Source of the DNA: Verrucomicrobiota bacterium
GTDB taxonomy: Bacteria > Verrucomicrobiota > Verrucomicrobiia > Chthoniobacterales > UBA10450
Assembly: GCA_041167085.1 (NCBI GenBank)
Contig: JBEEGV010000028.1
Span: forward strand, 2,463-66,462
Direction: 5' to 3'
DNA length: 64,000 bases
Within the stretch, counting starts at the first letter, position 1. The number at the start of each line of letters is the position of its first letter. Positions 1 to 64,000 of the stretch are shown one piece after another. The translations under genes and the position numbers were made by a program. A model generated the notes under the pieces. That model saw only the letters and a list, made by a program, of their open reading frames with translations. It was not told the DNA's origin and ran no database searches.

Positions 1-717
1 CAAAAATTTTTGCGCACGGTCAGGCACTGCGAAGCAGTTGTCGCAGGAAACGATTATCTGGCCTGCTTCGCAGAAGCCTGTGGGCTCCCGGCGGTTGTTC
101 TTCCGACCTCGGTCGATATGGCGCGCTACGATATCAAACAGCACAACGACGGCCGTGGGCTAACGGTCGGCTGGCTGGGGCTGAGCGACGGTCTCGTCTA
201 TCTTCGTCACATCCAGCCGGCATTGCGCCGTCTAGCCGAATCTTTCCCGGGCCTGAAACTGAAGGTCGTCTCGGACAAACCGCTGCAACTTGAAGGCGTA
301 GTGGTGGAAAATGACGAATGGCGGGCGGAAACCGAGCAGAAAAATCTCATGGAATTCGATATCGGCATTATGCCGCTGTGGGACTCGGTTTGGACTCGGG
401 GCAAATGTGGTTACAAGATTTTACAATACATGGCGGCCGGCCTACCCGCTGTGGCATCGGCCGTGGGCGCAAATACAGATATCATCACGCACGGGGAGAA
501 TGGTTTTTTGGCGCGAACCCAGGACGACTGGGTGCAGTGTATCGCAAGTCTGATCGAAGACGCATCGCTGCGAAGACGCCTGGGAGAATCGGCTCGGGCC
601 ACGGTGGAAAAGAATTATTCGTTAGAATCGTTCGCGGGAGAATACATCAAGCTTTTGCGTGCCATCGCGGAGCAAAAAAAGATCGAACCCCGGCTGCCTA
701 ACGAGATAGTGGCTTAA
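1..717 (+). CDS. glycosyltransferase family 1/4 (GT-B fold), C-terminal part; 5' end lies outside the window
   Basis: Reading frame is open from base 1. Typical GT1 C-terminal region GYKILQYMAAGLPAVASAVGANTDIITHGENGFLA. Confidence 0.8.
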   Translation, partial: QKFLRTVRHCEAVVAGNDYLACFAEACGLPAVVLPTSVDMARYDIKQHNDGRGLTVGWLGLSDGLVYLRHIQPALRRLAESFPGLKLKVVSDKPLQLEGVVVENDEWRAETEQKNLMEFDIGIMPLWDSVWTRGKCGYKILQYMAAGLPAVASAVGANTDIITHGENGFLARTQDDWVQCIASLIEDASLRRRLGESARATVEKNYSLESFAGEYIKLLRAIAEQKKIEPRLPNEIVA

Positions 718-766
718 AGATACGTTCGCCGGTTCGAGCCAATAAGGGTTGGCTGCAGCTGAGCAG

Positions 767-1636
767 CTACGCGTTATATCCAAATGTTTTAGCGACAGGA
801 TGTCGGGAAAGCAATTCGCCCGCACCGGGAAGGTTTTTCCAAATGTCTGATGTGTCCGGTCGAATGCTGGCAGCTGCTTCCTTCATTTGTTCGTCGCTAA
901 AAGTAAGTTCACAAAAGTTAGCCACCTCCGTTAACGATCCCGCCGGGTTCGCCTGGATATCTTCAAAACGGATGCACTGATAATGGGTAGTGTAGGCAGC
1001 CACCGCCCGCCCCGCTTCCATGTAGGCGATGGCCAGATCCAAGCAGTGATTTAGATCTTGAACCCGGCCGGTTGGCGGATCGCCCTTGGCTTGGAAACCG
1101 AGCTCGCGTTTTTGCATGCTCGCAGCAACCGCGAGGGGATGGCGAACGATCTGCAAAATGCGGGCCTCAGGAAACAGATCTACCCAGCAACTGGCGAAGA
1201 GTGTCGTGCGTGGCTCTTTCCAACCCCACGGTTTCCCCGGCCTGACCCGGCCGAGAAAGGGTAAATTCAAAGGGCCGCGAAGACCGAAAATGCGCTCGAA
1301 ATTGCGCAGATGTCTCTGGAGATAATCTATGCAGTCTGCCCGACCTCGCGGCGTTTGCACCCGCTCCAGAAAGGGAGTCGGTTCATGCCACGAAGCGCCC
1401 AGACTTTGCAGGTAGTCGTTATGCAACTGTCGCATCTCCCTGGGTTCTTCGTGGCTGTCCAAGTGGCGACCGATGTGCAATCCAAGTATGCGAAGTGCCC
1501 GTGCCGTAGCCGTCGTGCCGGAACGATGCGCTCCAATGACGATAACAGGTGGGCGTTGGAGCGACCGTTTGGAGTGGCGCGATCCTTCCATCCGGCCCAA
1601 CCTAGCACAACCCCGGCTCGCGCAGGCGTCCGGCAC
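767..1636 (-). CDS. sulfotransferase family protein
   Basis: PAPS 5'-phosphosulfate-binding loop VIVIGAHRSGTTATARAL near the N-terminus. Size fits the family. The true start may be the internal Met at 1591. Confidence 0.7.
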   Translation of the reverse strand: MPDACASRGCARLGRMEGSRHSKRSLQRPPVIVIGAHRSGTTATARALRILGLHIGRHLDSHEEPREMRQLHNDYLQSLGASWHEPTPFLERVQTPRGRADCIDYLQRHLRNFERIFGLRGPLNLPFLGRVRPGKPWGWKEPRTTLFASCWVDLFPEARILQIVRHPLAVAASMQKRELGFQAKGDPPTGRVQDLNHCLDLAIAYMEAGRAVAAYTTHYQCIRFEDIQANPAGSLTEVANFCELTFSDEQMKEAAASIRPDTSDIWKNLPGAGELLSRHPVAKTFGYNA

Positions 1637-1729
1637 CGATAGACTCGCCGCAAAATTCGCGGGGTTGCGTTGGAGCTGTTAGCTTGCGCCAAAGGCACCT
1701 GGCGCATCACGGTCTATTCGTCTATTCCC

Positions 1730-3757
1730 ATGAGAAGAGAGCAAAATGACAAAGGGGCCGCGCCGCCGCTTTCCGCTTTGGAGGCCATCAATCGGTCCAT
1801 TCTCGACTCTGCTCTCGATTGCATCATCGCGATGGATTCTAAAGGCATCGTGCGCGAGTTTAATCCGGCGGCCGAGCGCGTTTTTGGTTATCGCCGCGCG
1901 GAAACGGTGGGCCAGGAGCTGGCCACCTTAATCATTCCGGAGCATTTGCGAGACCAGCATCGCAAGGGTCTCGCCCACTATCTCAAAACAGGTTCCGGTC
2001 CGGTGTTGAATCGCCGGATCGAAATCAACGCTCTGCGGCACGACGGGTCCGAAATCACCGTTGAGTTGGCGATTACACCGATTGATGTGGATGGATCGCC
2101 TTTTTTTACCGCCTATTTGCGCGATATCACCGAACGGAAACGCGGTGAAGATGCGCGGCGCCGCCTCGCCGCCATCGTGGAATCTTCCGAGGATGCGATT
2201 CTCAGCAGCGATTTAGACACGACGATCACGAGTTGGAATGCTGGTGCCGAGCGCTTATTTGGTTACACCCCGGCTGAAGTAATTGGGCAGTCCGTCATGA
2301 TGTTGATTCCGCGTGAACGACGAGATGAGGAGCCGCGGATTCTGGAACGCATCCGGCGCGGGGAAGCCATTGAGCATTACGAAACGGTTCGCGTTCGAAA
2401 AAACGGAACGTCTTTCAACGCCTCTCTTATGGTTTCAGCAATCAAAGACGAAAACGGTGTAGTCATCGGGGCATCGAAGATTGCGCGCGACATTACTGAT
2501 CGAGTGCGAAATGAGCGTCGCCGTCTCACGCAATACACGGTCGCAAGTTTGCTTGCTGGCTCGTGGACGTTGGCGGAAGCGAGTCCGCCGATTTTGCAGG
2601 CAATTGCCTCCATGGGCGATTGGGTCTACGGCGCGATCTGGTTGCTGGATCCCGAAAGTAATTCGCTCCAATGCCAGGGAGTCTGGCATCGGCAATCACC
2701 TGAGCTGGAGAAGTTCGCGGCAACATCGCGTTCGCTGCGGTTCGCAAGCGGGCGCGGACTTCCCGGTCGCGTCTACCAGTCCGGAAAGGCGACCTGGATC
2801 GAGAACGTAAAAGAAGATTCGAATTTCCCCCGGGCCGATGCCGCTGTCGGGGCAGGTTTGGTTGGAGGGTTTGCCTTTCCGCTTCTTGCCGGGACTGCGG
2901 TGAATGGTGTCATTGAGCTGTTTAGCCAGCGTCGCGTTCAACCGGACGAGGACTTGTTGAAACTGGTAGATGCGCTTGGGAGCCAGGTTGGTTTATTTCT
3001 TGAACGCCGCAGGATTGAACACGAGCTGCAACACGCCAAGGAGGCGGCCGAGGGGGCGAACGCGGCAAAGGATCGTTTTCTGGCGATGCTAAGCCACGAA
3101 CTGCGAACGCCGCTCACACCTGTTTTGATCTGGGCGGCCGGAATGATGAGTGACTCCGCACTCGATCCCGAAATCCAGCAGGGACTGAAGATGGTATGCC
3201 GAAATGTCGAACTTGAAGCGCGCTTGATTGACGACTTGCTCGATCTGACCCGAATCACGCGCGGCAAATTAAAGCTACAACGGGCGCGCTCGAACGTGCA
3301 CGAGCTTCTGCATCACGCGCTGGACATCGTCAGCAGCGAAATGGGCGAGCGGCAAGCGCCCGTCGCATTCGAGTTACGCGCTGCGCAGCCTGAATGCGTT
3401 ATCGACGGCCCCCGGATGCAACAAGTGTTTTGGAACATTTTCCGTAATGCTTACAACTACACGCCGTCGGACGCCGCGATTTCCGTGCGCTCACGCAATG
3501 TCGACGATCAGATCATCATCGAAATCATGGATAATGGCGCTGGAATTGAATCGCAATTCCTGGAGAAGATATTCGATACCTTCGAACAGGTCGATGCCGG
3601 CCGTGAAGGCCTTGGATTAGGCCTTGCCATTAGCAAAGCGATCATTGAAATGCATGGCGGTTCCATTTGTGCGCAAAGCGACGGCGCGGGTAAAGGAGCA
3701 ACCTTTGTCATCACGCTACCGTTAAGCGGCGCTGATTCAGGCGTCTTACCGAAATAG
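1730..3757 (+). CDS. sensor histidine kinase, PAS-PAS-GAF-HisKA-HATPase (cytoplasmic, no adjacent response regulator)
   Basis: H-box SHELRTPLTPV. G-boxes DNGAGI and GLGLGLAISKAIIEMHGGSI. Two PAS-like repeats (FGYRRAETVGQ / FGYTPAEVIGQ) and a GAF-like segment. ATG at 1730; the ORF is open from a TTG at 1670. Confidence 0.9.
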   Translation: MRREQNDKGAAPPLSALEAINRSILDSALDCIIAMDSKGIVREFNPAAERVFGYRRAETVGQELATLIIPEHLRDQHRKGLAHYLKTGSGPVLNRRIEINALRHDGSEITVELAITPIDVDGSPFFTAYLRDITERKRGEDARRRLAAIVESSEDAILSSDLDTTITSWNAGAERLFGYTPAEVIGQSVMMLIPRERRDEEPRILERIRRGEAIEHYETVRVRKNGTSFNASLMVSAIKDENGVVIGASKIARDITDRVRNERRRLTQYTVASLLAGSWTLAEASPPILQAIASMGDWVYGAIWLLDPESNSLQCQGVWHRQSPELEKFAATSRSLRFASGRGLPGRVYQSGKATWIENVKEDSNFPRADAAVGAGLVGGFAFPLLAGTAVNGVIELFSQRRVQPDEDLLKLVDALGSQVGLFLERRRIEHELQHAKEAAEGANAAKDRFLAMLSHELRTPLTPVLIWAAGMMSDSALDPEIQQGLKMVCRNVELEARLIDDLLDLTRITRGKLKLQRARSNVHELLHHALDIVSSEMGERQAPVAFELRAAQPECVIDGPRMQQVFWNIFRNAYNYTPSDAAISVRSRNVDDQIIIEIMDNGAGIESQFLEKIFDTFEQVDAGREGLGLGLAISKAIIEMHGGSICAQSDGAGKGATFVITLPLSGADSGVLPK

Positions 3758-3767
3758 AAACATCAGT

Positions 3768-4733
3768 ATGAACATAAAATTATTGGCCGTCATCTCTGCT
3801 CTCTTGTTCTGCGTAAACCCGGCCTGGGGCGGAGAGAAAAATGTCATTCGATTTGGCCATTTCCCTAACATCACACACGCCCAGGGTGTGATTGCTCACG
3901 CGCTTTCGCGACAAGGCAAGGGTTGGTTTGAGCAGCGCCTCGGCCCGGGCACCGAAGTGCGGTGGTACACCTACAACGCCGGGCCCTCGGCGATGGAAGG
4001 CATTTTCGCCGGTTCGATCGACGTGACCTACGTCGGGCCGGGACCAGCGCTCAATGCTCATTTCAAGTCCAACGGTGACGAAATTCGCGTGATCTCGGGC
4101 GGCGCCACCGGTGGCGCTGCTTTGGTTGTTGGGCCCGACAGTGGGATTAACAAAGCCGCCGATTTCCGGGGCAAAAAGATCGCGACGCCCCAACTCGGAA
4201 ATACCCAGGATATTTCATGTCGGGCGTGGCTTAAGAAAAATGGCTTCAACGTCACGCTGACCGGCGGCGACGTTGTGGTAATACCGACAGCAAACCCCGA
4301 CCAACTCGGGTTGCTCCAGTCTCGGGGTGTCAGCGCGGTTTGGACGGTCGAACCATGGGTGACCCGACTTGAACGAGAGGCGAAGGGCCGCATTTTCCTC
4401 GAAGAAAAGGATGTCATCACAACCTGGCTCGTCTCGAGCGTGAAGTTCCTTAAAGAGAAACGCGACCTGGCCAGGAAAATCGCGGAGGCAAACGCGGAGC
4501 TGACAAGGTGGATTTCAAGCAACGAAGCAGAAGCGCAAAAACTCCTCATCGAAGAACTGAAAGAGGAAACCAAATCGTCTTTTGCTCCCGACGTCGTGGC
4601 GCAAGCCTGGAAGCGGATCAATTTCACCACCGAAGTGCCGAAAGATCTGGTGAGTAAATCGGTGGAAGATGCGAAGAGCGCAGGATTTGCAAAGGGCTCG
4701 ACCGATACCTCAAAACTGATCGAGATTTTCTGA
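3768..4733 (+). CDS. ABC transporter substrate-binding protein, NitT/TauT (sulfonate/nitrate/taurine-like) family
   Basis: Signal peptide MNIKLLAVISALLFCVNPAWG. SsuA/NMT1-like sequence context. Lies directly upstream of the matching ATPase and permease. Confidence 0.7.
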   Translation: MNIKLLAVISALLFCVNPAWGGEKNVIRFGHFPNITHAQGVIAHALSRQGKGWFEQRLGPGTEVRWYTYNAGPSAMEGIFAGSIDVTYVGPGPALNAHFKSNGDEIRVISGGATGGAALVVGPDSGINKAADFRGKKIATPQLGNTQDISCRAWLKKNGFNVTLTGGDVVVIPTANPDQLGLLQSRGVSAVWTVEPWVTRLEREAKGRIFLEEKDVITTWLVSSVKFLKEKRDLARKIAEANAELTRWISSNEAEAQKLLIEELKEETKSSFAPDVVAQAWKRINFTTEVPKDLVSKSVEDAKSAGFAKGSTDTSKLIEIF

Positions 4734-5563
4734 TGTTGCGCCACCGCCACCTGTCGTCTGTCACGGACGAACTTCAGGTCGTCCCGCCATCCAAGCTCGT
4801 CATTGACACAGTTTCGAAGAGTTTCAAAAGCGCCGCCGGAATGGTCCTGGCCCTTGATCGAGTGAGCTTGAACGTCGCGGAAGGTGAATTCGTTTGCCTG
4901 GTTGGAGCAAGCGGCTGTGGAAAATCGACCCTGCTCAATATCATCGCCGGATTGGAAAAGCCCGATAGCGGCACCGTTCTCGCGGACGGCAAACCGGTGA
5001 TCGGCCCGGGCCGGGAACGTTTGGTCATGTTCCAGGAGCCGGCACTTTTTCCGTGGCTTGATGTTTTCGGCAATGTCCTTTTCGGACTGAAACTCAAGCA
5101 CAACCTCACGGCAAAGGATCGTCGTGACGTGGCGCGGTATTATTTGGAGCTGGTCGGCCTTAGCCGATTTCAACATGCCCATATTCATGAGCTTTCCGGT
5201 GGGATGAAGCAGCGCGCCTCACTCGCGCGCGCCCTGGCCCCGAATCCGCGCGTGCTTTTGATGGATGAACCATTTGCCGCGCTCGATGCCCTGACGCGTG
5301 AGCAACTCTACGGAGATATTCAGGAGATCTGGCAGTCACGCCGCAAGACGATCGTATTCGTCACCCACAATGTCCGCGAAGCCGCCTGCCTTGGTGATCG
5401 GGTACTGGTTTTCTCGCCGCGTCCCGGCCGGATTGAGGAAGAATTCAGGGTCGACCTGGCCCGGCCACGTGATTTCAACAGTGTCGACCTTGCAGCTTAT
5501 GCGGGCCAGATCAAGAGCAGGCTGAAGCTCGTGAGCCAGGCGGAATCCGCCGCGACTCCATGA
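4733..5563 (+). CDS. ABC transporter ATP-binding protein (NitT/TauT family)
   Basis: Walker A GASGCGKST, signature LSGGMKQR, Walker B LLMDEPFAALD. Its start overlaps the upstream stop (TGATG). Confidence 0.9.
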   Translation: MLRHRHLSSVTDELQVVPPSKLVIDTVSKSFKSAAGMVLALDRVSLNVAEGEFVCLVGASGCGKSTLLNIIAGLEKPDSGTVLADGKPVIGPGRERLVMFQEPALFPWLDVFGNVLFGLKLKHNLTAKDRRDVARYYLELVGLSRFQHAHIHELSGGMKQRASLARALAPNPRVLLMDEPFAALDALTREQLYGDIQEIWQSRRKTIVFVTHNVREAACLGDRVLVFSPRPGRIEEEFRVDLARPRDFNSVDLAAYAGQIKSRLKLVSQAESAATP

Positions 5564-6327
5564 AACGTTTTCTTTTGGCGTCGTCCTTCTTCGTTTTCCT
5601 CCTTCTGCTTTGGGAGTTGGCCTTCCGCGCGAGAATTTGGTCGCCCGTGCTTCTTCCAGCTCCGATCCAAGTGGCGAGTTATCTGAACTCCGCCATCCGG
5701 GACGGAACGCTGGTGAGTGCGACGCTGATAACCATGCGCCGCCTTCTCGTTGGCTATTTCCTGGGCCTCGTCGGCGGTCTTCCGTTGGGGCTGTTGACTG
5801 CCCGTTGGACTTTATTTCGCGACACAATCGGCACGATGGCTCTTGGTCTGCAAACTTTGCCCAGTGTTTGCTGGGTGCCGCTCGCTTTGCTTTGGTTCGG
5901 CCAGACCGAGGCCGCCATGCTCTTTGTCGTGGTGATGGGAACCCTGTGGTCGGTCGTGATCGCCACGGAAACCGGTGTTCGTAACGTGCCACCGATCTAC
6001 CGGCGCGCGGCAATGACCATGGGCTCAAAACATTTGCATATGTGGTTGAAGGTCATTTTACCGGCCGCGCTTCCGTTCATCGTCAGCGGAATGAAACAAG
6101 GTTGGGCGTTTGCCTGGCGCTCGCTCATGGCGGCGGAGATCTTTGTCACGATCCTGACCGGTTTTGGCCTTGGCCAACTTCTCCACTACGGGCGCGAACT
6201 CAGCGCCATGGATCAAGTCATCGCCATCATGTTCGTCATCGTGGTCATCGGTTTGCTGGCCGACAAAATATTCTTTTCGCCCATTGAACGCTTTCTTCAT
6301 CGGCGTTGGGGCACCAGCCAAGCGTGA
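5560..6327 (+). CDS. ABC transporter permease (NitT/TauT family)
   Basis: Six or so hydrophobic segments. EAA-like loop AAMTMGSKHLHMWLKVILPAALP. ATGA overlap with the ATPase gene. Confidence 0.85.
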   Translation: MKRFLLASSFFVFLLLLWELAFRARIWSPVLLPAPIQVASYLNSAIRDGTLVSATLITMRRLLVGYFLGLVGGLPLGLLTARWTLFRDTIGTMALGLQTLPSVCWVPLALLWFGQTEAAMLFVVVMGTLWSVVIATETGVRNVPPIYRRAAMTMGSKHLHMWLKVILPAALPFIVSGMKQGWAFAWRSLMAAEIFVTILTGFGLGQLLHYGRELSAMDQVIAIMFVIVVIGLLADKIFFSPIERFLHRRWGTSQA

Positions 6328-6629
6328 AATTTTTTCGAGAAAAACGTGCTCCTGTTTCGGTCAGTCGAGAGATTCGCATCAGTAACGAGCTCGGACTGCA
6401 CGCGCGCCCGGCCGCGGAGTTTGTCAAACGCGCCAACAGCTTTCGTTCGGAGATCTGGCTGGTCAAAGAGGGCATACGTTATTCCGCGTCCAGTCTGATA
6501 GACATTCTGCGCGCGAACCTGGACTTTGGCGCGACGGCCACGCTCGAGGCGCACGGGGTGGATGCGGAGGACGCGGTCGATCGGCTGGAAAAACTACTCG
6601 CCGAATTTCGCGGCAAGCACGACAACTAG
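6324..6629 (+). CDS. ptsH: HPr family phosphocarrier protein
   Basis: Active-site His motif GLHARPA and a Ser46-like region YSASSLIDIL. The GTG at 6324 overlaps the permease stop (GTGA). An alternative TTG start is at 6306. Confidence 0.85.
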   Translation: MKFFREKRAPVSVSREIRISNELGLHARPAAEFVKRANSFRSEIWLVKEGIRYSASSLIDILRANLDFGATATLEAHGVDAEDAVDRLEKLLAEFRGKHDN

Positions 6630-6651
6630 TCGCCGGCGATTTTCGGCCGTC

Positions 6652-6900
6652 GGAAGCTCCAAGTTCCAAACCTCAAATTCCAATGAAGCGCTAAGCCTTA
6701 AATTTCAAACTCCAAATGGTGGGGCGAGAATCATGCCGCTCTGCGGCAAACTACAAGCCGGGCTCATTTTAGATGCACCAGCCTTCGCCAAGGCTCCGGC
6801 TCGGCGAGCTAGCGGGAGCGTACTCTGTCGAGCCGATTTTCGTTAACAGTTTGGTGGTTTGGGATTTCTTTGGAGCTTGGAACTTGGCATTTGGATTTTC
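6652..6900. repeat. palindromic element: CCAAA-rich left arm (6652-6719) and TTTGG-rich right arm (6851-6900)
   Basis: ggaagctccaagttccaaacctcaaattcc... is complementary in style to ...tttgggatttctttggagcttggaacttggcatttgg. The same family occurs at 21701-21841. Confidence 0.8.
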
Positions 6901-6906
6901 TGCGCG

Positions 6907-7830
6907 TTAGCGCAACGGGCGCGCGACCAGAATTCCGCTGTCGGTCCGAAAGCGATTGAGATAAGTCGATAATCGCGAATCTACGACGACCCGGCCGTAA
7001 TTGCTCGGTGCGGAAGCGTGCAGAAAATGCAGCACGCCATCGTCTGTTCGCAATGCCAGACCCACATGTGATGTGGAATAAAGCCCTCCCCGATCACGAG
7101 AGACGATCCCAATAATGTCGCCACTCCGAAGTTTCGATTCAATCTTGGCGACGCGATTCTTGGGAATTTGGTAGAGCGCTCGGGACGACACGTGGGCTTC
7201 CATTCCAGCGAGCGGACCGAGTAGCGATTTATTTGCCGCCAGATAGCGGTAATGCCTCCAGCCGATGGACATTTCCCGGGCGGAATGTGGCACACTCATT
7301 CCACCCAGTTTCCGGGTCAGATCATCAACCAGTCCGCGACTGTCGTTATCAGCCAGCCAATCTTCCAGATAATGCAGCCGTGAAAGATATTCGCCGGTGC
7401 ATTCTCCGCCCCGATACCGGTCGAGCTCGATGTAATGCAGTAATAAGGGAGGTCCCCAATTTTCCTCCGGCTCGTTCAGCATGCGCGCAAACGCGAGGGA
7501 AATTTCAAAGAAGGTCCAGCAATCCATACCCTGAAAATTGACCGACGGCGCTTCGATGTGGTTGTCGATTTCGAGGGTAAAATGTTTGTAACGGATACCG
7601 ACCAGCGCCTGGCCCACCGCCGCCGTTCGTTCGCCGATCGGCAGTCCCTTCCAATTTTCGCTGTGCGCTTTCTGGACCAGCCGATCGAATTGCTCACGGC
7701 CCCGGAAAACAGTGTTGAACGGAAGACGCGATTCACTGGCGGAAGCGAGCGAACAAAACAGCAGCAAAGGAATAACAACCCTCAAAGTCCCCATGACCCG
7801 CAACTGAATGCCGATTGGTCGTGGGATCAA
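6907..7830 (-). CDS. DUF1460-like (N-acetylmuramoyl-L-alanine amidase-like / NlpC-P60-like) secreted protein
   Basis: Signal peptide. Motifs GMDCWTFFEISLAFA and SGDIIGIV...STSHVGLAL resemble the DUF1460 Cys/His pattern. Confidence 0.55.
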   Translation of the reverse strand: MIPRPIGIQLRVMGTLRVVIPLLLFCSLASASESRLPFNTVFRGREQFDRLVQKAHSENWKGLPIGERTAAVGQALVGIRYKHFTLEIDNHIEAPSVNFQGMDCWTFFEISLAFARMLNEPEENWGPPLLLHYIELDRYRGGECTGEYLSRLHYLEDWLADNDSRGLVDDLTRKLGGMSVPHSAREMSIGWRHYRYLAANKSLLGPLAGMEAHVSSRALYQIPKNRVAKIESKLRSGDIIGIVSRDRGGLYSTSHVGLALRTDDGVLHFLHASAPSNYGRVVVDSRLSTYLNRFRTDSGILVARPLR

Positions 7831-7864
7831 CCGGTTTCACGCTCTGGGATGCCGGAAAGTCCGC

Positions 7865-8899
7865 TCAACGTCGGAACCACGCATCACGCATCGAATAAGC
7901 GCGTGATTTTAGGAATTCCCGCGGTCGTTCGCCAGTGATCGGTTTTAGCCAGTGTCGCAGACTCCGCTTGTTTAGCCGTGGTTCGTAACCGAATTCCGGC
8001 ATAAGATCCCGGCAATGCCACTCCATCCAGCCGATTTGATCTTCCGTTAACTCCTGCTCCCACCGCGTCGTCGGCTCAGTGCTAATCTTCGAAAATTCAA
8101 CACCGGCCGATGAATTCCCGGCCCATGGCCGTCCAGCCTTGGTCGGTCTGAGCACGATCGCCGGGTCGAATGCAATTTCGAGATATCGACAAACCTCTTG
8201 CATGCTTGTTTCCGGTTCGCGAGCGAGTTGTTCATAGGAGACGAGCAGGCCCGGAACTTCGCCGCTTTGGATCCGTCGCGCGAGCCTAGCCGCGGCGCGC
8301 CAGTGCGCCACGACATAATACACAGAGAACTGGCCCGTTTTTCTTTTCTCCTCCAGGCGAATTTGGGCGGCCAAAAGAGCACGAGGATCGCGCATGGTCA
8401 GGAGTAATTTTGCAGAGGGAAAGCGCGAAAAAATATCGGAAACATGATTGCGGTTCGCCGGTGTTTTTTCCACCCAGCGGCTGACATGGTCGAGAGGGAT
8501 ACCGAGGAGTTTCGCGTACGACTCCATGAGAAGGACGAGGAGGTCTCGTTCTGAATTGGCCGGATCGAACGCGACATTTTCGAAGATCTCGAGAAATCGC
8601 TCGTGCGGAAAATCGGCATACTTTTCTTTCCGCTTTCGGGCGTATCCGAAAAGACCTTTCGACCATGATTCTTTGGTCAGGTAATCAAATTGCGCGCGGC
8701 GGCCTCGCTGTCCGTATTTTGTCAGAGCGGTGGCGAAGTAGGCCGTATCTTGCGGGAAGACGAGAAGGTCGGGATGTCCGTCGAGCAAAGCGACGAGAAG
8801 CGTCGTTCCCGATTTTGCCTGACCGGCGATGAAACAGGCGCGGTCATCGAAAGCGAGATTGTGCATCAGGACAGGTGATTGAGCGTGACTTTCTGGCAA
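7865..8899 (-). CDS. sulfotransferase family protein
   Basis: N-terminal PAPS-binding loop FIAGQAKSGTTLLVALL. Size about 340 aa. Confidence 0.7.
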   Translation of the reverse strand: MPESHAQSPVLMHNLAFDDRACFIAGQAKSGTTLLVALLDGHPDLLVFPQDTAYFATALTKYGQRGRRAQFDYLTKESWSKGLFGYARKRKEKYADFPHERFLEIFENVAFDPANSERDLLVLLMESYAKLLGIPLDHVSRWVEKTPANRNHVSDIFSRFPSAKLLLTMRDPRALLAAQIRLEEKRKTGQFSVYYVVAHWRAAARLARRIQSGEVPGLLVSYEQLAREPETSMQEVCRYLEIAFDPAIVLRPTKAGRPWAGNSSAGVEFSKISTEPTTRWEQELTEDQIGWMEWHCRDLMPEFGYEPRLNKRSLRHWLKPITGERPREFLKSRAYSMRDAWFRR

Positions 8900-8993
8900 C
8901 GGATCAACAAACGTTGAAACTACAGACAGCTCGGTTGTTTGCTGTGAAATGTAAATATGGTGGCCGCGATCTACAAACCCGCGATGATGATTG

Positions 8994-9752
8994 ATGGCTG
9001 ACGAAACGGTCCTTCCTCTTCTCAGCCGAACTGCCGTTGCAGAACGGGCGCCCGCTTTATGGGCGAAGTATCAAGAGGCCATCATGGGAATTCCACCCGA
9101 AGCCGGCTTCGGCGGCATTTGGGAAAGCGAGATGTTTTTGTTTTATGCCTCAATTCATCCTTATGCGCCGAGACAGATATTGGAATCCGGTCGCGCTCGC
9201 GGAAAGAGCACCCTCACGCTGGCACGATGTTTTCCGGATGAACGGATCGTCAGCGTGGAATTTGATCGCGATTCTGACAATGCCCCTGCCGCGGAAGCCA
9301 AGTTGAAGCCATACAGGAATGTCGAGCTATTATATGGTGATTCGTGCCGGATCTTGCCCGAACGCGTGCGGACGGGCGATGCCGTGCTAATTGACGGCCC
9401 CAAGGGTTTTCGTGCGCTCTCCCTCGCCGTTGAGCTGTTGCACAAAACCGACCCGTGCGCTGTGTTCATCCACGATTTTCCAGCGAAAGCGCCATGGCGA
9501 ACGTTCGTTGAGCGACATTGGCCCGGAGCTTTTTTCGGGGACGACCAGCTTTTTGAACCCTTTCGCGCCCTGGATGAAGGAAGAGATCCGCGCGAAACCG
9601 GCCCGCCTTCACCGCGCCGGCGATACGGTACCTTCGCCTGTTTACCGGCCGGGCTACCCGCTCCTTATTGGCGGCTGCGGTTAGCGCTCCTGTTCGCTCG
9701 CGTGAAAGCGAGTTTTGCAAAGCAACGGTCAGACGATTTTGCGCAGGAATGA
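8994..9752 (+). CDS. class I SAM-dependent methyltransferase-like protein (Methyltransf_24/CmcI-like), tentative
   Basis: Motif I-like ILESGRARGKSTLTLA and a later VLIDGPK. The match is weak. Confidence 0.4.
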   Translation: MADETVLPLLSRTAVAERAPALWAKYQEAIMGIPPEAGFGGIWESEMFLFYASIHPYAPRQILESGRARGKSTLTLARCFPDERIVSVEFDRDSDNAPAAEAKLKPYRNVELLYGDSCRILPERVRTGDAVLIDGPKGFRALSLAVELLHKTDPCAVFIHDFPAKAPWRTFVERHWPGAFFGDDQLFEPFRALDEGRDPRETGPPSPRRRYGTFACLPAGLPAPYWRLRLALLFARVKASFAKQRSDDFAQE

Positions 9753-9776
9753 CTGGGCCGGCGAATGGCAGCGGCT

Positions 9777-10268
9777 TCAGAGAAATACACGCTGGTCCGT
9801 AACAATCGCGTCCATGACAACGTCCTGGGACTCTGTCGGAACTGACTCGATCATTTGAAATGAAAAACAGACGCCGAGCTTGAATGCGTTCGCAGCCGGA
9901 CCAGCCAGCAGTCGATCAAAAAAGCCACCGCCGCGCCCAAGTCGATGTCGATCGGTTGAAAAAGCGACACCAGGCACAAGAATAAGATCGATGGAGGCGG
10001 GAAGCTGCAATTCCGTGTCCGTTCGCGTGCTTTGCGCAAGAGTCACGCAAGAGACTTTGCGGGCATCGCAATCCAATTTCAGCGGTGTGATGATCGGCTC
10101 ACTCGGCATCGGCACAAAAAGAACGGCACTTTGCGCTTCAGCCCAGGGCGTCATTTCGAGGACACGCTCACACAATTCATCTGAAGCCGCTTCGCGATCC
10201 TCTGCGGTCATTTCGCGTAGTCGCTTCATCATTCCAGCGCGCAGGGCTGCTTTCTCAGGTGTAGTCAT
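9777..10268 (-). CDS. 5-formyltetrahydrofolate cyclo-ligase
   Basis: Family signature LILVPGVAFSTDRHRLGRGGGFFDRLL. Confidence 0.85.
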   Translation of the reverse strand: MTTPEKAALRAGMMKRLREMTAEDREAASDELCERVLEMTPWAEAQSAVLFVPMPSEPIITPLKLDCDARKVSCVTLAQSTRTDTELQLPASIDLILVPGVAFSTDRHRLGRGGGFFDRLLAGPAANAFKLGVCFSFQMIESVPTESQDVVMDAIVTDQRVFL

Positions 10269-10480
10269 GACGTTAGCGACACTCTAAGCGTCGTCCTCAC
10301 GTCGACGCAATGCCCGTCTGTCGCCGGCTGGCTGCAATAGGGCAAAGCTTGGGTTTGTGCTTTCGTCGCTTGAAATACGAAGAATTCTAATAGTCGTTCA
10401 AGTGGCTGTCGGTGTGCCTGTTGCAAATACGGTAAAGCCCCTCCTTCCGCGAAAAATTTGATTCAACCCAAGTAACTTAT

Positions 10481-11452
10481 ATGGTTCGGGCGCAAGTGCC
10501 GATTCCTTTTTCGAAAAAGAGCCGTCGCAACGTCGTACGCCAGCCGTCCGAGAACGGCGCACAAAATAAAAAGTCGACGCGCGTCAAGATGAGGCCGCGT
10601 CCTGATTGGCATAAACGGAATTACCTGGCCGAGGTCCTGATTCCTTCGCTTTTCGTCAAGCGCGTCGGCGATTATGCGCCGCCGGAGTTCCCCGAAATTC
10701 GGCCGGGCCAAATCTGCATTACCTGGATTGGTCACGCTTCCTTTTTGATTCAAACGCATGAGGTAAACGTGCTGATCGACCCCATTTGGTCCAAGTGGCT
10801 GAAGGTGATCAAGCGATTGAAGAAGCCCGGTTTCGAAATCCACCACCTTCCCGCAATTGATTTCGTTCTGGTCACGCACGCGCATTTCGACCATCTCGAC
10901 CGGCGCACCCTGCGCAAAGTTGCGGCCAATCAGCCGATCGTGGTACCGATTGGTGTCGGCAATCTTGTGCACGATCTCGGATTCCAAATTGTGCACGAGC
11001 TCGATTACTGGCAGACGGTGAAACTCGGCCCGATCGAGGTATCGCTGACGCCATGTTACCATTGGGGCGCAAGGTTCCTGGCTGATTTGCACCGCGGGTT
11101 CGGTGGTTTCGCCGTGAACGTGGATGGCCGCACGATTTTCCATTGCGGCGATAGTGCTTTCTTCCCCGGTTTCCGAGAGATCGGCGAACATTACAACATC
11201 GATATCGCCTTGTTGCCGATTGGCGCATACGACGCTCCGACCGGTCGTGAGGTGCACATGAATCCGGAAGAAGCGGTGCGGACTTTTATCGAACTAAAAG
11301 CGAAAACTCTCGTGCCCATGCATTATGGAACCTTTCGGCTTGGCTATGAGCCGCTCGATGAACCATTGCAGCGTCTCCAGGCCGCGGCCCGGACGCATGG
11401 GATCGAAGACAAAGTGCTGGTCATGACCGAGGGGAAGCCGGTGGTCTTATGA
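10481..11452 (+). CDS. MBL-fold metallo-hydrolase (NAPE-PLD-like)
   Basis: HxHxDH motif VLVTHAHFDHLD, further His/Asp ligands (CGDSAF, PMHYGTF) and WIGHASFLIQ. Confidence 0.8.
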   Translation: MVRAQVPIPFSKKSRRNVVRQPSENGAQNKKSTRVKMRPRPDWHKRNYLAEVLIPSLFVKRVGDYAPPEFPEIRPGQICITWIGHASFLIQTHEVNVLIDPIWSKWLKVIKRLKKPGFEIHHLPAIDFVLVTHAHFDHLDRRTLRKVAANQPIVVPIGVGNLVHDLGFQIVHELDYWQTVKLGPIEVSLTPCYHWGARFLADLHRGFGGFAVNVDGRTIFHCGDSAFFPGFREIGEHYNIDIALLPIGAYDAPTGREVHMNPEEAVRTFIELKAKTLVPMHYGTFRLGYEPLDEPLQRLQAAARTHGIEDKVLVMTEGKPVVL

Positions 11453-11464
11453 TAGGGAAAACGA

Positions 11465-11588
11465 CCAACGCTCAACGTTCAACGCTCAACGTCCAATTCA
11501 GAACATCATTGCGCGTTGAGCTGCTTGCTCGCGAAAACTTTCGGAGTTCCACATTGAGCGTTTGGCGTTGGGCGTTGGGCGTTGAGTG
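11465..11588. repeat. inverted simple-repeat hairpin (CAACGCT n / AGCGTTG n)
   Basis: Left arm ccaacgctcaacgttcaacgctcaacgtcc (11465-11494). Right arm ttgagcgtttggcgttgggcgttgggcgttgagtg (11554-11588). Related GCGTTGA tracts occur at 36851-36880, 47688-47724 and 49371-49387. Confidence 0.8.
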
Positions 11589-11631
11589 TTTAATTCTTCT
11601 TTTCTCCGGCCTCCGCCGCTGAGATCGCAAG

Positions 11632-13839
11632 ATGCCTGCGCGATCCACTCGCGTTGACGTAATCGGCGCGACAGCAGCCGGTCTCAGTGTAGTCCTCCTC
11701 TGCCTCGTCCTTCTCTGGCGCAATCCACTTTTGTTTTGGAACGACGACTATCAGTTGTCGATCCTGCCCGTGTTTGCCGATGTAGCGCGCAGCTGGAACG
11801 AGGGAAATTGGCCGATCTTATGCCCGTACTCATGGGTCTGCGGCAATCTCGCCGGCGAATTCCAGTATGGAACCTTCTCCATCTTCGTAAATGCAGCCGT
11901 CGTTCTCATCTGGAAACTGATCGGTAACTTTTCACACCAGGCCGCCGCGCTCTCCATCAGTCATCTCGCCGTGTTGGCCATGGGTGGTTTCGTCCTTGCG
12001 CGCGAGCGGAAATTCTCCGTTCCGCTATCGACAATGGTCGCATTCGTCGCAGCCCTTAACGGATGGATTATGTGCTGGGGAGCTACTGACTGGTTTGGTG
12101 CCCTGGGAGCATTCGCATGGCTGCCATGGGCGTGGTGGGGTCTTGAACGAGCAGCGGATGGACGACGAGGGCGCTGGAGGTTTCTATGGCCCGCACCATT
12201 TGTTTACCTGGTCGTTGCCGGGGGTTTTCCCTACACCGTCGTTATGCTCGCGCTGCTGATCGCATGGATTTCGATGCGGTCTTTGGTCCAAACTCGAAGC
12301 CTGGGCATGATTGGGCCAATAGTTTTGGGTGTGGCTCTCGGGCTTGGCCTTTCAGCGCCTGCCTGGCTCGCCATTTTTGATTATGTGCACGGCTCGGCGC
12401 GCCAGGCTCAGTCTGCGTCGGCTCATTGGCAATGGATTGTTCCGCCGTCTGCCTTACCCGCAATGATCCTGCCGTGCTGGACAGTGAATTGGGCTGACTT
12501 TTCAACGCGATACGTGCCGCACAGCGGCACAGAGTTATGCGCCGGTCTCGTCGCGCCGGTTGCAGTCCTCAGTGGCCTCATGCTGAATGGACGCGTTTTC
12601 ATTCGCAACATGCGCTGGGAATTTGGATTGCTCCTCCTTGTGCTCGCGATCGCGATGTTGCCAAGCGCAGGAGTTTTTCGGTGGAGTTTTCGCTGGCTGC
12701 CGTTCTTTCATCTGATTCTCGCGTTGTGCGCAGTCGAAGGAATTCGCGGCCTCGACTTGCAGAAGATATCCGCCGGTCGGCTGCGTCTGCCGCTTTATCT
12801 ACTGGTCGCGCTCTTTCTCACCGGCGTTAGCGCGGTCGTCATGTCGATCCTTAAGACAACCGGCGATCACGCCTTTCCGCTGACCTGGATCCTATTGGGT
12901 CTGATTGCGGTTTGGGCATTGGTGGAATCTGTTTTTTACAATTCGGAGCTGCGTAGATGGAGTCCGGCGCTGATTACACTGTCGGCGTTTCTCGCCACAT
13001 ATCTTTGCATTCCGCCAAACTGCGGGGTGCCGAGATACAATCTTTCGGCTGATCTGCTGCAGGCAGCGCCGCTCGACCCGGATCGCCTTTATCTCAGCAT
13101 CTATCCACCGGCTGAGCACACTTATCGTGTCGAAGCAAAATCGGGTCCTGTCGGACAGATCGTCCGCCCCGGCAGTACGTCGATGTGGGCCGGATTACGT
13201 TTTGTTAATGGTTACAGTCCAATCCTTGCATCCGGAGTCGGTCGTGAATTTGGGTTTGCCATTCATGGCGAGATCGACGGTAACATGGGTAGGTACCTGT
13301 TGGCGGAGCAGGCCGGCGCCGACGGCGAACTGGCAAGACTTGGCGTCGATGGAATTACGATTGCCAGCGAGATGGATTTCGATCCCGCGCCGGCCTCGGA
13401 ATGGGAATTGGTAACGTCGACGGCGGAAGGTCGGGTTTTTCATCGACGGGGCGCTGCCTACCCTCGTATTCGGGCGCTCACATCCAGTCAGGAGCGGATG
13501 AAGGTGGCTCTGAGTCCGGTGATCATTTCGCGCATCAAAGAAGCACGAAATCGAGCGGAAGCGGACGTTGAAGTGCCCAATGGAGCCGTTTCCGCAAACA
13601 TCGGCTTTTCTCGCCCGTACTTTCGCGGCTATGAAGCGAGGTTAGGGGATCAGAAGTTAATGGTCCGTTCGGAACGCGGATTGTTCCCCGTTGTTGAGCT
13701 ACCCAGTGGAAGCAAAGGTCACCTTACCCTGAGTTATCGGCCGTGGTGGCTCGTCTACGGCAGCGCACTGGCCATTCTCTGCGCCGGCATTTTCGTCGCA
13801 GGCGTTGCCGCGGCCGCCGTCACTGGCGGCAGAACGTGA
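11632..13839 (+). CDS. large polytopic membrane protein, function unknown (possibly GT-C/YfhO-like glycan-processing)
   Basis: At least 12 hydrophobic segments in the first ~480 aa, a soluble C-terminal domain and a final TM. The function is a guess from architecture and neighbourhood. Confidence 0.6.
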   Translation: MPARSTRVDVIGATAAGLSVVLLCLVLLWRNPLLFWNDDYQLSILPVFADVARSWNEGNWPILCPYSWVCGNLAGEFQYGTFSIFVNAAVVLIWKLIGNFSHQAAALSISHLAVLAMGGFVLARERKFSVPLSTMVAFVAALNGWIMCWGATDWFGALGAFAWLPWAWWGLERAADGRRGRWRFLWPAPFVYLVVAGGFPYTVVMLALLIAWISMRSLVQTRSLGMIGPIVLGVALGLGLSAPAWLAIFDYVHGSARQAQSASAHWQWIVPPSALPAMILPCWTVNWADFSTRYVPHSGTELCAGLVAPVAVLSGLMLNGRVFIRNMRWEFGLLLLVLAIAMLPSAGVFRWSFRWLPFFHLILALCAVEGIRGLDLQKISAGRLRLPLYLLVALFLTGVSAVVMSILKTTGDHAFPLTWILLGLIAVWALVESVFYNSELRRWSPALITLSAFLATYLCIPPNCGVPRYNLSADLLQAAPLDPDRLYLSIYPPAEHTYRVEAKSGPVGQIVRPGSTSMWAGLRFVNGYSPILASGVGREFGFAIHGEIDGNMGRYLLAEQAGADGELARLGVDGITIASEMDFDPAPASEWELVTSTAEGRVFHRRGAAYPRIRALTSSQERMKVALSPVIISRIKEARNRAEADVEVPNGAVSANIGFSRPYFRGYEARLGDQKLMVRSERGLFPVVELPSGSKGHLTLSYRPWWLVYGSALAILCAGIFVAGVAAAAVTGGRT

Positions 13840-13845
13840 TGTTTT

Positions 13846-15015
13846 TTAATAAACGTCGCGCTTGTAACGTTTTTCGTTCTTAAGTTTTTCCACGTACTGG
13901 TTTGCCTGGTCGACGCTTTTGCCGCCTTCTTGCTGAACGATTTTATGAAGCGCAGCATCAACGTCTTTGGCCATGCGGCGCGCATCACCGCAGACAAAAA
14001 ACTGCGCGCCCTCTGAATCCAGCCATTTCCATATTTCGCGGCCGTTTTGCAGCATACGATTCTGCACATAAACCTTGTGCGCCTGATCGCGCGACCAGGC
14101 GCAGTCCAGGCGGGTCAAAATCCCCTCGGCTGCGAATTGATCGAAATCTTCCCGGTAGGAATAGTCACAGCTCTCTCGCTGGGCGCCAAAGAAGAGCCAG
14201 TTCTTCCCTTTGGCTCCAAGCGCTTTTCGTTCCTGCAGGAAAGCCCGGAATGGCGCCACGCCGGTGCCCGGTCCAATCATGATGATTGGGACGTCAGGGT
14301 CGTCGGGCAGATGAAAATGTTTGGCCGAGCTTGGATAAACCGGCACAGGGACTCCCTCGGCGCGCTCAGCCAGGAATGTCGAGCAGACGCCTTTGCGCTC
14401 CCGCCCATGACTTTCGTAACGGACTACATCGACAATGAAGTGCACTTGCTCGGGATAGGCACGTAAACTCGAGGCCACCGAATAGAGCCGCGGTTGAAGT
14501 TTGGTCAGCAACCCGACGAATTCTTCCGGAGCAAACCTGGCCGACGGGTGATCAATCAAAAAATCAATGACTTCCATTCCCCAAAGATATGTCTCGAGAT
14601 CCTGTTTACGGTCCGAAACGAGAAGATCCTTAAGCAACGGCGCAGCGGACGCGCGTTCCGCGATCGCTTTCAAAAACTTGGGCGTGGCTTGGGTGATCGA
14701 ATAATCGCGGAGGAGCGCGTCGCGCAGGCTCTTTTGAGTCTTGGCCGCGGGCACTGGCTCGTCGCCTTTCGCACCGATGGCGTGAATCACCTCTTCGACC
14801 AGGCCTGAATCGTTGGTCGGATAGACCGCGACGGAATCACCGACTTCGAATTTCAATCCCCAGCCCGTGAGATCAATCTCAAAATGCCGCGTGTCTTTTT
14901 CAGATTCGGGACCACTCAAGCGCCGATTGGTCACGAGTTTTCCGGGAAAGGGATTGGCGCGGGTATAAGGCGCGCTCGGGGATGGGCTTTTCGGTGGAGC
15001 GCTGGTTTCCGGCAT
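13846..15015 (-). CDS. CysJ-type FAD/NADPH oxidoreductase (FNR-like module only, no FMN/flavodoxin domain), paralog 2
   Basis: RLYSVASS (FAD), GPGTGVAPFRAFLQER and WLFFG (NADPH), FFVCGDARRMAKDV, C-terminal RYKRDVY. Start chosen at MPETSAPP by homology with paralog 1; the ORF is open to 15138. Confidence 0.85.
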   Translation of the reverse strand: MPETSAPPKSPSPSAPYTRANPFPGKLVTNRRLSGPESEKDTRHFEIDLTGWGLKFEVGDSVAVYPTNDSGLVEEVIHAIGAKGDEPVPAAKTQKSLRDALLRDYSITQATPKFLKAIAERASAAPLLKDLLVSDRKQDLETYLWGMEVIDFLIDHPSARFAPEEFVGLLTKLQPRLYSVASSLRAYPEQVHFIVDVVRYESHGRERKGVCSTFLAERAEGVPVPVYPSSAKHFHLPDDPDVPIIMIGPGTGVAPFRAFLQERKALGAKGKNWLFFGAQRESCDYSYREDFDQFAAEGILTRLDCAWSRDQAHKVYVQNRMLQNGREIWKWLDSEGAQFFVCGDARRMAKDVDAALHKIVQQEGGKSVDQANQYVEKLKNEKRYKRDVY

Positions 15016-15153
15016 GTGAGCTTTTAGCGGCGATCTATCATCGTCGCAAATGTTCTGTAGCCGCGCCGCTCTGCCTGCCGCGCCGAAGCCTTGGCGAAGG
15101 AGGGTTAGGGCGTTATCAAACTCACGGCGACAGAGCACCGTGGTTACACCGCC

Positions 15154-16314
15154 CTAATAGACATCGCGCTTGTAACGCTTGTCGCTCTTCAGTTTTTCGA
15201 TGTATTCGTTTGTCTGCTCGACAGTTTTGCCGCCTTGTTCCTGAGCGATCTGCCTCAGGGCAGCATCTACATCCTTGGCCATGCGGCGCGCATCGCCGCA
15301 AACGAAGAAGTGCGCGCCTTCGCTCTCAAGCCATTGCCAAAGTTCGGCTGCGCAACTCAGCATTTTGTGTTGCACATAGGATTTGTCAGCCTGATCGCGC
15401 GACCACGCGCAATCCAGGCGGGTAAGGGCGCCGTCAGTTTTCAATTTTTCGAGTTCGTCCTTGTAAAAATAATTGCAGTGCTCGTGTTGCGATCCGAAGA
15501 AGAGCCAATTTTTCCCCTTCGCTCCCAGCGCCTGCCGCTCTTGCAGATAAGCGCGAAACGGCGCGATGCCCGTTCCCGGTCCGACCATGATAATGGGAGT
15601 GTTGTTGTCCTCAGGGAGGCGAAACTTCGATGTATTTGGAAAAACAGGAACCGGCGTGCTCGTGGCTCGCTCAGCCAGAAAAGTTGAGCAGACACCTTTG
15701 CGGATGCGGCCCCGACTTTCATATTGCACCACGTCGATCGTGAAATGGACCTGGTTCGGATGCGCTTTCAGGCTCGAGGAAATCGAGTACAAGCGCGGCT
15801 GCAATTTCGCCAGAGTGTCGACCAATTCCTGGGCCGTCCATTTAATCGATGGATGTTCGATCAGGAAATCGATCACCTCCATTCCCCAGAGATAGGCGTC
15901 GAGCTCCTGCTTCCGCTCTGGTTTGAGAAGATCGCTTAACAAGGGCGCGGCAATGGCACGTTCCGCAATCGCCTTCAAAAATTTCGGAGTTGTTTGAGTA
16001 ATCCGGCAATCGCGCAACAAAGCGTCTCCCAGGGTGGTGTCGCCCTTCGGACCCTTCACCGGCTCGTCCGGCCTGGCGCGAATGATTTTGATAATTTCAT
16101 CCGCCAACGCCGAATCGTTCGTTGGCCAAACCGTCATCGAATCGCCAACTTCGTAATTTAATCCCCAACCGGTTAGGTCGAGCTCGAAATGACGCGTGTC
16201 CTTTCCCGACCCTTCTCCGCACAAGCTGCGGTTAACCTTCATCTTGGCCGGAAATGGATTTGCGCGGGTATATGGCGCTCCGGCGGCGTTTGGTGGAGCG
16301 GTAGTTTCCGGCAT
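15154..16314 (-). CDS. CysJ-type FAD/NADPH oxidoreductase (FNR-like module only), paralog 1
   Basis: RLYSISSS, GPGTGIAPFRAYLQER, WLFFG, FFVCGDARRMAKDV, C-terminal RYKRDVY. Confidence 0.85.
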   Translation of the reverse strand: MPETTAPPNAAGAPYTRANPFPAKMKVNRSLCGEGSGKDTRHFELDLTGWGLNYEVGDSMTVWPTNDSALADEIIKIIRARPDEPVKGPKGDTTLGDALLRDCRITQTTPKFLKAIAERAIAAPLLSDLLKPERKQELDAYLWGMEVIDFLIEHPSIKWTAQELVDTLAKLQPRLYSISSSLKAHPNQVHFTIDVVQYESRGRIRKGVCSTFLAERATSTPVPVFPNTSKFRLPEDNNTPIIMVGPGTGIAPFRAYLQERQALGAKGKNWLFFGSQHEHCNYFYKDELEKLKTDGALTRLDCAWSRDQADKSYVQHKMLSCAAELWQWLESEGAHFFVCGDARRMAKDVDAALRQIAQEQGGKTVEQTNEYIEKLKSDKRYKRDVY

Positions 16315-16407
16315 TTTCAGCCTGTAAGGGCGGTCTATGACCGCCCGGAAAGATGAGCTGCAGAGTTCATGGCATAATTTCGGCGGTGACAGACCGCCGC
16401 GACAAGA

Positions 16408-16638
16408 TCAGCCATCATTTCCGATCGCGAGCGTCGGGCAGACTTCCATTGCGCGCTGTGCCGCTGCTGTCTCTTCGTCGTTCTCCGGCTGTTTGAAAAA
16501 GAAAACAGCAGTTTCGTCTTCGTTGTACTTAAGGAGATTCGGGGCTTCATCCAAACAGACACGGCATGGTGTGCACGTGGTATCGACATACCACGCTCCG
16601 GGAGCGTTTTGAGGCTGTTTGCTTGCTTTGTCGGCCAT
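16408..16638 (-). CDS. small ferredoxin (single CxxCxxC...CP cluster)
   Basis: YVDTTCTPCRVCLDEAP ... EVCPTLAI. 76 aa. Confidence 0.8.
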   Translation of the reverse strand: MADKASKQPQNAPGAWYVDTTCTPCRVCLDEAPNLLKYNEDETAVFFFKQPENDEETAAAQRAMEVCPTLAIGNDG

Positions 16639-16642
16639 AAAT

Positions 16643-16975
16643 TTATTTTTCTACAATGTTACGATACCGACGGCAATGCCTTTCGCTCCGTGCTGTAATG
16701 GACTTTGACTCGGTACCCGACGCACACTGACCGCGAATGGCCTTCGAAGCAAAATCAGCCTTCTTCTCTACCTTGCTTGCGAGTGTGCGCGACAACCCTC
16801 GCCGAAATGCTCTCGCGCTCGTCCGAATCAGGATGGTAGCCAGCGGCTGCTCGGCAGCCTTGGCCACGGCATCGCCGAGGTAGGGATTGCGCGGTAAATC
16901 GCGTACTTCAAAACCTGCCGCTAACCGCGCACGACGCAGATCGGGATCGATTTGCTGCTTCATGATAATGGCCAC
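16643..16975 (-). CDS. hypothetical protein (doubtful ORF)
   Basis: It is the only ORF in a ~540-bp gap. The first ~45 codons look coding, but the Arg-rich tail looks non-coding. It could be a decayed gene. Confidence 0.25.
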   Translation of the reverse strand: MAIIMKQQIDPDLRRARLAAGFEVRDLPRNPYLGDAVAKAAEQPLATILIRTSARAFRRGLSRTLASKVEKKADFASKAIRGQCASGTESKSITARSERHCRRYRNIVEK

Positions 16976-17180
16976 CAGAAGCTTGTTGCCTTGAACGGTT
17001 CAGGCCGCTCCACACTTTTGATCCATCGTTACGCCGAAATCCAAAAATTAAAGGCGGGGAGCGTGACCGGGAGCAATAATCTTCGCTGAATCCGTCCCGG
17101 GGGTAGTCGATAATCTTTGCTCAGAAGGGGCAGGGAGCTACCCCTCACTACCTGATAAAGCGTTTTGGACGGCTTGCCGA

Positions 17181-17741
17181 TTGCGAAAGGTTCTTTTCCC
17201 GCTTAGAAATATTTTTGCGCAGTTCTTTGACTTGAAAGCAAACCAACCATCGAAAAGAAAAAATAGCGGGCGGCCTCCCAAGTTTCCCGAACCGAGCCGC
17301 CCGATAACATTGACACTTCCGGACAGCACTTTACGTGAATTGGAAGACATTGATCCCGACCGGGGTCACGCCATCGTGAAACTGGCAAGAAGCTCTTTGC
17401 GCAGCGGTGAAGAGGAACGGCCCCTGGTCGAAATCGTGGAAATGGCGCCGAACACCGGGCTTATTGTTGTCGGGCCCAGCAGAGCGCTACGAAAAATTCC
17501 TTTTCTGCATCTTATTGAGATTGCCCCGGCCCGATATCTGATCGCACTGGATCCGGGCGACGATTTTCACACTATGGAAATTGCTATTACGGACGCTCTC
17601 GATGATGTGCCGAAAAGCGACAAGCGAGAACGAAAATTGATGACGGATTTGCTTCAGCATATCCGTCGTCTGCGTAAAAGCGATCGCGTCAGGATCGCAA
17701 AAGTTCTTTTCGTCGACTTGCAAGGAAATGGTAAGCCGTGA
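17181..17741 (+). CDS. hypothetical protein, possible N-terminal ribbon-helix-helix-like segment
   Basis: GRPPKFPEPSRPITLTLPDSTLRELEDI resembles RHH/CopG-type N-termini. TTG start, so the start is uncertain. Confidence 0.4.
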   Translation: MRKVLFPLRNIFAQFFDLKANQPSKRKNSGRPPKFPEPSRPITLTLPDSTLRELEDIDPDRGHAIVKLARSSLRSGEEERPLVEIVEMAPNTGLIVVGPSRALRKIPFLHLIEIAPARYLIALDPGDDFHTMEIAITDALDDVPKSDKRERKLMTDLLQHIRRLRKSDRVRIAKVLFVDLQGNGKP

Positions 17742-17815
17742 TCTCTGGTCCGCGAAAATTGCGGAAAAGTCGGATCGTCTTTTTCTTTTCGAACTTGCCT
17801 AACCGACCGCTCGCT

Positions 17816-20800
17816 TTAGCGACGCGGCTTCGCGGTCGGAGCAGTTTTCGATTCGACTCTTGGGGTTGCGCGCGCCGAACCTTCCAGAACTGGTGAAGGA
17901 GTCGGTGAAGGTAGCGAAAGCGGCGTGACCAGGGCGCCGCGCTTTGTCGTCAATACACCGCCGGAAAGAGTGACGTCTTCCACGCGGTACAACTCCGGCC
18001 TCCGTCGAACATCGAGATCTTTGGCATCGGAAAATGTCGAGCGGCGGTAAAAGCGATCCATCTCGTCCAGATGAAACGGACGAGCCCCGCGCCGGCCAAA
18101 GACCACCGTTTGTCCACCGGTTTCATCAACCACGCGATCGCGTTCAAGGCCGCGCGAAACGCAGATCGCTTCACCCTTGGTGTGATAAGTGGCAATTAAT
18201 TTTGGATTGGGTCGTGGACTGAATCCCTGCGCGCCCCGAACCGTATCCGGCGAAATTAATTGAAGAACGCGCAGACCGTTTTTTCCATCGGCGACCAGCG
18301 CGAATTGCGACGCGCTTACGCTTCCAACCTGGACGGCGCGAGTATCGTTCATCGCTCCGTCCGCGTTGAACATTTGATCGAGCCGCGGCGCTTCAGGGTT
18401 CTCAATATCGACAATGGCAAGTCCCTCCGGTCCATTGGCGACATAGGCGTAGGTTCGCGCTACATAGAGACGGCCCGCGCGATTCAGCCTGACGCCAGCG
18501 CTTTTTAGTGGAACGGGATGATCCGGCTCGGTGATATCGAGAACTTTCAAGCCGTCATCATCGGTGACAAAGGCGTAACGAAATTGCACGGCAACGCATC
18601 GAGGGTTGCGCAGAAAACCGTCCACCACCTGGCCGACAATCTGCGGATGCATTGGATCGCTCACATTAACGACAAATAGACCGCGCGGAGTAGTGAGATA
18701 GAGACGATGACCCGCGGCCGCGACAAATGTGGCGCCGGTCAATGCCCCGCCCGGATTGAAAACGACATCCTTCTTCAGGAAATTATTGTCAGGGTTACCA
18801 TCGACCAGCGTGGCGACATTGATGATGACAAGGCCTTCTTGTCGATCGGAGACGTAAACAAAAGCGTAGAACAGATCGATCGGTTGTTCTTCGTTTTCCG
18901 GAAGGTGTAAGCGGGCGGGATCGAGCGCGAGCGTGCTCGGCAGCGCAACCGAGGTCGCATCGGGCGTGTGCACATAAGTGCGTTGCCCGAGCGGCGAGAC
19001 CGGCGAAGTGACGATGCGTTCGGAAAATCCCTTTTGGTCGATGTTCGCAACGTCGAATGCTTCGAATCCGCCGGGGCCGTTCGCGGTGTAAAGATATTCT
19101 CCGCGAAGAACGATGTCCTGAATGTCGTTCCCGGAATGTTCGTATGCCTCCTCTAACTCGGAGCCGCGCCCAAGATGCTTTTGGTAGTTTGCCGGATAAG
19201 CAATTGACTGCAGATGACTTCCAATGACCGCCTGCGGTTCGTCCGCTTCGGTCCAAACGACGGCGTGTACTCCTTCACGGCCCTCGCCGACGTAGGCATA
19301 GCGACCGAAAAAATTGACCGTGCCGGTGCCGAATCCTAACAATTGCGCCATCCACGCATTGTTGTCGTTTTCCTGCGACAGGTGGCAATCCGTGCAATTC
19401 TTGGTTGTACCGACGCTCGAAGTGGTGTGCGGAAAATGCGGATTGAACGCCTGCCCGCTGTAGCCTTCAGCTGAAAAAGTCTGTTGCTGCGAATAAACCC
19501 ATTCGCGATTCGCATTTTGGGAACTCACCACCACCGCGCTCGACGATCGAATAACAGCCATTCGATGTTTCTTTACCGTCCCGTCGATGCCGAGCATGAA
19601 AACGTCGTCCCGCACGACCTGCGGATTATAAGTGGTAAAGTTGCGATCGGTTACGCCTTCAAACTTATTCTGCGGCACCCGCTGATTCGCTTTCATGGGT
19701 AAATGACACCCAAAACAGCTCGTGGCCCATGAGGTGTGACAAATCTGGCAATCCATCGCCGAATTATCGTGCGCGAGATGGACGCGGCGGTCCGATTCCG
19801 GGGAGCGCACGCCACTGGCGTGCGTGTCGCGGCGACTCGCCGCGATATCTTCGGTTGGCGAGTCGCCAACCGGGGCGCGCGAGTCGCGTGCGCTCCCAAG
19901 AACAGGAACAAGTCCACCCCAGGTCGTACCATCACGTCTCAATGTTTTCGCGTAGGCCGATTTTGGATTGTAGTGCGGCGACAGTGGATTAATCGTGTCG
20001 ACCGTTTGCGGGATCTCCCAGCGCACGTCGGGCGACATGGTGGACTGTTGATAAAGAGCGCTTCCTTCCCAGGTAAACCGCGGGCCGAACGGTGTGTTGC
20101 TATTGTTGAGTAAATCAAATTCTCCGGCGTTGCCCGAAGTCATCAGGGTGGGCCTCTGGTCGATGGTGCCGTGGCAATCAACGCAAGTGATGGTCGTGGC
20201 GTTGCGGGGCTCGCCGTAAAGCATCCCGTTGCCGTGGACGTCGACGTTGAAATGGCAATCCGCGCACTGCATTCCGTGTGCGAGATGCACGTCTTTCAGG
20301 TGGACAGCTTTCGAAAATTTGTGCGGATCCTTATCGTCGATTCGATTGTCATCGAGGTCGAGCAGGTTGCCTTTGCGATCGTGCTTGAAGACCGCGCGAA
20401 AGACCCAGCCGTGTCCGTGGTAGTCGGCGAACTGGGTATGTTTCAGTTGCGGATTTAATTCGGCGACACGATCGAGAAAATCCTTGTCCCCCCAAAGTCC
20501 GCGCGCGGCCGCCGCTTCGGGATTTTCCAATGTCGATCGCACAAGTTCCGCGCTGGTCGGGTCGTGCTGCTCGGCCGGATACATTAGCTCGCCGTCGGTT
20601 TCCTGATCCCACCAGGTGTAACCGAGATAAGGATTCACAAAGAGATTTCCCTGATGCATGTGGCAGTTCATGCACTGACTCGAAGGAATCGAACGCGTGA
20701 ATTGATGAACAATGGGATGCCCTCGCTCGGACTTTGGAATTGTTTGGTCGGCGGTGAAACTCAAACCCTCGTGACCATATTTGCTCCACCAGCCGGAATT

Positions 20801-21844
20801 CGTGGGCGATCGATCGTTGGCGTAAACGACGTGGCATGCCGAACATCCGCTTGATCGATAATCGCCCGGGTGATCGTTCGATCCCAGAAAACCCAGGAGT
20901 GGATCGTGCAGTCGCGTTTTTTGCAGTCCGAGAAAAACTGGATCTGTGCGATTCAAGGTACCCAGTCCGCGTTCAGACAGGCGCCGCTCCGGCTTTCCAT
21001 TTGGTTCCGAACTGGTCGGTAATCCGAGGGATAGTTGCGGTCGTCCTCCTTTCTCGAAAATGCGCAGGATGTTGCCCGGATTACTCAGGTTGAATCGCGG
21101 CAGAGGTTCAATGAAAGGCAGAATACCGCGCAGGCGTGTGTCTTCGGCGCTAACCGGGGTGTAGCTGATCAACTTGAGTGGCGCACCATCGGCGCCGTAA
21201 GCCTGGCCAAAGCGGTAGTTCTTCTGCGGGTAGGCGCCGTTATTATATAGAGCAGCGCCCCAGAGCATGGCCCCGTGGTTCATCATGCTGTGATCGACGT
21301 TGCGGACGATCTCGCCGTGACATAGGCCGCAGGTATCCTTGGCCACGCGTAAGTCTCCGGGATTCATGAAACGGATGAATTCCGGCGATTCATGATTGAG
21401 CCAGACATTCGAGTTGGGCGGATTAGCCGACGTTTTCCAAAATTCCTTATTTCGCGGCAGAATATGGGCTTGCTCCTTCGTTAGGCCGCGTCCGGGGTTG
21501 CCCCCGTGACAATCGATGCAGCCGAGCACGACATGTTCGGCCTTGTGCATGGGCTCAACGCCTTGATGGCACTGCAGGCAGCCCGCACTTTTTGCGTTCG
21601 CTTCGGCCTGGGTTTGATCGATCCAATTACGCGGCGGGAGCGAGCCGTGGCTGATGGAAGTCTGGACGGGGACCGAGGTCGGTGGGCCGTAGCCATCTTC
21701 GGAAGCTCCAAATCCCAAGCTCCAAATCCCAAAGAAACACGAAACTCCAATGACCAAACTAAAACGCCAACCCGCGAAAACGCGTTTTGGAACTTGGGGA
21801 CTGGGATTTCCTTGGTGCCTGGATTTTGGTGGTTGGGGTTTCAC
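17816..21844 (-). CDS. decahaem c-type cytochrome fused to a C-terminal LVIVD-repeat beta-propeller
   Basis: Ten CxxCH motifs: CLQCH, CIDCH, CGLCH, CSACH, CMNCH, CADCH, CVDCH, CQICH, CFGCH, CTDCH. LVIVD-like blades: GLVIINVA, GLFVVNVSDP, GLKVLDITEP, GLAIVDIENP, GLRVLQLISP. N-terminal signal-like segment FSLVIGVSCFFGIWSLGFGAS. The GTG start abuts the upstream stop. Confidence 0.9.
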   Translation of the reverse strand: MKPQPPKSRHQGNPSPQVPKRVFAGWRFSLVIGVSCFFGIWSLGFGASEDGYGPPTSVPVQTSISHGSLPPRNWIDQTQAEANAKSAGCLQCHQGVEPMHKAEHVVLGCIDCHGGNPGRGLTKEQAHILPRNKEFWKTSANPPNSNVWLNHESPEFIRFMNPGDLRVAKDTCGLCHGEIVRNVDHSMMNHGAMLWGAALYNNGAYPQKNYRFGQAYGADGAPLKLISYTPVSAEDTRLRGILPFIEPLPRFNLSNPGNILRIFEKGGRPQLSLGLPTSSEPNGKPERRLSERGLGTLNRTDPVFLGLQKTRLHDPLLGFLGSNDHPGDYRSSGCSACHVVYANDRSPTNSGWWSKYGHEGLSFTADQTIPKSERGHPIVHQFTRSIPSSQCMNCHMHQGNLFVNPYLGYTWWDQETDGELMYPAEQHDPTSAELVRSTLENPEAAAARGLWGDKDFLDRVAELNPQLKHTQFADYHGHGWVFRAVFKHDRKGNLLDLDDNRIDDKDPHKFSKAVHLKDVHLAHGMQCADCHFNVDVHGNGMLYGEPRNATTITCVDCHGTIDQRPTLMTSGNAGEFDLLNNSNTPFGPRFTWEGSALYQQSTMSPDVRWEIPQTVDTINPLSPHYNPKSAYAKTLRRDGTTWGGLVPVLGSARDSRAPVGDSPTEDIAASRRDTHASGVRSPESDRRVHLAHDNSAMDCQICHTSWATSCFGCHLPMKANQRVPQNKFEGVTDRNFTTYNPQVVRDDVFMLGIDGTVKKHRMAVIRSSSAVVVSSQNANREWVYSQQQTFSAEGYSGQAFNPHFPHTTSSVGTTKNCTDCHLSQENDNNAWMAQLLGFGTGTVNFFGRYAYVGEGREGVHAVVWTEADEPQAVIGSHLQSIAYPANYQKHLGRGSELEEAYEHSGNDIQDIVLRGEYLYTANGPGGFEAFDVANIDQKGFSERIVTSPVSPLGQRTYVHTPDATSVALPSTLALDPARLHLPENEEQPIDLFYAFVYVSDRQEGLVIINVATLVDGNPDNNFLKKDVVFNPGGALTGATFVAAAGHRLYLTTPRGLFVVNVSDPMHPQIVGQVVDGFLRNPRCVAVQFRYAFVTDDDGLKVLDITEPDHPVPLKSAGVRLNRAGRLYVARTYAYVANGPEGLAIVDIENPEAPRLDQMFNADGAMNDTRAVQVGSVSASQFALVADGKNGLRVLQLISPDTVRGAQGFSPRPNPKLIATYHTKGEAICVSRGLERDRVVDETGGQTVVFGRRGARPFHLDEMDRFYRRSTFSDAKDLDVRRRPELYRVEDVTLSGGVLTTKRGALVTPLSLPSPTPSPVLEGSARATPRVESKTAPTAKPRR
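21701..21841. repeat. palindromic CCAAA/TTTGG element (same family as 6652-6900) lying inside the 5' end of the cytochrome CDS
   Basis: ggaagctccaaatcccaagctccaaatcccaaag... and ...ttttggaacttggggactgggatttccttggtgcctggattttggtgg. It shares ggaagctccaa, ttggaacttgg and gggatttc(y)ttgg with the 6.7-kb copy. Confidence 0.75.
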
Positions 21845-23914
21845 TTAGTAAGTGAGCGTCACCGTCACGATCCCGCTATAAAGAAAATCATCGACATGCG
21901 CGGGCGGTGGCTGGGGATATCCATGAACCGGCACGGTGTTTGCCCGATAAATATCCTTGTAGCCCTGCCGCGGAATGAGAAACCCGGCCCCGGCTGTGAT
22001 GATAATGTTTTCGGTGAGCAACGGCCGCCATTCGAATCCCGCGCTGAAATCGAGCGCGAAATCGTTGCTCGCGTGATTAGTGAAAAGGACGAGTGCCGTC
22101 GGCTCGGTCGTGACGGTCCGGATGTAATTGACGTTGATGAAACTCTTCAGTTTCGGTGTCACGTCTGCATCCAGCCCGTAACCGAAGAGCAGCGTGCCCG
22201 GGTTGACGAAATTGGCCTGGCCTTCCGTCTTGCTCGTTCGAAAGTCGACCACCAAACTGTCGCGCTGCTTAAAATTGACCGCCGTGCCGGCAAGATTGAA
22301 GCCCTGATGCGAGTAATAGCTGAATGGCCCGCCGATAAAAAATGGCCGATCCAGCACGGTATCGAAACCGGTCGCATGCGAATCGGTCGGATTGGAGTCT
22401 CCGCTCGCGTAAAACACCGATAGCTTGTGGCGCAGCCAATTCTTGTCGACCGAGACTTCGAGTGCGGCCATTTGTCCGTTGATGTCAACGCGCTGCCCGG
22501 CGATGCCGTTCAGACTGTCCTCACCCAGGACCTGATAAAAGGCATGATCGATGTTGAGCCAGCCGATATGTCCATCACCGGCCCAGCCCAGGTAATAAGC
22601 CTGGACATAATGATCGGCCACTGTGCCGATCGGCTCCGGCCGCGTGATGAAACCGTTCTTGTCGTAATGCCGGCTGTTATTATCGAAGTCGCCGACAAAA
22701 CTTAGTTCGCCGGTATAACCTTTCCAGATCAGATCCTGTCGAAAAACATTCGCCGCGTAAACCTGCTGGTCGCGTCGGCTGAATTCGTTCAGATCCGAAT
22801 ACGTGTCCTTCTCCAGCATATCGAACGCGGCGACATTGTATTGCCACCGGTTGTTGTCGTAGTTGCCGAAAATCCGCACGCCCAGATTCGTGTCGTTGAA
22901 AATGAATCCGCGAAAATCGCTGACGAACGGTTGAATACCGGCGCGCGATGAAACGAAATCGTAATTGTTCGACAGATCTCGCACGTGAATTTCGGCAAAG
23001 GCTTCCTGTAACGAGACGAATTCTTTTTCCCGCGTTGTCCCTTGTTGCGGGTTGGGATTGACGACATTCCTTTCCTCCACATCGATGTAGTTGTGGTTGT
23101 AAACCCCAAGTAATCGCACCGCCCATTCCACCGGTTTGAACGCGGTCTCGCCTTTGAAAAGATCGATACCGATGGAGAAATCGTTCGACCAAAAATCCTG
23201 TTCGCTCCGTCCGAAAAATTCCGAGCTGTTCGGTCGCTCCGAGCTGACGCCGCTTGGAGTGGGGAGGCGCCGGACTTCAAACTGGAAAAAATTCTCCGCG
23301 GTCAGATTGAGGAAAATGTCCTGGCCGTAAATCGGTGCGTCGCCTTTGAGTTCACTCTGCAGGTACGGATGCCAGAGTTTTAAATCGGATTGGTAAGGGG
23401 TCTCGGTTGAAGGATCGGCGTATCGTTTCCAGCGCCCGAAACCGATGAACCAACGATTGGGAACTGGTTGGGAAGAGGGCAGGAGACCTTCACCGTTTTC
23501 CGACTCAGGATAGGTCTCGTACTCGAGTTTTCTGCGGCGCGGTACTGTTTGGCGAACGCCTTTGCGCGGCAGTGCCAGCGAACGCGGCAACGCTTCTTCA
23601 CCATAATCCGGAAGTTGTGGCAGAATCGGCGGGAACAATTCCGGCGGTGGCGCTTCCTCTTCGATGTCGCGCGTAGAAGCGCCGGGATCCGGATTAAACT
23701 CGGCCGGCGGCAAGGGCGGTTGTGCGACATCGTTTTGATTGGCCTCGGTCACGACGGTGACCTGTGCGACCGAGACATTCTGCGGTCTGGCAGCCGCGCG
23801 CGAAATCTCGACTGTTTGTCCGCGCACGCACGTTGCGCTTCCCACGAGCAGGAGTGCCGTCGTGAGCATTCGACGCAAACTCGCGCCAGCGGGCGAGCGA
23901 GCAAACCAGCGCAT
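21845..23914 (-). CDS. large outer-membrane beta-barrel protein (porin-like), function unknown
   Basis: Signal-like MRWFARSPAGASLRRMLTTALLLVGSATC. Pro/Glu-rich linker. Long Y/F/N/D/G-rich region with alternating hydrophobicity. C-terminus ...SGIVTVTLTY (terminal aromatic). The ORF is open to 23953. Confidence 0.7.
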   Translation of the reverse strand: MRWFARSPAGASLRRMLTTALLLVGSATCVRGQTVEISRAAARPQNVSVAQVTVVTEANQNDVAQPPLPPAEFNPDPGASTRDIEEEAPPPELFPPILPQLPDYGEEALPRSLALPRKGVRQTVPRRRKLEYETYPESENGEGLLPSSQPVPNRWFIGFGRWKRYADPSTETPYQSDLKLWHPYLQSELKGDAPIYGQDIFLNLTAENFFQFEVRRLPTPSGVSSERPNSSEFFGRSEQDFWSNDFSIGIDLFKGETAFKPVEWAVRLLGVYNHNYIDVEERNVVNPNPQQGTTREKEFVSLQEAFAEIHVRDLSNNYDFVSSRAGIQPFVSDFRGFIFNDTNLGVRIFGNYDNNRWQYNVAAFDMLEKDTYSDLNEFSRRDQQVYAANVFRQDLIWKGYTGELSFVGDFDNNSRHYDKNGFITRPEPIGTVADHYVQAYYLGWAGDGHIGWLNIDHAFYQVLGEDSLNGIAGQRVDINGQMAALEVSVDKNWLRHKLSVFYASGDSNPTDSHATGFDTVLDRPFFIGGPFSYYSHQGFNLAGTAVNFKQRDSLVVDFRTSKTEGQANFVNPGTLLFGYGLDADVTPKLKSFINVNYIRTVTTEPTALVLFTNHASNDFALDFSAGFEWRPLLTENIIITAGAGFLIPRQGYKDIYRANTVPVHGYPQPPPAHVDDFLYSGIVTVTLTY

Positions 23915-24046
23915 GGGAGGGCGAGGATGCCGGAAAAGGACGGTTATTGGCAAGCTTCCCTGTAGAAAGAGGGCAGCCGGTGGCTACCCCGCCAGCGATC
24001 GACCCTGGTTCCGCGAGTCACAGGTGGATCGAGTTCTCCGCAGCTC

Positions 24047-24120
24047 GATGCTAATAATGGCGGCGAAGCCGCTAAAATTTACCAACGCGCTCGGAGATCG
24101 CGTTCCACCTTGAAGGGACA
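24047..24120 (+). repeat. conserved ~70-nt non-coding element (copy A), upstream of the GlcG-like gene
   Basis: gatgctaataatggcggcgaagccgctaaaatttaccaacgcgctcggagatcgcgttccacctt aligns with 55499-55566. A 1-nt indel breaks any common reading frame. Confidence 0.8.
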
Positions 24121-24182
24121 TGCGCCCTGGCCACAGGCCCGGTTGCTACAGAACTCAAGAACTGATAAGAGACATTCCCGGC

Positions 24183-25838
24183 ATGAAGCTTCGCGCAACG
24201 CTGTTTCCTCTCGCCTTCTACGCGGTCGTTTCCTCCGCGCACGCCCAGCTTACCGTCACGGACGTTCAGAATATAATCAATCACGCGGTGACACGTGCGG
24301 TCAAGGTTTCGCCAAACAGCGTGATCGCAGTAACCGATCGCGAAGGGTATGTGCTCGGAGTTTGGGTTGTTCGCGGTGGCTCGGCAACGGCGGCCGAGAT
24401 TGCCACAGCCGTCAGCAAGGCCGGGACGTCTGCGTTCTTGAGTAGCAATCAGAACGCGTTCACCTCGCGCACGGCCGGTTTCATTATCCAGCAGCATTTT
24501 CCACCGGGTGTTAACAACACCGCAACCGGTCCGCTGGTCGGTGTCGGACTTTCCAATCTTTTTATCTCGGATGTGAATCGGTTTAAGAAGACCGATCTGA
24601 TTCCCTGCCCGCCGGGAAGTACATCGCCTGGTGTATTTGGATCGCCCATTGCCTTTACGTCGCTGGACGGTTCTCCCGGCGGAGTTCCCCTTTATAAGAA
24701 TGGCGTCCTGGTGGGAGGGGTTGGCGTGACGGGCGATGGCACCCCGCAACCGGCCATTCCGTTTGTTCCATCAGCGACCTTACCTCCGCTGCCCGCCTGC
24801 ACGCTGGCTTCTATTCCACTCGTGCCCATAGCGCGCGACGAGAATCCCTTCATTTATATAAGCGGCTACGACAAGGACGAAGATGTCGCGCTCGCCGGTC
24901 AGAAGGGATTCGCGCCTTCGGCCGGCATCACGGCCAACAATGTCTTCATCAACGGCATTCGACTGGCCTACGTGGCCTCAACCACCAAGAACGCAAAGAA
25001 CATTGCTTTGCAGGGAAATGCTGACCCGGGATTTCCTATTGTCGGTGCGCCGCCGCCATTTCCCTACGTGGTTGCGACATTCGGTGGCGTCACGGGCCAG
25101 ATTCGGCAACCGATCATGGGCGACCCGTTAGTCGCGTCGATCAACGGACAGCCGCGTCTCAATGCGACAGAAGTAGCAAGCATCATTGATTTCGCGGCTC
25201 AGCGGGTGAAAATCACGCGCGCCGGGATTCGCCTACCGATTGGAACACAGATGCAGGTTTTCATCACGGTCGTGAACAATCCGGACATGGACAACGCGGC
25301 TCCGACCGTCCTTGGGACATTTCGGACCGGCGAAGCTACTCTGTTTAGCTGGGACGTAGCCGTGCAAAAGGCGCGGACTACGCTTTTTTACACGCGGCAC
25401 GATTTTCTGGGGTTCGGCTTGAATGTCGCGATGTCGACCCGGGCGGTTGGTTTTCTGGCCCAACGTTTTTATCCACCCGGCATCGACGGGAACCCTCCCG
25501 GACCATTCTTCACCGACCAGGATAAGTTATCCGGCTTTGCCGGCACGGAGCCTAACGTCACTTTCACCGGAATGGCCGGGACCACGCCGATGCGCAATGG
25601 CATCATTCCCGATCTGCCTAACGGCATTACGATTTTTCCCGGCGGCTTTCCACTCTATCGCAACGGCGCGTTGATCGGTGCAATAGGGGTCAGCGGTGAC
25701 GGCGTCGACCAGGACGACATCGTCGGCGCTTCCGGCACGCATGATTTTCTCGCACCCGACGCGATCCGTTCCGACCAGTTCTCCTTCCGCAGCACGCGCC
25801 TTCCCTACGCAAAATTTCCACGCGACCCCGGCCGATAA
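24183..25838 (+). CDS. secreted protein with two GlcG/HbpS-like (DUF336, haem-binding-type) domains
   Basis: Signal peptide MKLRATLFPLAFYAVVSSAHA. The DUF336 signature occurs twice: GGVPLYKNGVLVGGVGVTGDG and GGFPLYRNGALIGAIGVSGDGVDQDD. Confidence 0.7.
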   Translation: MKLRATLFPLAFYAVVSSAHAQLTVTDVQNIINHAVTRAVKVSPNSVIAVTDREGYVLGVWVVRGGSATAAEIATAVSKAGTSAFLSSNQNAFTSRTAGFIIQQHFPPGVNNTATGPLVGVGLSNLFISDVNRFKKTDLIPCPPGSTSPGVFGSPIAFTSLDGSPGGVPLYKNGVLVGGVGVTGDGTPQPAIPFVPSATLPPLPACTLASIPLVPIARDENPFIYISGYDKDEDVALAGQKGFAPSAGITANNVFINGIRLAYVASTTKNAKNIALQGNADPGFPIVGAPPPFPYVVATFGGVTGQIRQPIMGDPLVASINGQPRLNATEVASIIDFAAQRVKITRAGIRLPIGTQMQVFITVVNNPDMDNAAPTVLGTFRTGEATLFSWDVAVQKARTTLFYTRHDFLGFGLNVAMSTRAVGFLAQRFYPPGIDGNPPGPFFTDQDKLSGFAGTEPNVTFTGMAGTTPMRNGIIPDLPNGITIFPGGFPLYRNGALIGAIGVSGDGVDQDDIVGASGTHDFLAPDAIRSDQFSFRSTRLPYAKFPRDPGR

Positions 25839-25897
25839 GATCAGCCAGTCGACATAATGGCTTGTCAGCCAAGGTATAACCTGATACGACTGAGCCC

Positions 25898-28800
25898 TTG
25901 TTGCGCGCTGCCTTGGTCGTAGTGCTCTCGACCGGAAACCTGATTTTCCTGATCTCTCCCGCACAACCTGCGGATGGCCCGGGGGCAGTGCTTCTTACCA
26001 AAGAAAACATTGTTGATGTGAAGGCCCAAAAGGCCGCGTGGCTTTCGGCGACCGTCGGCCAGACGCTTACCGTCCATGATGGGATCCGCACCGGCGAAGA
26101 TAGCCGCGCAACCGTGCGGCTGAGTGATTTGAGCGTTCTTCGAATAGACGAGCTGACCGAGACCGAAATCCTGCCACCGCAGGAAACGAACGCCACGCCG
26201 ACGCTGAATCTCAAACAAGGTTCCGCTTACTTTTTCAGTCGTGAGAAGTCACGTGAGCTTCAAATCAAAACTCCGGCAGCAAATGGCGCCATTCGGGGGA
26301 CGGAGTTCGTGGCGACCGTCGCGTCAAATGGCAATACGACCGTGACCATGCTCGATGGCGAGCTGGAGCTTTCAAATGCGCACGGTTCCGTCGTCGTCCG
26401 AAGCGGTGAGCAGGCAAACGCGGAGCCTGGTGGCAGGCCGACGAAGACGGCTGTTATCGAAGCAATCAATTCCGTCCAATGGTGCCTTTATTATCCCGGC
26501 GTTCTGGATCTGAATGACCTCGCCTTTTCCACAGGGGAAAAACAGGCATTGGAGCAGTCGCTCTCCGCTTATCGCGCAGGCGATCTGCTCGTCGCGCTGA
26601 AAGCATATTCGCATGGTCGGGCTTCAGGTTCGAACGCAGACAAGATTTATCATGCGGGTTTGTTTCTTGTCGTCGGCCAGGTCGCGAAAGCGGAACGTTT
26701 GTTGCGCGAAGTGAAACAGGATAGTCCGGGCCGCGAAGCTCTCGCGACATTGATTGCAGCTGTAACATTGAAGGCCCATGAAAGTCGCGCCGGGCCGAGC
26801 ACTGCCAGCGGCTGGATCGCAGAATCTTACTATCGCCAATCGAAAGCGGATCTGGCCGGCGCGCTAGATGCGGCGCAGCGGGCAACTCAAATCGATCCTT
26901 CATTTGGATTCGCGTGGACGCGACTGGCCGAATTACAATTTAGTTTCGGCCGTGTGCCTCAGTCGATCCAGGCGCTCGAGAAAGGGTTCGAGCTGTCACC
27001 TCGAAATGCTGCTGCCCACTCGCTTCGCGGTTTCCTGGCGAGCGCCGAAAACAAAATTAACGACGCGAAAGAAGCTTTTGAAAAGGCGATGGAGATCGAT
27101 GGCGCGCTGGGCAATGCCTGGCTCGGTCGCGGGTTGTGTTTTATCCGGCAAGGCAAAGACGAACTCGGCCGGCTTGATCTCCAAACGGCGGCGGTGCTTG
27201 AACCCAACCGCTCCATGTTCCACAGCTATCTCGGAAAGGCCTTCAGCAATGTCGGCAACGAGCAAAAGGCACGGCTCGAGTTGGACCGCGCCAAAGAATT
27301 GGATCCGGGAGATCCAACGCCCTGGATTTATTCCGCGCTCGAAAACAAACAGGACAATCGGATCAACGAAGCGGTGCGCGATTTGGAAAAATCGCTCGCA
27401 TTAAACGACAACCGTCGCGTTTATCGCTCGCAATTTCTTCTCGACCAGGATCGCGCAGTCCGCAGCGCAAATCTGGCTGCCATTTATCAGGATGATGGGA
27501 TGGACGAGGTCAGCGTCCGTGAAGCGACACGAGGCGTGGACTATGACTATGCCAGCGCTTCCTCGCACTTGTTCCTCGCCAATAGCTACAATGCTTTGCG
27601 CGATCCGACCCGGATCAATCTGCGATACGAAACGCCCTGGTTTAACGAACTCCTCCTGGCCAATTTGCTCTCGCCGGTCGGCGGCGGCCCGTTGTCTCAG
27701 TACGTATCCGAGGAGGAATATTCGAAACTGTTTGAAGCCAATCGCTTCGGGATCACGTCCACCTCCAGCTACTTCACTACCGGCGAAATTCGTGAGACTG
27801 CATCGCAGTACGGCATTTTTGGAAATGTCAGCTATTCGTTCGATACGGATTTTCAGTACAACAACGGCCTTCGACCGAATAACGAAATCACCCGTTCGGA
27901 GTCCTACGGTCAGGCGAAGGTGCAGCTGTCGCTTCAGGATACCGTATTTGTGCAGACGAAATATCAGGACACGCGCGAAGGCGATCTCCTCCAATATTAC
28001 AATCAGGACAATGCCGCGCCAGGGGCGCATTTCCGCGAGCTGCAACAGCCCGCGATAATCCTGGCTGGTTATCACCACGAATGGGCGCCGGGGATTCATA
28101 CCCTTCTCCTGGTCGGGCGCCTGGCGGACGAAGTGTTCTATTCCAATCTCAATACCGGAGCGGACGTGAATGGGTTCTCCCAATCCGGGCTGCTTCCGAA
28201 TATCAGTCGATCGCTGGTTTTCGTGCGCGATCCGAGTGGAAAAGTGGCGGACATTTTTCCCCTGCCGGTGGACGTTCGCTACCACAACACATTCGCCACA
28301 TACACAGGCGAACTAAATCAGATTTGGGAGGCGGAAAGTAACAGACTCATTGTCGGCGCCCGATTTCAGTCGGGCGAGTTTCACACGAGTGATCATTTTG
28401 ACAATGTGCCAGCTCTCGTCGCCCCCTTCTTCATGAACCCACCTGCCGCGCAGGATTTTGAAACGTCCCTGGAGCGGGAGAGCTTTTATGCTTATGACAC
28501 GTGGCGGCCGTTCCGAACTTTATCGATCACCGCGGCAGTCAGCTACGATCGATTGAGCTATCCGACCAATCATGGAAATCCGCCGATTGTGGATGCGGAA
28601 AGTTCACGAGCTCGTGTTTCGCCAAAAGTCGGTTTGATCTGGAATCCAATGGGCAATCTCGTCTTTCGCGGAGCCTACGCGCGGGCCCTGGCAGGAGTGA
28701 GCTTTGACGAAAGTGTTCAGCTTGAGCCAACTGAGGTCGCTGGTTTCAATCAGGTTTTTCGAACGATAATTTCAGAATCTCTGATCGGTTCCGTTGCAGC

Positions 28801-29485
28801 TCCCACCTACGAGAGCGGAGGCCTGCTGATTGAAAATAAGTTTAGTTCGGGGACCTATGCTGGTGTTCAGGCAACAATTCTTCGGTCAGACGTAGACCGC
28901 CGGGCCGGTATTTTCGAGGGCTCAGTTGATTCTTTGCACAACTTCAACTCGCCAATTGTCGCATCGTCGACCCCGCAGAGTTTCCGGTATGAGGAAGATA
29001 ATTTATTGCTCACGTTGAATCAGTTGGTCGGCGACGAATGGTCGTTCGGCGCGCGATACCAGGTTTCGTTTTCCGATCTGGAAACGATTTTTGGCGGTGT
29101 TCCGCAATCTGTTGTCGTCGCCTCTCTCCCTCCAGGTCCCAATCAACTGTTTTTCCATTCGCCAAGTTTCGCCGACAGCCGCCTGAAAGCGACGCTGCAC
29201 CAGGCTCAGATCTTTGCGCTCTACAACCATCCCTCAGGTTTTTTCGGCCGAGTGGAAGAATATTGGGCGCGGCAGAGCAATGTGGGTTACGCCCCTGACA
29301 TTCCGGGCGATGAAATCTTGCAACTAAACGCTTACATCGGCTACCGCTTCCGGCGCAATTACGGCGACATCACCCTAGGATTTCTGAATCTGACGGATCA
29401 AAATTACAAACTCAATCCGCTGAACTATTACAGCGAGCTTCCCCGAGATCGAACTCTCCAGGTTCGCGTCCGTCTTAATTTCTGA
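25898..29485 (+). CDS. FecR domain - TPR repeats - TonB-dependent-receptor-like outer-membrane barrel fusion protein
   Basis: FecR-like N-terminus (TVHDGIRTGEDSRATVRLSDLSVLRI ... IRGTEFVATV). About 6 TPRs (e.g. AWLGRGLCFIRQGKDELGRLDLQTAAVLEPN). C-terminal barrel motifs VSPKVGLIWNPMGNLVFRGAYARA and GFLNLTDQNYKLNP, with terminal LQVRVRLNF. TTG start. Confidence 0.75.
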   Translation: MLRAALVVVLSTGNLIFLISPAQPADGPGAVLLTKENIVDVKAQKAAWLSATVGQTLTVHDGIRTGEDSRATVRLSDLSVLRIDELTETEILPPQETNATPTLNLKQGSAYFFSREKSRELQIKTPAANGAIRGTEFVATVASNGNTTVTMLDGELELSNAHGSVVVRSGEQANAEPGGRPTKTAVIEAINSVQWCLYYPGVLDLNDLAFSTGEKQALEQSLSAYRAGDLLVALKAYSHGRASGSNADKIYHAGLFLVVGQVAKAERLLREVKQDSPGREALATLIAAVTLKAHESRAGPSTASGWIAESYYRQSKADLAGALDAAQRATQIDPSFGFAWTRLAELQFSFGRVPQSIQALEKGFELSPRNAAAHSLRGFLASAENKINDAKEAFEKAMEIDGALGNAWLGRGLCFIRQGKDELGRLDLQTAAVLEPNRSMFHSYLGKAFSNVGNEQKARLELDRAKELDPGDPTPWIYSALENKQDNRINEAVRDLEKSLALNDNRRVYRSQFLLDQDRAVRSANLAAIYQDDGMDEVSVREATRGVDYDYASASSHLFLANSYNALRDPTRINLRYETPWFNELLLANLLSPVGGGPLSQYVSEEEYSKLFEANRFGITSTSSYFTTGEIRETASQYGIFGNVSYSFDTDFQYNNGLRPNNEITRSESYGQAKVQLSLQDTVFVQTKYQDTREGDLLQYYNQDNAAPGAHFRELQQPAIILAGYHHEWAPGIHTLLLVGRLADEVFYSNLNTGADVNGFSQSGLLPNISRSLVFVRDPSGKVADIFPLPVDVRYHNTFATYTGELNQIWEAESNRLIVGARFQSGEFHTSDHFDNVPALVAPFFMNPPAAQDFETSLERESFYAYDTWRPFRTLSITAAVSYDRLSYPTNHGNPPIVDAESSRARVSPKVGLIWNPMGNLVFRGAYARALAGVSFDESVQLEPTEVAGFNQVFRTIISESLIGSVAAPTYESGGLLIENKFSSGTYAGVQATILRSDVDRRAGIFEGSVDSLHNFNSPIVASSTPQSFRYEEDNLLLTLNQLVGDEWSFGARYQVSFSDLETIFGGVPQSVVVASLPPGPNQLFFHSPSFADSRLKATLHQAQIFALYNHPSGFFGRVEEYWARQSNVGYAPDIPGDEILQLNAYIGYRFRRNYGDITLGFLNLTDQNYKLNPLNYYSELPRDRTLQVRVRLNF

Positions 29486-31491
29486 TGCGGATTCCGAAAA
29501 TCAGGCACCTCAGCCGCGGATTAGCGATTATATTTGGCAGTCTTCTCGCGGTAACGATAGGGCTGGCGTGCCTGCGTTTTTCTTTTGCCGAACCTTTGGC
29601 CCGGCGCAGCTATGATCTGCCTTTCATCGTGCGGTCAACTCTTGACACCCACGAAGCCGTTCTTGTCTACCTGGACGACGAATCGGCGAAGCAACTACAG
29701 CAGCCGCTCGATAATCTTTGGAATCGGGCGTTGCACGTCCCTCTTTTGGATCGACTGGCCCGGGACAATGCGCGGTTGGTTTTTTACGACATCGTCTTTG
29801 ATCAGCCAGCAGCGGAACCCAGCGTCGATGCAGCTTTTGCGGAGTCCATTCGACGCCACGGGAAAGTGATACTCGGCGCGGCGCTGGATAAAATCGAACG
29901 GATGGGCGGGGTGAATAAAAAAAGTGTAGCCGCCCCGATCAATCCCCTTCGCAAAGCTGCTGCCGGATGGGGAATTCTGGCATTTGATCCGGTCGATGCA
30001 GACTATGGAGTCCGCGAGATATTCCTCGGGACGAGCCTCGTTCCGACCGCGACGTGGAAAGCAGCCCAGGTGCTGGGAGCAAAGGTTACGCGCGAGTCTC
30101 GCGAGAACCCGATCAAGCGATGGGTCAATTATTATGGTCCGCGAAATACTTTCTCGTCGGTGAATTTTGCACAGGCACTCGATCCGCAGGGTGTGCCGCC
30201 CGGGTACTTCAAAGACAAAATCGTGTTAGTGGGTGGCCGATCGGCGGTCGGCTCCTTATCGGTTGGAAGGGACGAGTTCGCGACGCCTTATTCGACCTCG
30301 AATCACCAGTTTTCCCCCGGCTTGGAGATTCACGCGACCATTCTGCTCAACCTGCTGCGCGGGGAATGGCTTACCCGAATGTCTGAGAATTGGGAGACAA
30401 CTCTTATTGTCGTGATAGGGCTCGTGGCAGGCGGCCTCTCGGTTTTGCGTCCGCCGCTAGCCGCGGTCCTGGCGCTGCTAGGATCGATCGTCCTGGCGAG
30501 CTTTGCTTGTTGGTTGGTTTGGAATCAACGGATTTGGTTCGATTGGCTGGTTCCAGCCGGCATTCAGATGCCGTTAGGCCTGGTTTGGTCCGTTGGTTCG
30601 CAATACCTGCTGGAATCGCGCCGCCGGAAAGAATTGCGCAAAGCGTTCGGGTTTTATTTGTCGCCGCAGATGGCCGACAAGATCGCCAACTCGGACTTTG
30701 ATCTAACACCTGGGGGTAAGGTGGTTGATGCAACCATCATCTTTACCGACCTCGAGAATTTCACGACGCTGTCAGAAGACCTCGATCCGTCCGAAGTCTC
30801 ACAAATTCTGATCGCATATTTCGAACAGACGACGCACTGCATTCTCGAAAACAAGGGCACCATCATCAAATATGTCGGGGACGCAGTCATGGCCGGTTGG
30901 GGCGCTCCGATCGATGAGCCTGAGCACGCCATCCGCGCAGCCGAGGCCGCGTGCGATCTGCGCTGTCTCACGGAACTCGAAGTTCGCGGAAAGAAACTGC
31001 GCACCCGGATAGGGGTTAATAGTGGCAAAGTACTCGCCGGAAATCTGGGTTCATCCTTCCGCTTCGACTACACGATGATTGGTGACACGACGAACTTTGC
31101 GTCACGCCTTGAGTCATTGAACAAATACCTCAATACCCAGGTCTTGATTTCCGAGGCCGTCAGAGAACAGCTTGGGGATAAATTCATCACCCGGCGCCTC
31201 GGCGAATTTCGCGTAGCCGGCAAAACGCGCAGTGTGATTATCCACGAACTGCTCTGCCGCTGCGGCGACGCTCAATCCGGAGAAGAGAGCTGGATCAGGG
31301 TCTTTGAGGAAGGACTGGGCGGATTCCGGGCGGGCGAATTTTCGAAGGCGTGCGACCTGATGAATCAAACCCGTCACCTGCGCGGAGGGTCTGATGGCCC
31401 GGCCGAGTTCTACTTAAGAAAGATTGCCGCAATGAAGGGGAACGGAAATCCGGCAGACTGGACGGGGATCGTTGAGTTGACCGAAAAATAG
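29485..31491 (+). CDS. CHASE2 sensor domain - transmembrane - class III adenylate/guanylate cyclase
   Basis: N-terminal TM, an extracytoplasmic ~300-aa domain and 3 TMs. Cyclase motifs IIFTDLENFTT, KYVGDAVMAGWGAP, RIGVNSGKVLAGNLG, YTMIGDTTNFASRLE. The start overlaps the upstream stop (TGATG). Confidence 0.9.
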   Translation: MRIPKIRHLSRGLAIIFGSLLAVTIGLACLRFSFAEPLARRSYDLPFIVRSTLDTHEAVLVYLDDESAKQLQQPLDNLWNRALHVPLLDRLARDNARLVFYDIVFDQPAAEPSVDAAFAESIRRHGKVILGAALDKIERMGGVNKKSVAAPINPLRKAAAGWGILAFDPVDADYGVREIFLGTSLVPTATWKAAQVLGAKVTRESRENPIKRWVNYYGPRNTFSSVNFAQALDPQGVPPGYFKDKIVLVGGRSAVGSLSVGRDEFATPYSTSNHQFSPGLEIHATILLNLLRGEWLTRMSENWETTLIVVIGLVAGGLSVLRPPLAAVLALLGSIVLASFACWLVWNQRIWFDWLVPAGIQMPLGLVWSVGSQYLLESRRRKELRKAFGFYLSPQMADKIANSDFDLTPGGKVVDATIIFTDLENFTTLSEDLDPSEVSQILIAYFEQTTHCILENKGTIIKYVGDAVMAGWGAPIDEPEHAIRAAEAACDLRCLTELEVRGKKLRTRIGVNSGKVLAGNLGSSFRFDYTMIGDTTNFASRLESLNKYLNTQVLISEAVREQLGDKFITRRLGEFRVAGKTRSVIIHELLCRCGDAQSGEESWIRVFEEGLGGFRAGEFSKACDLMNQTRHLRGGSDGPAEFYLRKIAAMKGNGNPADWTGIVELTEK

Positions 31492-31808
31492 GTCTCGAAG
31501 TTGCTTCAGTGAAAGCCGTCGCGGAACGAACTGCAATCGGGCCGAAGTCTTTGGGACAGATTAGGTTGGCCTCGTTGGTTTCAGAGTTCCCGAAGGTCGT
31601 AGCCAGATTCCGTCCTACGTAAAACAAGTAAAACAAAGCCTCGACATCTTGTTCCTTATGCCTAACAATCAACGTCGATTACGTCATCGGACGTTTCAGC
31701 ATACGTTCCCAGAAATACGAAACCAAACCTCGAAGTCGTTCTCGATATGCGTCACCTTTCGGTGGCTTTAGTTCCGAAGGCCCCGGCCGAGTCTTCCCTT
31801 AAAGCAGT

Positions 31809-34800
31809 GTGAAAATAAAATATATAGCCTGCAGTGTTTTCATGGTTCTGATGGGCCTGGTTTCAGCGGGCTTTGCCGCCTCGGTAAGTATCAGTCCGAA
31901 CGCAGTCAATACCGACTATGTCGGCAAAGTATCCCTAAGCATCGCTGGCCTGACTGTCGGTAAGACGGTGTTGGTGGAGCGATTCGTTGATTTCAATGGC
32001 AACGGCGCGGTGGATGCGAGCCAGGACACGCTCACTTTCAGTTTCAAAGTAACAGACGGCCAGGTGCCGCTCATCGGCGGTGTGCGTAACGCGAATGTTC
32101 CCGGCGACGATGACGGCGTAGCCGACGGTGCCATCCGGATTGATTTGCCGTTCCCAAATGTCGATGGCGTATTTACCAGTGCAGAGGCCAAGTTCATTTT
32201 CCGCGTCTCGGACCCGCAGAATAGCTTCACCCCGGTCACCGCGGTTTTCCAGGTGACGCAGAGTGCCAAGCCGCAGGGCGTCTCTGGTCAAATCACGGCG
32301 GCGTCCGGTGGGACGCCGTTGTCAGGAGCGTTCGTTGTGGTCGCCCCGCCTAACGGATCGCCATTCGCCGCGACGGTCACAGACGTTAATGGCAACTATT
32401 CCTTCTTCACTCCACCAGGCTCCTTCGTCGTGTTCGTCGTGCAAAACGGTTTTGTTTCCGATCAAAACGCTGGTGCTGTGACCGTGGTAGCAAACCAGTT
32501 TGCGACCAGAAACCTGGCGCTGACGAGCGCCGGCTTCACCCTGTCCGGCAAGGTCAGCGATAGCTCCAGCACCGCTGGCATAGCTGGCGTCTTCGTCACG
32601 GCCAACTCCTCGGCCAACAATCTTTTCTCCGGCGGATTCGCGGACGCTAACGGCAACTACAGTTTAAAGTTAACGCCGGGTCAGTGGCAAGTTAGGCCAG
32701 ACAAGGCCGGGCCGGCCGCGGTCGGCTATCTGACCTCCTCAAAGCAGACGACTAATGCGACAGCGAGCGGATCGGCCACGCTTAATTTTGCTCTGTCGAA
32801 GGCGACCGCATTGATTTACGGCACGGTGAACGACGGCGCTAATCCAGTGAATGGACTGCAAATCAAAACCAATGACCAAGGCAATCTTCACAACACCCAG
32901 GGAGTTACATTCGCGCCGAACGGAAAATATGTCCTGGGGGTGGTAGCCGGAACCTGGGGGGTTGCCCCGGACAGCGACAGCCTTAACGAGAGAGGTTATA
33001 GCGGGGGGACCGGGTCCGACGTTACATTGAACGCAGGGGAGACGTCACAGGTTGATTTCGTCGTCCAAGCTATCACGGCCCACTTGCGCGGACAGATCAT
33101 AGACGACGTGGGCGCACCTATCCCCAACATGCAAATGTCAGTGCAGGACTCCTCGAGTCCCAGCGGGACGGGATCCCTTACTCCTCAGTCCGATAGTAAT
33201 GGAAACTTCGACGCCGGTGTGCGGGGTGGCACTTGGGAGATTTCGTTGAACTGCAGCAAGGCGCAAGGCCAGGGTTATATCAACGTTTTTGGAGACGACT
33301 TCAACGTCACCGACGGCGTGGATCAAAACAATATCGTTCTCACATTTCCGCGCTTCACCGCGACTATTAGCGGCTCGGTCAAAGACAATCTTGGCCATCC
33401 TATTCCCGGTGTGCAAATGGATGCCGACCAGCCGATCAACGGCAGCATGGATTATGGTCCTGGCTGCGTTTCCACCGACAGCAATGGCAATTACACGCTC
33501 AAAGTGCTCGGCGGCAGCTGGACCGTGTCGGCGAGCAGTGACGATCTAAACGCGCGCGGCTTCAACAGTGTCACCGGTCAGGATGTCAACATCTCCAACG
33601 GCACCGGCACGGCCAATTTTGTCGCGACCCAAATGCCTCCGATAATTACCGGACCATTGATGGCCACGGCAACCGTCGGCCAGCTCTTCGTCTATCAAGT
33701 GACCGCTACCGGTCTACCCAATAGCTACGGCGCCACACCCATTCCGCCAAACCTCAGCTTCAACGACGTTCAAGGAATCATCGGAGGAGTACCAACAACT
33801 CCAGGCACAACTCAAGTGCAGCTGAGCGCCACAAATTCGATGGGCACCGGCTCAGCGACCTTGACGATCACGGTTCAGCCTGCGCCGTCTTCGGGTCCGG
33901 TTATCATCAGCGGCACCAGTATTACTGCCCGAACGGGGCAGCCTTTCAGTTTTCAGGTATTAACAAAAAACGCGAGCTCATCGGCGCGATTGGATGCGAG
34001 TGGCCTTCCTCCTGGATTGAGCGCCGATCCCGCGAGCGGAATTATCTCGGGGACGCCGACCTCCGATGGTGGCTTTGGAGTCGCATTGACAGTTACGGAC
34101 GGGGCCGCGACAACACAGGGCATTCTCCAAATGACTTGCGTCTCCGATCCTGCCTTCCCGGTTATCACCAGCCCCGGCGCGGCCACTCTCACAGTAGGGA
34201 AGTTTTTCTCGTACACGATAACCGCGCCCGGGGATTCAGATCCATCTGATCCGACAACCTTCAGTATCATCGGAGCGCTCCCTGCAGGTCTAAGCTTTAA
34301 TCCTCAGACGGCCACCATTTCGGGTACCCCTACTGCCACTGCCAGCCAATTTACCAACGACGCCATACGCCAAACCAGCGTCGAGAGTGGAGAGGAAGAC
34401 GGACCGCGCTCAGAGGGCGCGGTGCCTTTACTCAACAATACGCCCCCGGTTAGTATTAACCAGCTCGTCACTCACAACAAGCAGGGCACGGGAACCAAAC
34501 CGCTCAATTATTTTCCCGCGACAGCCACTCCGGCAATCGCCCTTACGTCGTCGTCAACCAGTGTCAATGAAGGAGACAGTTTAACATTTATATTTTCGGC
34601 TTCGATAGTTGACCCGGTCAATGCGAAGACGGTTCACTATCAAATGAGTGGTAAAGCGAAGTCTGGGACAGATTACACGCTCAGTGGAAGTTCCGGACAA
34701 ATCGACATTCCCGCCGGTGCCGCCTCAGCCACCGTTACGCTCACAGCACTGACGGACATGGTGGCGAAGGAGAAGAACGAGACTGTAACAATGACTCTGA

Positions 34801-34880
34801 CCAAAGTGGCCAAAAAAGGAGCAAGTTACTCGCTCTCCTCTGCGAAGAAGGCCACCGTGACCATCGTTAACGTCCCGTAA
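31809..34880 (+). CDS. giant secreted surface protein: CarboxypepD_reg-like repeats, He_PIG/cadherin-like Ig domains, C-terminal Calx-beta
   Basis: Signal peptide. Five or so units of the type G.V.D..G.P..GA.V......TDSNGNY.L....G.W.V. Units of the type GLPPGLSADPASGIISGTPT. Calx-beta-like SGTDYTLSGSSGQIDIPAGAASATVTLTAL. GTG start. Confidence 0.8.
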   Translation: MKIKYIACSVFMVLMGLVSAGFAASVSISPNAVNTDYVGKVSLSIAGLTVGKTVLVERFVDFNGNGAVDASQDTLTFSFKVTDGQVPLIGGVRNANVPGDDDGVADGAIRIDLPFPNVDGVFTSAEAKFIFRVSDPQNSFTPVTAVFQVTQSAKPQGVSGQITAASGGTPLSGAFVVVAPPNGSPFAATVTDVNGNYSFFTPPGSFVVFVVQNGFVSDQNAGAVTVVANQFATRNLALTSAGFTLSGKVSDSSSTAGIAGVFVTANSSANNLFSGGFADANGNYSLKLTPGQWQVRPDKAGPAAVGYLTSSKQTTNATASGSATLNFALSKATALIYGTVNDGANPVNGLQIKTNDQGNLHNTQGVTFAPNGKYVLGVVAGTWGVAPDSDSLNERGYSGGTGSDVTLNAGETSQVDFVVQAITAHLRGQIIDDVGAPIPNMQMSVQDSSSPSGTGSLTPQSDSNGNFDAGVRGGTWEISLNCSKAQGQGYINVFGDDFNVTDGVDQNNIVLTFPRFTATISGSVKDNLGHPIPGVQMDADQPINGSMDYGPGCVSTDSNGNYTLKVLGGSWTVSASSDDLNARGFNSVTGQDVNISNGTGTANFVATQMPPIITGPLMATATVGQLFVYQVTATGLPNSYGATPIPPNLSFNDVQGIIGGVPTTPGTTQVQLSATNSMGTGSATLTITVQPAPSSGPVIISGTSITARTGQPFSFQVLTKNASSSARLDASGLPPGLSADPASGIISGTPTSDGGFGVALTVTDGAATTQGILQMTCVSDPAFPVITSPGAATLTVGKFFSYTITAPGDSDPSDPTTFSIIGALPAGLSFNPQTATISGTPTATASQFTNDAIRQTSVESGEEDGPRSEGAVPLLNNTPPVSINQLVTHNKQGTGTKPLNYFPATATPAIALTSSSTSVNEGDSLTFIFSASIVDPVNAKTVHYQMSGKAKSGTDYTLSGSSGQIDIPAGAASATVTLTALTDMVAKEKNETVTMTLTKVAKKGASYSLSSAKKATVTIVNVP

Positions 34881-35166
34881 GGGGAACCTGGTCCAGCGCG
34901 AAACGCCTAACGGCGTCGCAATTGGTTTTTCAGCCGGTTCATCCACGTACGCTGCAATCAGATGGGGACGTCGTTCACCTCGATGGGAGGGACGACCTGG
35001 TGTCGTCCCCATATGACCGACGAGACAAGCTCGTCCCTCCCCGATGACGGGCGAGGGTCAACCACGGCAATCTGATGTAGAGATTTCTGGCACTGTGTGA
35101 TGGCGATTGAGGTCAATCGCCGCTACCTCTACGTTGGCCGGAAGCTAAAGACTTCCGCGATGTACC

Positions 35167-36585
35167 ATGGCCGAACCGAACCCGCCAACAACTGACGGTT
35201 ACGACTCACCCACCGGACAACGTCCGCAGATGACCGGCGCTTTCGTGCCGACGGCAGCGAAACATGACCCTTACGCGGCGTTTCGGTCCCGCGGATATGC
35301 ATTTTTCACGATTGGGAATCTGCTCTCCATCATCGGCCGGCAAATGCTTGCGGTCGCGGTTGAATGGGAAATCTATGCGCGGACTCATTCTGCCACCGCC
35401 CTTGGACTTGTGGGTCTGGTGATTGCCGTCCCGGTGGTGGGTCTTTCGTTACCCGCTGGTCATCTGGCTGACCGATTCAGTCGAAAACGGATCATCATGG
35501 TTTCGCAAATTCTAAGTGCAATTGCCTCTGTCGTCCTGGCGCTTATCTCCTGGAAACATCTCGCCATTCCTAACGTGTCGATTTTGCGTGCCGGCAACAG
35601 AGGATTGCATGCCATCGCAGCTCTCTTTGAGCGACATCAATCCGCGTATCATTTCGATGATGGCTCCGTTCCGTTGATTTATTTTCTGCTCTTCATCTAC
35701 GGAGCAGTGCGGACATTTGGCTGGGCGGCGCGAAGCGCATTTTTTCCGAACCTGGTCCCGCGTAACGCCTTTTCTAATGCCGTGACTTGGAACAACAGCA
35801 TTTTCCAGATTGGATCAGTAGTGGGACCGGCCATTGGTGGCTTTCTCGTCGTTCACGCCGGTTTTCCAGTGGTTTATATTATTGATGCCCTGACGGCGTT
35901 TTCATTTTTTCTGCTTATCCTTCCCATTCCGCGCGGCAAACGCGTGGCTGATGAGAGTGGCCAGAGCACCTGGCATAGCCTGGTTGAGGGCATGCGCTTC
36001 GTCTTGGGCAAGCAGGTGATTCTGGCAACGATCACGCTCGACTTATTTGCGGTCTTGTTGGGAGGCGCGACGGCGTTGCTCCCAATTTTTGCCGATCAAA
36101 TTCTACATTGTGGCGCGATCGGGCTCGGTTGGATGCGGGCCGCGCCGGCCATCGGCGCGTTCGTCATGGCGCTGATGATTGCTTATCTGCCACCAATGCG
36201 ACATGCTGGGAAGGCATTGCTGTGGTGTGTCACCGGTTTCGGAATTGCCATCGTCATCTTTGGGTTATCGAAGGCTCTTTGGTTGTCGCTGGGCATGCTG
36301 TTTCTGGCCGGTGCGCTCGATAGTGTGAGTGTGATCATCCGTGGCTCAATTATTCAGCTGGTTACACCCGACAACATGCGAGGGCGCGTTTCCGCCGTGA
36401 ACAACATCTTTATCGGCACATCCAACGAATTCGGCGCGCTCGAGTCAGGCCTGACCGCCGCTCTCTTCGGACCGGTCGTTTCCGTCGTCGGCGGTGGTAT
36501 TGGCACCATCGTTACGGTATTGGCCGCGGCCTGGCGCTGGCCTGAAATCCGCAAGATCGGCGCGCTTGATAAGACCCTAAAGTAA
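35167..36585 (+). CDS. MFS transporter
   Basis: About 12 TM segments. Loop 2-3 motif GHLADRFSRKRI. Confidence 0.8.
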   Translation: MAEPNPPTTDGYDSPTGQRPQMTGAFVPTAAKHDPYAAFRSRGYAFFTIGNLLSIIGRQMLAVAVEWEIYARTHSATALGLVGLVIAVPVVGLSLPAGHLADRFSRKRIIMVSQILSAIASVVLALISWKHLAIPNVSILRAGNRGLHAIAALFERHQSAYHFDDGSVPLIYFLLFIYGAVRTFGWAARSAFFPNLVPRNAFSNAVTWNNSIFQIGSVVGPAIGGFLVVHAGFPVVYIIDALTAFSFFLLILPIPRGKRVADESGQSTWHSLVEGMRFVLGKQVILATITLDLFAVLLGGATALLPIFADQILHCGAIGLGWMRAAPAIGAFVMALMIAYLPPMRHAGKALLWCVTGFGIAIVIFGLSKALWLSLGMLFLAGALDSVSVIIRGSIIQLVTPDNMRGRVSAVNNIFIGTSNEFGALESGLTAALFGPVVSVVGGGIGTIVTVLAAAWRWPEIRKIGALDKTLK

Positions 36586-36630
36586 AGATTTTGAATTGTA
36601 GGGCGTCTGTGTCAGAGGCCAATAATTGAT

Positions 36631-36722
36631 GTAGCCACGCCGCTCTGTCGCCGTGCCGGTTGAACGCCCCGACCCACCTTCGCGTCGCTCCGGCGCGGCG
36701 GGCAGAGCGGGGCGGCTACACG
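36631..36722. repeat. ~95-bp hairpin element, copy A (GTAGCCAC...GGCTACAC)
   Basis: Near-identical to 47751-47849, sharing ...cgacccaccttcgcgtcgctccggcgcggcgggcagagcggggcggctacac. The arms gtagccacgccgctctgtcgccg and cggcgggcagagcggggcggctac are complementary. Confidence 0.85.
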
Positions 36723-36738
36723 AACCCGCGTCGGCCTT

Positions 36739-36767
36739 CCAGGTAGGGACGGTTCTCCGAACCGTCC
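36739..36767 (+). repeat. CAGGTAGGGACGG hairpin motif, copy 1
   Basis: ccaggtagggacggTTctccgAAccgtcc here, against tcaggtagggacggCTctccaAGccgtcc at 49278-49306. Confidence 0.8.
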
Positions 36768-36970
36768 GGGCGAGTAGGCCCAATTAAATCGATTATGAGC
36801 CGGATCAGCAGCAACAGCACGAGCACGAGCAGAAGCATTCCCTTTCCATTGGACGTTGAGCGTTGAGCGTTGAGCGTTTGCTTTTAGGCGGGAGAGGCAG
36901 CGTCTCCCAAACTATAGGGTCTCTGTGTCAGCCCCGAATGCTTTCGGGGGTTACAGAAACGGCCTGCAAA

Positions 36971-37888
36971 TCAAAAAGCGCCGTGCAACGAAAGCATGCC
37001 GTAAGGTGCGCTGCCATCTTCGTGAAATCGAATATTCGCGCGATAAAAATCAAAATTCCGATAGGGCTGATAACCGGCCTCGGCCGTTAGGATCACGTTG
37101 GGCGTGATTTTCCAGTCGGCGCCCAGGCCGGTGCGAACTTCACTGTAGGTAAGGACGGCATGGTTCAGGACTGGGTTTCCGTGCGAGTCGCCAAAGTGTT
37201 CGTCCACGCGAAAGTTGGTCTCTTTGACATTCGCGCCGAGATACAATGTCAGGCTTTTCGTCCCTTCGAATTCAATCCGCGGCTCCGGCAGCACAGCATT
37301 GACGACCCATTGCCGGGCAATCTTCCAGCGGACGCCCGCGGCGGGGAGCACAGGATACTTGCGCTCGATGTCGACGCTGACGCCGACAATGAACTGCAAG
37401 TTTGGATTATAGATATACGTGCCGCCTACGATGAAGGGCATGTTCACCTCATCAAAGCTGAGATGATTTGTGCCATAGAAACCGGGTTGAGCTTCGAGTC
37501 GGACAAGGATCGAATCGGAAAACTGCGTATCCAGTCCAACAATCAGGCTGGCGGATTGCAACGTATCGGGAAGAGGAGCGTTATTCGGCATGCCGAAATC
37601 GAAGCGCTCCCATTCCATCCCTATGCGTAAGACGCCGATTTTGATTCGCGGCGTCAGGACAAACCGCAAAATGATATCACTTTCCGAAAAATCCCGAACA
37701 ATCGTCCTTCCGCGTTCGACATCAGCGTCACCAATGTAAGTTGCTTCCGCGACGTATTCTCCGGTTAGGGAGAATATCGGCTTGAACGAACTGTCCGTTG
37801 TGTTTTCGTTCGCCTCCTCGCCCTGTGTGCCAGCCGAAATCGAGCCAAGAGCCACCACCATTCCCAGCAGTTGAACGAACCATTTCAT
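36971..37888 (-). CDS. outer-membrane beta-barrel protein (paralog of 44909-45823)
   Basis: Signal peptide MKWFVQLLGMVVALGSISA. Terminal LSLHGAF. Motifs shared with the paralog: ERFDFG/DRFDFS, LEAQPGFYG/LEVRPGFYT, LPAAGVRW/VPVAGFVW. Confidence 0.65.
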   Translation of the reverse strand: MKWFVQLLGMVVALGSISAGTQGEEANENTTDSSFKPIFSLTGEYVAEATYIGDADVERGRTIVRDFSESDIILRFVLTPRIKIGVLRIGMEWERFDFGMPNNAPLPDTLQSASLIVGLDTQFSDSILVRLEAQPGFYGTNHLSFDEVNMPFIVGGTYIYNPNLQFIVGVSVDIERKYPVLPAAGVRWKIARQWVVNAVLPEPRIEFEGTKSLTLYLGANVKETNFRVDEHFGDSHGNPVLNHAVLTYSEVRTGLGADWKITPNVILTAEAGYQPYRNFDFYRANIRFHEDGSAPYGMLSLHGAF

Positions 37889-37892
37889 ATCG

Positions 37893-38900
37893 TCAACGAC
37901 CTCCGGAATCGCGTCGAAACGTTGTGATGGCCCTGGCGATGTCTTTGACCATGACGGATTCGGAGGCCAGGCGTTCTACTCCATGTAGTGATTCAAGCGC
38001 GGCTGACGAAATCATATCTCCTCGCCATACCAGGGTAGAAGCTTTGCCCTCCACAGTCACCGGCCACATTTGATAAAGCGTGAGTGCAACATAATAACCG
38101 CCGCTCGCGTAGTAAAGCACATCAGCTGCTTGTCCGCTGTCGCTGCGCTTGTAAAAAGCGCCCAGGGTCAACACTCCCTGATCGTCCACGTCCATTAGTT
38201 CCCAATAAAGTTCGGGATTGATCCCACCGGGGCCGCGGCCAATTCCCGTCCCGTTGAGAAAGCCAGAAAAATGCTGGCGAATCTTGTCTTGCTGCTTCAA
38301 TAGAGCCTTCAGTTCTTCATTCGGACGAATGGCGTTGCCCGTGTGATCGTATGGAGGCTGGGCTGCGCTTCCACCCGAAACAAACAATTTCGCGCGCGCC
38401 GCGAGCAGGTCACTCCAAAAGGAGGCAACGGAGCCGCCCTTGAATTTCTTTGCTTCCGCCTCACTGATTTGGAGATCTCGGCTCATTTTTTTCGTAGCTT
38501 CAGTCAATGCCTGGCTCGGGCCATTGGCTAGAGCTCTATCCAATTTTGCGAAGAGATTCGCAGCGGTCGGAGAGGATGGGAGATCGCCGTGCAAAAAGAC
38601 TTTTAATTCCCGGTGTTGCGTTGGGTTCCATTGCCGGAGCGCCTCGAGCTGACGGGCAGGGGCACCGGGCGCGACGTAGCAGCTTTGCACGGAAAGATAT
38701 CGGCCGCTCGAGGGGGGACCATGCAGCGTTTTTACGTCGCTCTTGGCCAGCTCCGCCAGATCGATTCCGTCGAAGATGGAGAAGGATGCAAGCTCCGCGG
38801 CTGGATCGGCCGCCCGAATACGCGCAGCAAAGGAGGGGAGCAAAAGAATGAGCGCGAGGAATCTCGTGTATTGTCTCCGGCGCATAAATTGGAATCTCAT
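37893..38900 (-). CDS. secreted hypothetical protein
   Basis: Signal peptide FLALILLLPSFAARIRAADP. The 335-aa ORF ends 5 bp upstream of the barrel gene start. I recognised no motif. Confidence 0.6.
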   Translation of the reverse strand: MRFQFMRRRQYTRFLALILLLPSFAARIRAADPAAELASFSIFDGIDLAELAKSDVKTLHGPPSSGRYLSVQSCYVAPGAPARQLEALRQWNPTQHRELKVFLHGDLPSSPTAANLFAKLDRALANGPSQALTEATKKMSRDLQISEAEAKKFKGGSVASFWSDLLAARAKLFVSGGSAAQPPYDHTGNAIRPNEELKALLKQQDKIRQHFSGFLNGTGIGRGPGGINPELYWELMDVDDQGVLTLGAFYKRSDSGQAADVLYYASGGYYVALTLYQMWPVTVEGKASTLVWRGDMISSAALESLHGVERLASESVMVKDIARAITTFRRDSGGR

Positions 38901-38968
38901 AAGGCTAGTTAACTGCCCGCAGGCGATGGTTGCAAATTCGCAGGCATCAACGCAATTACGTTTTGAAA

Positions 38969-39913
38969 ATGAATCAACCGGTGATCGTGTTCAACCATCT
39001 CGGCAAGAGCTTCGGCAAACTGGAAGCCGTTCGCGATCTCTCATTCAGCATCGATTCGGCGGCGATTTTTGGTTTCCTGGGTGCTAACGGTGCGGGCAAA
39101 ACGACCACGATTCGTATGCTGTGCGGACTGACGCACCCGACAAGTGGAACGGCCACCATCGCTGGGCACGACGTTTGGAAAGATCGACACCGTGTGCGAG
39201 CGAAGTTTGGTTACGTCGCCCAACGCTTTAGTCTCTACCCCGACCTGACCGTGGAAGAGAATTTTCGTTTTTTCGGCGGCGCCTGCCGTGTGCCGGCCGC
39301 GGAACTGACGAGAAGAATCGCCGGTTTGCTTCGCCTGACCGATTTGGAAGGCAAGCGAGCGGTCCCGGCTGGAAGTTTATCCGGGGGAATGCGGCAGTTG
39401 CTCGCGCTGGGATGCGCCCTGGTTCACGATCCACCCCTGCTTTTTTTGGACGAGCCCACCTCGGGCCTGGATCCAGTACATCGGCAGCAAATCTGGAATT
39501 TGCTCTACGATTTGAGCAACGAGGGAAAAACGATCTTTGTCACAACCCATTACATGGATGAAGCGGAGCGCTGCACCGAAGTTGGCTTTCTGGAGAGCGG
39601 TCAACTTTTGGCCAAAGCACCGCCCCGGGAGCTTAAATCAAGCTTTCGCACCAAGTTGTTGGAAATCGAGGTCGAACCGGTCATGCCGGCATTGGTCCAG
39701 CTGCGAAATTTACCGGACGTGCTCGGGGTTTCCCTGCGCAGCGGCCGACTGCGGATTTTTGCGCAGGATCCGGAGGCTCTTCTGGCAAGTTGGCGTGATC
39801 GCTGGCCGCTTCACGACGCTCGACTGCTGAGCGACCGGTGGGTGGCCCCTGACATGGAAGACGTTTTCACCGCCTATTCGCAGCGTTACGACGCGTTATT
39901 AAACAAGCCATGA
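38969..39913 (+). CDS. ABC-2 type transporter ATP-binding protein
   Basis: Walker A GANGAGKTT, signature LSGGMRQ, Walker B LLFLDEPTSGLD. Confidence 0.9.
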   Translation: MNQPVIVFNHLGKSFGKLEAVRDLSFSIDSAAIFGFLGANGAGKTTTIRMLCGLTHPTSGTATIAGHDVWKDRHRVRAKFGYVAQRFSLYPDLTVEENFRFFGGACRVPAAELTRRIAGLLRLTDLEGKRAVPAGSLSGGMRQLLALGCALVHDPPLLFLDEPTSGLDPVHRQQIWNLLYDLSNEGKTIFVTTHYMDEAERCTEVGFLESGQLLAKAPPRELKSSFRTKLLEIEVEPVMPALVQLRNLPDVLGVSLRSGRLRIFAQDPEALLASWRDRWPLHDARLLSDRWVAPDMEDVFTAYSQRYDALLNKP

Positions 39914-41097
39914 TCAGGACGTCCTTCGGTGCGATTGCCAGCGTCGCTTACAAAGAGTTTTTGCATATCTACCGAGACCGACGGGTTCTGGCTTTGCTGC
40001 TCGTTCTTCCACCGTTGTTTACGTTGCTCTTTGGCCACGCCTTCGAGAACACCGAACTCACCAACGTTCCGTCCCTGCTGATCAATCGTGATCTCGTGTC
40101 GCGGACCGATCGGTTCGTGGAAATTATCTCGAAGAACCCAACCTTTCGCTGGCATCAAGGATCCGCTGACACCAAACAGGAAGCGGATTTGATCGGCCAC
40201 GGTGTCAAAGCAGTATTAATCATTCCCGCCGGCTGGAGCGACAGCCTGACGAATGGCAATCCTATGCCGCTGCCCCTTTATCTGGACGGGAGCGATACGA
40301 ATACGGCGTCCGCCGTAGAGGGAGCAGTGCAAAAAAGTTTGGCGGAGTTTCAGGTCAAAGAACGCGATGCCATCGTGGAATCCCTGCCGGATGAAGTCAT
40401 CGAGCTCGGCAAGAAACTGCCGGTGCAGGTCCGAAAACAATTCGTGTCGCTGATGGAAGCCTGGACGACGCGGAGCAAGATTCTTTACAATCCGACGTCG
40501 CGTTACATCGAGTACGTTATTCCCGGCATCATCGGTCTGATCCTGCAATTGCTCACTGTTACCTTGACGGCTTGCACGATCGCGCGGGAGCGGGAATCGG
40601 GCACCCTTTATCAATTGATGGTGACATCGCTGAAGCGCGGCGAAATCGTTATCGGCAAGATTCTGCCTTACCTTGCTGTCTCGATTTTTCTCATCGTGGT
40701 GATCACGGCAGTGGCCGGTTTGCATTTCCATGTTCAGTTTCATGAGCCGGCGATGCTGGCGTTGATCTGTCTGCTTTTCCTGCTCTGCTCACTCGGCCTT
40801 GGCCTGCTGATCTCGGCTTTTTCGCGCACGCAAACCCAGGCGATTCAATTCTCCGTTTTCTTTCTCTTACCCGTTTTTGTCCTCTCTGGCGCGTTCGCTC
40901 CCTTGGAGCAACTTCCAACTGCGGTTCGCTACGTCGCCGAAACTTTTCCACTGACGCATTTTTGCCGGGCTTTTCGGTTGGTGAACATGTATCGCGCGAG
41001 CCCCGGATTTTACGTTGTCGACCTGGTTGTGCTTTTCCTTGGAGCTCTCATCACGTTTTTGGGCGCGGCCTATTTGCTGAAGCGAATCGAAGAATAG
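39910..41097 (+). CDS. ABC-2 type transporter permease
   Basis: N-terminal TM, a large extracytoplasmic loop and 5 C-terminal TMs. ATGA overlap with the ATPase gene. Confidence 0.85.
   Translation: MIRTSFGAIASVAYKEFLHIYRDRRVLALLLVLPPLFTLLFGHAFENTELTNVPSLLINRDLVSRTDRFVEIISKNPTFRWHQGSADTKQEADLIGHGVKAVLIIPAGWSDSLTNGNPMPLPLYLDGSDTNTASAVEGAVQKSLAEFQVKERDAIVESLPDEVIELGKKLPVQVRKQFVSLMEAWTTRSKILYNPTSRYIEYVIPGIIGLILQLLTVTLTACTIARERESGTLYQLMVTSLKRGEIVIGKILPYLAVSIFLIVVITAVAGLHFHVQFHEPAMLALICLLFLLCSLGLGLLISAFSRTQTQAIQFSVFFLLPVFVLSGAFAPLEQLPTAVRYVAETFPLTHFCRAFRLVNMYRASPGFYVVDLVVLFLGALITFLGAAYLLKRIEE
41051..41097 (+). repeat. direct repeat copy 1 (the authentic 3' end of the ABC-2 permease gene)
   Basis: tcacgtttttgggcgcggcctatttgctgaagcgaatcgaagaatag is repeated at 44368-44413. 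Confidence 0.9.
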
Positions 41098-41323
41098 CTG
41101 GGCCAGCGGCGCCTCGTTATCGTTCAGGTAGTCAGGGAGGTCGTATGATGATACAATGTTCTCTGCCCATCAGACGACTGGATGGGTTGTGAGTTTCCGA
41201 TCCCTTTTTGATACTCACCGCCGTGAGCTTCCGCCGAAGCGGCCACATCGAGTAGAACGTGCGCGGAAAAGACGTGCAAAGTGAAGTTTTTATGTGTAAA
41301 ACGAAAACTCTGTTCCTTACCGG

Positions 41324-44308
41324 ATGAAAAATTGTCTTCGCGCGCTTCGGCGTTCTGCTCCTCTCCAACTTGCTGTTGGAGTGTTTCTTCTCGTCGTTCT
41401 GCCCCGGGCGGGACTCGCCGCCGATCGGCCACAATCTCCTGCAAGCATAGGCGCCAAGCTGGTAATCCACGCCGGAGCTGAGCCTCTTCACGGCGATCGG
41501 GATAGTCTTGTCCGGATGAGTCAGGCAACAGGTACAACCGAGCGCGCCACAGCAAACACGACAGCAGCGCCTGTAGCATCCCGATTTGTGCCAGCAACTC
41601 CAGGCCCTCAGCCGTTTTGGTATTACGCTGCTTTCGGCTCCGGCATTGGCGCGAGTAACATTGTCATTGGACCCATTTCTGCGGGTGGAGGAGCGCCGGA
41701 AATTCTCGTTGGCGGCAATTCCAATCACGATTCCGGCCTGGACGATTTTTGGCAGGCATTACGATATAACCCCACAACGGGCAATTATGACCAAATTTTC
41801 GTCAGCCCGATCTATCCCCAAAGTTATTATAACGCGGCCGTTATACGAATCGGGATCGCGAATATTATTGGCGATTCAAATCCGGAAATTGTCGCGATGT
41901 ACAATGACGGACGCATTCATATCTATGATTTCGCGACGAAAAAAGAACTCGGTTATATCGACACCGGGCATACCGACGTACAGGGACTGGCCTTGAGCGA
42001 TCTCGATGGTGACGGCCGCGCGGAGTTGCTCGTGACGACGCTAAACACCCTGCTCGTTTACAACGGCTCGGGTGACCTGCTTTGGCAAGTCGCAGGCGCG
42101 GGTGGCTCCGACGTAGTCGTGGGACAAATGGATAACGATCCCGCCTTGGAGATTGCCACGACGAATGGGGCGGTGGTTGATGTCGGTACTCATGCCGTGC
42201 AATGGACTCGTAGTGGCGGATTCGGGGCGCACCTGCGGCTGGCTCCGCTTCCGGGCGAAAACTACCAGCAACTAATTGGGGCTGTAACCGAGCAAGCGGC
42301 CAATGGATATCCCGCCTACTATGTCTATGCCTACGATATCGCCCGGCAGCTGCTTCGGTGGTCGATACCTTCTACATATCGTATCGACGCCGTTGAGGTA
42401 GCGGATGTGGACAACGATGGCACGCCGGAGGTGATACTCGGCGATGGGACCTTTAACAATAACCAATCCAGCACGGTGCATGTGCACGATCTGATTACGC
42501 AGGCGCAAAAGTGGGCGATCAATAATCCCGAACACGGGGTTACGAATATCGCCGTCGCCGACGTTAATGGAGATGGCGTTGTCGATCTCCTTTGGGGTGC
42601 TGGCGGGGATTTGGACAAGACAGCTCATCTTTACGTGGCAGACACAAACAACAGGCACGTTATTAACTGGCAAGACCTCGATCTGCGGGGGCCTTTTGTC
42701 GGGCCAGCAATTGGCGACCTCGACGGCGACGGTCAACCCGAGCTAGTAGTCTGCGCGTACACACAGGCGTCGAACGACTATAGCCAGAGCGGTGTCATTC
42801 TCGTATTCGACCTCGCAACTCTGACTCTACGGGCGGTGTCGCCGCCGGTGGTTGACGGTGGAGCAACTGCGATTCATGATCTGAAATTGCGCGATGTCAA
42901 TGGCGACGGACGCATGGAGATCGTGATCGCTTCGGAGTTCGGGTACGGGAATGCCGGTGTGATCGAGATTTATTCTTTCGACTCATCCAACGCATTTACG
43001 CGCATCTGGACAAACCCGACGCGGCCTCAGTATTCGCCTTTTAGCTTCGTAGAAGTGGCGGATCTCGACGGCAATGGGACTCAGGAAATCATCGCTGGAA
43101 GCACGGTTACAAGCAGCGCCGCGCCGGGTAGTTTCGTTTATATCTACGATTACCCTTCTACTACTCCCTGGACTTCGGTGAACTTCGGCGCATTTACCGG
43201 AGTCACCGGCTTGCTCGTTGACGATCTGGATGGAAATGGCAGCAAAGAGATCGTCGCGCTCATTTCCGGCCGTGACCTCTACACCTTCGATGGTCCGAGC
43301 CGCCAGTTACGGAATCTGCGGCAGGGTACCGGCTTCACGACGCTGGGCAATCGAGTTAGCGCGGCTGGCTTGGTCACGGGAGATAATGCAGCCGTGGGAC
43401 ATTTTCTGCGGTATGCCAGCAATAATTACACTGAAAATTTCCTACGTCAGTTCGGTCCGGTCGGAAGTGGCAACATCACTGGTATTAATGCGTTTCCGGA
43501 CGGCACGCTTTGGACCGCCAGCGCAGGTGTTCTGAATTTGCGTCTGCCGCCATCCTACAGTGGCGGGGCATGGACAAGCCCATTCATGGGCGATGGTTTC
43601 GGCCGCTTCGTCGCCACGGATATTCGCGACGGCCAGAACCGCGTTTTCAGCTCAGGAGGTCACATGGTAGCGGGCCTGGCTTACACGGTGAATGCAAATC
43701 CAACGCCTACTCCGGTTCCAACTCCGATTCCAATTCTCCTGCCAAAAGCGACTCTCCTGTCACCTGATGCGAATGCTGTTGTAACCTGCCCGCAAGACTT
43801 CAGTTGGCTCCTAAGTGATAACAGCAGCGTGCTAATCTATTTTGCCGCGTCGGCCAACCGCCCCGCGGGCTCAGTCGGGACAGCTGAATCGAATGCCGTC
43901 TATTCGGGCGGCGGTGTATTTTCCCTTACGCCCGACATATTCAGCGAGCTCGTTACAGATCTGGGAAGCAGCCCGACCTACTACTGGACGGTAGGCAACC
44001 CCAATTACACGCTGAAGCAACAATACGCCGATTGGCGGCCCTTCACTACGGCCCCTCCCACCTCGGCGCCGGTTATTTCTCCGAAAGGGCGTTCTTTTAA
44101 GCAAAAGACTTCCGTGAAGCTAACCGCTGCGCCTGGGGCAACAATTTACTATACTCTCGATAGCCACGTTCCAACCAGGTCCTCCTTGATTTACACTTCC
44201 CCAATTACCCTCACCGCCACGACGCCTATTTTCGCGAAGGCGGTTCAAACCGGGTACAATGACAGTGCCATCGTCTCGGCGCTGTTTGTGAAAAAGCGCG
44301 GCCACTAG
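41324..44308 (+). CDS. FG-GAP/VCBS repeat beta-propeller protein with C-terminal chitobiase/Fn3_assoc-like domain
   Basis: At least 7 Ca-binding FG-GAP loops: DLDGDGRAELLV, DVDNDGTPEVILG, DVNGDGVVDLLWG, DLDGDGQPELVVC, DVNGDGRMEIVIA, DLDGNGTQEIIAG, DLDGNGSKEIVAL. C-terminal ATIYYTLDSHVPTRSSLIYTSPITL. Confidence 0.85.
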   Translation: MKNCLRALRRSAPLQLAVGVFLLVVLPRAGLAADRPQSPASIGAKLVIHAGAEPLHGDRDSLVRMSQATGTTERATANTTAAPVASRFVPATPGPQPFWYYAAFGSGIGASNIVIGPISAGGGAPEILVGGNSNHDSGLDDFWQALRYNPTTGNYDQIFVSPIYPQSYYNAAVIRIGIANIIGDSNPEIVAMYNDGRIHIYDFATKKELGYIDTGHTDVQGLALSDLDGDGRAELLVTTLNTLLVYNGSGDLLWQVAGAGGSDVVVGQMDNDPALEIATTNGAVVDVGTHAVQWTRSGGFGAHLRLAPLPGENYQQLIGAVTEQAANGYPAYYVYAYDIARQLLRWSIPSTYRIDAVEVADVDNDGTPEVILGDGTFNNNQSSTVHVHDLITQAQKWAINNPEHGVTNIAVADVNGDGVVDLLWGAGGDLDKTAHLYVADTNNRHVINWQDLDLRGPFVGPAIGDLDGDGQPELVVCAYTQASNDYSQSGVILVFDLATLTLRAVSPPVVDGGATAIHDLKLRDVNGDGRMEIVIASEFGYGNAGVIEIYSFDSSNAFTRIWTNPTRPQYSPFSFVEVADLDGNGTQEIIAGSTVTSSAAPGSFVYIYDYPSTTPWTSVNFGAFTGVTGLLVDDLDGNGSKEIVALISGRDLYTFDGPSRQLRNLRQGTGFTTLGNRVSAAGLVTGDNAAVGHFLRYASNNYTENFLRQFGPVGSGNITGINAFPDGTLWTASAGVLNLRLPPSYSGGAWTSPFMGDGFGRFVATDIRDGQNRVFSSGGHMVAGLAYTVNANPTPTPVPTPIPILLPKATLLSPDANAVVTCPQDFSWLLSDNSSVLIYFAASANRPAGSVGTAESNAVYSGGGVFSLTPDIFSELVTDLGSSPTYYWTVGNPNYTLKQQYADWRPFTTAPPTSAPVISPKGRSFKQKTSVKLTAAPGATIYYTLDSHVPTRSSLIYTSPITLTATTPIFAKAVQTGYNDSAIVSALFVKKRGH

Positions 44309-44367
44309 CAAATAGTCAGGCTTTACTTGCATCAGTCTTTTGGTGCTGCCGCTGCCCGGCGCGCTGG

Positions 44368-44413
44368 TCACTTTTTGGGCGCGGCCTATTTGCTAAAGCG
44401 AATCGAAGAATAA
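44368..44413 (+). repeat. direct repeat copy 2 (orphan copy of the permease 3' end)
   Basis: tcactttttgggcgcggcctatttgctaaagcgaatcgaagaataag still encodes FLGAAYLLKRIEE-stop, with only synonymous changes (ctg>cta, tag>taa). Confidence 0.9.
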
Positions 44414-44501
44414 GTTAATCGAAGGCATCGAGAAATGATTCGACTGGAATCTCCCGAAGCAGGCGACAGATCGATGGCCCGAGAATAATTTTGGATCAGT
44501 A

Positions 44502-44912
44502 ATGAAAACGAAAGTGCTCAGTTTACTCTGCGGACTCCTGTTTGTGGGTGCCTGCTCATTGCCTGCCGCGCCGATAAGACCGCGGGAGGCCGCCAATTCA
44601 ACCCCACAACAGGTGTTCGAGGGCATGCGCGGGAGCTTCCTGCCGGACAAAGCCAAAGGAGTCCAAGCATGCTACCAATTCGATCTGAGCGGACCGAACG
44701 GCGGACGATGGTGGATCGAAGTGAATGACGGAAAATGCCGGATCGAACGGGGAACAATTCACAATCCCGGCGTCACCTTTCTGGCGAGCGATCGCGATTG
44801 GGTGGCGCTTTCGAACGGAAAACTCCCGGGTTTTTGGGCGTATCTTACCGGCCGGTTAAAGATACACGGCGATCAAAAGCTGGCGCGGAAACTGGATGAA
44901 ATGTTCCGCTAG
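44502..44912 (+). CDS. secreted SCP2 (sterol/lipid carrier) domain protein
   Basis: Signal peptide MKTKVLSLLCGLLFVGACS. SCP2-like WWIEVNDGKCRIERG ... GKLPGFWAYLTGRLKIHGDQKLARKLDEMF. Confidence 0.7.
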   Translation: MKTKVLSLLCGLLFVGACSLPAAPIRPREAANSTPQQVFEGMRGSFLPDKAKGVQACYQFDLSGPNGGRWWIEVNDGKCRIERGTIHNPGVTFLASDRDWVALSNGKLPGFWAYLTGRLKIHGDQKLARKLDEMFR

Positions 44913-45823
44913 AACCTCGCCTTGATCTCGAGGCGCACGTACGGGGAAGGGTCCGTGCGGTAATTCTCCCCCGCGCGATGGAACAAGAAGGCGCGCTCAA
45001 TGGAATAGCCGGCGCCTAGATCGATGTCGATCTCGTTCCTCGGTGACCAGACAATCCCACCACCGGCGCGATAATCTTCAAAATCGACCTGCGTGCCGCT
45101 CAATTTTCCTACGTGCGGAATTCCCAGGAATGAATCGTGATGATCGGTCCGGAAGGAGCCGCCCTCGATCTCTCCACCAAGATAGAGGTCGATCTGCCGG
45201 TTGAGGGAATAAATTGCCCTCGGTTCCGACGGGACGGCCATGATGCGGAATTGTTTGTTAGGCACCCAAACAAAGCCGGCGACCGGCACGATACCTATCC
45301 CGCCCCGGAGAAAGCTATAATTGGCCCCGGTCAATATGTAGAGTTTGTTCGGCTGCAGAACCCAGAAGCGAATCAGCGTGATGGGACAATCAAACGAGGC
45401 CAGGCCGAGATGTTCTTCCGTGTAGAATCCGGGCCGCACCTCAAGCATCGCGCCAATATCCTGCCCATGCATGTAATCAACGCTGAAGACGGCGGCGCCG
45501 CTTTGCAGATGCACCGGCACTGGCGCGGTCGTGTTGCTAAAATCAAAGCGGTCGTAAGCGGCACCGGCGCGTGCGTACCAGTTCCCGGTAATCTCAAACC
45601 GATGGGCGTAGTAGAAGTGGTTCTGGATCTCGTCTTGCTGGCCGAAGCTGCCGCCGTGATTAAGGTCGCTTCCGAAAACGTAGGTATTCTCTGTATCGAA
45701 AATATCGATCGGGACCGACTTGGTCGTTTCGCTCGTCGTTATTTCGGGTTCCGTTCCACCCCGCGCGATTGCCGCGAGAAAAAGTGCCAGTACGATCCCG
45801 AATTGCGCGCCTGATAATTTCAT
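44909..45823 (-). CDS. outer-membrane beta-barrel protein (paralog of 36971-37888)
   Basis: Signal peptide MKLSGAQFGIVLALFLAAIA. Terminal RLEIKARF. Its stop overlaps the SCP2 gene stop (ctag). Confidence 0.65.
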   Translation of the reverse strand: MKLSGAQFGIVLALFLAAIARGGTEPEITTSETTKSVPIDIFDTENTYVFGSDLNHGGSFGQQDEIQNHFYYAHRFEITGNWYARAGAAYDRFDFSNTTAPVPVHLQSGAAVFSVDYMHGQDIGAMLEVRPGFYTEEHLGLASFDCPITLIRFWVLQPNKLYILTGANYSFLRGGIGIVPVAGFVWVPNKQFRIMAVPSEPRAIYSLNRQIDLYLGGEIEGGSFRTDHHDSFLGIPHVGKLSGTQVDFEDYRAGGGIVWSPRNEIDIDLGAGYSIERAFLFHRAGENYRTDPSPYVRLEIKARF

Positions 45824-46156
45824 GTTGGAAAGCTGTCTAGTGTATTCGGGCGAATTGCACAACCGAGATGTTTACTTGTGACCAATTTTGCGCAAACAGC
45901 GAGATTGCCAAAGCCGCTTATCCAGCGTAGGCCGCGCGCTTACTCGGGGTAAAGAGGCTGGAAGCGGTTGCACAATAAAGTTCGCGATGCAACCATCCCG
46001 CCATTGCCCTCATCCTAACCTTCTCCCTGGGGGAGAAGGAACCACGTCTCCCGTTTCTCTCCCACTGGGAGAGACGGACGCGAAGCGCCAGTGCGGGCAC
46101 CGGAGCGGGTATAGCAGAGGGCTGCGCTGAGGGTTCCTCGAATTTTGCCACCACAT

Positions 46157-46912
46157 CTAAAACGAAATCGGCTCGCCAATTTTCGCAACGCGCTGTTCCG
46201 CCTGGACCTCACGCTTTTTTAGTTCGCGCTCAAATTGCTCCGGCGTACCGGTCAGGACTGGAAACGTCCCGTAATGCATTGGAATGACAATCGCCGGATT
46301 CACAAGTTTGACTGCATCGGCCGCGCGGTCCGGTCCCATCGTGAAATGGTCACCAATGCAAACCATCATCACATCAATCTTGTTGTAGCTGGCGACGAGC
46401 GCCATGTCGGAGAAAAGATCTGTATCTCCCGTGTGATAAAATGTTGGTCCGCCGCGGAGCGCAATGACCATTCCGCTCGGATTCCCCCCGTAGATCGGCG
46501 GCGCGTTGTCGTCCTTCGTCACGCCGGCGCCATGCCATGCCGGAACAAATGTGATCCGTACCTCACCGTCCAAAAGGTGTAATGTTCCACCGAAGTGGCC
46601 GGTCGTGTCGGAATCGGCCAGCTCACTTGGATAACCAAGCGCGCTCGTCATCGCGGCGGATAAATCGAACGTGGCGACAAGCTTCGCCTGGGTGCGCTTC
46701 CCGATCTCGACCGCATCGCCCACATGGTCTGAGTGTCCATGCGTGATCAGAATCAAATCGACGCGCTTCAGATTCGCCAGATCGCTTTTGCCGGACGGAT
46801 TCTTTGGATTGGTTATCCAGGGATCGATCAGAAGCACGTTTCCAGCAGGTGTGACGATTTTGAAGGCGGATTGCCCATACCAGGTCAGATGAGTTTGAGC
46901 CATGGTGACCAC
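46157..46912 (-). CDS. metal-dependent hydrolase, MBL fold (UPF0173-like)
   Basis: LITHGHSDHVGD motif, plus later HTGDT and PMHYGTF ligand motifs. Confidence 0.85.
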   Translation of the reverse strand: MVTMAQTHLTWYGQSAFKIVTPAGNVLLIDPWITNPKNPSGKSDLANLKRVDLILITHGHSDHVGDAVEIGKRTQAKLVATFDLSAAMTSALGYPSELADSDTTGHFGGTLHLLDGEVRITFVPAWHGAGVTKDDNAPPIYGGNPSGMVIALRGGPTFYHTGDTDLFSDMALVASYNKIDVMMVCIGDHFTMGPDRAADAVKLVNPAIVIPMHYGTFPVLTGTPEQFERELKKREVQAEQRVAKIGEPISF

Positions 46913-46942
46913 GGAATCGAAAATCCGTCTTCAATCAAGGCT

Positions 46943-47041
46943 AATGACGAAGCACGAATGTCGAAGCACGAAGGAATGTCAAAATCCGAATGATTCGAGC
47001 TTCGGCATTGTTTCGTCATTCGACATTCGAGCTTCGGCATT
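46943..47041. repeat. imperfect palindrome (CGAAGCACGAATGTCGAAG type) in a divergent promoter region
   Basis: aatgacgaagcacgaatgtcgaagcacgaagg matches the reverse complement of gtttcgtcattcgacattcgagcttcggcatt. A related cttcgtgcacttcgtgtccttcgtgg lies at 50486-50511. Confidence 0.7.
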
Positions 47042-47057
47042 TTATTAAGCTTGAGAA

Positions 47058-47696
47058 ATGGATCATGAACATGCCCATCGGCATATCGCTGGCAGCGATG
47101 CGCGCCTGGCTCACCTGATCGCTCGATCGCGCCGTTACGATATCACGCCCGCGTTGAGCGTCCGGCCTTTCGATGCGTTGGCTGAGTCGATCGCTTATCA
47201 GCAGCTAAGCGGCAAGGCCGCCGCCACCATCTGGGGTCGGGTGCGTGCACTTTATCCGCGGAAAAAATTTCTCGATCCGAAGCTTGTTCTGGCCACGCCC
47301 GACGCGAAACTGCGCGGCGCTGGTTTGTCCGGCAGTAAGGTCGCCGCGCTGAAGGATCTCGCCGCGAAAACCATCGACGGAACCGTGCCCACTGGTCGTG
47401 CGTTGGCGAAAATGACCGATGACGAGATCGTTGAGCGTCTGATTGCCGTTCGCGGCATCGGTCGTTGGACGGTCGAGATGCTGTTGCTCTTTGATCTTGG
47501 TCGCCCGGATGTCTGGCCGGTTCATGACTACGGCGTCCGCAAAGGGTTCGCCAAGATCTTCGGTAAAAGAAAACTCCCCACACCGAAACAGCTGATGAAG
47601 CTCGGCGAAAAATGGCGGCCGTATCGCTCCGTCGCGGCATGGTACTGTTGGCGGGCGCTGGATAAGGCGGAAGAAGGCAAGAAGCTTAAGCGTTGA
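47058..47696 (+). CDS. DNA-3-methyladenine glycosylase II-like (HhH-GPD superfamily)
   Basis: HhH LIAVRGIGRWTVEMLLLF and catalytic Asp region WPVHDYGVRKG. Confidence 0.8.
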   Translation: MDHEHAHRHIAGSDARLAHLIARSRRYDITPALSVRPFDALAESIAYQQLSGKAAATIWGRVRALYPRKKFLDPKLVLATPDAKLRGAGLSGSKVAALKDLAAKTIDGTVPTGRALAKMTDDEIVERLIAVRGIGRWTVEMLLLFDLGRPDVWPVHDYGVRKGFAKIFGKRKLPTPKQLMKLGEKWRPYRSVAAWYCWRALDKAEEGKKLKR

Positions 47697-47750
47697 AGCG
47701 TTGAAGGGGTTGAAGCGTTGAGAGACGGAGCGCACGCCCATTGTAACGAT

Positions 47751-47849
47751 GTGTAGCCACGGCGCTCTCTGTCGCCGTGTCTGGGTAGAAACGCCCCCGA
47801 CCCACCTTCGCGTCGCTCCGGCGCGGCGGGCAGAGCGGGGCGGCTACAC
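47751..47849. repeat. ~95-bp hairpin element, copy B
   Basis: gtgtagccacggcgctctctgtcgccgtg...cggcgggcagagcggggcggctacac. See copy A at 36631-36722. A degenerate third copy lies at 50157-50228. Confidence 0.85.
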
Positions 47850-47960
47850 CACCAGCGCTTATGAGACAGCCTGTGATCCCATGTAATTCCCTCGCCTGTT
47901 TAATACGCGCGAAAAGCGCGGAATTGACTTTCCGGTCAGCGCTAACTAAAACGCGGTCTT

Positions 47961-48848
47961 ATGGCTATGATCCATGTTAATCGCAGTGGCACGAGCCTTG
48001 GGACATTTTCAGAAGAGGATGTGCGCGAAGGTCTCCGCGCTGGACGGTTTGTTTCTACCGACCTCGGCTGGCGCGAAGGGATGCCGCAATGGCTGCCATT
48101 GTCGCAGTTTCCGGAATTTGGGACCGCAGCGACAGGGTCGCCGCCGCCGGCACCGGCTGACGGATCGCCAAGTCCGGCGGGACCGCCCAGTATTCCTTCA
48201 GTCGTCGTGCAACCGCGCAGCGGTCTGCCGTGGGAACATCGCGAGCAGCGGGGCTTTTTCAATGCCTTTGCCGAGACGTTATCAATGGTTCTGACCCGGC
48301 CGGGCACGGCTTTTTCGGTGATGCGCACGGAAGGCGGTTTTGGAGAACCGCTGCTTTATGCCGTGATCGGTGGCGGCATCGGCGTCATCGTATGGTTCTG
48401 TCTTTCGCTGGTGCTCAACTCGCTCGGTGTTCTCGGCAATCGCGAGGATGCGTTGGGTTCAATGATGGGAATGACAGCGAGCTCGATGATCTTCGTCTGG
48501 CGTTTGGTCGCGATCGCGCTCATCCCGTTTATTTTTGGTGGATTAGTCCATGGCAGCTTGATGCTGCTGGGCGGCGCCCGGAAAGGTTTTGAAACGACAT
48601 TTCGCGTCATCGCATTTTCACAAGGCTCGACTGCGCCCCTGCAATTGGTGCCCTGTTGCGGTGGACTTGCGTATCTCGTTTGGAATCTTGTCGCCAATTG
48701 CATCGGAATCGCGCGCGCGCATGAGATCGATTCCGGGCGCGCCACGTTGGCGGTGTTGCTGCCATTGATCCTCTGTTGCGGCGGAGGTTTGTTTCTTCTC
48801 TTCATGTTCGGCGGATTGGCCGCGCTGAGCCACAATTGGAATAATTGA
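47961..48848 (+). CDS. GYF_2 (DUF4339) domain + Yip1-like membrane protein
   Basis: N-terminal GTFSEEDVREGLRAGRFVSTDLGWREGMPQWLPLSQFPEF, a Pro-rich linker, then 5 TM segments. Confidence 0.6.
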   Translation: MAMIHVNRSGTSLGTFSEEDVREGLRAGRFVSTDLGWREGMPQWLPLSQFPEFGTAATGSPPPAPADGSPSPAGPPSIPSVVVQPRSGLPWEHREQRGFFNAFAETLSMVLTRPGTAFSVMRTEGGFGEPLLYAVIGGGIGVIVWFCLSLVLNSLGVLGNREDALGSMMGMTASSMIFVWRLVAIALIPFIFGGLVHGSLMLLGGARKGFETTFRVIAFSQGSTAPLQLVPCCGGLAYLVWNLVANCIGIARAHEIDSGRATLAVLLPLILCCGGGLFLLFMFGGLAALSHNWNN

Positions 48849-48852
48849 TACC

Positions 48853-49275
48853 GTGCACATCGTCGCGCGCCCGCTCGCGCCGGATGAAACTGACTACGAA
48901 TTGATTACACTGAGCGTTTCGCTTGGTTTTCTTTTTCTTGCGGTTGGCTGGTTCGCCATGCATTTGCCCTGGCCGATCTGCGCATTCCATGCGCTCACCG
49001 GGCATCCGTGCGCAACCTGCGGAGCGACACGGTCAGCCATCGCTTTCTTCCACGCTCAATTCCTCACGGCATGGAAGTGGAATCCACTAGCGTTCCTTGC
49101 CTACTGCGCGCTGTCGGTTTTCAACGCGTATGCATTCTTCGTGCTGGTTCTGCGCAGGCGGCGTCTCCGCGTGACAAATCTTACCGAAAACCAAAGGAAC
49201 GTTACCCGTATCGCCATCCTGGCCTCGATCGCTCTCAACTGGCTTTACTTGCTCTTCGCAAATCCAAGTCTCTGA
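48853..49275 (+). CDS. DUF2752 domain membrane protein
   Basis: Signature CAFHALTGHPCATCGATRS followed by TM segments. GTG start. Confidence 0.65.
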   Translation: MHIVARPLAPDETDYELITLSVSLGFLFLAVGWFAMHLPWPICAFHALTGHPCATCGATRSAIAFFHAQFLTAWKWNPLAFLAYCALSVFNAYAFFVLVLRRRRLRVTNLTENQRNVTRIAILASIALNWLYLLFANPSL

Positions 49276-49277
49276 AT

Positions 49278-49306
49278 TCAGGTAGGGACGGCTCTCCAAG
49301 CCGTCC
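49278..49306 (+). repeat. CAGGTAGGGACGG hairpin motif, copy 2
   Basis: tcaggtagggacggctctccaagccgtcc, starting 3 nt after the DUF2752 gene stop. Confidence 0.8.
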
Positions 49307-49391
49307 GACGTTCGGCGTTCGATGTTTGGATGCCTGCCGTTTACGGGCGGCCCCGAAGACCTTCGGGGCTGAGCGTTGAGCGTTGAACCCC

Positions 49392-50069
49392 TTACCGCCC
49401 CGCTTCTCTCCCCACATCATCATCCGGCGCGCCGCGATGCGCCCGGATAAACACACTTGGATCCAACCATCCACGCGGGTCCTCCCGATAACCCGGTCCG
49501 ATAAAGGGCGTCGTGAACTCCCGCATTTCGAAATGAAGATGGGCCAAATAGCGGCCATTCGCCGTGCCAACCGCGGCGATCTGCTGCCCGCGTTGCACCA
49601 TGTCACCGGCGTGGACGAACATTTTCTGCACATGAGCGTAGTACGACTGGATGTATTTTCGCCGCTCATGTTCGACGTAGGCATGCAGCACGATAATCAC
49701 ATTTCCCCAGCCTGGTCCCCCATCACGAGCCAGCAACACCTGGCCGTCGGCCACGGCGTAGATCGGATCGCCTAAGTCGCTGTTCTCGCCGCCAATTCCG
49801 TTCAAGTCGTCACCGAGGTGATGATTTTCGCCGAATTGCTGGGCGTTATAGGCGAGTGCGCCATGTTCGCTTCCGAGCGGAAAATCAAACCGCGACACAG
49901 TTGGTAAAGCAGCTAACTGCAAAGGCGAAGGGAGCCGAAACGCCGGGTCGACGCTCCTTGGCCGGGTCAATTCCGGCCACAAATTAAAAAGAATGGTCCC
50001 AACACAGGCGACACCGAAAACTACAATGAACAAAACGGCGGTCCTGAGCCACGCCAGGTAAGACTTCAT
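49392..50069 (-). CDS. M23 family metallopeptidase
   Basis: HxxxD (HHLGDDLNG) and HxH (AHLHFE) zinc motifs. N-terminal TM. Confidence 0.85.
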   Translation of the reverse strand: MKSYLAWLRTAVLFIVVFGVACVGTILFNLWPELTRPRSVDPAFRLPSPLQLAALPTVSRFDFPLGSEHGALAYNAQQFGENHHLGDDLNGIGGENSDLGDPIYAVADGQVLLARDGGPGWGNVIIVLHAYVEHERRKYIQSYYAHVQKMFVHAGDMVQRGQQIAAVGTANGRYLAHLHFEMREFTTPFIGPGYREDPRGWLDPSVFIRAHRGAPDDDVGREAGR

Positions 50070-50527
50070 TCAGCCCACAGATTAACACGGATGAACCACC
50101 GATCAGAAGGCAGACGTCGGCGAGTTTCAAACACAGATAAGATCAGATGAAAAGACGTGTAGCCACGACGCTGCTCGCCGCGCTGTAGCGTTGCGGCTAA
50201 AAAAAGCGACGGGACGTCGCTTCTACAGAATCTTAAGCAACAAAGATCGACATCAAACAGAAGATAACGAAGGTAACTAAGAGGCAAAAATTTACCCGGC
50301 TTAAAACGAATCTTCGTTATCTTGGTTTGCTTCTGTTTAATTTACATTCTTCGCCGTTCTTCAGATCTGTGGAAATCTGCCTGCCGCGCCGTAGTCCCGC
50401 GACTGCGGGACGAGGGCGGGTGTTCATGGATTCGGCCTTGCTCGCCACAGCGTCTGTGGCTCTTCCCCGTTTAACGAAAAATTTTCTTCGTGCACTTCGT
50501 GTCCTTCGTGGTTGAACTTCTAAACAG

Positions 50528-51478
50528 ATGAAGATTTTGGTAACTGGCGGCGCGGGATTCATCGGGTCGCACCTGGTGGAGCGATTGCTCGGTGAAGGCC
50601 ACAGCGTCGCCATCGCCGATGATTTCAACGATTTCTACGATCCAAAGATCAAGTGGGAGAATATTGCGGGTGTGCAGAAAGATGTGCCGGTCCATCGCGT
50701 GGATCTTCGCGACAGCGCCGGCGTAAGAAATTTGTTTCACGTGCAAAAATTCGACACTGTCGTGCATCTGGCCGCGCGAGCAGGAGTTCGTCCATCCATT
50801 CTTCAGCCGCAGCTTTATTACGACACGAACGTCAACGGCACATTGCACGTTCTCGAAGCCGCGCGGGTGACCGGCGTTGAACGTTTTATTTTCGCGTCCA
50901 GTTCGTCCGTTTACGGAATCTGTCCTTCCGTCTCTTTTTCCGAAAGTTTCCACCTCACCCAAACAATCAGTCCTTATGCCGCGACCAAGATCGCCGGCGA
51001 ATTTCTCTGTTCGACCTATTCGCACCTCTACGGGATACGGGTCGTGGCGTTGCGCTATTTTACGGTGTACGGACCGCGGCAACGACCGGACCTGGCGATC
51101 CACCAATTTGCCCGCCGCATTCATGAAGGGCTGCCGATCGATCAGTTCGGCGATGGGACCACCCGTCGCGACTACACATATATCGACGACATCATCCAGG
51201 GGACAGTGGCCGCCCTTAAATACGGCGGCCCCATGTTCGACATCTTCAATCTCGGCGAAAGCGAAACGATTCAGCTGAAAGACCTGATCGCCGCGATCGA
51301 GAAAGCGCTCGGCAAAAAAGCAAAGATCAATCGTCTGCCCGAGCAGCCCGGTGACGTACCCCTGACCTGCGCCGATATTTCGAAAGCAAAAAAAATGCTG
51401 GGATACAATCCGAAGACTTCTTTGGCAGAAGGGTTGCCGCGATTCGTCGATTGGTTTCTGAGCCGTTCTGCGAAGTAG
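50528..51478 (+). CDS. NAD-dependent epimerase/dehydratase (UDP-glucuronate 4-epimerase-like)
   Basis: Rossmann GGAGFIGSH, SSSSVYG, catalytic YAATK. Confidence 0.85.
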   Translation: MKILVTGGAGFIGSHLVERLLGEGHSVAIADDFNDFYDPKIKWENIAGVQKDVPVHRVDLRDSAGVRNLFHVQKFDTVVHLAARAGVRPSILQPQLYYDTNVNGTLHVLEAARVTGVERFIFASSSSVYGICPSVSFSESFHLTQTISPYAATKIAGEFLCSTYSHLYGIRVVALRYFTVYGPRQRPDLAIHQFARRIHEGLPIDQFGDGTTRRDYTYIDDIIQGTVAALKYGGPMFDIFNLGESETIQLKDLIAAIEKALGKKAKINRLPEQPGDVPLTCADISKAKKMLGYNPKTSLAEGLPRFVDWFLSRSAK

Positions 51479-51591
51479 GTGGATCGTGCTCTCCGAGCGC
51501 GATGGCAAAAACCTCAGCGCCAAAGGCGCTCAAACTGAACGGCTTCGCCATTTTCATTTGTAATATCGCGCTCGGAGAGCACGATCCACCT
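51477..51591. repeat. perfect 27-bp inverted repeat with 61-nt spacer (MITE-like / strong stem-loop)
   Basis: Left arm aggtggatcgtgctctccgagcgcgat (51477-51503). Right arm atcgcgctcggagagcacgatccacct (51565-51591). The inner spacer carries the hairpin agcgcc-aaa-ggcgct. The arm is related to the 26-mer at 24084-24109 and 55538-55563. Confidence 0.9.
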
Positions 51592-51842
51592 CGCTTTGGA
51601 GCTATGTCATTCACAGCTATGCCGTTCGCGGTAAAACGAGAAAGTGATCGGGCGGAAGCGGAGCTTCGAAGCCGCGCCAGGTCAACCGTTGAGTGCGCGA
51701 ATTCGTCCTCTTCTGAATTCAACCGAGCGCTTCCCAGCGATGATGGGAAAAGAAGATAATCGGAGGTCGGAGAAGCCCTGTAGGACATTGTCCGACAGTC
51801 ATTCCCGTAGCTTCTCGTGAATTTGTTGCTTTGTTCAGGTGT

Positions 51843-53489
51843 ATGCTGCTTTCGTTTTATCCTTCCCGTGTTCTCGCTGCCGCGTCCTGTTTGTTAGGCC
51901 TGACATTACTAACTGCCACGTTGGATGCGGCCGATCCTGAAACCGCCGCTTCGCCGACGGTCTCGCCCGCGCTGAGCTTGCAGGTCCCACCTCCTTCAAC
52001 CAAGCCCCTAACGACGGCAGCGCCGAGCTCCGCTTCTGAAACGCCTTCCAGCGCCGTCGAAAACTCGGTTGTCAAAATATTCGCGGCCACGCGTTATCCT
52101 GATCTTTACAAGCCCTGGACGAAAACGGCTCCGGCCGACCTGAGCGCGTCGGGAGTGGTTATCGAAGGAAAGCGAATCCTGACCAATGCACATGCCGTGT
52201 TGTACGCGAGCGAAGTGCAGGTGCAGCCAAATCAGGGCGGGGACAAGATTTCCGCAACGGTTGAGGCGGTGGCGCCCGGTATCGACCTTGCCGTGCTCAA
52301 GCTCGATGACGACAAGTTTTTCGATTCACATCGGCCACTGCCGCGAGCACAAAGTCTTCCTCAAATAAGAGATGCCGTAACCGTTTACGGATATCCCACT
52401 GGTGGAACAAGTCTGTCGGTTACCAAAGGTATTGTATCGCGAATTGAATTCACGCCGTACGACTTCGCTGTTTCCGGGCTTCGTATTCAGATCGATGCCG
52501 CTATTAATCCGGGCAACAGCGGTGGGCCAGCTGTCGTTGAAGATAAGATGGTCGGGCTGGCCTTTAGTCATCTCGGCGGCGCCGAAAATATTGGCTACAT
52601 CATCCCCACGGAAGAGATCGACCTGTTTCTCCAGGATATTGCCGACGGCCATTACGATGGTAAACCGGCGATGCACGATCATCTGCAAACGCTGGAGAAC
52701 CCGGCTCTGCGTTCATTCCTCAAGTTGAATAGTTCGGTTCAGGGAATCGTGGTGCATCAACCGGCCAGCGATGACAGTTCCTATCCGCTCAAGGAATGGG
52801 ATGTGATTACGAAAATTGGCGACACGGCAGTCGATGACCAGGGAATGATTCCCTTCGGACCGAACCTTCGCGTTCGCTTCGCATATTTAGTGCAAAAACT
52901 GGCGAAGAACGGGCGCGTCCCACTTAAAGTGGTGAGGGCGGGCCAGGAAAAATCGATCGACCTGCCGGTGCCGCCGGAGCTGCCGCTCGCCATTCCGGAT
53001 TGGAAAGGCACATATCCATCTTATTTCATTTTGGGGCCGGTGGTCTTTTCCGAGGCTACGTCTCAGCTCATCACGGCATTTGCCAAAATAAACAGAGGCG
53101 CAGATTGGCTGCTCGGCTTCGGCTATTCCGGCAGCCCGCTCATTACGCGATACGGCGACAAGGCGGCTTTTCCCGGCGAACGAATCGTGTTTGTTTCGTC
53201 GCCGTTCTTTCCGCACAAGCTTTCGAAAGGCTATGGCAACCCGTCGCCGCAGGCGGTGAAAAGTGTTAACGGGCACGTCATTAAGAACTTGGCGAACCTG
53301 GTCGAAACCTTGCGCGATTCGAAAGACGAGTTCATTACTATCGAATTTTATCGCCGAGGTGGTGGAGAAACTCTTGTCTTTCCCCGGGCAGAAATGGTGG
53401 CCGCGACGGATGCGATTTTGACTGACAACGGGGTCAGAAGCCAGGGCTCACCGGACATGGTTGCGATTTGGACAGCCAAGCACAAGTGA
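51843..53489 (+). CDS. S1C (DegP/Deg9-like) trypsin-type serine protease
   Basis: Catalytic triad contexts TNAHAV, DLAVLKL, NPGNSGGPA. Signal peptide and a Pro/Ser/Ala-rich linker. Confidence 0.85.
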   Translation: MLLSFYPSRVLAAASCLLGLTLLTATLDAADPETAASPTVSPALSLQVPPPSTKPLTTAAPSSASETPSSAVENSVVKIFAATRYPDLYKPWTKTAPADLSASGVVIEGKRILTNAHAVLYASEVQVQPNQGGDKISATVEAVAPGIDLAVLKLDDDKFFDSHRPLPRAQSLPQIRDAVTVYGYPTGGTSLSVTKGIVSRIEFTPYDFAVSGLRIQIDAAINPGNSGGPAVVEDKMVGLAFSHLGGAENIGYIIPTEEIDLFLQDIADGHYDGKPAMHDHLQTLENPALRSFLKLNSSVQGIVVHQPASDDSSYPLKEWDVITKIGDTAVDDQGMIPFGPNLRVRFAYLVQKLAKNGRVPLKVVRAGQEKSIDLPVPPELPLAIPDWKGTYPSYFILGPVVFSEATSQLITAFAKINRGADWLLGFGYSGSPLITRYGDKAAFPGERIVFVSSPFFPHKLSKGYGNPSPQAVKSVNGHVIKNLANLVETLRDSKDEFITIEFYRRGGGETLVFPRAEMVAATDAILTDNGVRSQGSPDMVAIWTAKHK

Positions 53490-53527
53490 GGACAGAAGAC
53501 AGAGATCAGAGGTCAAAAGGCGAATAG

Positions 53528-54327
53528 GGGACAGAAAACATCCGATCCCATTTTTCCTCCAACGCAATCATCCAATCGCTGCCCGCGACTGCTATAACGA
53601 TTCTATGCGTATCAAAGTATTTCGGCATTTCGCAACTGGTGTACGCGCGCTTGACGCGGCAGTGGACGTATCAAGAGATGTTTGACAAGGCTGACTTCGT
53701 CGTCATTGCGAATGCTGCTTCAAGTAAGGACGCTGGAGAACGAACTACGCCCCCGTCAAAGAAAGATGATAGTTGATGGTTGATCGAAAACCAAATCCGA
53801 CCGGAAAAGGATTGGAGATGGGGAAGGGCAGAATGCAATCTGGGGAGCACAGGCTGCCAGCCTGTAGTTGCCAGCAGCCTGCCGGCAACATCTTCGAGCA
53901 ACTTCCCGCGCGGGGAAAGATATCCCGGCAAGCCGCCGAGATGAACAGGCTGGCAGCCTGTGCTCCCCAATCCGAGAATTCTTGCTATCCGCGATCTCTG
54001 TGGTGAAAATTCGCGTGACTTATCCGCTTCCCAGATTACAGCCCGCCTCTAAAGGTAATCGGCGTTACCACCGACTGCGATACCAGCATTATTTTCAAAG
54101 GATCCAAGGCTATTAAGAAATTCCAGTTGCACCATTATCGATATGAATCTGCTGCCGATGAGGGCGCAGTCGCTAATACCCCGTGCCTAGTCAAAATTCC
54201 TTCAGGTCAGTATCCGAGTTTTTTACTATTCCTGGTTAAGGAAGCTGATGGCAGATACGCTCCAGTCACAGGTCAAACTGATCCTGGAATACTTTCAGTG
54301 CTCGATCTGAGGGGTGCGGCTGACTGA
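53528..54327 (+). pseudogene. possible gene remnant split by a palindromic repeat insertion
   Basis: Left fragment ...YQEMFDKADFVVIANAASSKDAGERTT (frame 2, stop at 53776). Right fragment FPDYSPPLKVIGVTTDCDTSIIFKGS...GRYAPVTGQTDPGILSVLDL (frame 1, 54019-54327). The 53842-53968 palindrome lies between them. There is no intact start codon. Confidence 0.3.
53842..53968. repeat. perfect 24-bp inverted repeat (GGGGAGCAC + hairpin family)
   Basis: ggggagcacaggctgccagcctgt (53842-53865) and acaggctggcagcctgtgctcccc (53945-53968). A related acacgcgaggcgcgtgtgctcccc lies at 54445-54468. Confidence 0.9.
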
Positions 54328-54904
54328 CGCCATATCGGTTAACGAGGGCAAGATCAGCCGTAGCAAGGATCGCGAGTCTATGAGGCAGATCTTGGAGACA
54401 CCAGAGGAGGCAAAGAAGATTGTTTTGGCGAGGCGCCAAAACCAACACGCGAGGCGCGTGTGCTCCCCGGCGTTAGAGCGGCTGCGCCGAAGTGATTAAG
54501 TCGAACAGGGGACTGCTCCATCCACTCAGCGCATCATGGTATTTGCTAGTTGGAGACGGCAAGCGAGGGCTTGCCCGACAAGCCACTTGCAAAGAGGCGT
54601 CGAACCCCCCATAATGCGTCCAGATGTCGGGAATCTTCGATGGATCCGGACGTTCGCATTTCACGACGATTAGATAGTGTTTATTCTATGCGAGGTTTTT
54701 CATCTTCGCTGCTTCGTTGGGTGACTGTGGCGGCTTGCGGTTCGAGACGAATTTATTTCCGGCCCAAAGAGACGGAGTTTCCAATGGCGTGGCAAAATGC
54801 TTGCAGTTTGCTTGAAAGGCCCGATCGGGGTCACCGCGCCGCTGGCTGTGCATCGATTGATGCGCTCCGTCTGTGTTACAATTCGGCAACAATTAAGGAC
54901 CAAC

Positions 54905-55414
54905 ATGAAATCTCATCCATCCGGGAGACGGCCGCGACGTTCGCGCGGCGGCTCTCAGCGAAGAGGCGATCGCCCTTCGCGTTCTCACGATACGCGAGCG
55001 CAAGCTCCCAAAAAGACATTCTGGCAGCGAATCGCGGCCTTTTTCGCTAACGGCAAAAGCGAAAAGAAGCCGGCGACTGCGCCATCACGTAACGGCGTGG
55101 TTCAGCAGGCGCGTCCATCATCGCGCAAGCCGGAAGCAGTCGAAGTCTCCTCTCCGCGTCTTTACGTCGGCAATCTTTCGTTCGACGCGACGGAGAGTGA
55201 TTTGTTTGAACTCTTTAACGGCGTTGGCCATGTTCAAAATGCGGAGGTAGTGAGTTACCGCCATAATCAACGCTCCAAAGGCTTCGCATTTGTCCAAATG
55301 CAGACGATCGACGAGGCAAAGCGTGCCGTGGAGGAGTTGCACGACAAGGAATTTCTCGGCCGAAAATTGGTGGTCAGTGGCGCCAAGACGACGGAGCACC
55401 GTCCGCCCGAATAA
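54905..55414 (+). CDS. RRM-type RNA-binding protein with a long basic N-terminal extension
   Basis: RNP2 LYVGNL and RNP1 KGFAFVQM. N-terminal ~90 aa are rich in R/S/P/K. The ORF is open from 54797, but the ATG at 54905 precedes the basic region. Confidence 0.85.
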   Translation: MKSHPSGRRPRRSRGGSQRRGDRPSRSHDTRAQAPKKTFWQRIAAFFANGKSEKKPATAPSRNGVVQQARPSSRKPEAVEVSSPRLYVGNLSFDATESDLFELFNGVGHVQNAEVVSYRHNQRSKGFAFVQMQTIDEAKRAVEELHDKEFLGRKLVVSGAKTTEHRPPE

Positions 55415-55438
55415 GAACTGTTGTTGTTGGTTTGTGAA

Positions 55439-55475
55439 CCGGGAGATCAGTGTTTCTGATCTCCCGGTTTTTTTT
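55439..55475 (+). terminator. rho-independent terminator of the RRM gene
   Basis: ccgggagatca-gtgtttc-tgatctcccgg followed by T8, 25 nt after the stop codon. Confidence 0.85.
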
Positions 55476-55498
55476 GGTGGATCGACTTCTCCGAAGGC

Positions 55499-55578
55499 GA
55501 TGTTAATTATGGCGGCGAAGCCGGCTATGTTTTTAGCAACGCGCTCGGAGATCGCGTTCCACCTTTCAGGTAGGGACG
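55499..55578 (+). repeat. conserved ~70-nt non-coding element (copy B), followed by a CAGGTAGGGACG motif
   Basis: gatgttaattatggcggcgaagccggctatgtttttagcaacgcgctcggagatcgcgttccacctttcaggtagggacg. Confidence 0.8.
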
Positions 55579-55719
55579 CCTCTCCCCGCTGGGGCGTAGG
55601 CCCCTCTGGGCCGGAGGCGAGGCGTCCTGCTTTGTTTGAACTTTGCGATTAAGCTGGCGGACATCTCGCCTCCCCGCCCAAAGGGGCCTACGTCCAGGCG
55701 GGGAGAGATGTCCCTACCT

Positions 55720-56640
55720 ATGAAAGGCGTGTTTTTTATTGTCGGCCCGACCGCTGTCGGCAAGTCCGGGCTGGCTGCTGACGTCGGTTCGGAAGTGGAT
55801 GGAGAAATTGTCAACGCGGATGCCTTCCAGATTTATGAAGGCTTCGGCATTCTGAGCGCGAAGCCGGACAGGCACACGCTGACGAAAGTTCCTCATCACC
55901 TGATCGGCAGCGTGCCGCCAAGTGAGGAAATGAATGCGGCGAAATTTCGTTCCGCGGCGCTCCGCGCGATAGAAGAGATTCAATCGCGCGGGAGACTGGC
56001 GATCGTGGTCGGGGGCAGCGGACTTTATGTCAAGGCGCTGACGCACGGACTGTCGGATGTGCCTGCGGCAGACGCACAATTACGCGATCAACTAAACACG
56101 CTCAGTTTGGGCGAACTTCGAAATCGCCTGGTGCAACTGGACCCGAAGGCGGCTGAGCAAATCGATCTGAAAAATCGTCGCCGCGTGATCCGCGCGCTCG
56201 AAATTTGTTTGCTGACCGGGCGTCCGGTTTCGATCCAACGTGCGAACTGGGTAGATGTGCCGGGGAGCCCAGCGCCTTCTACCACTGACGGCGTATTTGT
56301 TTTTCGTGACCGCGAGGATCTTCATGCGCGAATTGAACAGCGCGTGGAATCAATGTTCGAAGAGGGTGCCGTTGCCGAAGTGGCGAAAGAGAAAGCAATT
56401 AGCTCCACGGCGGAAAAGATGATTGGCGTTCGCCAGATTAGAGACCATCTGGAAGGCAAACTGCCGCTGGCCGAATGTGTGGCCGCGATCAAACGAGCGA
56501 CTCGACGGTATGCCAAAAGACAGTTGACCTGGTTCCGCCGCCAACCTAATTTTGAACCACTGAATTTAACGGGTCTAAGTCACAAGGAAGCCGGGGAATG
56601 GGTTTCGCGCCGGGCACTCGCTCGTCGCGCCAAGGGATGA
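55720..56640 (+). CDS. miaA: tRNA dimethylallyltransferase
   Basis: P-loop IVGPTAVGKSGLA and typical downstream family sequence (YEGFGILSAKP, HHLIG). Confidence 0.9.
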   Translation: MKGVFFIVGPTAVGKSGLAADVGSEVDGEIVNADAFQIYEGFGILSAKPDRHTLTKVPHHLIGSVPPSEEMNAAKFRSAALRAIEEIQSRGRLAIVVGGSGLYVKALTHGLSDVPAADAQLRDQLNTLSLGELRNRLVQLDPKAAEQIDLKNRRRVIRALEICLLTGRPVSIQRANWVDVPGSPAPSTTDGVFVFRDREDLHARIEQRVESMFEEGAVAEVAKEKAISSTAEKMIGVRQIRDHLEGKLPLAECVAAIKRATRRYAKRQLTWFRRQPNFEPLNLTGLSHKEAGEWVSRRALARRAKG

Positions 56641-57920
56641 TCGAAACGCGCCCGAAAGACCAACAAGAGCGTGCCCTGTTAATCGGCCTCGAAAAGAAAG
56701 GCGTGTCAAAATGGGATTTGCGCGATTCCATGGACGAATTGCGCGAACTGGCCAGCTCGGCCGGCGCGGAAGTGGTCGACACTGTAACCCAGAAGCTGCA
56801 GAAGCCGACGGCTCCCTACTACATTGGCAAGGGTAAGGCGGAATCGATCAAAGACTCAATCCAGGAGCGACGCGTAACTTCGATTATTTTCGATGACGAA
56901 CTTTCTCCCGCGCAAGGGCGCAATCTCGAGAACCTGCTTGCGCGCAAGGTGCTTGATCGCACCCAGCTGATACTCGACATCTTTGCCCAGCGCGCGCGAA
57001 GTCGTGAAGGCCGGCTGCAGATCGAGCTGGCGCAGTTGCAATATCTGTTGCCGCGCCTGACGCGAATGTGGCACCACCTTTCCCGCCAGACCGGCGGAAT
57101 CGGGACGCGCGGCCCCGGTGAAACGCAATTGGAAGTGGATCGCCGTCGGGTGCAGGAACGGATTGCGCGTCTGGAACGCGAATTAAAGGCGGTGCGCAAA
57201 ACGCGGGCTGTCCAGCGACAGGGAAGAAAGCGTCATCAATGGCCGGTTGCAGCCGTGGTCGGTTACACCAATGCCGGTAAATCCACGCTGTTGAACCTGC
57301 TCACCGGAGCGGATGTTGTGACGGAAAACAGACTATTCGCCACGCTGGACCCCACGACTCGCAGTTTCACGCTGCCGAACAAGCAACGATTACTCCTCAC
57401 TGATACGGTCGGATTCCTGCGAAAACTTCCTCACACCCTGATCGAATCATTCAAAGCTACTTTGGAGGAAGTGAATGAAGCCGATTTGCTGATTCACGTG
57501 GTCGATTTGACTCATCCTCGAATCGACGAGCACATGGCGGCGGTGGACTCGGTCATCAAGGAGTTGGATGCTTTCGGCAAACAAACGCTGATCGTGTTCA
57601 ACAAGGTCGACGCTTTGCAGAATCGCGAACTGAGCGAATCATATACCAGGAGATTCCTGGGAAGCGTCGCAATCTCCGCGCATTCCGGCGAGGGCGTTAA
57701 TAATCTGGTTGTGGCGCTCCAGGAAGCGCTCGGTTCCTGGCGGTTGCGTTCACGTTTTTGCATTCCGCAGAACGAATCGGCGCTCATCGCCGAAATTCAT
57801 CGCGTGGGGCATATTCTCGAGCTGCATTACGAGGGCGACGATGTCCTCATCGTGGCGAATGTTCCTCCGCATCTTGAAGCCAAGCTGGGGCAGTATTCCC
57901 AGGAGCGAACACGCGAGTAA
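56637..57920 (+). CDS. hflX: GTPase HflX
   Basis: G1 GYTNAGKSTLLN, G3 DTVGF, G4 NKVD. HflX N-terminal domain (YYIGKGKAE, LSPAQGRNLE). ATGA overlap with miaA. Confidence 0.9.
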   Translation: MIETRPKDQQERALLIGLEKKGVSKWDLRDSMDELRELASSAGAEVVDTVTQKLQKPTAPYYIGKGKAESIKDSIQERRVTSIIFDDELSPAQGRNLENLLARKVLDRTQLILDIFAQRARSREGRLQIELAQLQYLLPRLTRMWHHLSRQTGGIGTRGPGETQLEVDRRRVQERIARLERELKAVRKTRAVQRQGRKRHQWPVAAVVGYTNAGKSTLLNLLTGADVVTENRLFATLDPTTRSFTLPNKQRLLLTDTVGFLRKLPHTLIESFKATLEEVNEADLLIHVVDLTHPRIDEHMAAVDSVIKELDAFGKQTLIVFNKVDALQNRELSESYTRRFLGSVAISAHSGEGVNNLVVALQEALGSWRLRSRFCIPQNESALIAEIHRVGHILELHYEGDDVLIVANVPPHLEAKLGQYSQERTRE

Positions 57921-57947
57921 AGCGTCTGGCGGGCGCCGTATCACTGA

Positions 57948-58214
57948 ATGACACGATGGCAACGAATTTTGCGTCGGACCGGTCTCGATCAGGTCAGTCC
58001 GGTGATTCGCAAAACGGTAGTCGGCGTCATCGGAATAACCGTCGTCCTCCTGGGTTTGGTGTTAATCTTCCTGCCCGGGCCCGGCTTACTCGTCATCGTG
58101 ATTGGCCTTGGTATCCTGGCGACGGAATTTGTCTGGGCTCGCCGGTTGATCACACGTGGGCGCGAGGTCGCGAAGAAGGTCGGACGCAGCATGAAAGGTA
58201 CGGTCAAACAATGA
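57948..58214 (+). CDS. PGPGW-domain small membrane protein
   Basis: FLPGPGLLVIVIGLGILATEFVWARR. Confidence 0.65.
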   Translation: MTRWQRILRRTGLDQVSPVIRKTVVGVIGITVVLLGLVLIFLPGPGLLVIVIGLGILATEFVWARRLITRGREVAKKVGRSMKGTVKQ

Positions 58215-58334
58215 CCGTTCGCCGTCGCCCACGCCGTAAGGTTGATTGCGCCGTTTCGCGGACGTTTCGGGGAACGTCCCTACTTGAAATTATCAACGAT
58301 TGGCGATCTTGTCTGGTTGCGGCAAGATTGAGTG

Positions 58335-59012
58335 ATGACGACTCGTGAACGCGCCGCCGAACTCGTCCGGTTGCTTCCGGATGTCTATCCGGGCGCGCAT
58401 TGCGAACTGGATTTCAAGAATCCACTTCAGCTCCTGATCGCAACCATTCTTTCCGCGCAATGCACCGATAAACGGGTCAACATGGTGACGCCGGCTCTGT
58501 TCAAGAAGTACCCGCGCGCGGTTGATTACGCTAAAGCGTCGCCGGCGGACTTGGAAAAGGCGATCCAATCGACCGGTTTTTTTCGAAACAAAGCGAAGAG
58601 CATTCGCGGTGCGGCATCGGTCATAGTGGAAAAGTTTGGCGGCCACGTGCCGGATACGATGGAACAATTGCGGGAGCTGCCGGGCGTTGGCCGAAAAACT
58701 GCGAACGTCGTTCTGGGTAATGCTTTTCATAAGGACGAAGGCATTGTCGTGGACACGCACGTGATGCGAGTGTCGCAACGTCTTCGTCTTACCCGCCAGG
58801 ACGACCCGGAAAAGATCGAACAGGATTTAATGAAGCTGGTGCCGAGAAAGCATTGGACGAACTGGAGTCACTGGCTGATCTGGCACGGCCGCCGCCGCTG
58901 TTTCGCACGCAAACCCGATTGCTCGCAGTGCGAGATTTTCCGGCTGTGTCCCAGCGGGAAGATTTTCCTTCGCACCGGAGAAGCACGAACACCGGCGGAA
59001 GTGCAGGCTTAA
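58335..59012 (+). CDS. nth: endonuclease III
   Basis: HhH-GPD LPGVGRKTANVVL. FeS cluster loop CFARKPDCSQCEIFRLC (C-x6-C-x2-C-x5-C). Confidence 0.9.
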   Translation: MTTRERAAELVRLLPDVYPGAHCELDFKNPLQLLIATILSAQCTDKRVNMVTPALFKKYPRAVDYAKASPADLEKAIQSTGFFRNKAKSIRGAASVIVEKFGGHVPDTMEQLRELPGVGRKTANVVLGNAFHKDEGIVVDTHVMRVSQRLRLTRQDDPEKIEQDLMKLVPRKHWTNWSHWLIWHGRRRCFARKPDCSQCEIFRLCPSGKIFLRTGEARTPAEVQA

Positions 59013-59455
59013 CGAGTACTGGCGGATTCGACGTCCGGTAAGGAGCCGGCGACGCGCTTCGCTTTTTTGTGGATGCGAGTGAATTCGTTCTCGAGTTTGT
59101 TCAGTTCATCATCAGACAGCTTCTCAAGATCAACCAGGTGGTCGCGTGCTCCTTTAAGGGCGCGAATGAGCTCGTCGAGCTTCAGATGAACGGCTTTCGC
59201 GTCCCGGTTTTGAGTGTTCTGAATCAGGAACACCATTAAAAATGTCACGATGGTCGTGCCCGTGTTGATGATCAGCTGCCAGGTATCGGAAAAATGAAAC
59301 ATCGGCCCGGTGAGTCCCCACACGAGGATAACGAGCAACGCGAGAATGAACGCCCACGGCGTCCCAAGCACACTGGAAGATTGTCGCGAGAAAACATGAA
59401 ACGCCTCCCGGATGCGACAAAAGAACGTTGGAGATGTCTCCTTGTTGTTTGGCAT
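59009..59455 (-). CDS. low-affinity iron permease (Fet4-like, PF04120-type) family protein
   Basis: TWQLIINTGTTIVTFLMVFLIQNTQNRDAKAVHLKLDELIRA. Confidence 0.7.
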   Translation of the reverse strand: MPNNKETSPTFFCRIREAFHVFSRQSSSVLGTPWAFILALLVILVWGLTGPMFHFSDTWQLIINTGTTIVTFLMVFLIQNTQNRDAKAVHLKLDELIRALKGARDHLVDLEKLSDDELNKLENEFTRIHKKAKRVAGSLPDVESASTR

Positions 59456-59594
59456 AATTAAAAAATAATATCCGCTTTTTGTAGTTTTTCGCAGCCGGGG
59501 CTCAAACTGCGTGCATCCAATCGCTTAAGCCACGCTTACGCGATATGAGACCCGGATTGATTTTTTCGACGATTTAAGGAAGACTGCCCAGTTC

Positions 59595-61526
59595 ATGCAG
59601 CTCGTTTCTGCCTTTTCACGTCCACAAACTGTCCCGGCTGTACCGATCGCGGCGCCAAAGAAAACCTTGTGGATTCTCAGCAGCTGGCGCGACCTGATTC
59701 TCTACGTCGGTACCCCGCTCTTAATCATCCCGCTCTTCGCGGTCGCCCAGTCACGATGGAGCGCACAGGACATTTATCTCTTCGTCGCCGCCTTCGGCGC
59801 CACCGGGCATCATTTGCCCGGAATGATCCGGGCCTACGGGGATCGCGCTCTGTTCGAGCGATTTCGCTGGCGATTTATTCTCGCGCCGATTTTTCTGGCA
59901 GGGGTCTGTATCGCTTTTACCTGGTGGGACCTGAAGGGCATCGTTCTCGTCGTGTTCTTTTGGGGCGTCTGGCACGGCATGATGCAGACCTATGGGTTCT
60001 GCCGGATTTACGACGCGAAAGCCGGCTCGTTTGCGGCGCTCACTCGCCGGCTCGACTTCGCTACCTGCGCAACGTGGTTTGCGGCCGCAGTGCTTCTCTC
60101 CTCGCAGCGAATGACGGACACGCTCGAGACCTATTACGCCAGTGGCGGCCCTTTCATTCCTCCGTGGGTTTTGCAAAATGGCCAGCAAATCGTTCTCGTC
60201 GTGGCGGTCGGGATTACCATTTTATTCCTCGCGAATTTTGCCCGGCTCTGGCTGGCCGGAAAGCGCCCCAATCCGGTGAAGCTGGCGCTGCTTGGGACGA
60301 GCATCTGTTTCTGGTGGTACTGCAACAACTGGGTCACAAACGTTCTTGCTGGAATCGCGCTCTTCGAAGTCTTTCATGACGTGCAGTACCTTTCTTTGGT
60401 TTGGATTTACAATCGGAATCGGGTTGAGAAAGACAGCTCGATCGGTGGATTCATGCGCTTCGTCTTCCGGCGCAGCGGTGCGCTGGTGGGCCTCTATATC
60501 GGGCTGGTCTTTGCCTACGGTTCGCTCGGCTACCTCAAGGACGTGCAAATTGAGACCGTTAAGCGCGCCCTAACCGGCCTGGTCGCCGCCTCCGGCCTGC
60601 TGCACTTTTACTATGACGGGTTTATTTGGAAGGTGCGCGAACGGGCCACTCGCGAAAGTCTTGGACTAACCGGCGGAAGTGCTGCTGCCGCAACGACGAT
60701 GCAGTTTCTTCCGAGCTGGGCTTTGCACGGACTCAAATGGGTCGCGATCTTTGTCATCCCTCTGGGTGCGTTGTTCCTCGGCCAAACGCGGAGCAAGACG
60801 CCCGAGTCAGAACGCCAGGCGCTGGTGGTCTCTGATCTGCCCAATAGTGCGCGCGCCCGCGTGAAATATGGCGTGACGTTGCAGGAGGCCAATCGCCTGG
60901 ATGCGGCCGCTGATCAGGCCCGAGCAGCGCTCCTTCTCGACCGCAATGTCGACGGAGCGCACTACCTGCTCGGAGCAGTTCTCGTCGATCAATCCAAATT
61001 CGAAGAAGCCACTCCGCATTTGGAAGAGGCTCTGCGCCAGGAACAGCGCAACGCGGATCTGCATTTTGATTACGGCTTTGCCCTCGAGCATCTGGGGCGG
61101 AAAGAGGAAGCGACAGCCGAGTTCGAGACGGCCAAGCGCCTGGGCGCGAAATCAGGGCGGTTCCATTTCAACATGGCCAAGACCCTGATGGAGAACGGCA
61201 AGATCGATCAGGCGATCTCAGAATTTCAGACCGCGATAAAGTACAGACCGAATTCTCCGGAGGCGCATTACTATTTAGGCAGGGCATTCTTCACCAAAGG
61301 AGACCTGGAAGGCGCCAAGACACAATATCTGGAGACTGCGCGCCTCGATCCAGCAGCGCCGGTACACAATAGTTTGGGTGTGATTTACATGCGGCTGGGG
61401 CAGGTTCCTGAAGCAATTGCTCAGTTCAACGAAGCGCTTCACCAGAATCCGCAGGACCAGGCTGCTGCGGAGAATCTCCGTTTTGTTCGTGCCGGTGGCA
61501 GGCCGGGAATCTCGACGCCGCGCTGA
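59595..61526 (+). CDS. polytopic membrane protein with conserved His motifs fused to C-terminal TPR repeats
   Basis: About 10 TMs with GHHLPG, WHGMMQTYGF, FEVFHDVQY, LLHFYYDGFIWK. C-terminal ~200 aa carry 5 or so TPRs. Confidence 0.7.
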   Translation: MQLVSAFSRPQTVPAVPIAAPKKTLWILSSWRDLILYVGTPLLIIPLFAVAQSRWSAQDIYLFVAAFGATGHHLPGMIRAYGDRALFERFRWRFILAPIFLAGVCIAFTWWDLKGIVLVVFFWGVWHGMMQTYGFCRIYDAKAGSFAALTRRLDFATCATWFAAAVLLSSQRMTDTLETYYASGGPFIPPWVLQNGQQIVLVVAVGITILFLANFARLWLAGKRPNPVKLALLGTSICFWWYCNNWVTNVLAGIALFEVFHDVQYLSLVWIYNRNRVEKDSSIGGFMRFVFRRSGALVGLYIGLVFAYGSLGYLKDVQIETVKRALTGLVAASGLLHFYYDGFIWKVRERATRESLGLTGGSAAAATTMQFLPSWALHGLKWVAIFVIPLGALFLGQTRSKTPESERQALVVSDLPNSARARVKYGVTLQEANRLDAAADQARAALLLDRNVDGAHYLLGAVLVDQSKFEEATPHLEEALRQEQRNADLHFDYGFALEHLGRKEEATAEFETAKRLGAKSGRFHFNMAKTLMENGKIDQAISEFQTAIKYRPNSPEAHYYLGRAFFTKGDLEGAKTQYLETARLDPAAPVHNSLGVIYMRLGQVPEAIAQFNEALHQNPQDQAAAENLRFVRAGGRPGISTPR

Positions 61527-61528
61527 AA

Positions 61529-62371
61529 TTGTTGCCGCCTGCGCTGCATATCGATCTCGACGGCGCCTGGAATAGCCAGGCTCTTCCTTTTGCCACGCTG
61601 GACGCAACGAGGTGGGGCCCGGCGTTGCGATTTTCCGCGCCGTCGCCGTTGATCGAAAAATTCGATAGCGAATTTCGCTCGCGGCTCGCGCCGTTCTTAC
61701 TTTACGGCTCAGGAGACTTTCATCATCTGACTGCGATCTGGCTCCGTCGGATAACCGAACCTTGCATGGTAGTTTCTTTCGATAACCATCCGGACTGGGC
61801 CGTGACACCGCCCAAATGGTGCTGTGGAGGATGGGTGAACCGGGCACTCGATCTCGCGCCGGTTCAGCGGATCAGCGTCTGGGGCTGCGGGAATTCCGAA
61901 TGCTGGTGGCCGCAACAAATCTTCGGGAATCGCCGCGCCGAACGGCAAGGACGCCTCGAGGTCCATCCCTGGGCGGATGAACGCTCAGTAAAGGATCACG
62001 GACGGCGCGGCGCGATCGTGAGGGATAATTGGAGAACTCGTTTCGAGCAGTTCGTCGACGGTATCCGCGGCACACCCGTCTACGTGACAATCGATCTCGA
62101 TTGCCTGGAGAACTCTGAGGCGATCACAAATTGGGAAAGCGGCCGATTTCACGCGGCCGATTTGGTCTGGGCTTTAAACATTCTGCGCGCGGCCTGCCCC
62201 ATCATCGCGGGAGATATTTGCGGGGCCTTTTCCACGCCGTCTTACGCACGTTGGCAACAGCGATTCGCTTCCGAAATGGACCATCCAAAAATGGTGCCGC
62301 CTTCCCATGACGAAGTTGAACGAACTAATTTCGCTGCGCTGGAGCGACTTTGGCCTGCCCTAGCTCAGTGA
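61529..62371 (+). CDS. arginase/ureohydrolase-fold-like protein, tentative
   Basis: GSGDFHHLT, VSFDNHPDW and YVTIDLDCLE loosely match the GGDHS / DAHxD / DxDxxD metal motifs of the arginase family. TTG start, 2 nt after the upstream stop. Confidence 0.4.
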   Translation: MLPPALHIDLDGAWNSQALPFATLDATRWGPALRFSAPSPLIEKFDSEFRSRLAPFLLYGSGDFHHLTAIWLRRITEPCMVVSFDNHPDWAVTPPKWCCGGWVNRALDLAPVQRISVWGCGNSECWWPQQIFGNRRAERQGRLEVHPWADERSVKDHGRRGAIVRDNWRTRFEQFVDGIRGTPVYVTIDLDCLENSEAITNWESGRFHAADLVWALNILRAACPIIAGDICGAFSTPSYARWQQRFASEMDHPKMVPPSHDEVERTNFAALERLWPALAQ

Positions 62372-62701
62372 GACTAACGCCACTCCGGCGCTGATCAAAA
62401 GCGCGCCGGCGATTAATTGCAGGGTCAGCTTTTCTTTGAGCAGAATACCACCCATCACCGCGATGATGATGACGCTTAATCCCTGGAATGGATAAATGTA
62501 GCTCAGATCAAAGCGTTGCAGAAGACCGAGGGTAAGAAAAAAGGATACGGTCATCGAGGCGATGCCCAGTCCGAAGAACGTGGCGAATTTTCGGCCGAAT
62601 CCCGACCGGTGCGAAGTTTCCATCGCATGTTTGAATAAAAGCTGGCCGAAGACGAACGTGATCAGAGAGCACAGAATGAGCAGCAACGGAAACGTGTTCA
62701 T
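62360..62701 (-). CDS. small EamA/SMR-like 4-TM protein (ArnE/ArnF-like), second of a pair
   Basis: ~113 aa with four hydrophobic segments. ATGA overlap with the upstream partner. Confidence 0.55.
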   Translation of the reverse strand: MNTFPLLLILCSLITFVFGQLLFKHAMETSHRSGFGRKFATFFGLGIASMTVSFFLTLGLLQRFDLSYIYPFQGLSVIIIAVMGGILLKEKLTLQLIAGALLISAGVALVSLS

Positions 62702-63099
62702 AGCTTCTCTTCGATGCGCGCAAACGGCTTTGCGACCATAACCAGGCCGATGAGGACAAGTGCAATGCCGCACCAGCGCCTCGTTGAGATCAGTTCACCC
62801 AGAAAAATCCGCGACCCCAGTGGCACAAGCACGTGCACCACATTGGAGAGAGGGAACGCAATCGAAAGTGGCACCTGACGTAAAATATGAAGCCAGCTGA
62901 ACAGGCTGAGAATAACGCAGGCGATTCCGACCCATGTCCAGCCGGAATGCAATCCAGTCAGCCCCGTCCAGTTCCAGGAAGTGCTTAGATGGGCCGTGTC
63001 GCGCGCTCCCAGTTTTAGAAAAATCTCCGAAGCGGTGACGACAAGAGCGTTAAGGCCAATCTGCAGCAATGGATTATTCAGCCAGCGTGCTAGAGGCAT
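62698..63099 (-). CDS. small EamA/SMR-like 4-TM protein (ArnE/ArnF-like), first of a pair
   Basis: 133 aa with four hydrophobic segments. Confidence 0.55.
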   Translation of the reverse strand: MPLARWLNNPLLQIGLNALVVTASEIFLKLGARDTAHLSTSWNWTGLTGLHSGWTWVGIACVILSLFSWLHILRQVPLSIAFPLSNVVHVLVPLGSRIFLGELISTRRWCGIALVLIGLVMVAKPFARIEEKL

Positions 63100-63187
63100 T
63101 CAGCTTTTTGCATGCGGAGCGTGATCGCGCAAGATCCACCATCCGGTTGAATCCAAGGACTATTGCTTGGCCAGACGGACGTCACGA

Positions 63188-64000
63188 TCAATTTAACATC
63201 GCGTCGGCATTATGGAACTGGCGCAGAACCGGATCGTGGCGCGTCGGTTCCAGAAACTTAACGGCGCGACCAAAGATCGGATTGATGAAGGAGGCCGTAT
63301 GCCGCACATACAAATCGAGCGGCACCAAATCACATCCCAGATGCAGTTTCGGATCGTAATTTAACGGACTGCTGCAGTACTGCTTGAAGCCATTTGCGAT
63401 GGCCCAGGAAATGACATCGCGGATGGTGTAAAAGTAGAGATGCAAATCGAGTGCGACGTTGTAGTCCAAACCGAGGCATTCATCGTAGATTGTGTCGCCA
63501 TGCACGAGGCAAAGACCAAAGGCGATGATTTTTCCTGTTTGTCTCCAAATGAAAAATCGCGTTCGTTCCGGCATCAGCCGTCCCAAACTGCAGAAATAAT
63601 CTTTCGTTAACGTCTCGAACTTCAGACGAGAGCGTTCGTGGACCTGCAGATACAGAGGGTAAGCCTCATCGATGCAGGGTGCGATATCGGTCACGACTTC
63701 AACCTCGATTTTGGGCGCGCGCTCGGCGTCGCGGAATTTTCGGCGCAGATTTTTGCGCGTGGCCTTCCCCAGGGTGGCGAGGTATTCGTCGAAGTTGGCG
63801 TAATTCAATTGAAGCCGTGTTACCGGCATGCTCGGGACGCGTGTGTAACCGTTGCCGGAGAATGTTTTCAGCGTTTCGCGGTACTGGGACGGGAAGTCTT
63901 TCAAGACCACGAGCGAGGCTTTCTCGCGCCGGGCAAAGGTTTCGAGCGAAGCGTGGAGAGCTTCGGACACCCAGCGTTCATCTTCCGGGGAACAACTGCC
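63188..64000 (-). CDS. FemAB-like GNAT acetyltransferase family protein (Acetyltransf_6-like); N-terminus outside the window
   Basis: The frame is open to the window edge. C-terminal half (FIWRQTGKIIAFGLCLVHGDTIYDECLGLDY...YFYTIRDVISWAIANGFKQY) resembles BioF2/FemAB-like GNATs. Confidence 0.5.
   Translation of the reverse strand, partial: GSCSPEDERWVSEALHASLETFARREKASLVVLKDFPSQYRETLKTFSGNGYTRVPSMPVTRLQLNYANFDEYLATLGKATRKNLRRKFRDAERAPKIEVEVVTDIAPCIDEAYPLYLQVHERSRLKFETLTKDYFCSLGRLMPERTRFFIWRQTGKIIAFGLCLVHGDTIYDECLGLDYNVALDLHLYFYTIRDVISWAIANGFKQYCSSPLNYDPKLHLGCDLVPLDLYVRHTASFINPIFGRAVKFLEPTRHDPVLRQFHNADAMLN

Follow-up and report, generated by a model that had tools for sequence, protein, structure and literature searches.

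A conserved outer-membrane barrel and decahaem cytochrome-propeller gene pair from a soil Verrucomicrobium, probably at the outer end of an electron-transfer route

A linked barrel and decahaem cytochrome

An uncharacterised gene pair of the porin-plus-cytochrome kind, encoding an outer-membrane barrel (BAR) and a decahaem cytochrome fused to a beta-propeller (CYT), is present in a soil Verrucomicrobium, within the 64,000-nucleotide stretch of DNA that was analysed (the window). Together with a neighbouring gene for a haem-binding-like (HbpS/DUF336-like) protein, the pair has changed very little, judging by gene order and sequence, over at least seven bacterial lineages, and the three products probably form the outer end of an electron-transfer route. 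Our preferred reading, held tentatively at a probability of about 0.4, is that CYT is a secreted decahaem reductase with a dedicated channel, BAR, at the end of an electron-export chain. No curated family or solved relative was found for either full protein. The features of the pair are as follows.

21845..23953, minus strand: BAR, outer-membrane barrel gene, 702 codons from TTG, ending in TAA
N terminus of 21845..23953, minus strand: BAR signal peptide, ending ...LLLVGSATCVRG directly before Q
21848..23347, minus strand: BAR barrel core, ORF residues about 203-702, modelled as 18 strands with an AlgE-like fold
22196..22405, minus strand: BAR 70-residue insertion between strands 13 and 14, ORF residues 517-586, SGDSNPTDSHATGFD...NFVNPG
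17816..21844, minus strand: CYT, decahaem cytochrome-propeller gene, 1342 codons from GTG
21701..21844, minus strand: CYT signal peptide, residues 1-48, with predicted signal-peptidase I cleavage after G-A-S
19295..21700, minus strand: CYT haem domain, residues about 49-850, ten CxxCH sites
17975..19294, minus strand: CYT LVIVD beta-propeller, residues about 851-1290, 6-7 blades
17819..17974, minus strand: CYT Pro/Ser/Thr-rich tail, residues about 1291-1342

The two ORFs share a reading frame, and their junction (...ACTTAC TAA GTG AAA...) is as given in a preliminary description of this DNA, with the TAA of BAR (21845-21847) directly followed by the GTG of CYT (21842-21844). The probable start of BAR is the ATG at codon 14 (23912-23914), which agrees with the public gene call and yields 689 residues, close to the 690 or so first estimated. 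The public gene call for CYT begins at the TTG of codon 43, 126 nt downstream of the GTG; the GTG start is more plausible because a start at codon 43 would remove the signal peptide that is present in every homologue. The two genes had also been called translationally coupled. The direct abutment of stop codon and GTG stands, but coupling hinges on the predicted start codon, and since the gap between the genes in relatives varies from an overlap up to about 255 nt, tight coupling is not conserved.

Among the related loci whose contig continues past the barrel gene, CYT followed BAR in 75 of 75 (Verrucomicrobiota plus one Desulfobacterota locus). The two genes were likewise adjacent in 8/8 loci of other lineages (Rokubacteria, Pirellulales, Acidobacteria, a deltaproteobacterial MAG, Binatia, Gemmataceae, and two unclassified contigs), and the HbpS/DUF336-like gene was found there too. 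Co-occurrence in other genomes, on which the preliminary description had made its proposal depend, was thus found throughout, and BAR and CYT appear to be a strictly co-inherited unit.

The decahaem cytochrome and its propeller

CYT has a predicted cleavable signal peptide, and its homologues in nearly all lineages carry typical ones, with an AxA end just before a conserved GYGPP. The protein should therefore not be anchored in the inner membrane, one part of an arrangement that the preliminary description had named as contrary to its proposal. In most lineages the signal is of the ordinary signal-peptidase I kind, and nothing recognisable as a surface-export signal accompanies it. In two lineages, a lipobox replaces the signal-peptidase I site (VVGC in locus L081 and FMGC in locus L078); such lipoprotein signals are a hallmark of surface cytochromes such as MtrC and OmcA.

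Exactly ten CxxCH motifs had been reported within roughly the first 820 residues, and ten were counted, at residues 89, 109, 172, 334, 391, 527, 554, 699, 710, and 817, grouped 3-2-2-3 with intervening inserts of about 107 to 162 residues (most 135 to 160). Twenty of the 23 cysteines lie inside these motifs, which is beyond chance, and homologues in no fewer than seven lineages keep all ten haem sites (with site 3 as CX4CH in four). Homologues from several phyla showed 51 to 100% identity over the full length, and an alignment of 11 sequences from at least seven lineages contained 304 invariant columns, including 12 histidines beyond the haem sites that could serve as distal haem ligands; this level of conservation seems to point to a tightly constrained machine. 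The haem density of one per about 77 to 80 residues is low relative to MtrA, as first described, but is typical of the outer decahaem cytochromes MtrC and OmcA, which CYT resembles in having ten haems in about 770 residues.

Remote profile matches of the haem domain were to ExtM (30/30 family members), ExtN (21/30), NetB (13/30), and the NrfB-type pentahaem subunit PRK11659 (13/30), and a catalytic-type multihaem family was matched by 1 member of the 30; the haem modules appear to resemble electron-transfer cytochromes. Matches to MtrC/MtrF domain II/IV were weak (5/30 relatives; best, 31 bits versus a cut-off of 30), and similarity to octahaem nitrite reductase was marginal, non-collinear, and at chance level (E = 0.003). 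The sole internal repeat was a paired-CxxCH unit (haems 1-2 versus haems 6-7), and the structure model of the haem domain had a mean pLDDT of 39.5, too low for the model to be used.

The propeller matches Pfam PF08309 (63.5 bits versus a cut-off of 20.2; E = 1e-17), and six clear LVIVD-type blades plus one degenerate blade were counted by eye where at least five had been described. The structure model has at least six four-strand blades (pLDDT 70 to 90 for model residues about 850 to 1100), and the Foldseek matches, among them BtuG2, BT1954, and BACUNI_02894, were all to generic seven-blade propellers. Whether cytochrome and propeller also occur separately had been raised as a question; PF08309 was present in 30 of 30 CYT relatives, and the fusion appears to be ancient and invariant. 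The Pro/Ser/Thr-rich tail previously noted is present, is poorly conserved in the family alignment, and contains no recognised sorting motif.

The barrel

The features first noted in the barrel ORF (a signal-like N terminus, a Pro/Glu-rich linker, and a beta-rich body ending in VTLTY) are all present. After the signal peptide, a disordered Pro/Glu-rich stretch of about 150 residues, presumably periplasmic, precedes the barrel. The AlphaFold2 model had a mean pLDDT of 78.6 (>90 in the barrel region and <50 in the 150 most N-terminal residues), and its top Foldseek matches were to the alginate exporter AlgE (3rbh/4afk; E = 5e-15; TM 0.66 to 0.70 on target), followed by substrate-specific OprD/Occ porins, with MtrB absent from the top 50. 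The preliminary description had drawn an analogy with MtrB, but MtrB has 26 strands whereas BAR is modelled with 18 and carries a large conserved internal or loop insertion; an MtrB-type sheath was accordingly rejected.

Loop and turn lengths in the model match standard topology, and the 70-residue insertion (pLDDT about 88 to 98) sits where extracellular loop L7 would be. An alignment of 132 sequences from many phyla had zero indels over model residues 174 to 632; the insertion itself had no gaps, many invariant residues, and a mean majority-residue frequency of 0.75. All loops, L7 included and L9 excepted, were indel-free and conserved to the same degree as the strands. Equally, these loops, presumed to be extracellular, could be conserved because they are covered by a partner at the cell surface. 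On the model, the insertion may narrow or plug the lumen, or may offer a docking surface; a narrow, specific channel or a docking platform would account for it and for the indel-free barrel better than a cytochrome sheath would.

Neighbouring genes and accessory genes in other lineages

The following genes lie around the pair in the window.

24120..25838, plus strand: HbpS/DUF336-like secreted protein gene, 572 codons, divergent from BAR and CYT, third member of the trio
25898-29485, plus strand: protein of 1195 residues with FecR, TPR, and TonB-dependent-receptor-like barrel parts, downstream of the HbpS-like gene
29485-31491, plus strand: CHASE2 class III nucleotide cyclase gene, also downstream of the HbpS-like gene
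15154-16314 and 13846-15138, minus strand: tandem pair of CysJ-like FAD/NADPH reductase paralogues without the flavodoxin domain

The HbpS-like gene probably starts at the Met of MKLRAT... at 24183. Its product matches Pfam PF03928 (59 bits versus a cut-off of 25) with two DUF336-type segments, an internal duplication was detected by tblastn, and its relatives in the PDB are EfgA and the C-terminal domain of PduO. The gene was divergent within 3.5 kb of the pair in 53 of 61 loci and adjacent in all eight other-lineage loci. The FecR/TPR barrel-protein and CHASE2 cyclase genes (25898..31491) are probably signalling accessories. The CysJ-like reductase genes, found downstream of CYT in 25 of 55 loci, show a weaker association and are possible electron-input accessories; a membrane-anchored FNR-like relative lies within the accessory cluster of locus L062. 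CYT is the sole CxxCH ORF in the 64-kb window, which encodes no small MtrA-like periplasmic cytochrome.

In other phyla, the neighbours of the trio include NAD(P)H flavoproteins, cNMP-binding FeS proteins, a dihaem-b-like membrane protein, multihaem cytochromes, and cyclases, which by their sequences look like an electron-export chain. Its members include a NuoF-like protein, a HoxU/NuoG-like FeS protein carrying cNMP-binding domains, c554-like and multihaem c proteins, and the membrane protein, which is about 290 residues long and has two histidine pairs, with 14-residue spacing, in two transmembrane helices. The cNMP-binding FeS proteins occur beside the trio in L081, L083, L084, L086, and L087, and CHASE2 or other cyclases occur in L034, L078, L084, L085, and L088. 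Genes for c554-like tri- or tetrahaem proteins directly adjoin BAR or CYT in seven loci (L062, L065, L069, L078, L084, L086, and L087), and a type II secretin gene adjoins the cluster in L081. Dihaem-b and multihaem accessory genes were not found in the window lineage, which counts against the export reading proposed below.

Proposed role and alternatives

We propose that BAR, CYT, and the HbpS/DUF336-like protein would constitute a conserved three-protein envelope redox module. CYT would be exported by Sec and released in soluble form (lipid anchored in a few lineages) as an electron-transfer protein with ten haems, in which the C-terminal propeller of seven blades would provide a binding surface, and BAR, with its 18-strand AlgE fold, would be a specific constricted channel and/or docking platform with no cytochrome threaded through it. 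Electrons would exit the cytoplasm, in most phyla passing from an NAD(P)H flavoprotein to a cNMP-domain FeS protein, then to the dihaem-b-like membrane protein and on to periplasmic multihaem and c554-like cytochromes, before arriving at CYT; for the window lineage we infer the input chain, because the window is without the membrane and multihaem accessory genes. Held by the barrel, CYT would then reduce a small redox-active compound for which BAR would be the route across the outer membrane; an Fe(III) chelate, an oxyanion, and a quinone or fragment of humic material are candidates. The HbpS-like protein may help as a haem-binding partner, and cyclic nucleotide from the neighbouring CHASE2 cyclase may gate the pathway. 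The interpretation in the preliminary description is thereby partly supported: its alternative, a multihaem protein in the periplasm served by a dedicated porin, agrees with the evidence no less well than the trans-membrane conduit that it had put forward.

Such a conduit, in which CYT is exported or spans to the cell surface, we consider unlikely, although several lines of evidence favour it. The propeller would cap or dock on the extracellular face of BAR, as propeller lipoproteins do on TonB-dependent barrels, and electrons would reach CYT via the barrel or a partner and pass to acceptors that are insoluble or macromolecular, for instance Fe/Mn oxides or humic substances. The adjacent, strictly co-inherited porin and multihaem genes, the MtrC/OmcA-like haem density, the weak MtrC/MtrF matches, the two lipoboxes, the secretin gene next to the L081 cluster, and the structural matches of the propeller to the Bacteroides surface proteins BtuG2 and BT1954 are all consistent with this, and a permanently bound surface partner could explain the invariant "extracellular" loops of BAR. 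Moreover, extracellular electron transfer via a porin-multihaem complex has been proposed in Verrucomicrobia, including "Ca. Udaeobacter copiosus" (He et al. 2017, PMC5615132), and that study may have flagged the BAR/CYT system generically. Against a conduit are the 18 strands and large conserved insertion of BAR compared to the 26-strand MtrB, the lack of a second small cytochrome in the window to bridge the barrel, the mostly plain signal-peptidase I signals of CYT, the presence of presumed aerobes among the carriers, and the 54 to 60% identity across phyla, which is atypical of fast-evolving surface cytochromes.

The c554-like genes in seven loci bear on the direction of electron flow, since in ammonia oxidisers hydroxylamine oxidoreductase hands its electrons to c554, and many carriers are aerobic soil bacteria. 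CYT might oxidise an external or periplasmic donor entering via BAR, such as Fe(II), Mn(II), reduced humics, or hydroxylamine-like nitrogen compounds, with c554-like cytochromes passing the electrons to an aerobic respiratory chain. We regard such uptake as improbable: the NAD(P)H flavoprotein, FeS, and dihaem-b genes that recur near the trio point instead to a downhill route outward from NAD(P)H, the marginal similarity to octahaem nitrite reductase that might favour it is at chance level, catalytic multihaem families were matched by a single member, and oxidase genes are not linked to the trio. Least probable in our judgement is a redox or small-molecule sensing device, rather than a bulk electron pathway, in which CYT, BAR, and the HbpS-like protein would relay an extracellular redox-active or haem/iron signal through FecR and the CHASE2 cyclase to cNMP-binding effectors. 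The FecR-domain and CHASE2 genes do share the divergent operon of the HbpS-like gene, cyclases and cNMP-binding proteins recur near the trio, Streptomyces HbpS is an extracellular redox and haem sensor partner, and the DUF336 protein EfgA is a ligand sensor. However, a sensor would hardly need ten haems or a mass of 140 kDa, and accessory genes of the NuoF, FeS, cytochrome b, and multihaem types point to a flow of electrons. In addition, the cNMP domains are on the FeS electron carrier itself, which suggests that the pathway is regulated by cNMP rather than having it as an output.

BAR, CYT, and an HbpS-like gene form the conserved unit

The outer-membrane barrel gene (BAR) and the decahaem cytochrome-propeller gene (CYT) were placed in the window, together with a secreted HbpS/DUF336-like neighbor (the HbpS-like gene) and flanking genes, as follows.

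13846-16314, minus strand: two tandem CysJ-type FAD/NADPH reductase paralogues (430 and 386 aa) without a flavodoxin domain, downstream of CYT past a 1.5-kb gap
17816-21844, minus strand: CYT, 1342 codons from GTG
21716-21844, within CYT: codons 1 to 43, a hydrophobic signal segment kept in all homologues and left out by the public gene call
21845-23953, minus strand: BAR, 702 codons from TTG
24120-25838, plus strand: HbpS-like gene, with a signal peptide and two DUF336-type segments
25898-31491, plus strand: after the HbpS-like gene, a FecR, TPR, and TonB-dependent-receptor-like barrel protein (1195 aa) and a CHASE2 class III cyclase, the start of the cyclase gene overlapping the stop of the gene before it

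The preliminary description of the BAR and CYT ORFs proved accurate, with qualifications on the BAR start, the coupling of the two genes, and the haem density. BAR most likely starts at the ATG of codon 14, giving 689 aa in agreement with the public gene call. The BAR/CYT junction was read as TAC TAA GTG AAA, the BAR stop TAA abutting the CYT GTG, but the public gene call of an identical protein, P0121 (1300 aa), begins CYT at the TTG of codon 43. Because this TTG start deletes a signal peptide present in all homologues, the GTG appears to be the better start, and the public start is probably misannotated. Of the translational coupling that had been proposed, the abutting TAA and GTG were upheld, while the coupling itself hangs on the predicted CYT start codon. 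BAR and CYT also share one reading frame in the window, with a single TAA between them (21842-21847), read-through of which would give a 2,045-residue fusion. At other loci the two genes differed in frame or were separated by as much as 255 nt; the shared frame is therefore probably a coincidence.

Eighty loci around BAR homologues were fetched from species-representative genomes. CYT was downstream of BAR on the same strand at every locus where the contig ran at least 600 nt past BAR (75 of 75), a divergent HbpS-like gene lay within 3.5 kb upstream of BAR at 53 of 61 loci, and CysJ-like FAD/NADPH reductase genes were found downstream of CYT at 25 of 55. The complete trio of BAR, CYT, and HbpS-like genes was present at 8 of 8 loci from other lineages (Rokubacteria, Pirellulales, Acidobacteria, a deltaproteobacterial MAG, Binatia, Gemmataceae, and two unclassified contigs), with HbpS-like proteins of 477 to 846 aa and CYT proteins of 1196 to 1357 aa carrying LVIVD repeats. 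The co-occurrence of barrel and cytochrome expected in the preliminary description was thus decisively established in both sets of loci, and the conserved unit is the trio rather than the pair. The HbpS-like protein of the window scored 59.4 bits against PF03928 (cut-off, 25), and its PDB relatives were EfgA and the PduO C-terminal domain.

The families are large. BAR relatives gave more than 3,600 matches in a 90%-clustered library and 1,472 representative clusters at an E value of ≤0.001 in a 50%-clustered library; CYT relatives gave at least 8,000 matches. A profile search with BAR recovered members from Rokubacteria, NC10, Acidobacteria, Planctomycetes, Binatia, and deltaproteobacterial MAGs at approximately 45 to 52% identity. 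CYT was 100% identical to a protein on a JGI metagenome contig, and the closest other relatives of both proteins (75 to 86% identity) came from Chthoniobacterales and "Ca. Udaeobacter" soil MAGs. Judged from source naming, most carriers belong to lineages of soil and sediment, among them relatives of "Ca. Udaeobacter," which is among the most abundant of soil bacteria. Almost every source names the BAR and CYT relatives "hypothetical protein," and the few BAR relatives that carry a name take it only from an N-terminal CarboxypepD_reg domain. The BAR/CYT family is large, very widespread, strongly constrained, and functionally uncharacterised.

BAR has an AlgE fold and conserved loops

An AlphaFold2 model of BAR was built on a 132-sequence cross-phylum alignment (A2). 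Its mean pLDDT was 78.6; the C-terminal 500 residues exceeded 90, and the first 150, a Pro/Glu-rich stretch, fell short of 50. The model contained 18 strands, with long connections on one side (21, 14, 25, 70, 18, and 29 residues) and short ones (2 to 9 residues) on the other; as modelled, the topology is of the usual outer-membrane type, with both termini periplasmic. The best Foldseek match in the PDB was AlgE (E = 5e-15; TM score of 0.66 to 0.70 on the target), followed by Campylobacter MOMP, OmpM1, chitoporin, and OprD/Occ substrate-specific porins; the best matches were thus to AlgE and to porins of 16 to 18 strands. MtrB was absent from the best 50 matches. BAR matched no Pfam or NCBIfam family at an E value of ≤1, PF13372 (Alginate_exp) included, and had no match to PF11854 (MtrB_PioB); single-sequence and profile searches found no PDB sequence relative. 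Among 41 diverse BAR relatives, two weakly matched Alginate_exp (best E = 3e-4), and the remaining Pfam matches were to N-terminal CarboxypepD_reg-type domains and one fn3_3 domain.

The alignment contained no insertions or deletions in 132 sequences over model residues 174 to 632 (query, 673 aa). The loops were as conserved as the strands, including the 70 residues of L7, the insertion between strands 13 and 14, with variation confined to the last loop and the N-terminal extension. Loops of outer-membrane proteins usually diverge fast, and the conservation of BAR is highly atypical in this respect. For this reason the BAR loops, as judged from the alignment, must be either packed in the lumen or held by a permanent partner. 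Given its 18 strands and large conserved insertion, the modelled barrel could hardly ensheathe an MtrA-like decahaem protein; BAR may serve as a specific channel, as a docking platform, or in both ways. In acidobacterial homologues (for example, P0440 and P0480 and those at L083 5053-7272 and L087 10001-12187), a CarboxypepD_reg domain takes the place of the disordered Pro/Glu-rich extension of the verrucomicrobial barrels, and the periplasmic N-terminal module of the family thus appears to be exchangeable.

AlgE itself shares the 18-strand fold, but BAR differs from it in lacking the PF13372 signature, in carrying the extra N-terminal extension of approximately 150 aa (or, in Acidobacteria, the CarboxypepD_reg domain), in its strict linkage to a cytochrome, and in having no alginate or polysaccharide synthesis genes nearby. 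No exopolysaccharide synthesis or export genes were found in the window or at the eight distant loci. An unrelated polysaccharide exporter was ruled out for BAR by this lack of polysaccharide genes and by the adjacency of CYT at 75 of 75 loci.

CYT is a predicted secreted decahaem protein with a propeller

CYT has exactly ten CxxCH motifs (residues 89, 109, 172, 334, 391, 527, 554, 699, 710, and 817), which account for 20 of its 23 cysteines. All ten haem sites were common to 11 CYT sequences from at least seven lineages, site 3 being CX4CH in four of them; 12 histidines were also invariant, as were 304 columns in total. Cross-phylum identity was 54 to 60% over 1,200 residues. The low haem density noted in the preliminary description holds relative to MtrA alone, since such a density is ordinary among decahaems of the size of MtrC and OmcA. 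LVIVD repeats (PF08309) occupied the C-terminal third (63.5 bits; cut-off, 20.2) and were present in 30 of 30 relatives, whereas the haem region gave only weak generic cytochrome c3/c7 signals in Pfam.

The N termini of CYT homologues look like typical cleavable Sec signal peptides that end right before a conserved GYGPP. CYT of the window and most of its relatives carry signals of the signal-peptidase I type, and lipoboxes replaced these only at the Rokubacteria locus L081 (VVGC) and the Desulfobacterota locus L078 (FMGC). Because the signal peptides look cleavable, CYT is predicted to be secreted and usually soluble, and anchoring in the inner membrane was ruled out.

All of 30 CYT relatives weakly matched the ExtM model (NCBIfam NF040943; best E = 9e-22). 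The window protein scored 66 to 67 bits against it, far short of the equivalog cut-off of 800, and for that reason the predicted relationship to ExtM is one of remote homology only. Many of the 30 also matched ExtN, NetB, and NrfB/NrfH-type electron-transfer modules, and one matched a catalytic octahaem family (tetrathionate reductase). The pentahaem domain of MtrC/MtrF (PF22113) gave an E value of 0.88 with the window protein (9.5 bits; cut-off, 30), and its domain II/IV signal was weak in 5 of 30 relatives, the best reaching 31 bits with no single domain passing. Single-sequence and profile searches of the PDB found no genuine relative of CYT: the best match, an octahaem nitrite reductase (E = 0.003), consisted of short, non-collinear CxxCH segments at chance level. 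The only internal repeat detected in the haem domain by hhalign self-comparison was a paired-CxxCH unit, haems 1 and 2 against haems 6 and 7.

AlphaFold2 modelling of CYT residues 60 to 1259 with 120 homologues, all 83 to 89% identical, left the haem domain below a pLDDT of 50 (mean, 39.5), while the propeller was modelled at moderate confidence with at least six four-strand blades; the Foldseek result is interpretable for the propeller alone. It returned generic seven-blade propellers, including the Bacteroides surface proteins BtuG2 and BT1954. In the BtuG-BtuB system of Bacteroides, a seven-blade surface propeller lipoprotein caps an outer-membrane barrel and binds a tetrapyrrole. The likeness to CYT consists of generic matches to a medium-confidence model, and BAR, unlike the barrel of that system, is not TonB dependent.

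Comparison with known systems

The trio resembles porin-cytochrome systems in its gene logic, but it is a member of no characterised one, and its component families are unrelated to those of characterised conduits. With the MtrCAB, PioAB, and MtoAB systems (Shewanella, Rhodopseudomonas, and Sideroxydans) it shares an operon in which the genes for an outer-membrane barrel and a decahaem cytochrome are neighbors. MtrB and PioB, however, have 26 strands and BAR has 18 in an AlgE fold, without a PF11854 match; MtrAB and PioAB also include an adjacent small periplasmic decahaem, MtrA. CYT was the sole CxxCH-bearing ORF in the 64-kb window, and no MtrA-like small (~300 aa) periplasmic decahaem was found there. 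The idea of an MtrB-type conduit barrel therefore failed on three counts: family, number of strands, and the MtrA partner. The likeness of CYT to MtrC and OmcA is confined to ten CxxCH motifs in a polypeptide stretch of similar size, together with the weak domain II/IV signal that some CYT relatives share with MtrC/MtrF; CYT differs from MtrC in being fused to a propeller, in lacking a lipobox in most lineages, and in haems spaced 3-2-2-3 rather than 5+5.

Geobacter clusters (OmaB-OmbB-OmcB, ExtABCD, ExtEFG, and ExtHIJKL-MNOPQS) likewise combine multihaem cytochromes with predicted porins, which are of smaller size. In Geobacter the periplasmic cytochrome and the extracellular lipoprotein cytochrome are distinct proteins without a propeller fusion, whereas the window has one cytochrome gene, fused to a propeller. 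Among named proteins, the closest in sequence to the CYT haem domain is ExtM, an uncharacterised 12-haem protein of the ext cluster, which also contains a b-type cytochrome and an FeS protein; the porin of that cluster, ExtI, resembles phosphate porins rather than AlgE (PMC5877670).

He et al. 2017 (mSphere, PMC5615132) proposed a "novel porin-multihaem cytochrome c" complex from Verrucomicrobia genomes, suggested for it a role in extracellular electron transfer to humics, and reported homologues from "Ca. Udaeobacter copiosus" and Opitutus terrae. The idea of a porin with a multihaem cytochrome is shared, but that study describes porins of at least 20 strands, each next to a periplasmic cytochrome in which eight haem sites are conserved, against 18 strands in BAR and ten sites in CYT, and it mentions neither a propeller nor an HbpS-like partner, both of which the trio has (PMC5615132). 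Compared by description, a match between the two is not obvious.

The preliminary description regarded the fusion of haem domain and propeller as absent from all characterised conduits. It is unusual among conduits, but not unprecedented among cytochromes, since hydrazine-synthase beta-gamma homologues with N-terminal c554 domains, from Planctomycetota, Desulfobacterota, and Verrucomicrobia, combine multihaem modules and a seven-blade propeller in one covalent chain (PMC12758564). In these proteins eight haems, the propeller, and a dihaem peroxidase-like domain follow one another, and the partners are an HZS-alpha homologue and an FG-GAP protein (PMC12758564); all ten haems of CYT precede its propeller, and its partners differ. 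The different domain order ruled out CYT as a hydrazine-synthase beta-gamma homologue. Our search of the full-text literature found no LVIVD-multihaem fusion, no AlgE-like porin with a cytochrome, and no link between HbpS and multihaem proteins.

An accessory set beside the trio in other phyla

In other phyla, the trio was accompanied by an accessory set consisting of a NuoF-like NADH-binding flavoprotein, a Pyr_redox_2 protein, or a membrane-anchored FNR-like protein; an FeS protein of 570 to 810 aa, usually with cNMP-binding domains; a membrane protein of approximately 290 aa; a multihaem cytochrome of 440 to 600 aa; a c554-like tri- or tetrahaem protein; and, often, a class III cyclase. The following membrane proteins and cNMP-binding FeS proteins were identified at these loci.

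L062: 3922-4791, ~290-aa membrane protein
L081 (Rokubacteria): 1571-3781, FeS protein with cNMP-binding domains; 3778-4695, ~290-aa membrane protein
L082: 2704-3690, ~290-aa membrane protein
L083: 12617-13486, ~290-aa membrane protein; 13525-15672, FeS protein with cNMP-binding domains
L084: 15637-16491, ~290-aa membrane protein
L086: 2409-4853, FeS protein with cNMP-binding domains
L087: 105-989, ~290-aa membrane protein; 1025-3196, FeS protein with cNMP-binding domains

The membrane proteins were mutually homologous, had no Pfam match above threshold, and always adjoined a multihaem cytochrome and an FeS protein, usually cNMP binding. Two transmembrane helices of each protein carried two histidine pairs with a 14-residue spacing, a hallmark of dihaem transmembrane cytochromes b, and the family accordingly looks like dihaem b cytochromes. 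In the FeS proteins, the cNMP-binding domains were embedded between cluster-binding regions, and some had a HoxU/NuoG-like N terminus. This architecture, for which no literature was found, suggests cNMP-gated electron transfer. The accessory set as a whole reads as a putative chain from cytoplasmic NAD(P)H via FeS clusters and haem b across the inner membrane to periplasmic multihaem cytochromes, with cyclic-nucleotide control as a possible overlay. No homology was detected by hhalign between CYT and the accessory multihaem proteins. Some other Verrucomicrobia had an additional c554-like gene upstream of the barrel; in the lineage of the window, no homologues of the membrane or multihaem components were found within 64 kb.

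Possible functions of the trio

The best-supported reading, which we consider roughly 40% probable, places the trio at the distal end of a route for electron export, as a secreted reductase with a dedicated channel. The decahaem CYT would take up electrons in the periplasm, would be held at BAR by its propeller, and would reduce a small redox-active substrate that traverses the outer membrane by way of the constricted, invariant channel of AlgE type, with the HbpS-like protein as a haem-binding helper. A conduit with CYT at the cell surface, the reading preferred in the preliminary description, is viable if somewhat doubtful: it would explain the lipoboxes at L081 and L078, the MtrC-like size of CYT, and the invariant outer loops of BAR, but against it stand the size of the barrel, the absence of a cytochrome that could bridge it, and signal peptides of the plain type. 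The c554-like neighbor genes would fit an oxidative role of the trio in electron uptake, which we regard as unlikely, and the cyclase and FecR genes would fit a role in sensing, which seems more improbable still.

A tentative joint proposal can also be made, one that we would not ourselves expect to hold in full. The trio might be the outer end of an unrecognised multi-phylum pathway of extracellular electron transfer that in most phyla would be fed by NAD(P)H via flavoprotein, FeS, and dihaem-b components, would bypass quinones, would be gated by cNMP, and would end in a decahaem-propeller protein docked on an AlgE-type barrel. Its carriers would be among the most abundant bacteria in soil (Chthoniobacterales with "Ca. 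Udaeobacter," Acidobacteria, Rokubacteria, and Planctomycetes), which are considered ordinary aerobic heterotrophs. If electrons do move to or from external substrates, this would be a major unrecognised route of iron, manganese, and humic redox cycling in oxic soils or, alternatively, a route of reductive iron acquisition there; it would also represent a new structural means of joining a multihaem protein with a barrel in the outer membrane. Should CYT prove to be a periplasmic enzyme served by its own channel, it would still be of interest to learn what so strongly conserved a 140-kDa decahaem protein acts on.

Other features of the window and related loci

A scan of the window for promoters and terminators gave no excess of sites over shuffled sequence, and no tRNA genes or Rfam families were found in it. 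A metallo-beta-lactamase gene (10481-11452) was rejected as a cluster member, having no homology to those beside the trio at L082 and L084. The same pair of the FecR/TPR/TonB-receptor-like protein (1195 aa in the window) and the CHASE2 cyclase lay directly upstream of the barrel at L034, and CHASE2 or other cyclases recurred close to the trio at L078, L084, L085, and L088. The window also encodes (31809-34880, plus strand) a 1023-aa secreted protein with five CarboxypepD_reg and three He_PIG (putative Ig) domains, weak relatives of which occurred near the trio at L039 and L041. On the plus strand at 11632-13839 lies the gene for a 735-aa predicted membrane protein without a Pfam or NCBIfam match, which was syntenic with the reductase genes at many Chthoniobacterales loci.

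Follow-up and report, generated by a model that had tools for sequence, protein, structure and literature searches.

A FecR-TPR-barrel protein and a CHASE2 class III cyclase encoded by overlapping genes in a soil Verrucomicrobium: a probable NsrA/CyaK-type sensor

Architecture of the ORF1-ORF2 gene pair

The window, that is, the whole stretch of 64,000 nucleotides analysed here from a Verrucomicrobiota bacterium of the Chthoniobacterales, carries two genes, ORF1 and ORF2, which overlap at a TGATG junction (Table 1). ORF1 begins with a TTG codon, and an earlier start is excluded by an in-frame stop 21 nt 5' of it, at 25877-25879. A hydropathy peak covers residues 1-23 of the protein, and cleavage of the predicted signal peptide probably occurs after approximately residue 27.

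Table 1. Positions of the gene pair, its domains and neighbouring genes in the window.
Feature	Position	Strand	Remarks
Multihaem/LVIVD gene	17816-21844	divergent	Pfam
HbpS-like gene, upstream of ORF1	24120-25838		Pfam
ORF1, NsrA-like outer-membrane protein	25898..29485	+	1195 aa: signal peptide, FecR, TPR, conserved linker, beta-barrel
ORF1 predicted signal peptide	25898..25978	+	aa 1-27; TTG start, hydrophobic core, SPA/QP region
ORF1 FecR-type beta-sandwich, predicted periplasmic	25979..26455	+	aa 28-186; Pfam PF04773 and AF2 strands
ORF1 helical repeat region	26456..27535	+	aa 187-546; ~six TPR hairpins at aa 303-505
ORF1 linker between TPRs and barrel	27536..27766	+	aa 547-623; well conserved, poorly modelled
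ORF1 C-terminal beta-barrel, TonB-dependent-receptor type	27767..29482	+	aa 624-1195; ~22 strands; Phe at end
TGATG, stop/start overlap	29483..29487	+	ORF1 TGA overlaps ORF2 ATG
ORF2, CHASE2 receptor class III adenylate cyclase (predicted)	29485..31491	+	668 aa
ORF2 CHASE2 extracytoplasmic domain	29563..30435	+	aa 27-317; Pfam PF05226, E 8.5e-36
ORF2 class III cyclase catalytic domain	30727..31230	+	aa 415-582; Pfam PF00211 (Guanylate_cyc), E 4.4e-24
Possible accessory gene, CarboxypepD_reg/He_PIG repeat protein	31809..34880	+	1023 aa; Pfam

The FecR family (PF04773) matches residues 63-156 of ORF1 with an E value of 1.9e-14, and the AF2 model places the strands of a beta-sandwich at residues 30-185, with pLDDT values mostly in the 80s. 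Helical repeats follow at residues 190-545 (pLDDT 80-95) and include the six TPR hairpins; several TPR families of Pfam match across residues ~300-480, and TPR structures in the PDB are matched by the same region. In the C-terminal region, the Pfam family TonB_dep_Rec_b-barrel gives a partial match at residues 696-932 (E 1.4e-10), and about 22 strands are modelled at residues 624-1193, the mean pLDDT of the whole model being 72. A Foldseek search of the PDB retrieves FhuA, PqqU, FecA, OprC and similar proteins with E values of ~1e-9 over ~600-650 columns. The C-terminus of ORF1 reads VRVRLNF, and the final Phe is near-invariant. The first-pass annotation had described an exported protein that runs from a FecR domain through about six TPRs to a barrel-like C-terminal region lacking a recognised plug or TonB box; Pfam, hydropathy, AF2 and Foldseek bear this description out, and a Pfam search of ORF1 finds no Plug domain, STN domain or recognisable TonB box. 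The linker of residues 547-623 has the highest mean conservation of all regions in alignment A3 and a pLDDT of only 24-35, and it is a candidate for a plug substitute or a partner-binding element.

In ORF2, hydropathy indicates an N-terminal transmembrane segment at residues ~9-35 and a transmembrane cluster at residues 303-347, delimited more widely as ~303-375 in the domain map; the two flank the CHASE2 domain. The catalytic residues are all present, namely D422 and D466 (metal), K462 and T530 (adenine), and N537 and R541 (transition state), and they are conserved among the syntenic cyclases; the best PDB matches of the catalytic domain are adenylate cyclases. A CHASE2 receptor with transmembrane segments and an intact class III cyclase is thus confirmed, as are the TGATG overlap and the presence in the translations of all motifs that had been quoted for the two proteins. 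Lys462 and Thr530 occupy the substrate-specifying positions, which is the pattern established for class IIIb adenylate cyclases. Because of this pair, the product of ORF2, previously given as cAMP or cGMP, is narrowed by prediction to cAMP.

Kinship with NsrA-CyaK of Sinorhizobium meliloti

The S. meliloti homologue of ORF1, a FecR protein of 1190 aa, is encoded on pSymB, directly upstream of a gene that is annotated cyaK in sister strains. The gene nsrA is reportedly located directly upstream of cyaK, and inspection of genome records in the present analysis corroborates this adjacency. BLASTP aligns ORF1 with NsrA at 25% identity over residues 23-503 (E 6e-22), whereas identity in the barrel is only ~17%. 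In profile-profile comparison the N-terminal halves match with a probability of 99.7% (E 4e-26) and the C-terminal halves with a probability of 94.9% (E 4.5e-8), the latter through 500 collinear columns that extend to the C-terminus. The FecR domain is the region best conserved between the two families. By these comparisons ORF1 is remotely homologous to NsrA, collinearly and along its full length. The Pfam TonB_dep_Rec_b-barrel threshold is passed by the barrel of ORF1 and not by that of NsrA.

The two systems further share a protein length of ~1190-1200 aa, the order of signal peptide, FecR, TPR and a barrel of ~600 aa with a terminal Phe, and a gene order in which the outer-membrane gene comes first and runs through a TGATG overlap into a gene for a CHASE2 class III cyclase. 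The same junction is found in S. meliloti nsrA-cyaK, on a Methylocystis plasmid and in the close relatives L005, L045 and L072. Consequently, the window pair is not a novel rewiring of cell-surface signalling, as the first-pass annotation had proposed, and belongs to the known, little-studied NsrA-CyaK kind.

According to published genetic work, CyaK depends on the outer-membrane protein NsrA for the perception of an external signal (PMC7529298 and PMC13001267, both of which cite Garnerone et al. 2018, J Bacteriol 200:e00019-18), and NsrA is needed for signalling both through CyaK (signal 1) and through CyaD1/D2 (signal 1') (PMC7529298; PMC13001267; PMC10463352). The same work describes NsrA as an outer-membrane beta-barrel (co)receptor, and CyaK and CyaD1/D2 as CHASE2 adenylate cyclases (Sorroche et al. 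2020, PMC7529298). The candidate signal of NsrA is a basic whole protein, uL2, which acts from outside (PMC7529298). The identity between ORF1 and NsrA is low, and a transfer of function from NsrA to ORF1 would cross phyla. Since the window host belongs to another phylum than S. meliloti and has a free-living soil context, a plant or uL2 cue is not to be assumed for the window pair.

Occurrence of the pair and its genomic neighbourhood

ORF1 matches more than 1,900 clusters (50% identity) at E<=1e-30, and at least 590 of the first 600 pattern matches listed among species-representative genomes encode a relative. Synteny was assessed in 79 fetched Verrucomicrobiota loci, 69 of which have enough flank to judge. 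A CHASE2 gene lies within 6 kb of the ORF1 homologue in 53 of the 69 informative loci, and in approximately 40 it is the very next gene downstream on the same strand, with gaps mostly of 150 nt or less. The pair is seen across several Verrucomicrobiota orders and in Alphaproteobacteria, and three further metagenomic relatives carry it, so that the co-occurrence described by the first-pass annotation in one genome extends well beyond it. In most loci a cyclase is the output of the CHASE2 partner, whereas the partners in L053, L054, L058 and L059 have a Ser/Thr kinase and those in L028 and L056 a hybrid histidine kinase; pairing with these kinases distinguishes the Verrucomicrobiota family from NsrA-CyaK. 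Because the output domains are swapped, the conserved partner element is CHASE2 and not the cyclase, which suggests CHASE2 as the domain that is coupled in the pairing.

No CHASE2 gene is found within 6 kb in the other 16 of the 69 loci; the outer-membrane family is therefore not exclusively tied to CHASE2. These 16 loci would suit a reading in which ORF1 and ORF2 are co-transcribed neighbours that act independently, which we consider highly improbable in view of the recurrence of CHASE2 as the next gene across orders and phyla and of the stop/start overlap. CHASE2 genes number, by estimate, only a handful per genome, and for this reason the adjacency is far above chance. The genetic dependence in S. 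meliloti, as described in PMC7529298, also speaks against independence.

Genes for He_PIG or CarboxypepD_reg proteins lie beside the pair both in the window and in close relatives (He_PIG in L002-L004, L005, L006, L008 and L045); the association is confined to such relatives, and the He_PIG gene downstream of ORF2 is at most weakly linked to the pair. In some loci lacking CHASE2, proteins with Ig, HYR, DUF11 or InlB repeats are encoded downstream of the ORF1 homologue, and in about a quarter of the loci the upstream neighbours are DUF5122 propeller, Ig, Calx-beta or NHL proteins. BcsC, PgaA, PelB and other TPR-porin exporters offer analogues for a reading of ORF1 as an envelope scaffold or exporter serving large secreted repeat proteins nearby (He_PIG, Ig-like, beta-propeller), with the cyclase only regulating or monitoring the process. 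The repeat-protein neighbours and a weak NCBIfam match of ORF1 to BcsC, made through the TPRs, agree with such a role. However, 22-strand TonB-dependent transporters head the list of structural matches, with no BcsC-, PgaA- or AlgE-type barrel among the best 50 Foldseek matches, and no neighbour family other than CHASE2 is conserved across the loci. An export role, which would also leave the FecR domain and the NsrA genetics unexplained, is distinctly unlikely.

The HbpS-like gene and the divergent cytochrome gene (multihaem/LVIVD) are present in the window as first described, and a haem, iron or redox cue had been suggested from them. This suggestion is unsupported because the HbpS-like gene occurs in none of 82 related loci: its protein is matched by tblastn in not one of the 79 genome loci with ORF1 relatives, and in the three close relatives from metagenomes, one of them 89% identical, neither it nor the cytochrome gene lies beside the pair.

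A proposed signalling route across the envelope

The domain architecture, the modelled barrel fold, the remote homology with NsrA, the operonic coupling and the CHASE2 synteny whatever the output are observed here, and ORF1 and ORF2 probably form an envelope-spanning two-component sensor of the NsrA/CyaK type. ORF1 would be exported, with its C-terminal barrel of ~22 strands inserted in the outer membrane and its N-terminal FecR and TPR modules hanging in the periplasm. ORF2 would reside in the inner membrane, with CHASE2 facing the periplasm and the class III domain forming, in the cytoplasm, a homodimer that produces cAMP. A cue encountered at the cell surface or within the barrel may alter the state of ORF1, and the periplasmic FecR/TPR/linker part would hand this change to the CHASE2 domain and thereby switch the cyclase; we infer both the direct contact of FecR/TPR with CHASE2 and the direction of regulation. 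The soil Verrucomicrobium pair would then be a new member of a sensor type shown genetically in S. meliloti.

The trans-envelope relay put forward by the first-pass annotation, in which a CHASE2 cyclase of the inner membrane takes its input from a FecR-TPR-barrel protein of the outer membrane and no sigma/anti-sigma pair is involved, stands as the best-supported reading, whereas its novelty is removed by the NsrA-CyaK precedent. Fec/Pup signalling employs FecA as TonB-dependent transducer, FecR as anti-sigma protein in the inner membrane and FecI as ECF sigma factor. As in that system, a periplasmic domain of the FecR family and a TonB-receptor-type barrel of 22 strands would carry information across the envelope. 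The FecR domain of ORF1 might control an ECF sigma factor encoded elsewhere, with the cyclase adjacency secondary, and among 50 neighbours lying upstream of ORF1 homologues, 3 carry a Sigma70_r2 domain. However, the Fec FecR is anchored in the inner membrane, whereas that of ORF1 follows a signal peptide, is fused to an outer-membrane barrel and has neither the inner-membrane anchor nor the cytoplasmic anti-sigma domain; plug and STN domains are also missing. Additionally, no ECF sigma or other sigma gene is found among the genes called between ~9.8 and 50 kb in the window, and the output of the pair is a second messenger. Control of a distant sigma factor therefore has very little probability.

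The barrel, which Pfam and Foldseek assign to the TonB-dependent transporter type, could instead act as a gated channel that admits a ligand for direct binding by CHASE2, with FecR/TPR only gating or anchoring, and the CHASE2 synteny suits such a channel as well as a relay. We regard this as unlikely, considering that ORF1 lacks a plug, an STN domain and a recognisable TonB box, that no TonB/ExbBD genes adjoin the pair in the loci examined, and that a conserved periplasmic FecR and TPR region of ~520 aa would be costly for a mere gate. A whole external protein, as proposed for NsrA (PMC7529298), would also be hard to import.

The relay reading has further parallels. In Campylobacterota, a CHASE2 cyclase occurs in a cluster with a protein of the outer membrane that has a FecR domain, and with a TPR protein (PMC9239204); the latter two are described as separate genes, whereas they form one polypeptide in the window, and the cluster includes a phosphodiesterase, no gene for which is found next to ORF1-ORF2. 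In the BiofilmReg operon of Burkholderia and P. aeruginosa, the gene for an exported LysM-FecR protein lies immediately upstream of a CHASE2 histidine kinase (PMC5192318). The FecR protein there is small and periplasmic, binds peptidoglycan and has neither TPRs nor a barrel, and the output of the system is a histidine kinase with a response regulator.

Architecture of the two overlapping genes

Both genes proposed in the first-pass annotation are confirmed at the positions listed in the table, including the overlap of the stop codon of ORF1 (the FecR-TPR-barrel protein) with the start codon of ORF2 (the CHASE2 class III cyclase). A longer N-terminus of ORF1 is excluded by an in-frame stop codon at 25877-25879. 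The proposed FecR, TPR, barrel, CHASE2 and cyclase domains are all recovered by Pfam. The N-terminus of ORF1 is hydrophobic and resembles a signal peptide in its hydropathy, with the FecR domain directly after it; several TPR families match further downstream, and the match to the barrel family is partial yet above threshold. In line with the first-pass annotation, in which no plug was recognised, no match to the Plug family (PF07715) is obtained for ORF1 at E<=0.01 in Pfam, and the STN family is not among the Pfam matches of ORF1, the N-terminus of which is taken up by FecR. The TonB box is a short, degenerate motif. NCBIfam contains no model for ORF1 or ORF2; its matches are limited to weak ones in the TPRs and one to Lsa33 that falls below threshold.

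Features of the FecR-TPR-barrel/CHASE2 locus in the window and of related loci (nucleotide positions are those of the respective sequence)
Feature	Sequence	Nucleotides	Strand	Residues	Details
ORF1	window	25898-29485	+		1195 aa, TTG start
FecR (PF04773)	ORF1			63-156	Pfam E 1.9e-14
TPR families, several	ORF1			~300-480	Pfam
TonB_dep_Rec_b-barrel (PF00593)	ORF1			696-932	Pfam E 1.4e-10
Conserved segment, TPR end and linker	ORF1	27368-27766		~490-623	
Conserved segment, second	ORF1	28658-28777		~921-960	
TGATG overlap	window	29483-29487			ORF1 stop, ORF2 start
ORF2	window	29485-31491	+		668 aa
CHASE2 (PF05226)	ORF2			27-317	Pfam 8.5e-36
Guanylate_cyc (PF00211), class III cyclase	ORF2			415-582	Pfam 4.4e-24
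Cytochrome/LVIVD and partner genes	window	17816-23953	-		1342-aa protein with c3/c7-like haem motifs and LVIVD repeats; 702-aa neighbour
HbpS-like gene	window	24120-25838			572 aa, 59 nt upstream of ORF1
He_PIG/CarboxypepD_reg repeat protein flanking the pair	window	31809-34880			
He_PIG/CarboxypepD_reg repeat protein flanking the pair	L002 (metagenomic relative)	1568-8014			
He_PIG/CarboxypepD_reg repeat protein flanking the pair	L003 (metagenomic relative)	13606-19300			
He_PIG/CarboxypepD_reg repeat protein flanking the pair	L004 (metagenomic relative)	4831-8004			
DUF5706 protein with PycTM (Pycsar effector) domain	L001 (S. meliloti R14 pSymB, CP130053.1)	5244-5789	-		divergent from the FecR-TPR-barrel gene
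cyaK, split frames	L001	9495-11437			CHASE2 and cyclase parts in different frames
cyaK, intact	L084 (S. meliloti R11)	4878-6827			annotated
FecR-domain protein, TGATG onto CHASE2 cyclase start	L085 (Methylocystis iwaonis plasmid, NZ_CP143315.1)	3228-8764			1221 aa, end ...VRF

In the AlphaFold2 model of full-length ORF1, which was obtained from a 135-sequence alignment (mean pLDDT 72, pTM 0.61), a β-sandwich at aa 30-185 is followed by helical repeats at aa 190-545 that include six TPR hairpins, then by a helical stretch of low confidence at aa 547-623, and by approximately 22 long strands at aa 624-1193; the C-terminal residue is Phe. Foldseek comparison with the PDB matches the middle of ORF1 to TPR proteins and the C-terminal half to FhuA, PqqU, FecA, OprC, FoxA, FptA and other TonB-dependent transporters (E~1e-9 over 600-650 columns, target TM-score 0.43-0.5). 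The barrel assigned to this region in the first-pass annotation is therefore retained, and the C-terminus of ORF1 is, as modelled, a 22-strand outer-membrane barrel. A TPR-porin exporter of the BcsC/PgaA/PelB type was also considered for this combination of TPRs and a barrel. Such exporters combine a barrel of 16-18 strands with a location in a synthase operon. This reading is disfavoured because the top 50 Foldseek matches comprise TonB-dependent transporters as well as TPR proteins and include no exporter porins; additionally, no synthase genes are seen near the pair.

ORF1 is also not a canonical TonB-dependent transporter because the plug is missing and the model leaves only ~77 residues (aa 547-623) from the TPRs to the first strand. 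The two most conserved segments of the ORF1 family, one of which comprises the TPR end and this linker, are largely covered by regions of very low pLDDT (24-36 for aa 547-648 and aa 933-966). These conserved, poorly modelled segments may substitute for a plug or serve in binding a partner, or may fold only on a partner.

In Fec-type signalling, FecR is an inner-membrane anti-sigma protein encoded beside an ECF sigma factor, whereas the FecR domain of ORF1 comes after a signal peptide and shares one polypeptide with an outer-membrane barrel. No ECF sigma factor (Sigma70_r2/r4), cNMP-binding regulator or phosphodiesterase is present among the genes called at ~9.8-50 kb of the window, which agrees with the earlier statement that a sigma/anti-sigma pair is lacking.

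In ORF2, TM-like segments at aa 9-35 and aa 303-347 flank the CHASE2 domain, and the final TM helix, which is needed for a cytoplasmic cyclase, is weakly hydrophobic by hydropathy. The metal and substrate motifs read as intact in the first-pass annotation are borne out by the full class III residue set: the metal-binding D422 and D466, the substrate-specifying K462 and T530, and the transition-state N537 and R541, which are kept in the aligned syntenic cyclases. Adenylate cyclases such as OaPAC, bPAC and CyaB are the nearest solved relatives, and when ORF2 is aligned with OaPAC and related enzymes of this activity, KYVGD pairs with KFIGD and DYT with DYT. In class III cyclases, a Lys together with Thr or Asp specifies ATP. 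K462 and T530 thus predict cAMP as the product, made by a homodimer.

Homology with the NsrA-CyaK pair of Sinorhizobium meliloti

A tblastn search of plasmids with ORF1 returns matches on pSymB of many Sinorhizobium strains. The S. meliloti match is a 1190-aa "FecR domain-containing protein" with FecR at aa 66-160, TPRs, a weak OMP beta-barrel signal and the C-terminus ...VKVRF. The TGA of its gene and the ATG of the following one overlap in a TGATG, as in the window, and this following gene encodes CHASE2 and cyclase domains and is labelled "cyaK: adenylate cyclase CyaK" in sister pSymB records. We take the gene directly upstream of cyaK in S. meliloti to be nsrA. The 1190-aa size of the match, and the span of aa 600-1200 given for the NsrA barrel in PMC7529298, agree with this identification.

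ORF1 shares 25% identity with the S. meliloti protein over aa 23-503 (BLASTP E 6e-22), and the N-terminal halves of ORF1 and NsrA match with a probability of 99.7% in the profile-profile comparison by hhalign. For the barrel halves, the probability is 62.6% with a shallow alignment; a deeper barrel profile, built from 50%-identity representatives (38-51% identity), is needed for the match and raises it to 94.9% (E 4.5e-8), with 500 collinear columns extending to the C-terminus. Taken together, these matches make ORF1 a remote full-length homologue of NsrA. The two pairs share a signal peptide, FecR, TPRs, a barrel of ~600 aa and the TGATG onto the CHASE2 cyclase.

In S. meliloti, CyaK (signal 1) and CyaD1/D2 (signal 1') are described in PMC7529298, PMC13001267 and PMC10463352, each with reference to Garnerone et al. 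2018, as inner-membrane CHASE2 adenylate cyclases that transduce signals. Genetic evidence that the outer-membrane protein is needed for the cyclase signal response comes from S. meliloti only (PMC7529298, citing Garnerone et al. 2018). ORF1/ORF2 is a phylogenetically distant member of this published NsrA-CyaK paradigm, and thus belongs to a kind of system that is known but little understood. The trans-envelope relay proposed in the first-pass annotation is reasonable as a mechanism, but its presentation as a new rewiring is not upheld, since NsrA-CyaK was already published. For the window genome, the gain is one of annotation, an envelope sensor predicted to make cAMP, and not a new principle.

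On pSymB of strain R14, the CHASE2 and cyclase parts of cyaK lie in different frames, through either a frameshift or pseudogene or an error in sequencing; the cyaK annotated in strain R11 is intact. Divergent from the FecR-TPR-barrel gene at the R14 locus lies a gene for a DUF5706 protein with a PycTM domain, possibly a cyclic-nucleotide-responsive membrane effector beside the cyclase.

Distribution of the pair and exchange of the CHASE2 output

An exhaustive HMMER search over 1.84 billion cluster representatives yields 1,941 clusters of ORF1 relatives at E<=1e-30. Almost all of the best 150 are 1,100-1,250 aa in length and align end-to-end with ORF1 at 39-53% identity, and ~10 are shorter fragments. 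The closest relative, which is 99% identical, belongs to a Verrucomicrobiota MAG, and many of the other relatives carry a Chthoniobacterales label. For a scan of one genome per GTDB species, an alignment of Verrucomicrobia sequences with NsrA contains no stretch that is conserved enough, and another alignment (A3) was used instead. At least 590 relatives are confirmed among the 600 pattern matches listed, and the best 79 of these loci, which are biased towards Verrucomicrobiota because A3 was used for the scan, are nearly all from several orders of that phylum, together with one Pontiellaceae MAG.

CHASE2 genes were searched for in the 79 loci by tblastn and by a CHASE2 HMM built from the matches, which recognises CyaK at E 3e-53. 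The flanking sequence is sufficient to judge the neighbourhood in 69 loci. A CHASE2 gene lies within 6 kb in 53 of these and is the very next gene on the same strand in ~40, with estimated gaps of mostly <=150 nt and overlaps in the closest relatives. The same pair is present in three metagenomic relatives (66-89% identity) and, with the TGATG junction, on a Methylocystis iwaonis plasmid. Its occurrence is therefore not confined to this genome, contrary to the possibility that the first-pass annotation had named as a refutation. With ~40 or more syntenic pairs, co-evolution analysis and multimer modelling have a set of sequences to draw on.

Within the same distance of 6 kb, no CHASE2 gene occurs in the other 16 of the 69 loci, where Ig-like surface proteins, a CHASE-like histidine kinase and a TPR Ser/Thr kinase are among the proteins encoded nearby. 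The outer-membrane protein family is thus broader than the CHASE2 partnership. Additionally, among 50 aligned upstream neighbours of ORF1 homologues, Sigma70_r2 is present in three, and TPR Ser/Thr kinases account for three, which suggests that some members of the family may feed other outputs.

In six loci, the CHASE2 partner carries an output other than a cyclase: a Ser/Thr kinase in L053, L054, L058 and L059, and a PAS-HisKA-HATPase-REC hybrid kinase in L028 and L056. Retention of the outer-membrane partner despite a swapped output is the pattern expected of a functional link by way of the periplasmic CHASE2 domain. Related arrangements have been described: in Burkholderia and P. aeruginosa, genes for CHASE2 histidine kinases have a LysM-FecR gene upstream (PMC5192318), and in Campylobacterota, a CHASE2 cyclase, a FecR outer-membrane protein, a TPR protein and a phosphodiesterase are encoded in a cluster (PMC9239204). 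A tentative reading, which we consider less likely than not as a whole, is that the FecR-TPR-barrel protein serves as a general outer-membrane input for CHASE2 receptors of any output, with the two conserved segments of ORF1 acting as a non-canonical plug/transducer. In that case, these segments would pass events at the barrel on to the FecR/TPR arm in the periplasm with no need for TonB, and CHASE2 would have a partner protein, not a small molecule, as its "ligand".

The sole functional handle on CHASE2 is the genetics of NsrA-CyaK in one rhizobium. The domain was reportedly defined in 2003, and no CHASE2 ligand is reported in the literature searched. The abundance of the module in Verrucomicrobiota and the swapping of outputs strengthen the view that a FecR-domain partner drives CHASE2 receptors. 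The added value is modest, and lies in how broad the family is within Verrucomicrobiota and in the swapped outputs as evidence for CHASE2 as the coupled domain.

Neighbouring genes and the proposed cue

The haem, iron or redox cue suggested in the first-pass annotation was based on the HbpS-like gene and the divergent cytochrome genes, and is not supported, as neither is conserved at related loci. The HbpS-like protein has no tblastn match in the 79 loci, and housekeeping genes occupy the region upstream of the pair in the 89%-identical relative. The HbpS-like/GlcG domain occupies only the C-terminal third of the 572-aa protein (aa 397-537), and the first ~390 residues contain no recognisable domain. 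The 702-aa neighbour of the cytochrome/LVIVD protein has no Pfam match and is divergent from the HbpS-like gene.

The He_PIG/CarboxypepD_reg repeat proteins that flank the pair were considered as a fixed third component. This possibility is rejected, as they are kept only among close Chthoniobacterales and the 50 upstream neighbours share no single family. In more distant loci, secreted repeat proteins with DUF5122 propeller, Ig, Calx-beta, NHL, HYR or DUF11 domains are found in place of He_PIG. In L002 and L004, the stop codon of the He_PIG/CarboxypepD_reg gene overlaps the start codon of the FecR-barrel gene.

What the first reader, a model, noticed from the sequence alone, without database searches (positions are those of the whole stretch)
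41051..44413. The FG-GAP gene sits between direct repeats of the ABC-2 permease 3' end: an insertion scar without a recognisable mobility gene
Seen in sequence: the last 47 nt of the permease gene (41051-41097, ...acg ttt ttg ggc gcg gcc tat ttg ctg aag cga atc gaa gaa tag) recur at 44368-44413. The only differences are one 1-nt deletion, ctg>cta and tag>taa. The orphan copy therefore still reads FLGAAYLLKRIEE-stop, but nothing upstream of it resembles the permease. The two copies bracket a 3.27-kb segment that contains only the 994-aa FG-GAP/VCBS gene and its upstream region. Established: integrative elements that target the 3' end of a gene regenerate that end and leave a partial duplicate (attL/attR). 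Inference: the FG-GAP gene arrived as an inserted cassette between the permease gene and the SCP2 gene. Alternatively, a second permease copy was almost completely replaced. No integrase, transposase or terminal inverted repeat is visible, so the mechanism is unclear.
Basis: partly seen in the sequence, partly recalled or inferred. Interest (0 to 1): 0.6.

Follow-up and report, generated by a model that had tools for sequence, protein, structure and literature searches.

The report
Gene insertion scar at permease end
A 3.3-kb piece of DNA carrying one secreted propeller-protein gene was spliced into the last 46 bases of a transporter gene in this soil Verrucomicrobium; it rebuilt that gene's end and pushed the old end aside, which is a clear but mechanistically ordinary scar of gene acquisition.

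Summary
The repeat is real. Window 41051-41097 recurs at 44368-44413 (40/41 in the ungapped core). It has only these two copies in the 4.25-Mb genome.

Relatives settle the polarity. A sister lineage about 91.5% identical (L021, L022, L023) and more distant family members have the permease gene followed directly by the spacer and SCP2. These empty sites lack exactly 3,316 nt. Three strains (the window, L016, L024) have the filled site.

The orphan continues upstream for about 18 more codons of permease-like sequence, which are in frame in L016. That block is only 27/51 identical to the native gene, with differences mostly at third codon positions. The adjacent 46 nt are 43/46 identical to the native gene. 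This is far too uneven for decay of one duplicate. The insert therefore brought its own foreign permease-end relic, joined in register to the native end.

Best reading: a circular DNA carrying a permease-end fragment integrated by a single crossover (Campbell-type insertion-duplication). The enzyme is unknown, and there is no recombinase, terminal inverted repeat or other copy of the repeat.

The scan has already met several similar gene-end scars on other DNA. In passing: the middle of the FG-GAP gene is a hypervariable mosaic between conspecific strains. Interest is low to moderate.

The parts
38930..39913 (+). ABC transporter ATPase gene, first gene of the conserved ATPase-permease(-SCP2) unit
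   Evidence: PF00005, E 1e-31. Syntenic in all relatives.
39910..41097 (+). ABC-2 permease gene (395 aa), intact. It is the target gene of the insertion.
   Evidence: PF12698/PF01061. 70-82% aa identity to orthologues in relatives.
41051..41097 (+). Repeat copy 1: the last 47 nt of the permease gene including TAG (the attL-like junction). The homology with empty sites ends at the G of the stop codon.
   Evidence: The last 46 nt are 46/46 identical to the permease end in the empty-site lineage L021.
41098..41323 (+). 226-nt leader of the insert, upstream of the FG-GAP gene. No counterpart in empty sites or elsewhere.
   Evidence: Absent from L021/L022/L023. No match in the own genome, in relatives' loci or in loci of FG-GAP homologues. 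A 33-mer has 0 hits in the genome and metagenome collections. 97.8% identical to L016. The minus-strand ORF called here is spurious, because strain differences are synonymous only in the + frame.
41324..44308 (+). Cargo gene: a 994-aa secreted FG-GAP/VCBS beta-propeller protein with a C-terminal CHB_HEX_C_1/Fn3_assoc domain.
   Evidence: PF13517 E 9e-29, PF01839, PF13290. Signal-peptide-like N-terminus (read from the sequence). The closest non-conspecific homologues are 53-63% identical and lie in unrelated contexts.
42100..43700 (+). Hypervariable mosaic core of the FG-GAP gene (about aa 271-792).
   Evidence: 64-79% nt identity and 71% aa identity to strain L016, while the flanks are 97-100% identical.
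44316..44371 (+). Relic: a diverged, decaying fragment of a foreign permease 3' region (about 18 codons). It is carried by the insert and joined in register to copy 2.
   Evidence: Protein-level extension score 36 against a null maximum of 23-24. In frame in L016. 27/51 nt identical to the native gene, while native G000 against native L021 is 48/51. Differences by codon position are 6/5/13.
44368..44413 (+). Repeat copy 2 (orphan): the displaced, now non-coding permease end (the attR-like junction).
   Evidence: 43/46 identical to the native end in L016, with a further 1-nt loss in the T-run in this genome. It continues into the native spacer, as in empty sites.
44414..44501 (+). Native permease-SCP2 spacer.
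   Evidence: 78/92 identical to the spacer that directly follows the permease stop in L021.
44502..44912 (+). SCP2-family gene with a signal peptide, the ancestral downstream neighbour of the permease gene.
   Evidence: PF02036, E 4e-17. Directly follows the permease gene in L021, L022, G003, G002, G014, G013, G022, G011 and G015.

Best explanation
The FG-GAP gene is a lineage-specific insertion of 3,316 nt. The insert consists of a 226-nt leader, the gene, 7 nt, and a 56-nt relic of a foreign permease end.

Proposed mechanism:
- The insert entered the chromosome by one reciprocal crossover inside the last ~46 nt of the ABC-2 permease gene.
- The partner was a circular (or 'ends-in') DNA that carried its own permease-3'-end fragment. 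This is Campbell-type integration, also called insertion-duplication.
- The crossover left an intact permease gene (copy 1). It displaced the original last 46 nt, still attached to the native spacer and SCP2, to the far side of the insert (copy 2).
- The displaced end is now non-coding and decaying.
- The permease-like block left of copy 2 was never part of this genome's permease gene. It travelled with the insert from an earlier, diverged host locus. This implies the cassette was linked to a permease gene end before it arrived here.
- I take the enzyme to be the host's homologous-recombination machinery acting on the short identical stretch, because no dedicated recombinase is present.

Shown: the insertion, its exact limits, the duplication, the two-tier identity, and the absence of mobility genes.
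Inferred: the circular intermediate, the enzyme, and the earlier host.
For: 1. Empty sites. L021/L022/L023 are about 91.5% identical to the window. Window 37481-41097 and 44368-46099 are contiguous in them, overlapping by the 46-nt repeat. More distant relatives are also empty.
2. Filled sites occur only in three near-identical strains: the window, L016 and L024.
3. Copy 1 is 46/46 identical to the native end of L021. Copy 2 is 43/46 identical and runs on into the native spacer, which is 78/92 identical to L021's spacer. Three changes in 46 nt match the neutral yardstick of about 7.5% per lineage, taken from the spacer and from 59/396 third positions of the permease gene.
4. The adjoining relic is only 27/51 identical to the native gene. 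Fisher p = 8e-6 against the 46-nt block, and P(>=24/51 differences at a rate of 0.15) = 6e-8. It is nevertheless clearly permease-like at the protein level, in register, and in frame in L016.
5. The relic's differences fall 6/5/13 on codon positions 1/2/3 (p = 0.006). This is the signature of divergence as a functional gene, not of decay of a local duplicate.
6. The geometry is that of single-crossover integration of a circle carrying a gene-end fragment: a complete upstream copy and a 5'-truncated downstream copy. Experimental precedent: single crossovers duplicated 109-950 bp of the lacZ end in E. coli (PMC3240628).
7. There is no recombinase on the contig, no terminal inverted repeat and no further copy of the repeat.
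8. Homeologous recombination does act on this locus. The FG-GAP core is a mosaic between conspecific strains.
Against: - 46 nt of identity is close to the lower limit for RecA-type recombination (from memory, roughly 25-30 bp in E. coli), so such an event would be rare.
- A single homologous crossover with a uniformly diverged donor fragment does not by itself give copy 1 a fully native last 46 nt. The model needs the circle's 46 nt to have been near-identical to the target already, or mismatch or gap repair at the junction.
- No donor was found. No known permease matches the relic better than the resident one. No FG-GAP homologue elsewhere sits next to a permease or SCP2 gene.
- The identity block ends exactly at the stop codon and has the same length class (46 nt) as the att repeats of this genome's integrase islands (37-47 nt). 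That fits a site-specific system equally well.
Confidence: 0.5

Rival explanations
1. Site-specific integration. The segment is a recombinase-less remnant or hitch-hiker (CIME-like) whose attL and attR are the two 46-nt copies. It was integrated by a tyrosine or serine recombinase encoded elsewhere, or by one since deleted from a once larger island. The element-borne gene end is kept identical because it must rebuild the host gene, while the part left of the crossover decays freely.
For: - Direct repeats at a gene's 3' end that regenerate the gene, with clean empty sites.
- The identity stops exactly at the stop codon.
- The repeat length equals that of the three genuine tRNA-targeting integrase islands of the same genome (37, 44 and 47 nt).
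- The two-tier pattern (relic plus identical core) is what repeated use of one crossover point would produce.
- Known parallels: e14 in icd with the icdC fragment (PMC13626634); SGI1 at the 3' end of trmE (PMC8409611); CIMEs retain attL/attR without integration genes (PMC6323972).
Against: - There is no recombinase in the 3.3-kb segment or on contig C28. The nine PF00589 hits in the genome lie on other contigs.
- No other copy of the 46-nt sequence exists anywhere in the genome, so no cognate element is resident.
- No inverted-repeat core is evident.
- The genuine islands here are 16-26 kb, sit at tRNA genes and keep their integrase next to the tRNA.
- No other cargo was found at this site in 14 relatives.
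Confidence: 0.22
2. Linear-DNA capture during double-strand-break repair or transformation (like homology-facilitated illegitimate recombination). The right end of an incoming linear fragment, ending in a foreign permease-like stretch, paired with the resident permease end and primed copying of the native 46 nt. The left end was joined illegitimately just after the stop codon.
For: - It explains why both 46-nt copies are of native type while the relic is foreign.
- It explains the in-register right junction.
- HFIR is documented for short foreign DNA with one homologous anchor (PMC3240628).
Against: - HFIR typically deletes recipient DNA and shows 3-10-bp microhomology at the illegitimate joint (PMC3240628). 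Here nothing is deleted, 46 nt are duplicated, and no microhomology is visible at 41097/41098.
- An illegitimate left joint falling exactly at the stop codon would be a coincidence.
- The anchor would have been only about 53% identical.
Confidence: 0.13
3. In-situ history. An old local duplication of the permease end (or a second permease paralogue later overwritten by the FG-GAP gene) decayed, and a recent short gene conversion from the live gene refreshed its last 46 nt.
For: - The orphan is a decaying fragment with indels: a 3-nt insertion and T-run slippage.
Against: - No relative has a second permease gene or an orphan end. This holds for 14 genomes with 12 kb downstream and for the empty sister lineage.
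- The relic's divergence (47%) equals or exceeds family-level divergence (25-36/51 identical between the native gene and relatives). An in-situ duplicate would therefore predate lineages that show clean empty sites.
- The third-position bias of the differences argues for divergence as a working gene.
- A conversion tract ending exactly where homology ends has no homologous partner on its right side.
Confidence: 0.05
4. Chance similarity, or a member of a dispersed repeat family unrelated to the permease gene.
For: The genome is rich in short dispersed repeats: 314 nearby direct pairs in the self-comparison.
Against: - There are only two copies in 4.25 Mb, at E about 2e-14.
- One copy is the gene's own end, and the other continues as permease-like sequence.
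- Empty sites differ by exactly the bracketed segment.
Confidence: 0.01

Closest known systems
Campbell-type single-crossover integration (insertion-duplication) of a circular DNA carrying a gene-end fragment; seen experimentally as lacZ-end duplications in E. coli conjugation (PMC3240628)
   Same: - The insert is flanked by direct copies of the shared fragment.
- The upstream gene copy is complete and the downstream copy is a 5'-truncated stub.
- No element-encoded recombinase is needed.
- Empty and filled sites differ by the insert plus one repeat.
   Different: - The identical stretch here is only about 46 nt, against 109-950 bp in the experiment.
- The event is natural, not selected in the laboratory.
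- The insert carries an extra, strongly diverged upstream part of the gene end, the relic.
- Neither the circle nor RecA dependence has been shown.
Integrative elements that use the 3' end of a protein-coding gene and bring a replacement end: e14 / phage 21 in icd of E. coli with the icdC fragment (PMC13626634 and Hill et al. 1989 cited there); SGI1 at the 3' end of trmE (PMC8409611)
   Same: - The live gene runs into the inserted DNA.
- The displaced original end survives as a pseudogene fragment on the far side.
- The repeats mark attL and attR.
   Different: - Those elements are 15-40 kb and encode their own integrase and excisionase.
- Here the insert is 3.3 kb with one cargo gene and no recombinase.
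CIMEs (cis-mobilizable elements), defined as elements that have lost integration and transfer genes but retain attL and attR (PMC6323972)
   Same: A short segment bounded by att-like direct repeats, with no integration or transfer genes.
   Different: - CIMEs are recognised by their relation to a cognate ICE or IME that uses the same att site.
- No such element, and no other copy of the repeat, is present in this genome.
- No cognate element was found at this site in 14 relatives.
Homology-facilitated illegitimate recombination (PMC3240628 and references there)
   Same: Acquisition of foreign DNA anchored by a short homologous stretch, without mobile-element functions.
   Different: HFIR normally deletes recipient DNA and leaves one microhomology joint. 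Here nothing is lost and 46 nt are duplicated.

Membership tests
Integrase-mediated integrative element (attL/attR island) | Direct repeats at both ends, one of them being the end of the target gene, which is regenerated | tested here: met
   41051-41097 and 44368-44413. The permease ORF is intact.
Integrase-mediated integrative element (attL/attR island) | Empty sites in relatives that differ by exactly the element plus one repeat | tested here: met
   L021/L022/L023; also G003, G002, G014 and others.
Integrase-mediated integrative element (attL/attR island) | A tyrosine or serine recombinase gene inside the element, next to one att site | tested here: not met
   The only long ORF is the FG-GAP gene. 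There is no PF00589 hit on contig C28. The genome's three genuine islands do have one. Serine recombinases were not searched genome-wide.
Integrase-mediated integrative element (attL/attR island) | Excision to a circular form with an attP junction | not testable with these tools
CIME (cis-mobilizable element) | attL and attR retained, integration and transfer genes lost | tested here: inconclusive
   The repeats are present and the genes absent, but whether the repeats are recombinase sites is unknown.
CIME (cis-mobilizable element) | A cognate ICE or IME using the same att site exists in the genome or in relatives | tested here: not met
   No other copy of the 46-nt sequence in the genome. 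No other insert with an orphan end at this site in 14 relatives.
Campbell-type single-crossover integration (insertion-duplication) | The shared fragment is duplicated in direct orientation around the insert, with a complete upstream copy and a 5'-truncated downstream copy | tested here: met
Campbell-type single-crossover integration (insertion-duplication) | The insert carries its own homologue of the target, joined in register | tested here: met
   Relic at 44316-44371: permease-like, in register, in frame in L016, and not of native type.
Campbell-type single-crossover integration (insertion-duplication) | Circular donor molecule; dependence on host homologous recombination | not testable with these tools
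   Needs reads or an experiment.
Homology-facilitated illegitimate recombination | One homologous junction plus one illegitimate junction with 3-10-bp microhomology, usually with deletion of recipient DNA (PMC3240628) | tested here: not met
   No recipient DNA is missing relative to L021. Instead 46 nt are duplicated. No microhomology was seen at 41097/41098.
Transposon / insertion sequence | Transposase gene, terminal inverted repeats, short (2-14 bp) target duplication | tested here: not met
   No terminal inverted repeat among 32 inverted pairs. No transposase domain. The duplication is 46 nt.
Dispersed repeat (REP/MITE-like) | Many copies in the genome | tested here: not met
   Two copies only.

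The most novel reading that the evidence does not exclude
The 3.3-kb segment may be a recombinase-less 'gene-end-homing' cassette. On this reading it has moved more than once between orthologous ABC-2 permease loci of different soil Verrucomicrobia. It would use only the short conserved permease end that it carries, plus host recombination or a recombinase acting in trans. The decayed relic would be a fossil of a former host. Together with the similar scars this scan has met at other gene ends, it would point to a widespread, unnamed route of single-gene transfer.
Probability: 0.15. Interest if true: 0.6.

Novelty: new member of a known kind. Interest (0 to 1): 0.3.

Why it matters
The locus is an unusually legible record of how one accessory gene entered a conserved operon without any visible mobile-element machinery.
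- Both junctions are resolved to the base.
- The ancestral empty site is available at 91.5% identity.
- The displaced gene end gives an internal clock: 3 changes in 46 nt, against about 7.5% neutral change per lineage.

The foreign relic shows that the incoming DNA already carried a permease-end fragment. Short gene-end homology, not a transposase or integrase, may therefore have guided the insertion. If this is general, such scars could be used to date and trace single-gene transfers in uncultured bacteria.

For the biology of the organism, a hypervariable secreted propeller protein has been wired into an envelope ABC-exporter/SCP2 module.

Tried and rejected
- DNA-level extension of the repeat upstream: not significant on its own (p about 0.08). 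Only the protein-level test shows it.
- Composition as a test of foreignness: uninformative. FG-GAP codon-usage distance is at the 30th percentile, GC 0.557, GC3 0.585 (6th percentile).
- Search for the relic's donor. A chimeric permease query, scored on its last 44 residues against 5.8 billion proteins, found no permease closer to the relic than the resident one. L020, which shares the Tyr codon, has neither SCP2 nor FG-GAP downstream. P0128 gave no DNA.
- Contexts of FG-GAP homologues (P0003, P0004, P0007, G008, L025): all unrelated, with no permease or SCP2, no flanking repeats and no permease-like stubs.
- Exact-word scans of public collections: 0 hits for the orphan-spacer junction (metagenome contigs) and for a 33-mer of the leader (genome and metagenome contigs). 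Near-identical records are withheld by these tools.
- Genome-wide screen for similar two-copy repeats (30-150 nt, >=90% identical, within 30 kb). Only the permease pair has one copy ending at a gene's stop with an orphan partner. The C57, C50 and C39 candidates are hairpin-like intergenic repeats. Three perfect pairs turned out to be classical tRNA/integrase islands.
- Rfam and promoter/terminator scans of 40.8-44.7 kb: nothing above chance.
- A minus-strand ORF over the leader (called as a gene in L016): rejected, because strain differences are non-synonymous in it.
- The stop-codon read-through idea. The FG-GAP TAG is in frame with the orphan's last 13 codons in this genome only. In L016 the frames differ, so this is coincidence.
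No read-level test for empty alleles or circles was possible.
- PDB sequence search and NCBIfam for the FG-GAP protein: no informative hit.
Full report
**1. The observation**

The window carries, on the + strand, these genes:
- an ABC ATPase gene (38930-39913);
- an ABC-2 permease gene (39910-41097);
- a 994-aa FG-GAP/VCBS propeller gene with a CHB_HEX_C_1 tail (41324-44308);
- an SCP2 gene (44502-44912).

The permease gene's last 47 nt (41051-41097) recur at 44368-44413. The core 41056-41096 / 44372-44412 is 40/41 identical, at a spacing of 3,316 nt.

Against the whole 4.25-Mb assembly, each copy finds only the other (E about 2e-14). All other hits are 13-17-nt words. The repeat is therefore real, unique and not a dispersed element.

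**2. Polarity: this is an insertion**

Among 40 relatives, the unit up335(-) / ATPase / permease / SCP2 / down317(-) is common. The permease gene is followed directly by SCP2 in two same-genus genomes (G003, G002) and in G014, G013, G022, G011 and G015. A good FG-GAP homologue exists only in G008, at another locus.

The protein database then gave much closer material.
- L016 is a JGI contig collinear with window 33708-52302. Its flanking genes are 98-99.5% identical, and it has the same filled site.
- L024 is a third filled strain.
- L021, L022 and L023 belong to a sister lineage about 91.5% identical, and their site is empty. L021 6-3655 matches window 37481-41097, and L021 3609-5350 matches window 44368-46099. 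The two flanks are thus contiguous and overlap by exactly the 46-nt repeat.

The empty site reads ...ATCACGTTTTTGGGCGCGGCCTATTTGCTGAAGCGAATCGAAGAATAG|GTTCATCGAAAGG... It continues with a spacer 78/92 identical to window 44414-44501.

So 3,316 nt were inserted in the lineage of the window. All more distant relatives are empty, which makes gain more parsimonious than loss.

**3. The new finding: a two-tier orphan**

This is not so.

In the continuing frame, the 56 nt before copy 2 read SGFTCISLLVLPLPGALVT. The native gene reads SPGFYVVDLVVLFLGALIT. An anchored BLOSUM62 extension scores 36 against the native C-terminus, and 15-29 against eleven relatives. The best of 3,000 random genomic 57-mers scores 23-24.

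In L016 the position that is deleted here is a G>T change. There the whole orphan is one open frame, SGFTCTGLLVLPLPGALVTFLGAAYLLKRIEE*. The window's version has since lost one T of the run. That frameshift shows the stub is not under coding constraint.

The two parts of the orphan have very different histories.
- The last 46 nt are 43/46 identical to the native end (L016 version).
- The preceding 51 aligned nt are only 27/51 identical (Fisher p = 8e-6).

The sister lineage supplies a neutral yardstick. The spacer differs at 14/92 positions and the permease third positions at 59/396. That is about 15% between the lineages, or about 7.5% per lineage.
- Three changes in 46 nt fit neutral decay since an insertion after that split (P = 0.54 at 7.5%).
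- Twenty-four changes in 51 nt do not fit (P = 6e-8 even at 15%).

The native block itself is 48/51 identical between the window and L021. The relic's differences fall 6/5/13 on codon positions 1/2/3 (p = 0.006), as expected for divergence while the sequence was part of a working gene. The relic is about as far from every family member (19-29/51 identical) as from the resident gene.

An in-situ duplicate that old would predate lineages that have clean empty sites. The relic is therefore foreign. It came in with the insert and is joined, in register, to native-type sequence.

**4. Anatomy of the event**

Relative to the empty site, the filled site reads in this order:
1. native permease, including its last 46 nt (46/46 identical to L021);
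2. the 226-nt leader;
3. the FG-GAP gene;
4. 7 nt;
5. the 56-nt foreign permease-end relic;
6. a native-type 46 nt that is now decaying;
7. the native spacer;
8. SCP2.

A complete upstream copy, a 5'-truncated downstream copy and an insert-borne homologue in register are the signature of one reciprocal crossover. The partners would be the chromosome and a circular (or ends-in) molecule that carries a fragment of the gene's end.

The same product was recovered experimentally in E. coli. Most recombinants of a plasmid bearing a lacZ-end fragment were single crossovers that duplicated 109-950 bp of that end (PMC3240628).

Nothing in the segment suggests its own mobility:
- one cargo gene;
- no terminal inverted repeats;
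- no Rfam hit, and no promoter or terminator signal above chance;
- no tyrosine recombinase on the contig.

**5. Which enzyme?**

The genome offers internal controls. Three perfect direct-repeat pairs of 37, 47 and 44 nt bracket islands of 16-26 kb at tRNA-Gly, tRNA-Arg and tRNA-Glu. Each island has a PF00589 integrase next to the intact tRNA gene. The permease scar shares only the repeat length with them.

I therefore favour host homologous recombination on the short identical stretch (0.5). The site-specific reading, a CIME-like element or the remnant of a larger island, stays a serious rival (0.22).
- The identity ends exactly at the stop codon.
- A relic left of a fixed crossover point is what repeated integrations would leave.
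- Known parallels are e14 in icd with the icdC fragment (PMC13626634), SGI1 at the trmE 3' end (PMC8409611) and CIMEs (PMC6323972).

A linear-DNA, HFIR-like route is less likely (0.13). Nothing is deleted, and the left joint sits exactly at the stop codon.

Old in-situ duplication plus gene conversion, or a replaced second permease copy, is disfavoured by the empty relatives (0.05).

**6. The donor was not found**

- No permease in 5.8 billion proteins matches the relic better than the resident one.
- FG-GAP homologues at 53-63% identity lie in unrelated neighbourhoods, without permease, SCP2, stubs or flanking repeats.
- Exact words of the leader and of the orphan-spacer junction have no hits in the public contig collections. 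Near-identical records are withheld by those tools.
- Composition does not flag the insert, so the source was probably a related Verrucomicrobium.

**7. Context**

The slot downstream of this permease gene is variable in the family. G023 has the glyoxylate-shunt genes aceB-aceA-aceK there. G008 has a CHAT-domain protein and a DUF900 hydrolase. Several genomes lack SCP2. None of these shows an orphan end.

Inside the cargo gene, residues 271-792 are only 71% identical between the window and L016. Residues 1-270 are 96% identical and residues 793-994 are 100% identical. This is a recombination mosaic typical of exposed proteins. It is also direct evidence that diverged DNA recombines into this locus.

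**8. Verdict**

The thing is a natural insertion-duplication scar at a gene end, a known kind. This scan has already recorded several similar cases on other DNA (MATE, rmuC, xer, pheT, hsdS and ychF ends).

What is particular here is the resolution: base-exact junctions, an empty site at 91.5% identity, and a foreign relic that shows the cassette was linked to a permease end before it arrived.

Noticed in passing
window 42100-43700 (FG-GAP gene, aa ~271-792): The central propeller part of the FG-GAP gene is only 64-79% (nt) and 71% (aa) identical between the window and the conspecific strain L016. The gene's ends and all flanking genes are 96-100% identical. Either allele is almost as far from the other as from homologues in other genomes (60-67%). 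This is a sharp-edged recombination mosaic and suggests diversifying selection on a surface protein.
   Followed up: partly
own genome: G000 C57 13190-29718; C55 12876-29452; C30 133492-159323: Three classical integrative islands (16.5, 16.5 and 25.8 kb) are bounded by perfect 37-, 47- and 44-nt direct repeats. The repeats are the ends of tRNA-Gly(GCC), tRNA-Arg(TCT) and tRNA-Glu(TTC). Each island has a tyrosine-integrase gene next to the intact tRNA gene.
   Followed up: partly
L034 (G023:C4) 488-5138; L033 (G008:C3) 8243-12051: The slot directly downstream of the orthologous permease gene is variable in the family. G023 has aceB-aceA-aceK (malate synthase, isocitrate lyase, AceK) there. G008 has a CHAT-domain protein plus a DUF900 hydrolase. 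Other genomes have SCP2 or nothing. No flanking repeats were found in these.
   Followed up: partly
own genome: G000 C50 121935-121980 and 125835-125880: A unique 46-nt direct repeat (93% identical, with a CCGGT...ACCGG hairpin) brackets a single 1,139-aa secreted-looking gene downstream of a LacI-like regulator gene. It looks like a regulatory or intergenic element rather than a gene-end duplicate.
   Followed up: no
window 44306-44413: In this genome the 1-nt loss in the T-run puts the orphan's last 13 codons in frame with the FG-GAP stop codon TAG. Read-through would add 35 residues ending in FLGAAYLLKRIEE. In L016 the frames differ, so this is most likely coincidence.
   Followed up: yes
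window 43700-44308 (FG-GAP aa 793-994): The C-terminal ~200 residues (including CHB_HEX_C_1/Fn3_assoc) are not shared with the 53-63% identical propeller homologues (15-24% identity there). They do occur on another protein of G002 (L015, 35-40% identity). This indicates domain shuffling in the family.
   Followed up: no
window 36630-36720 and 47752-47849: A ~95-nt dispersed repeat showed up as secondary BLAST hits between L016 and the window.
   Followed up: no
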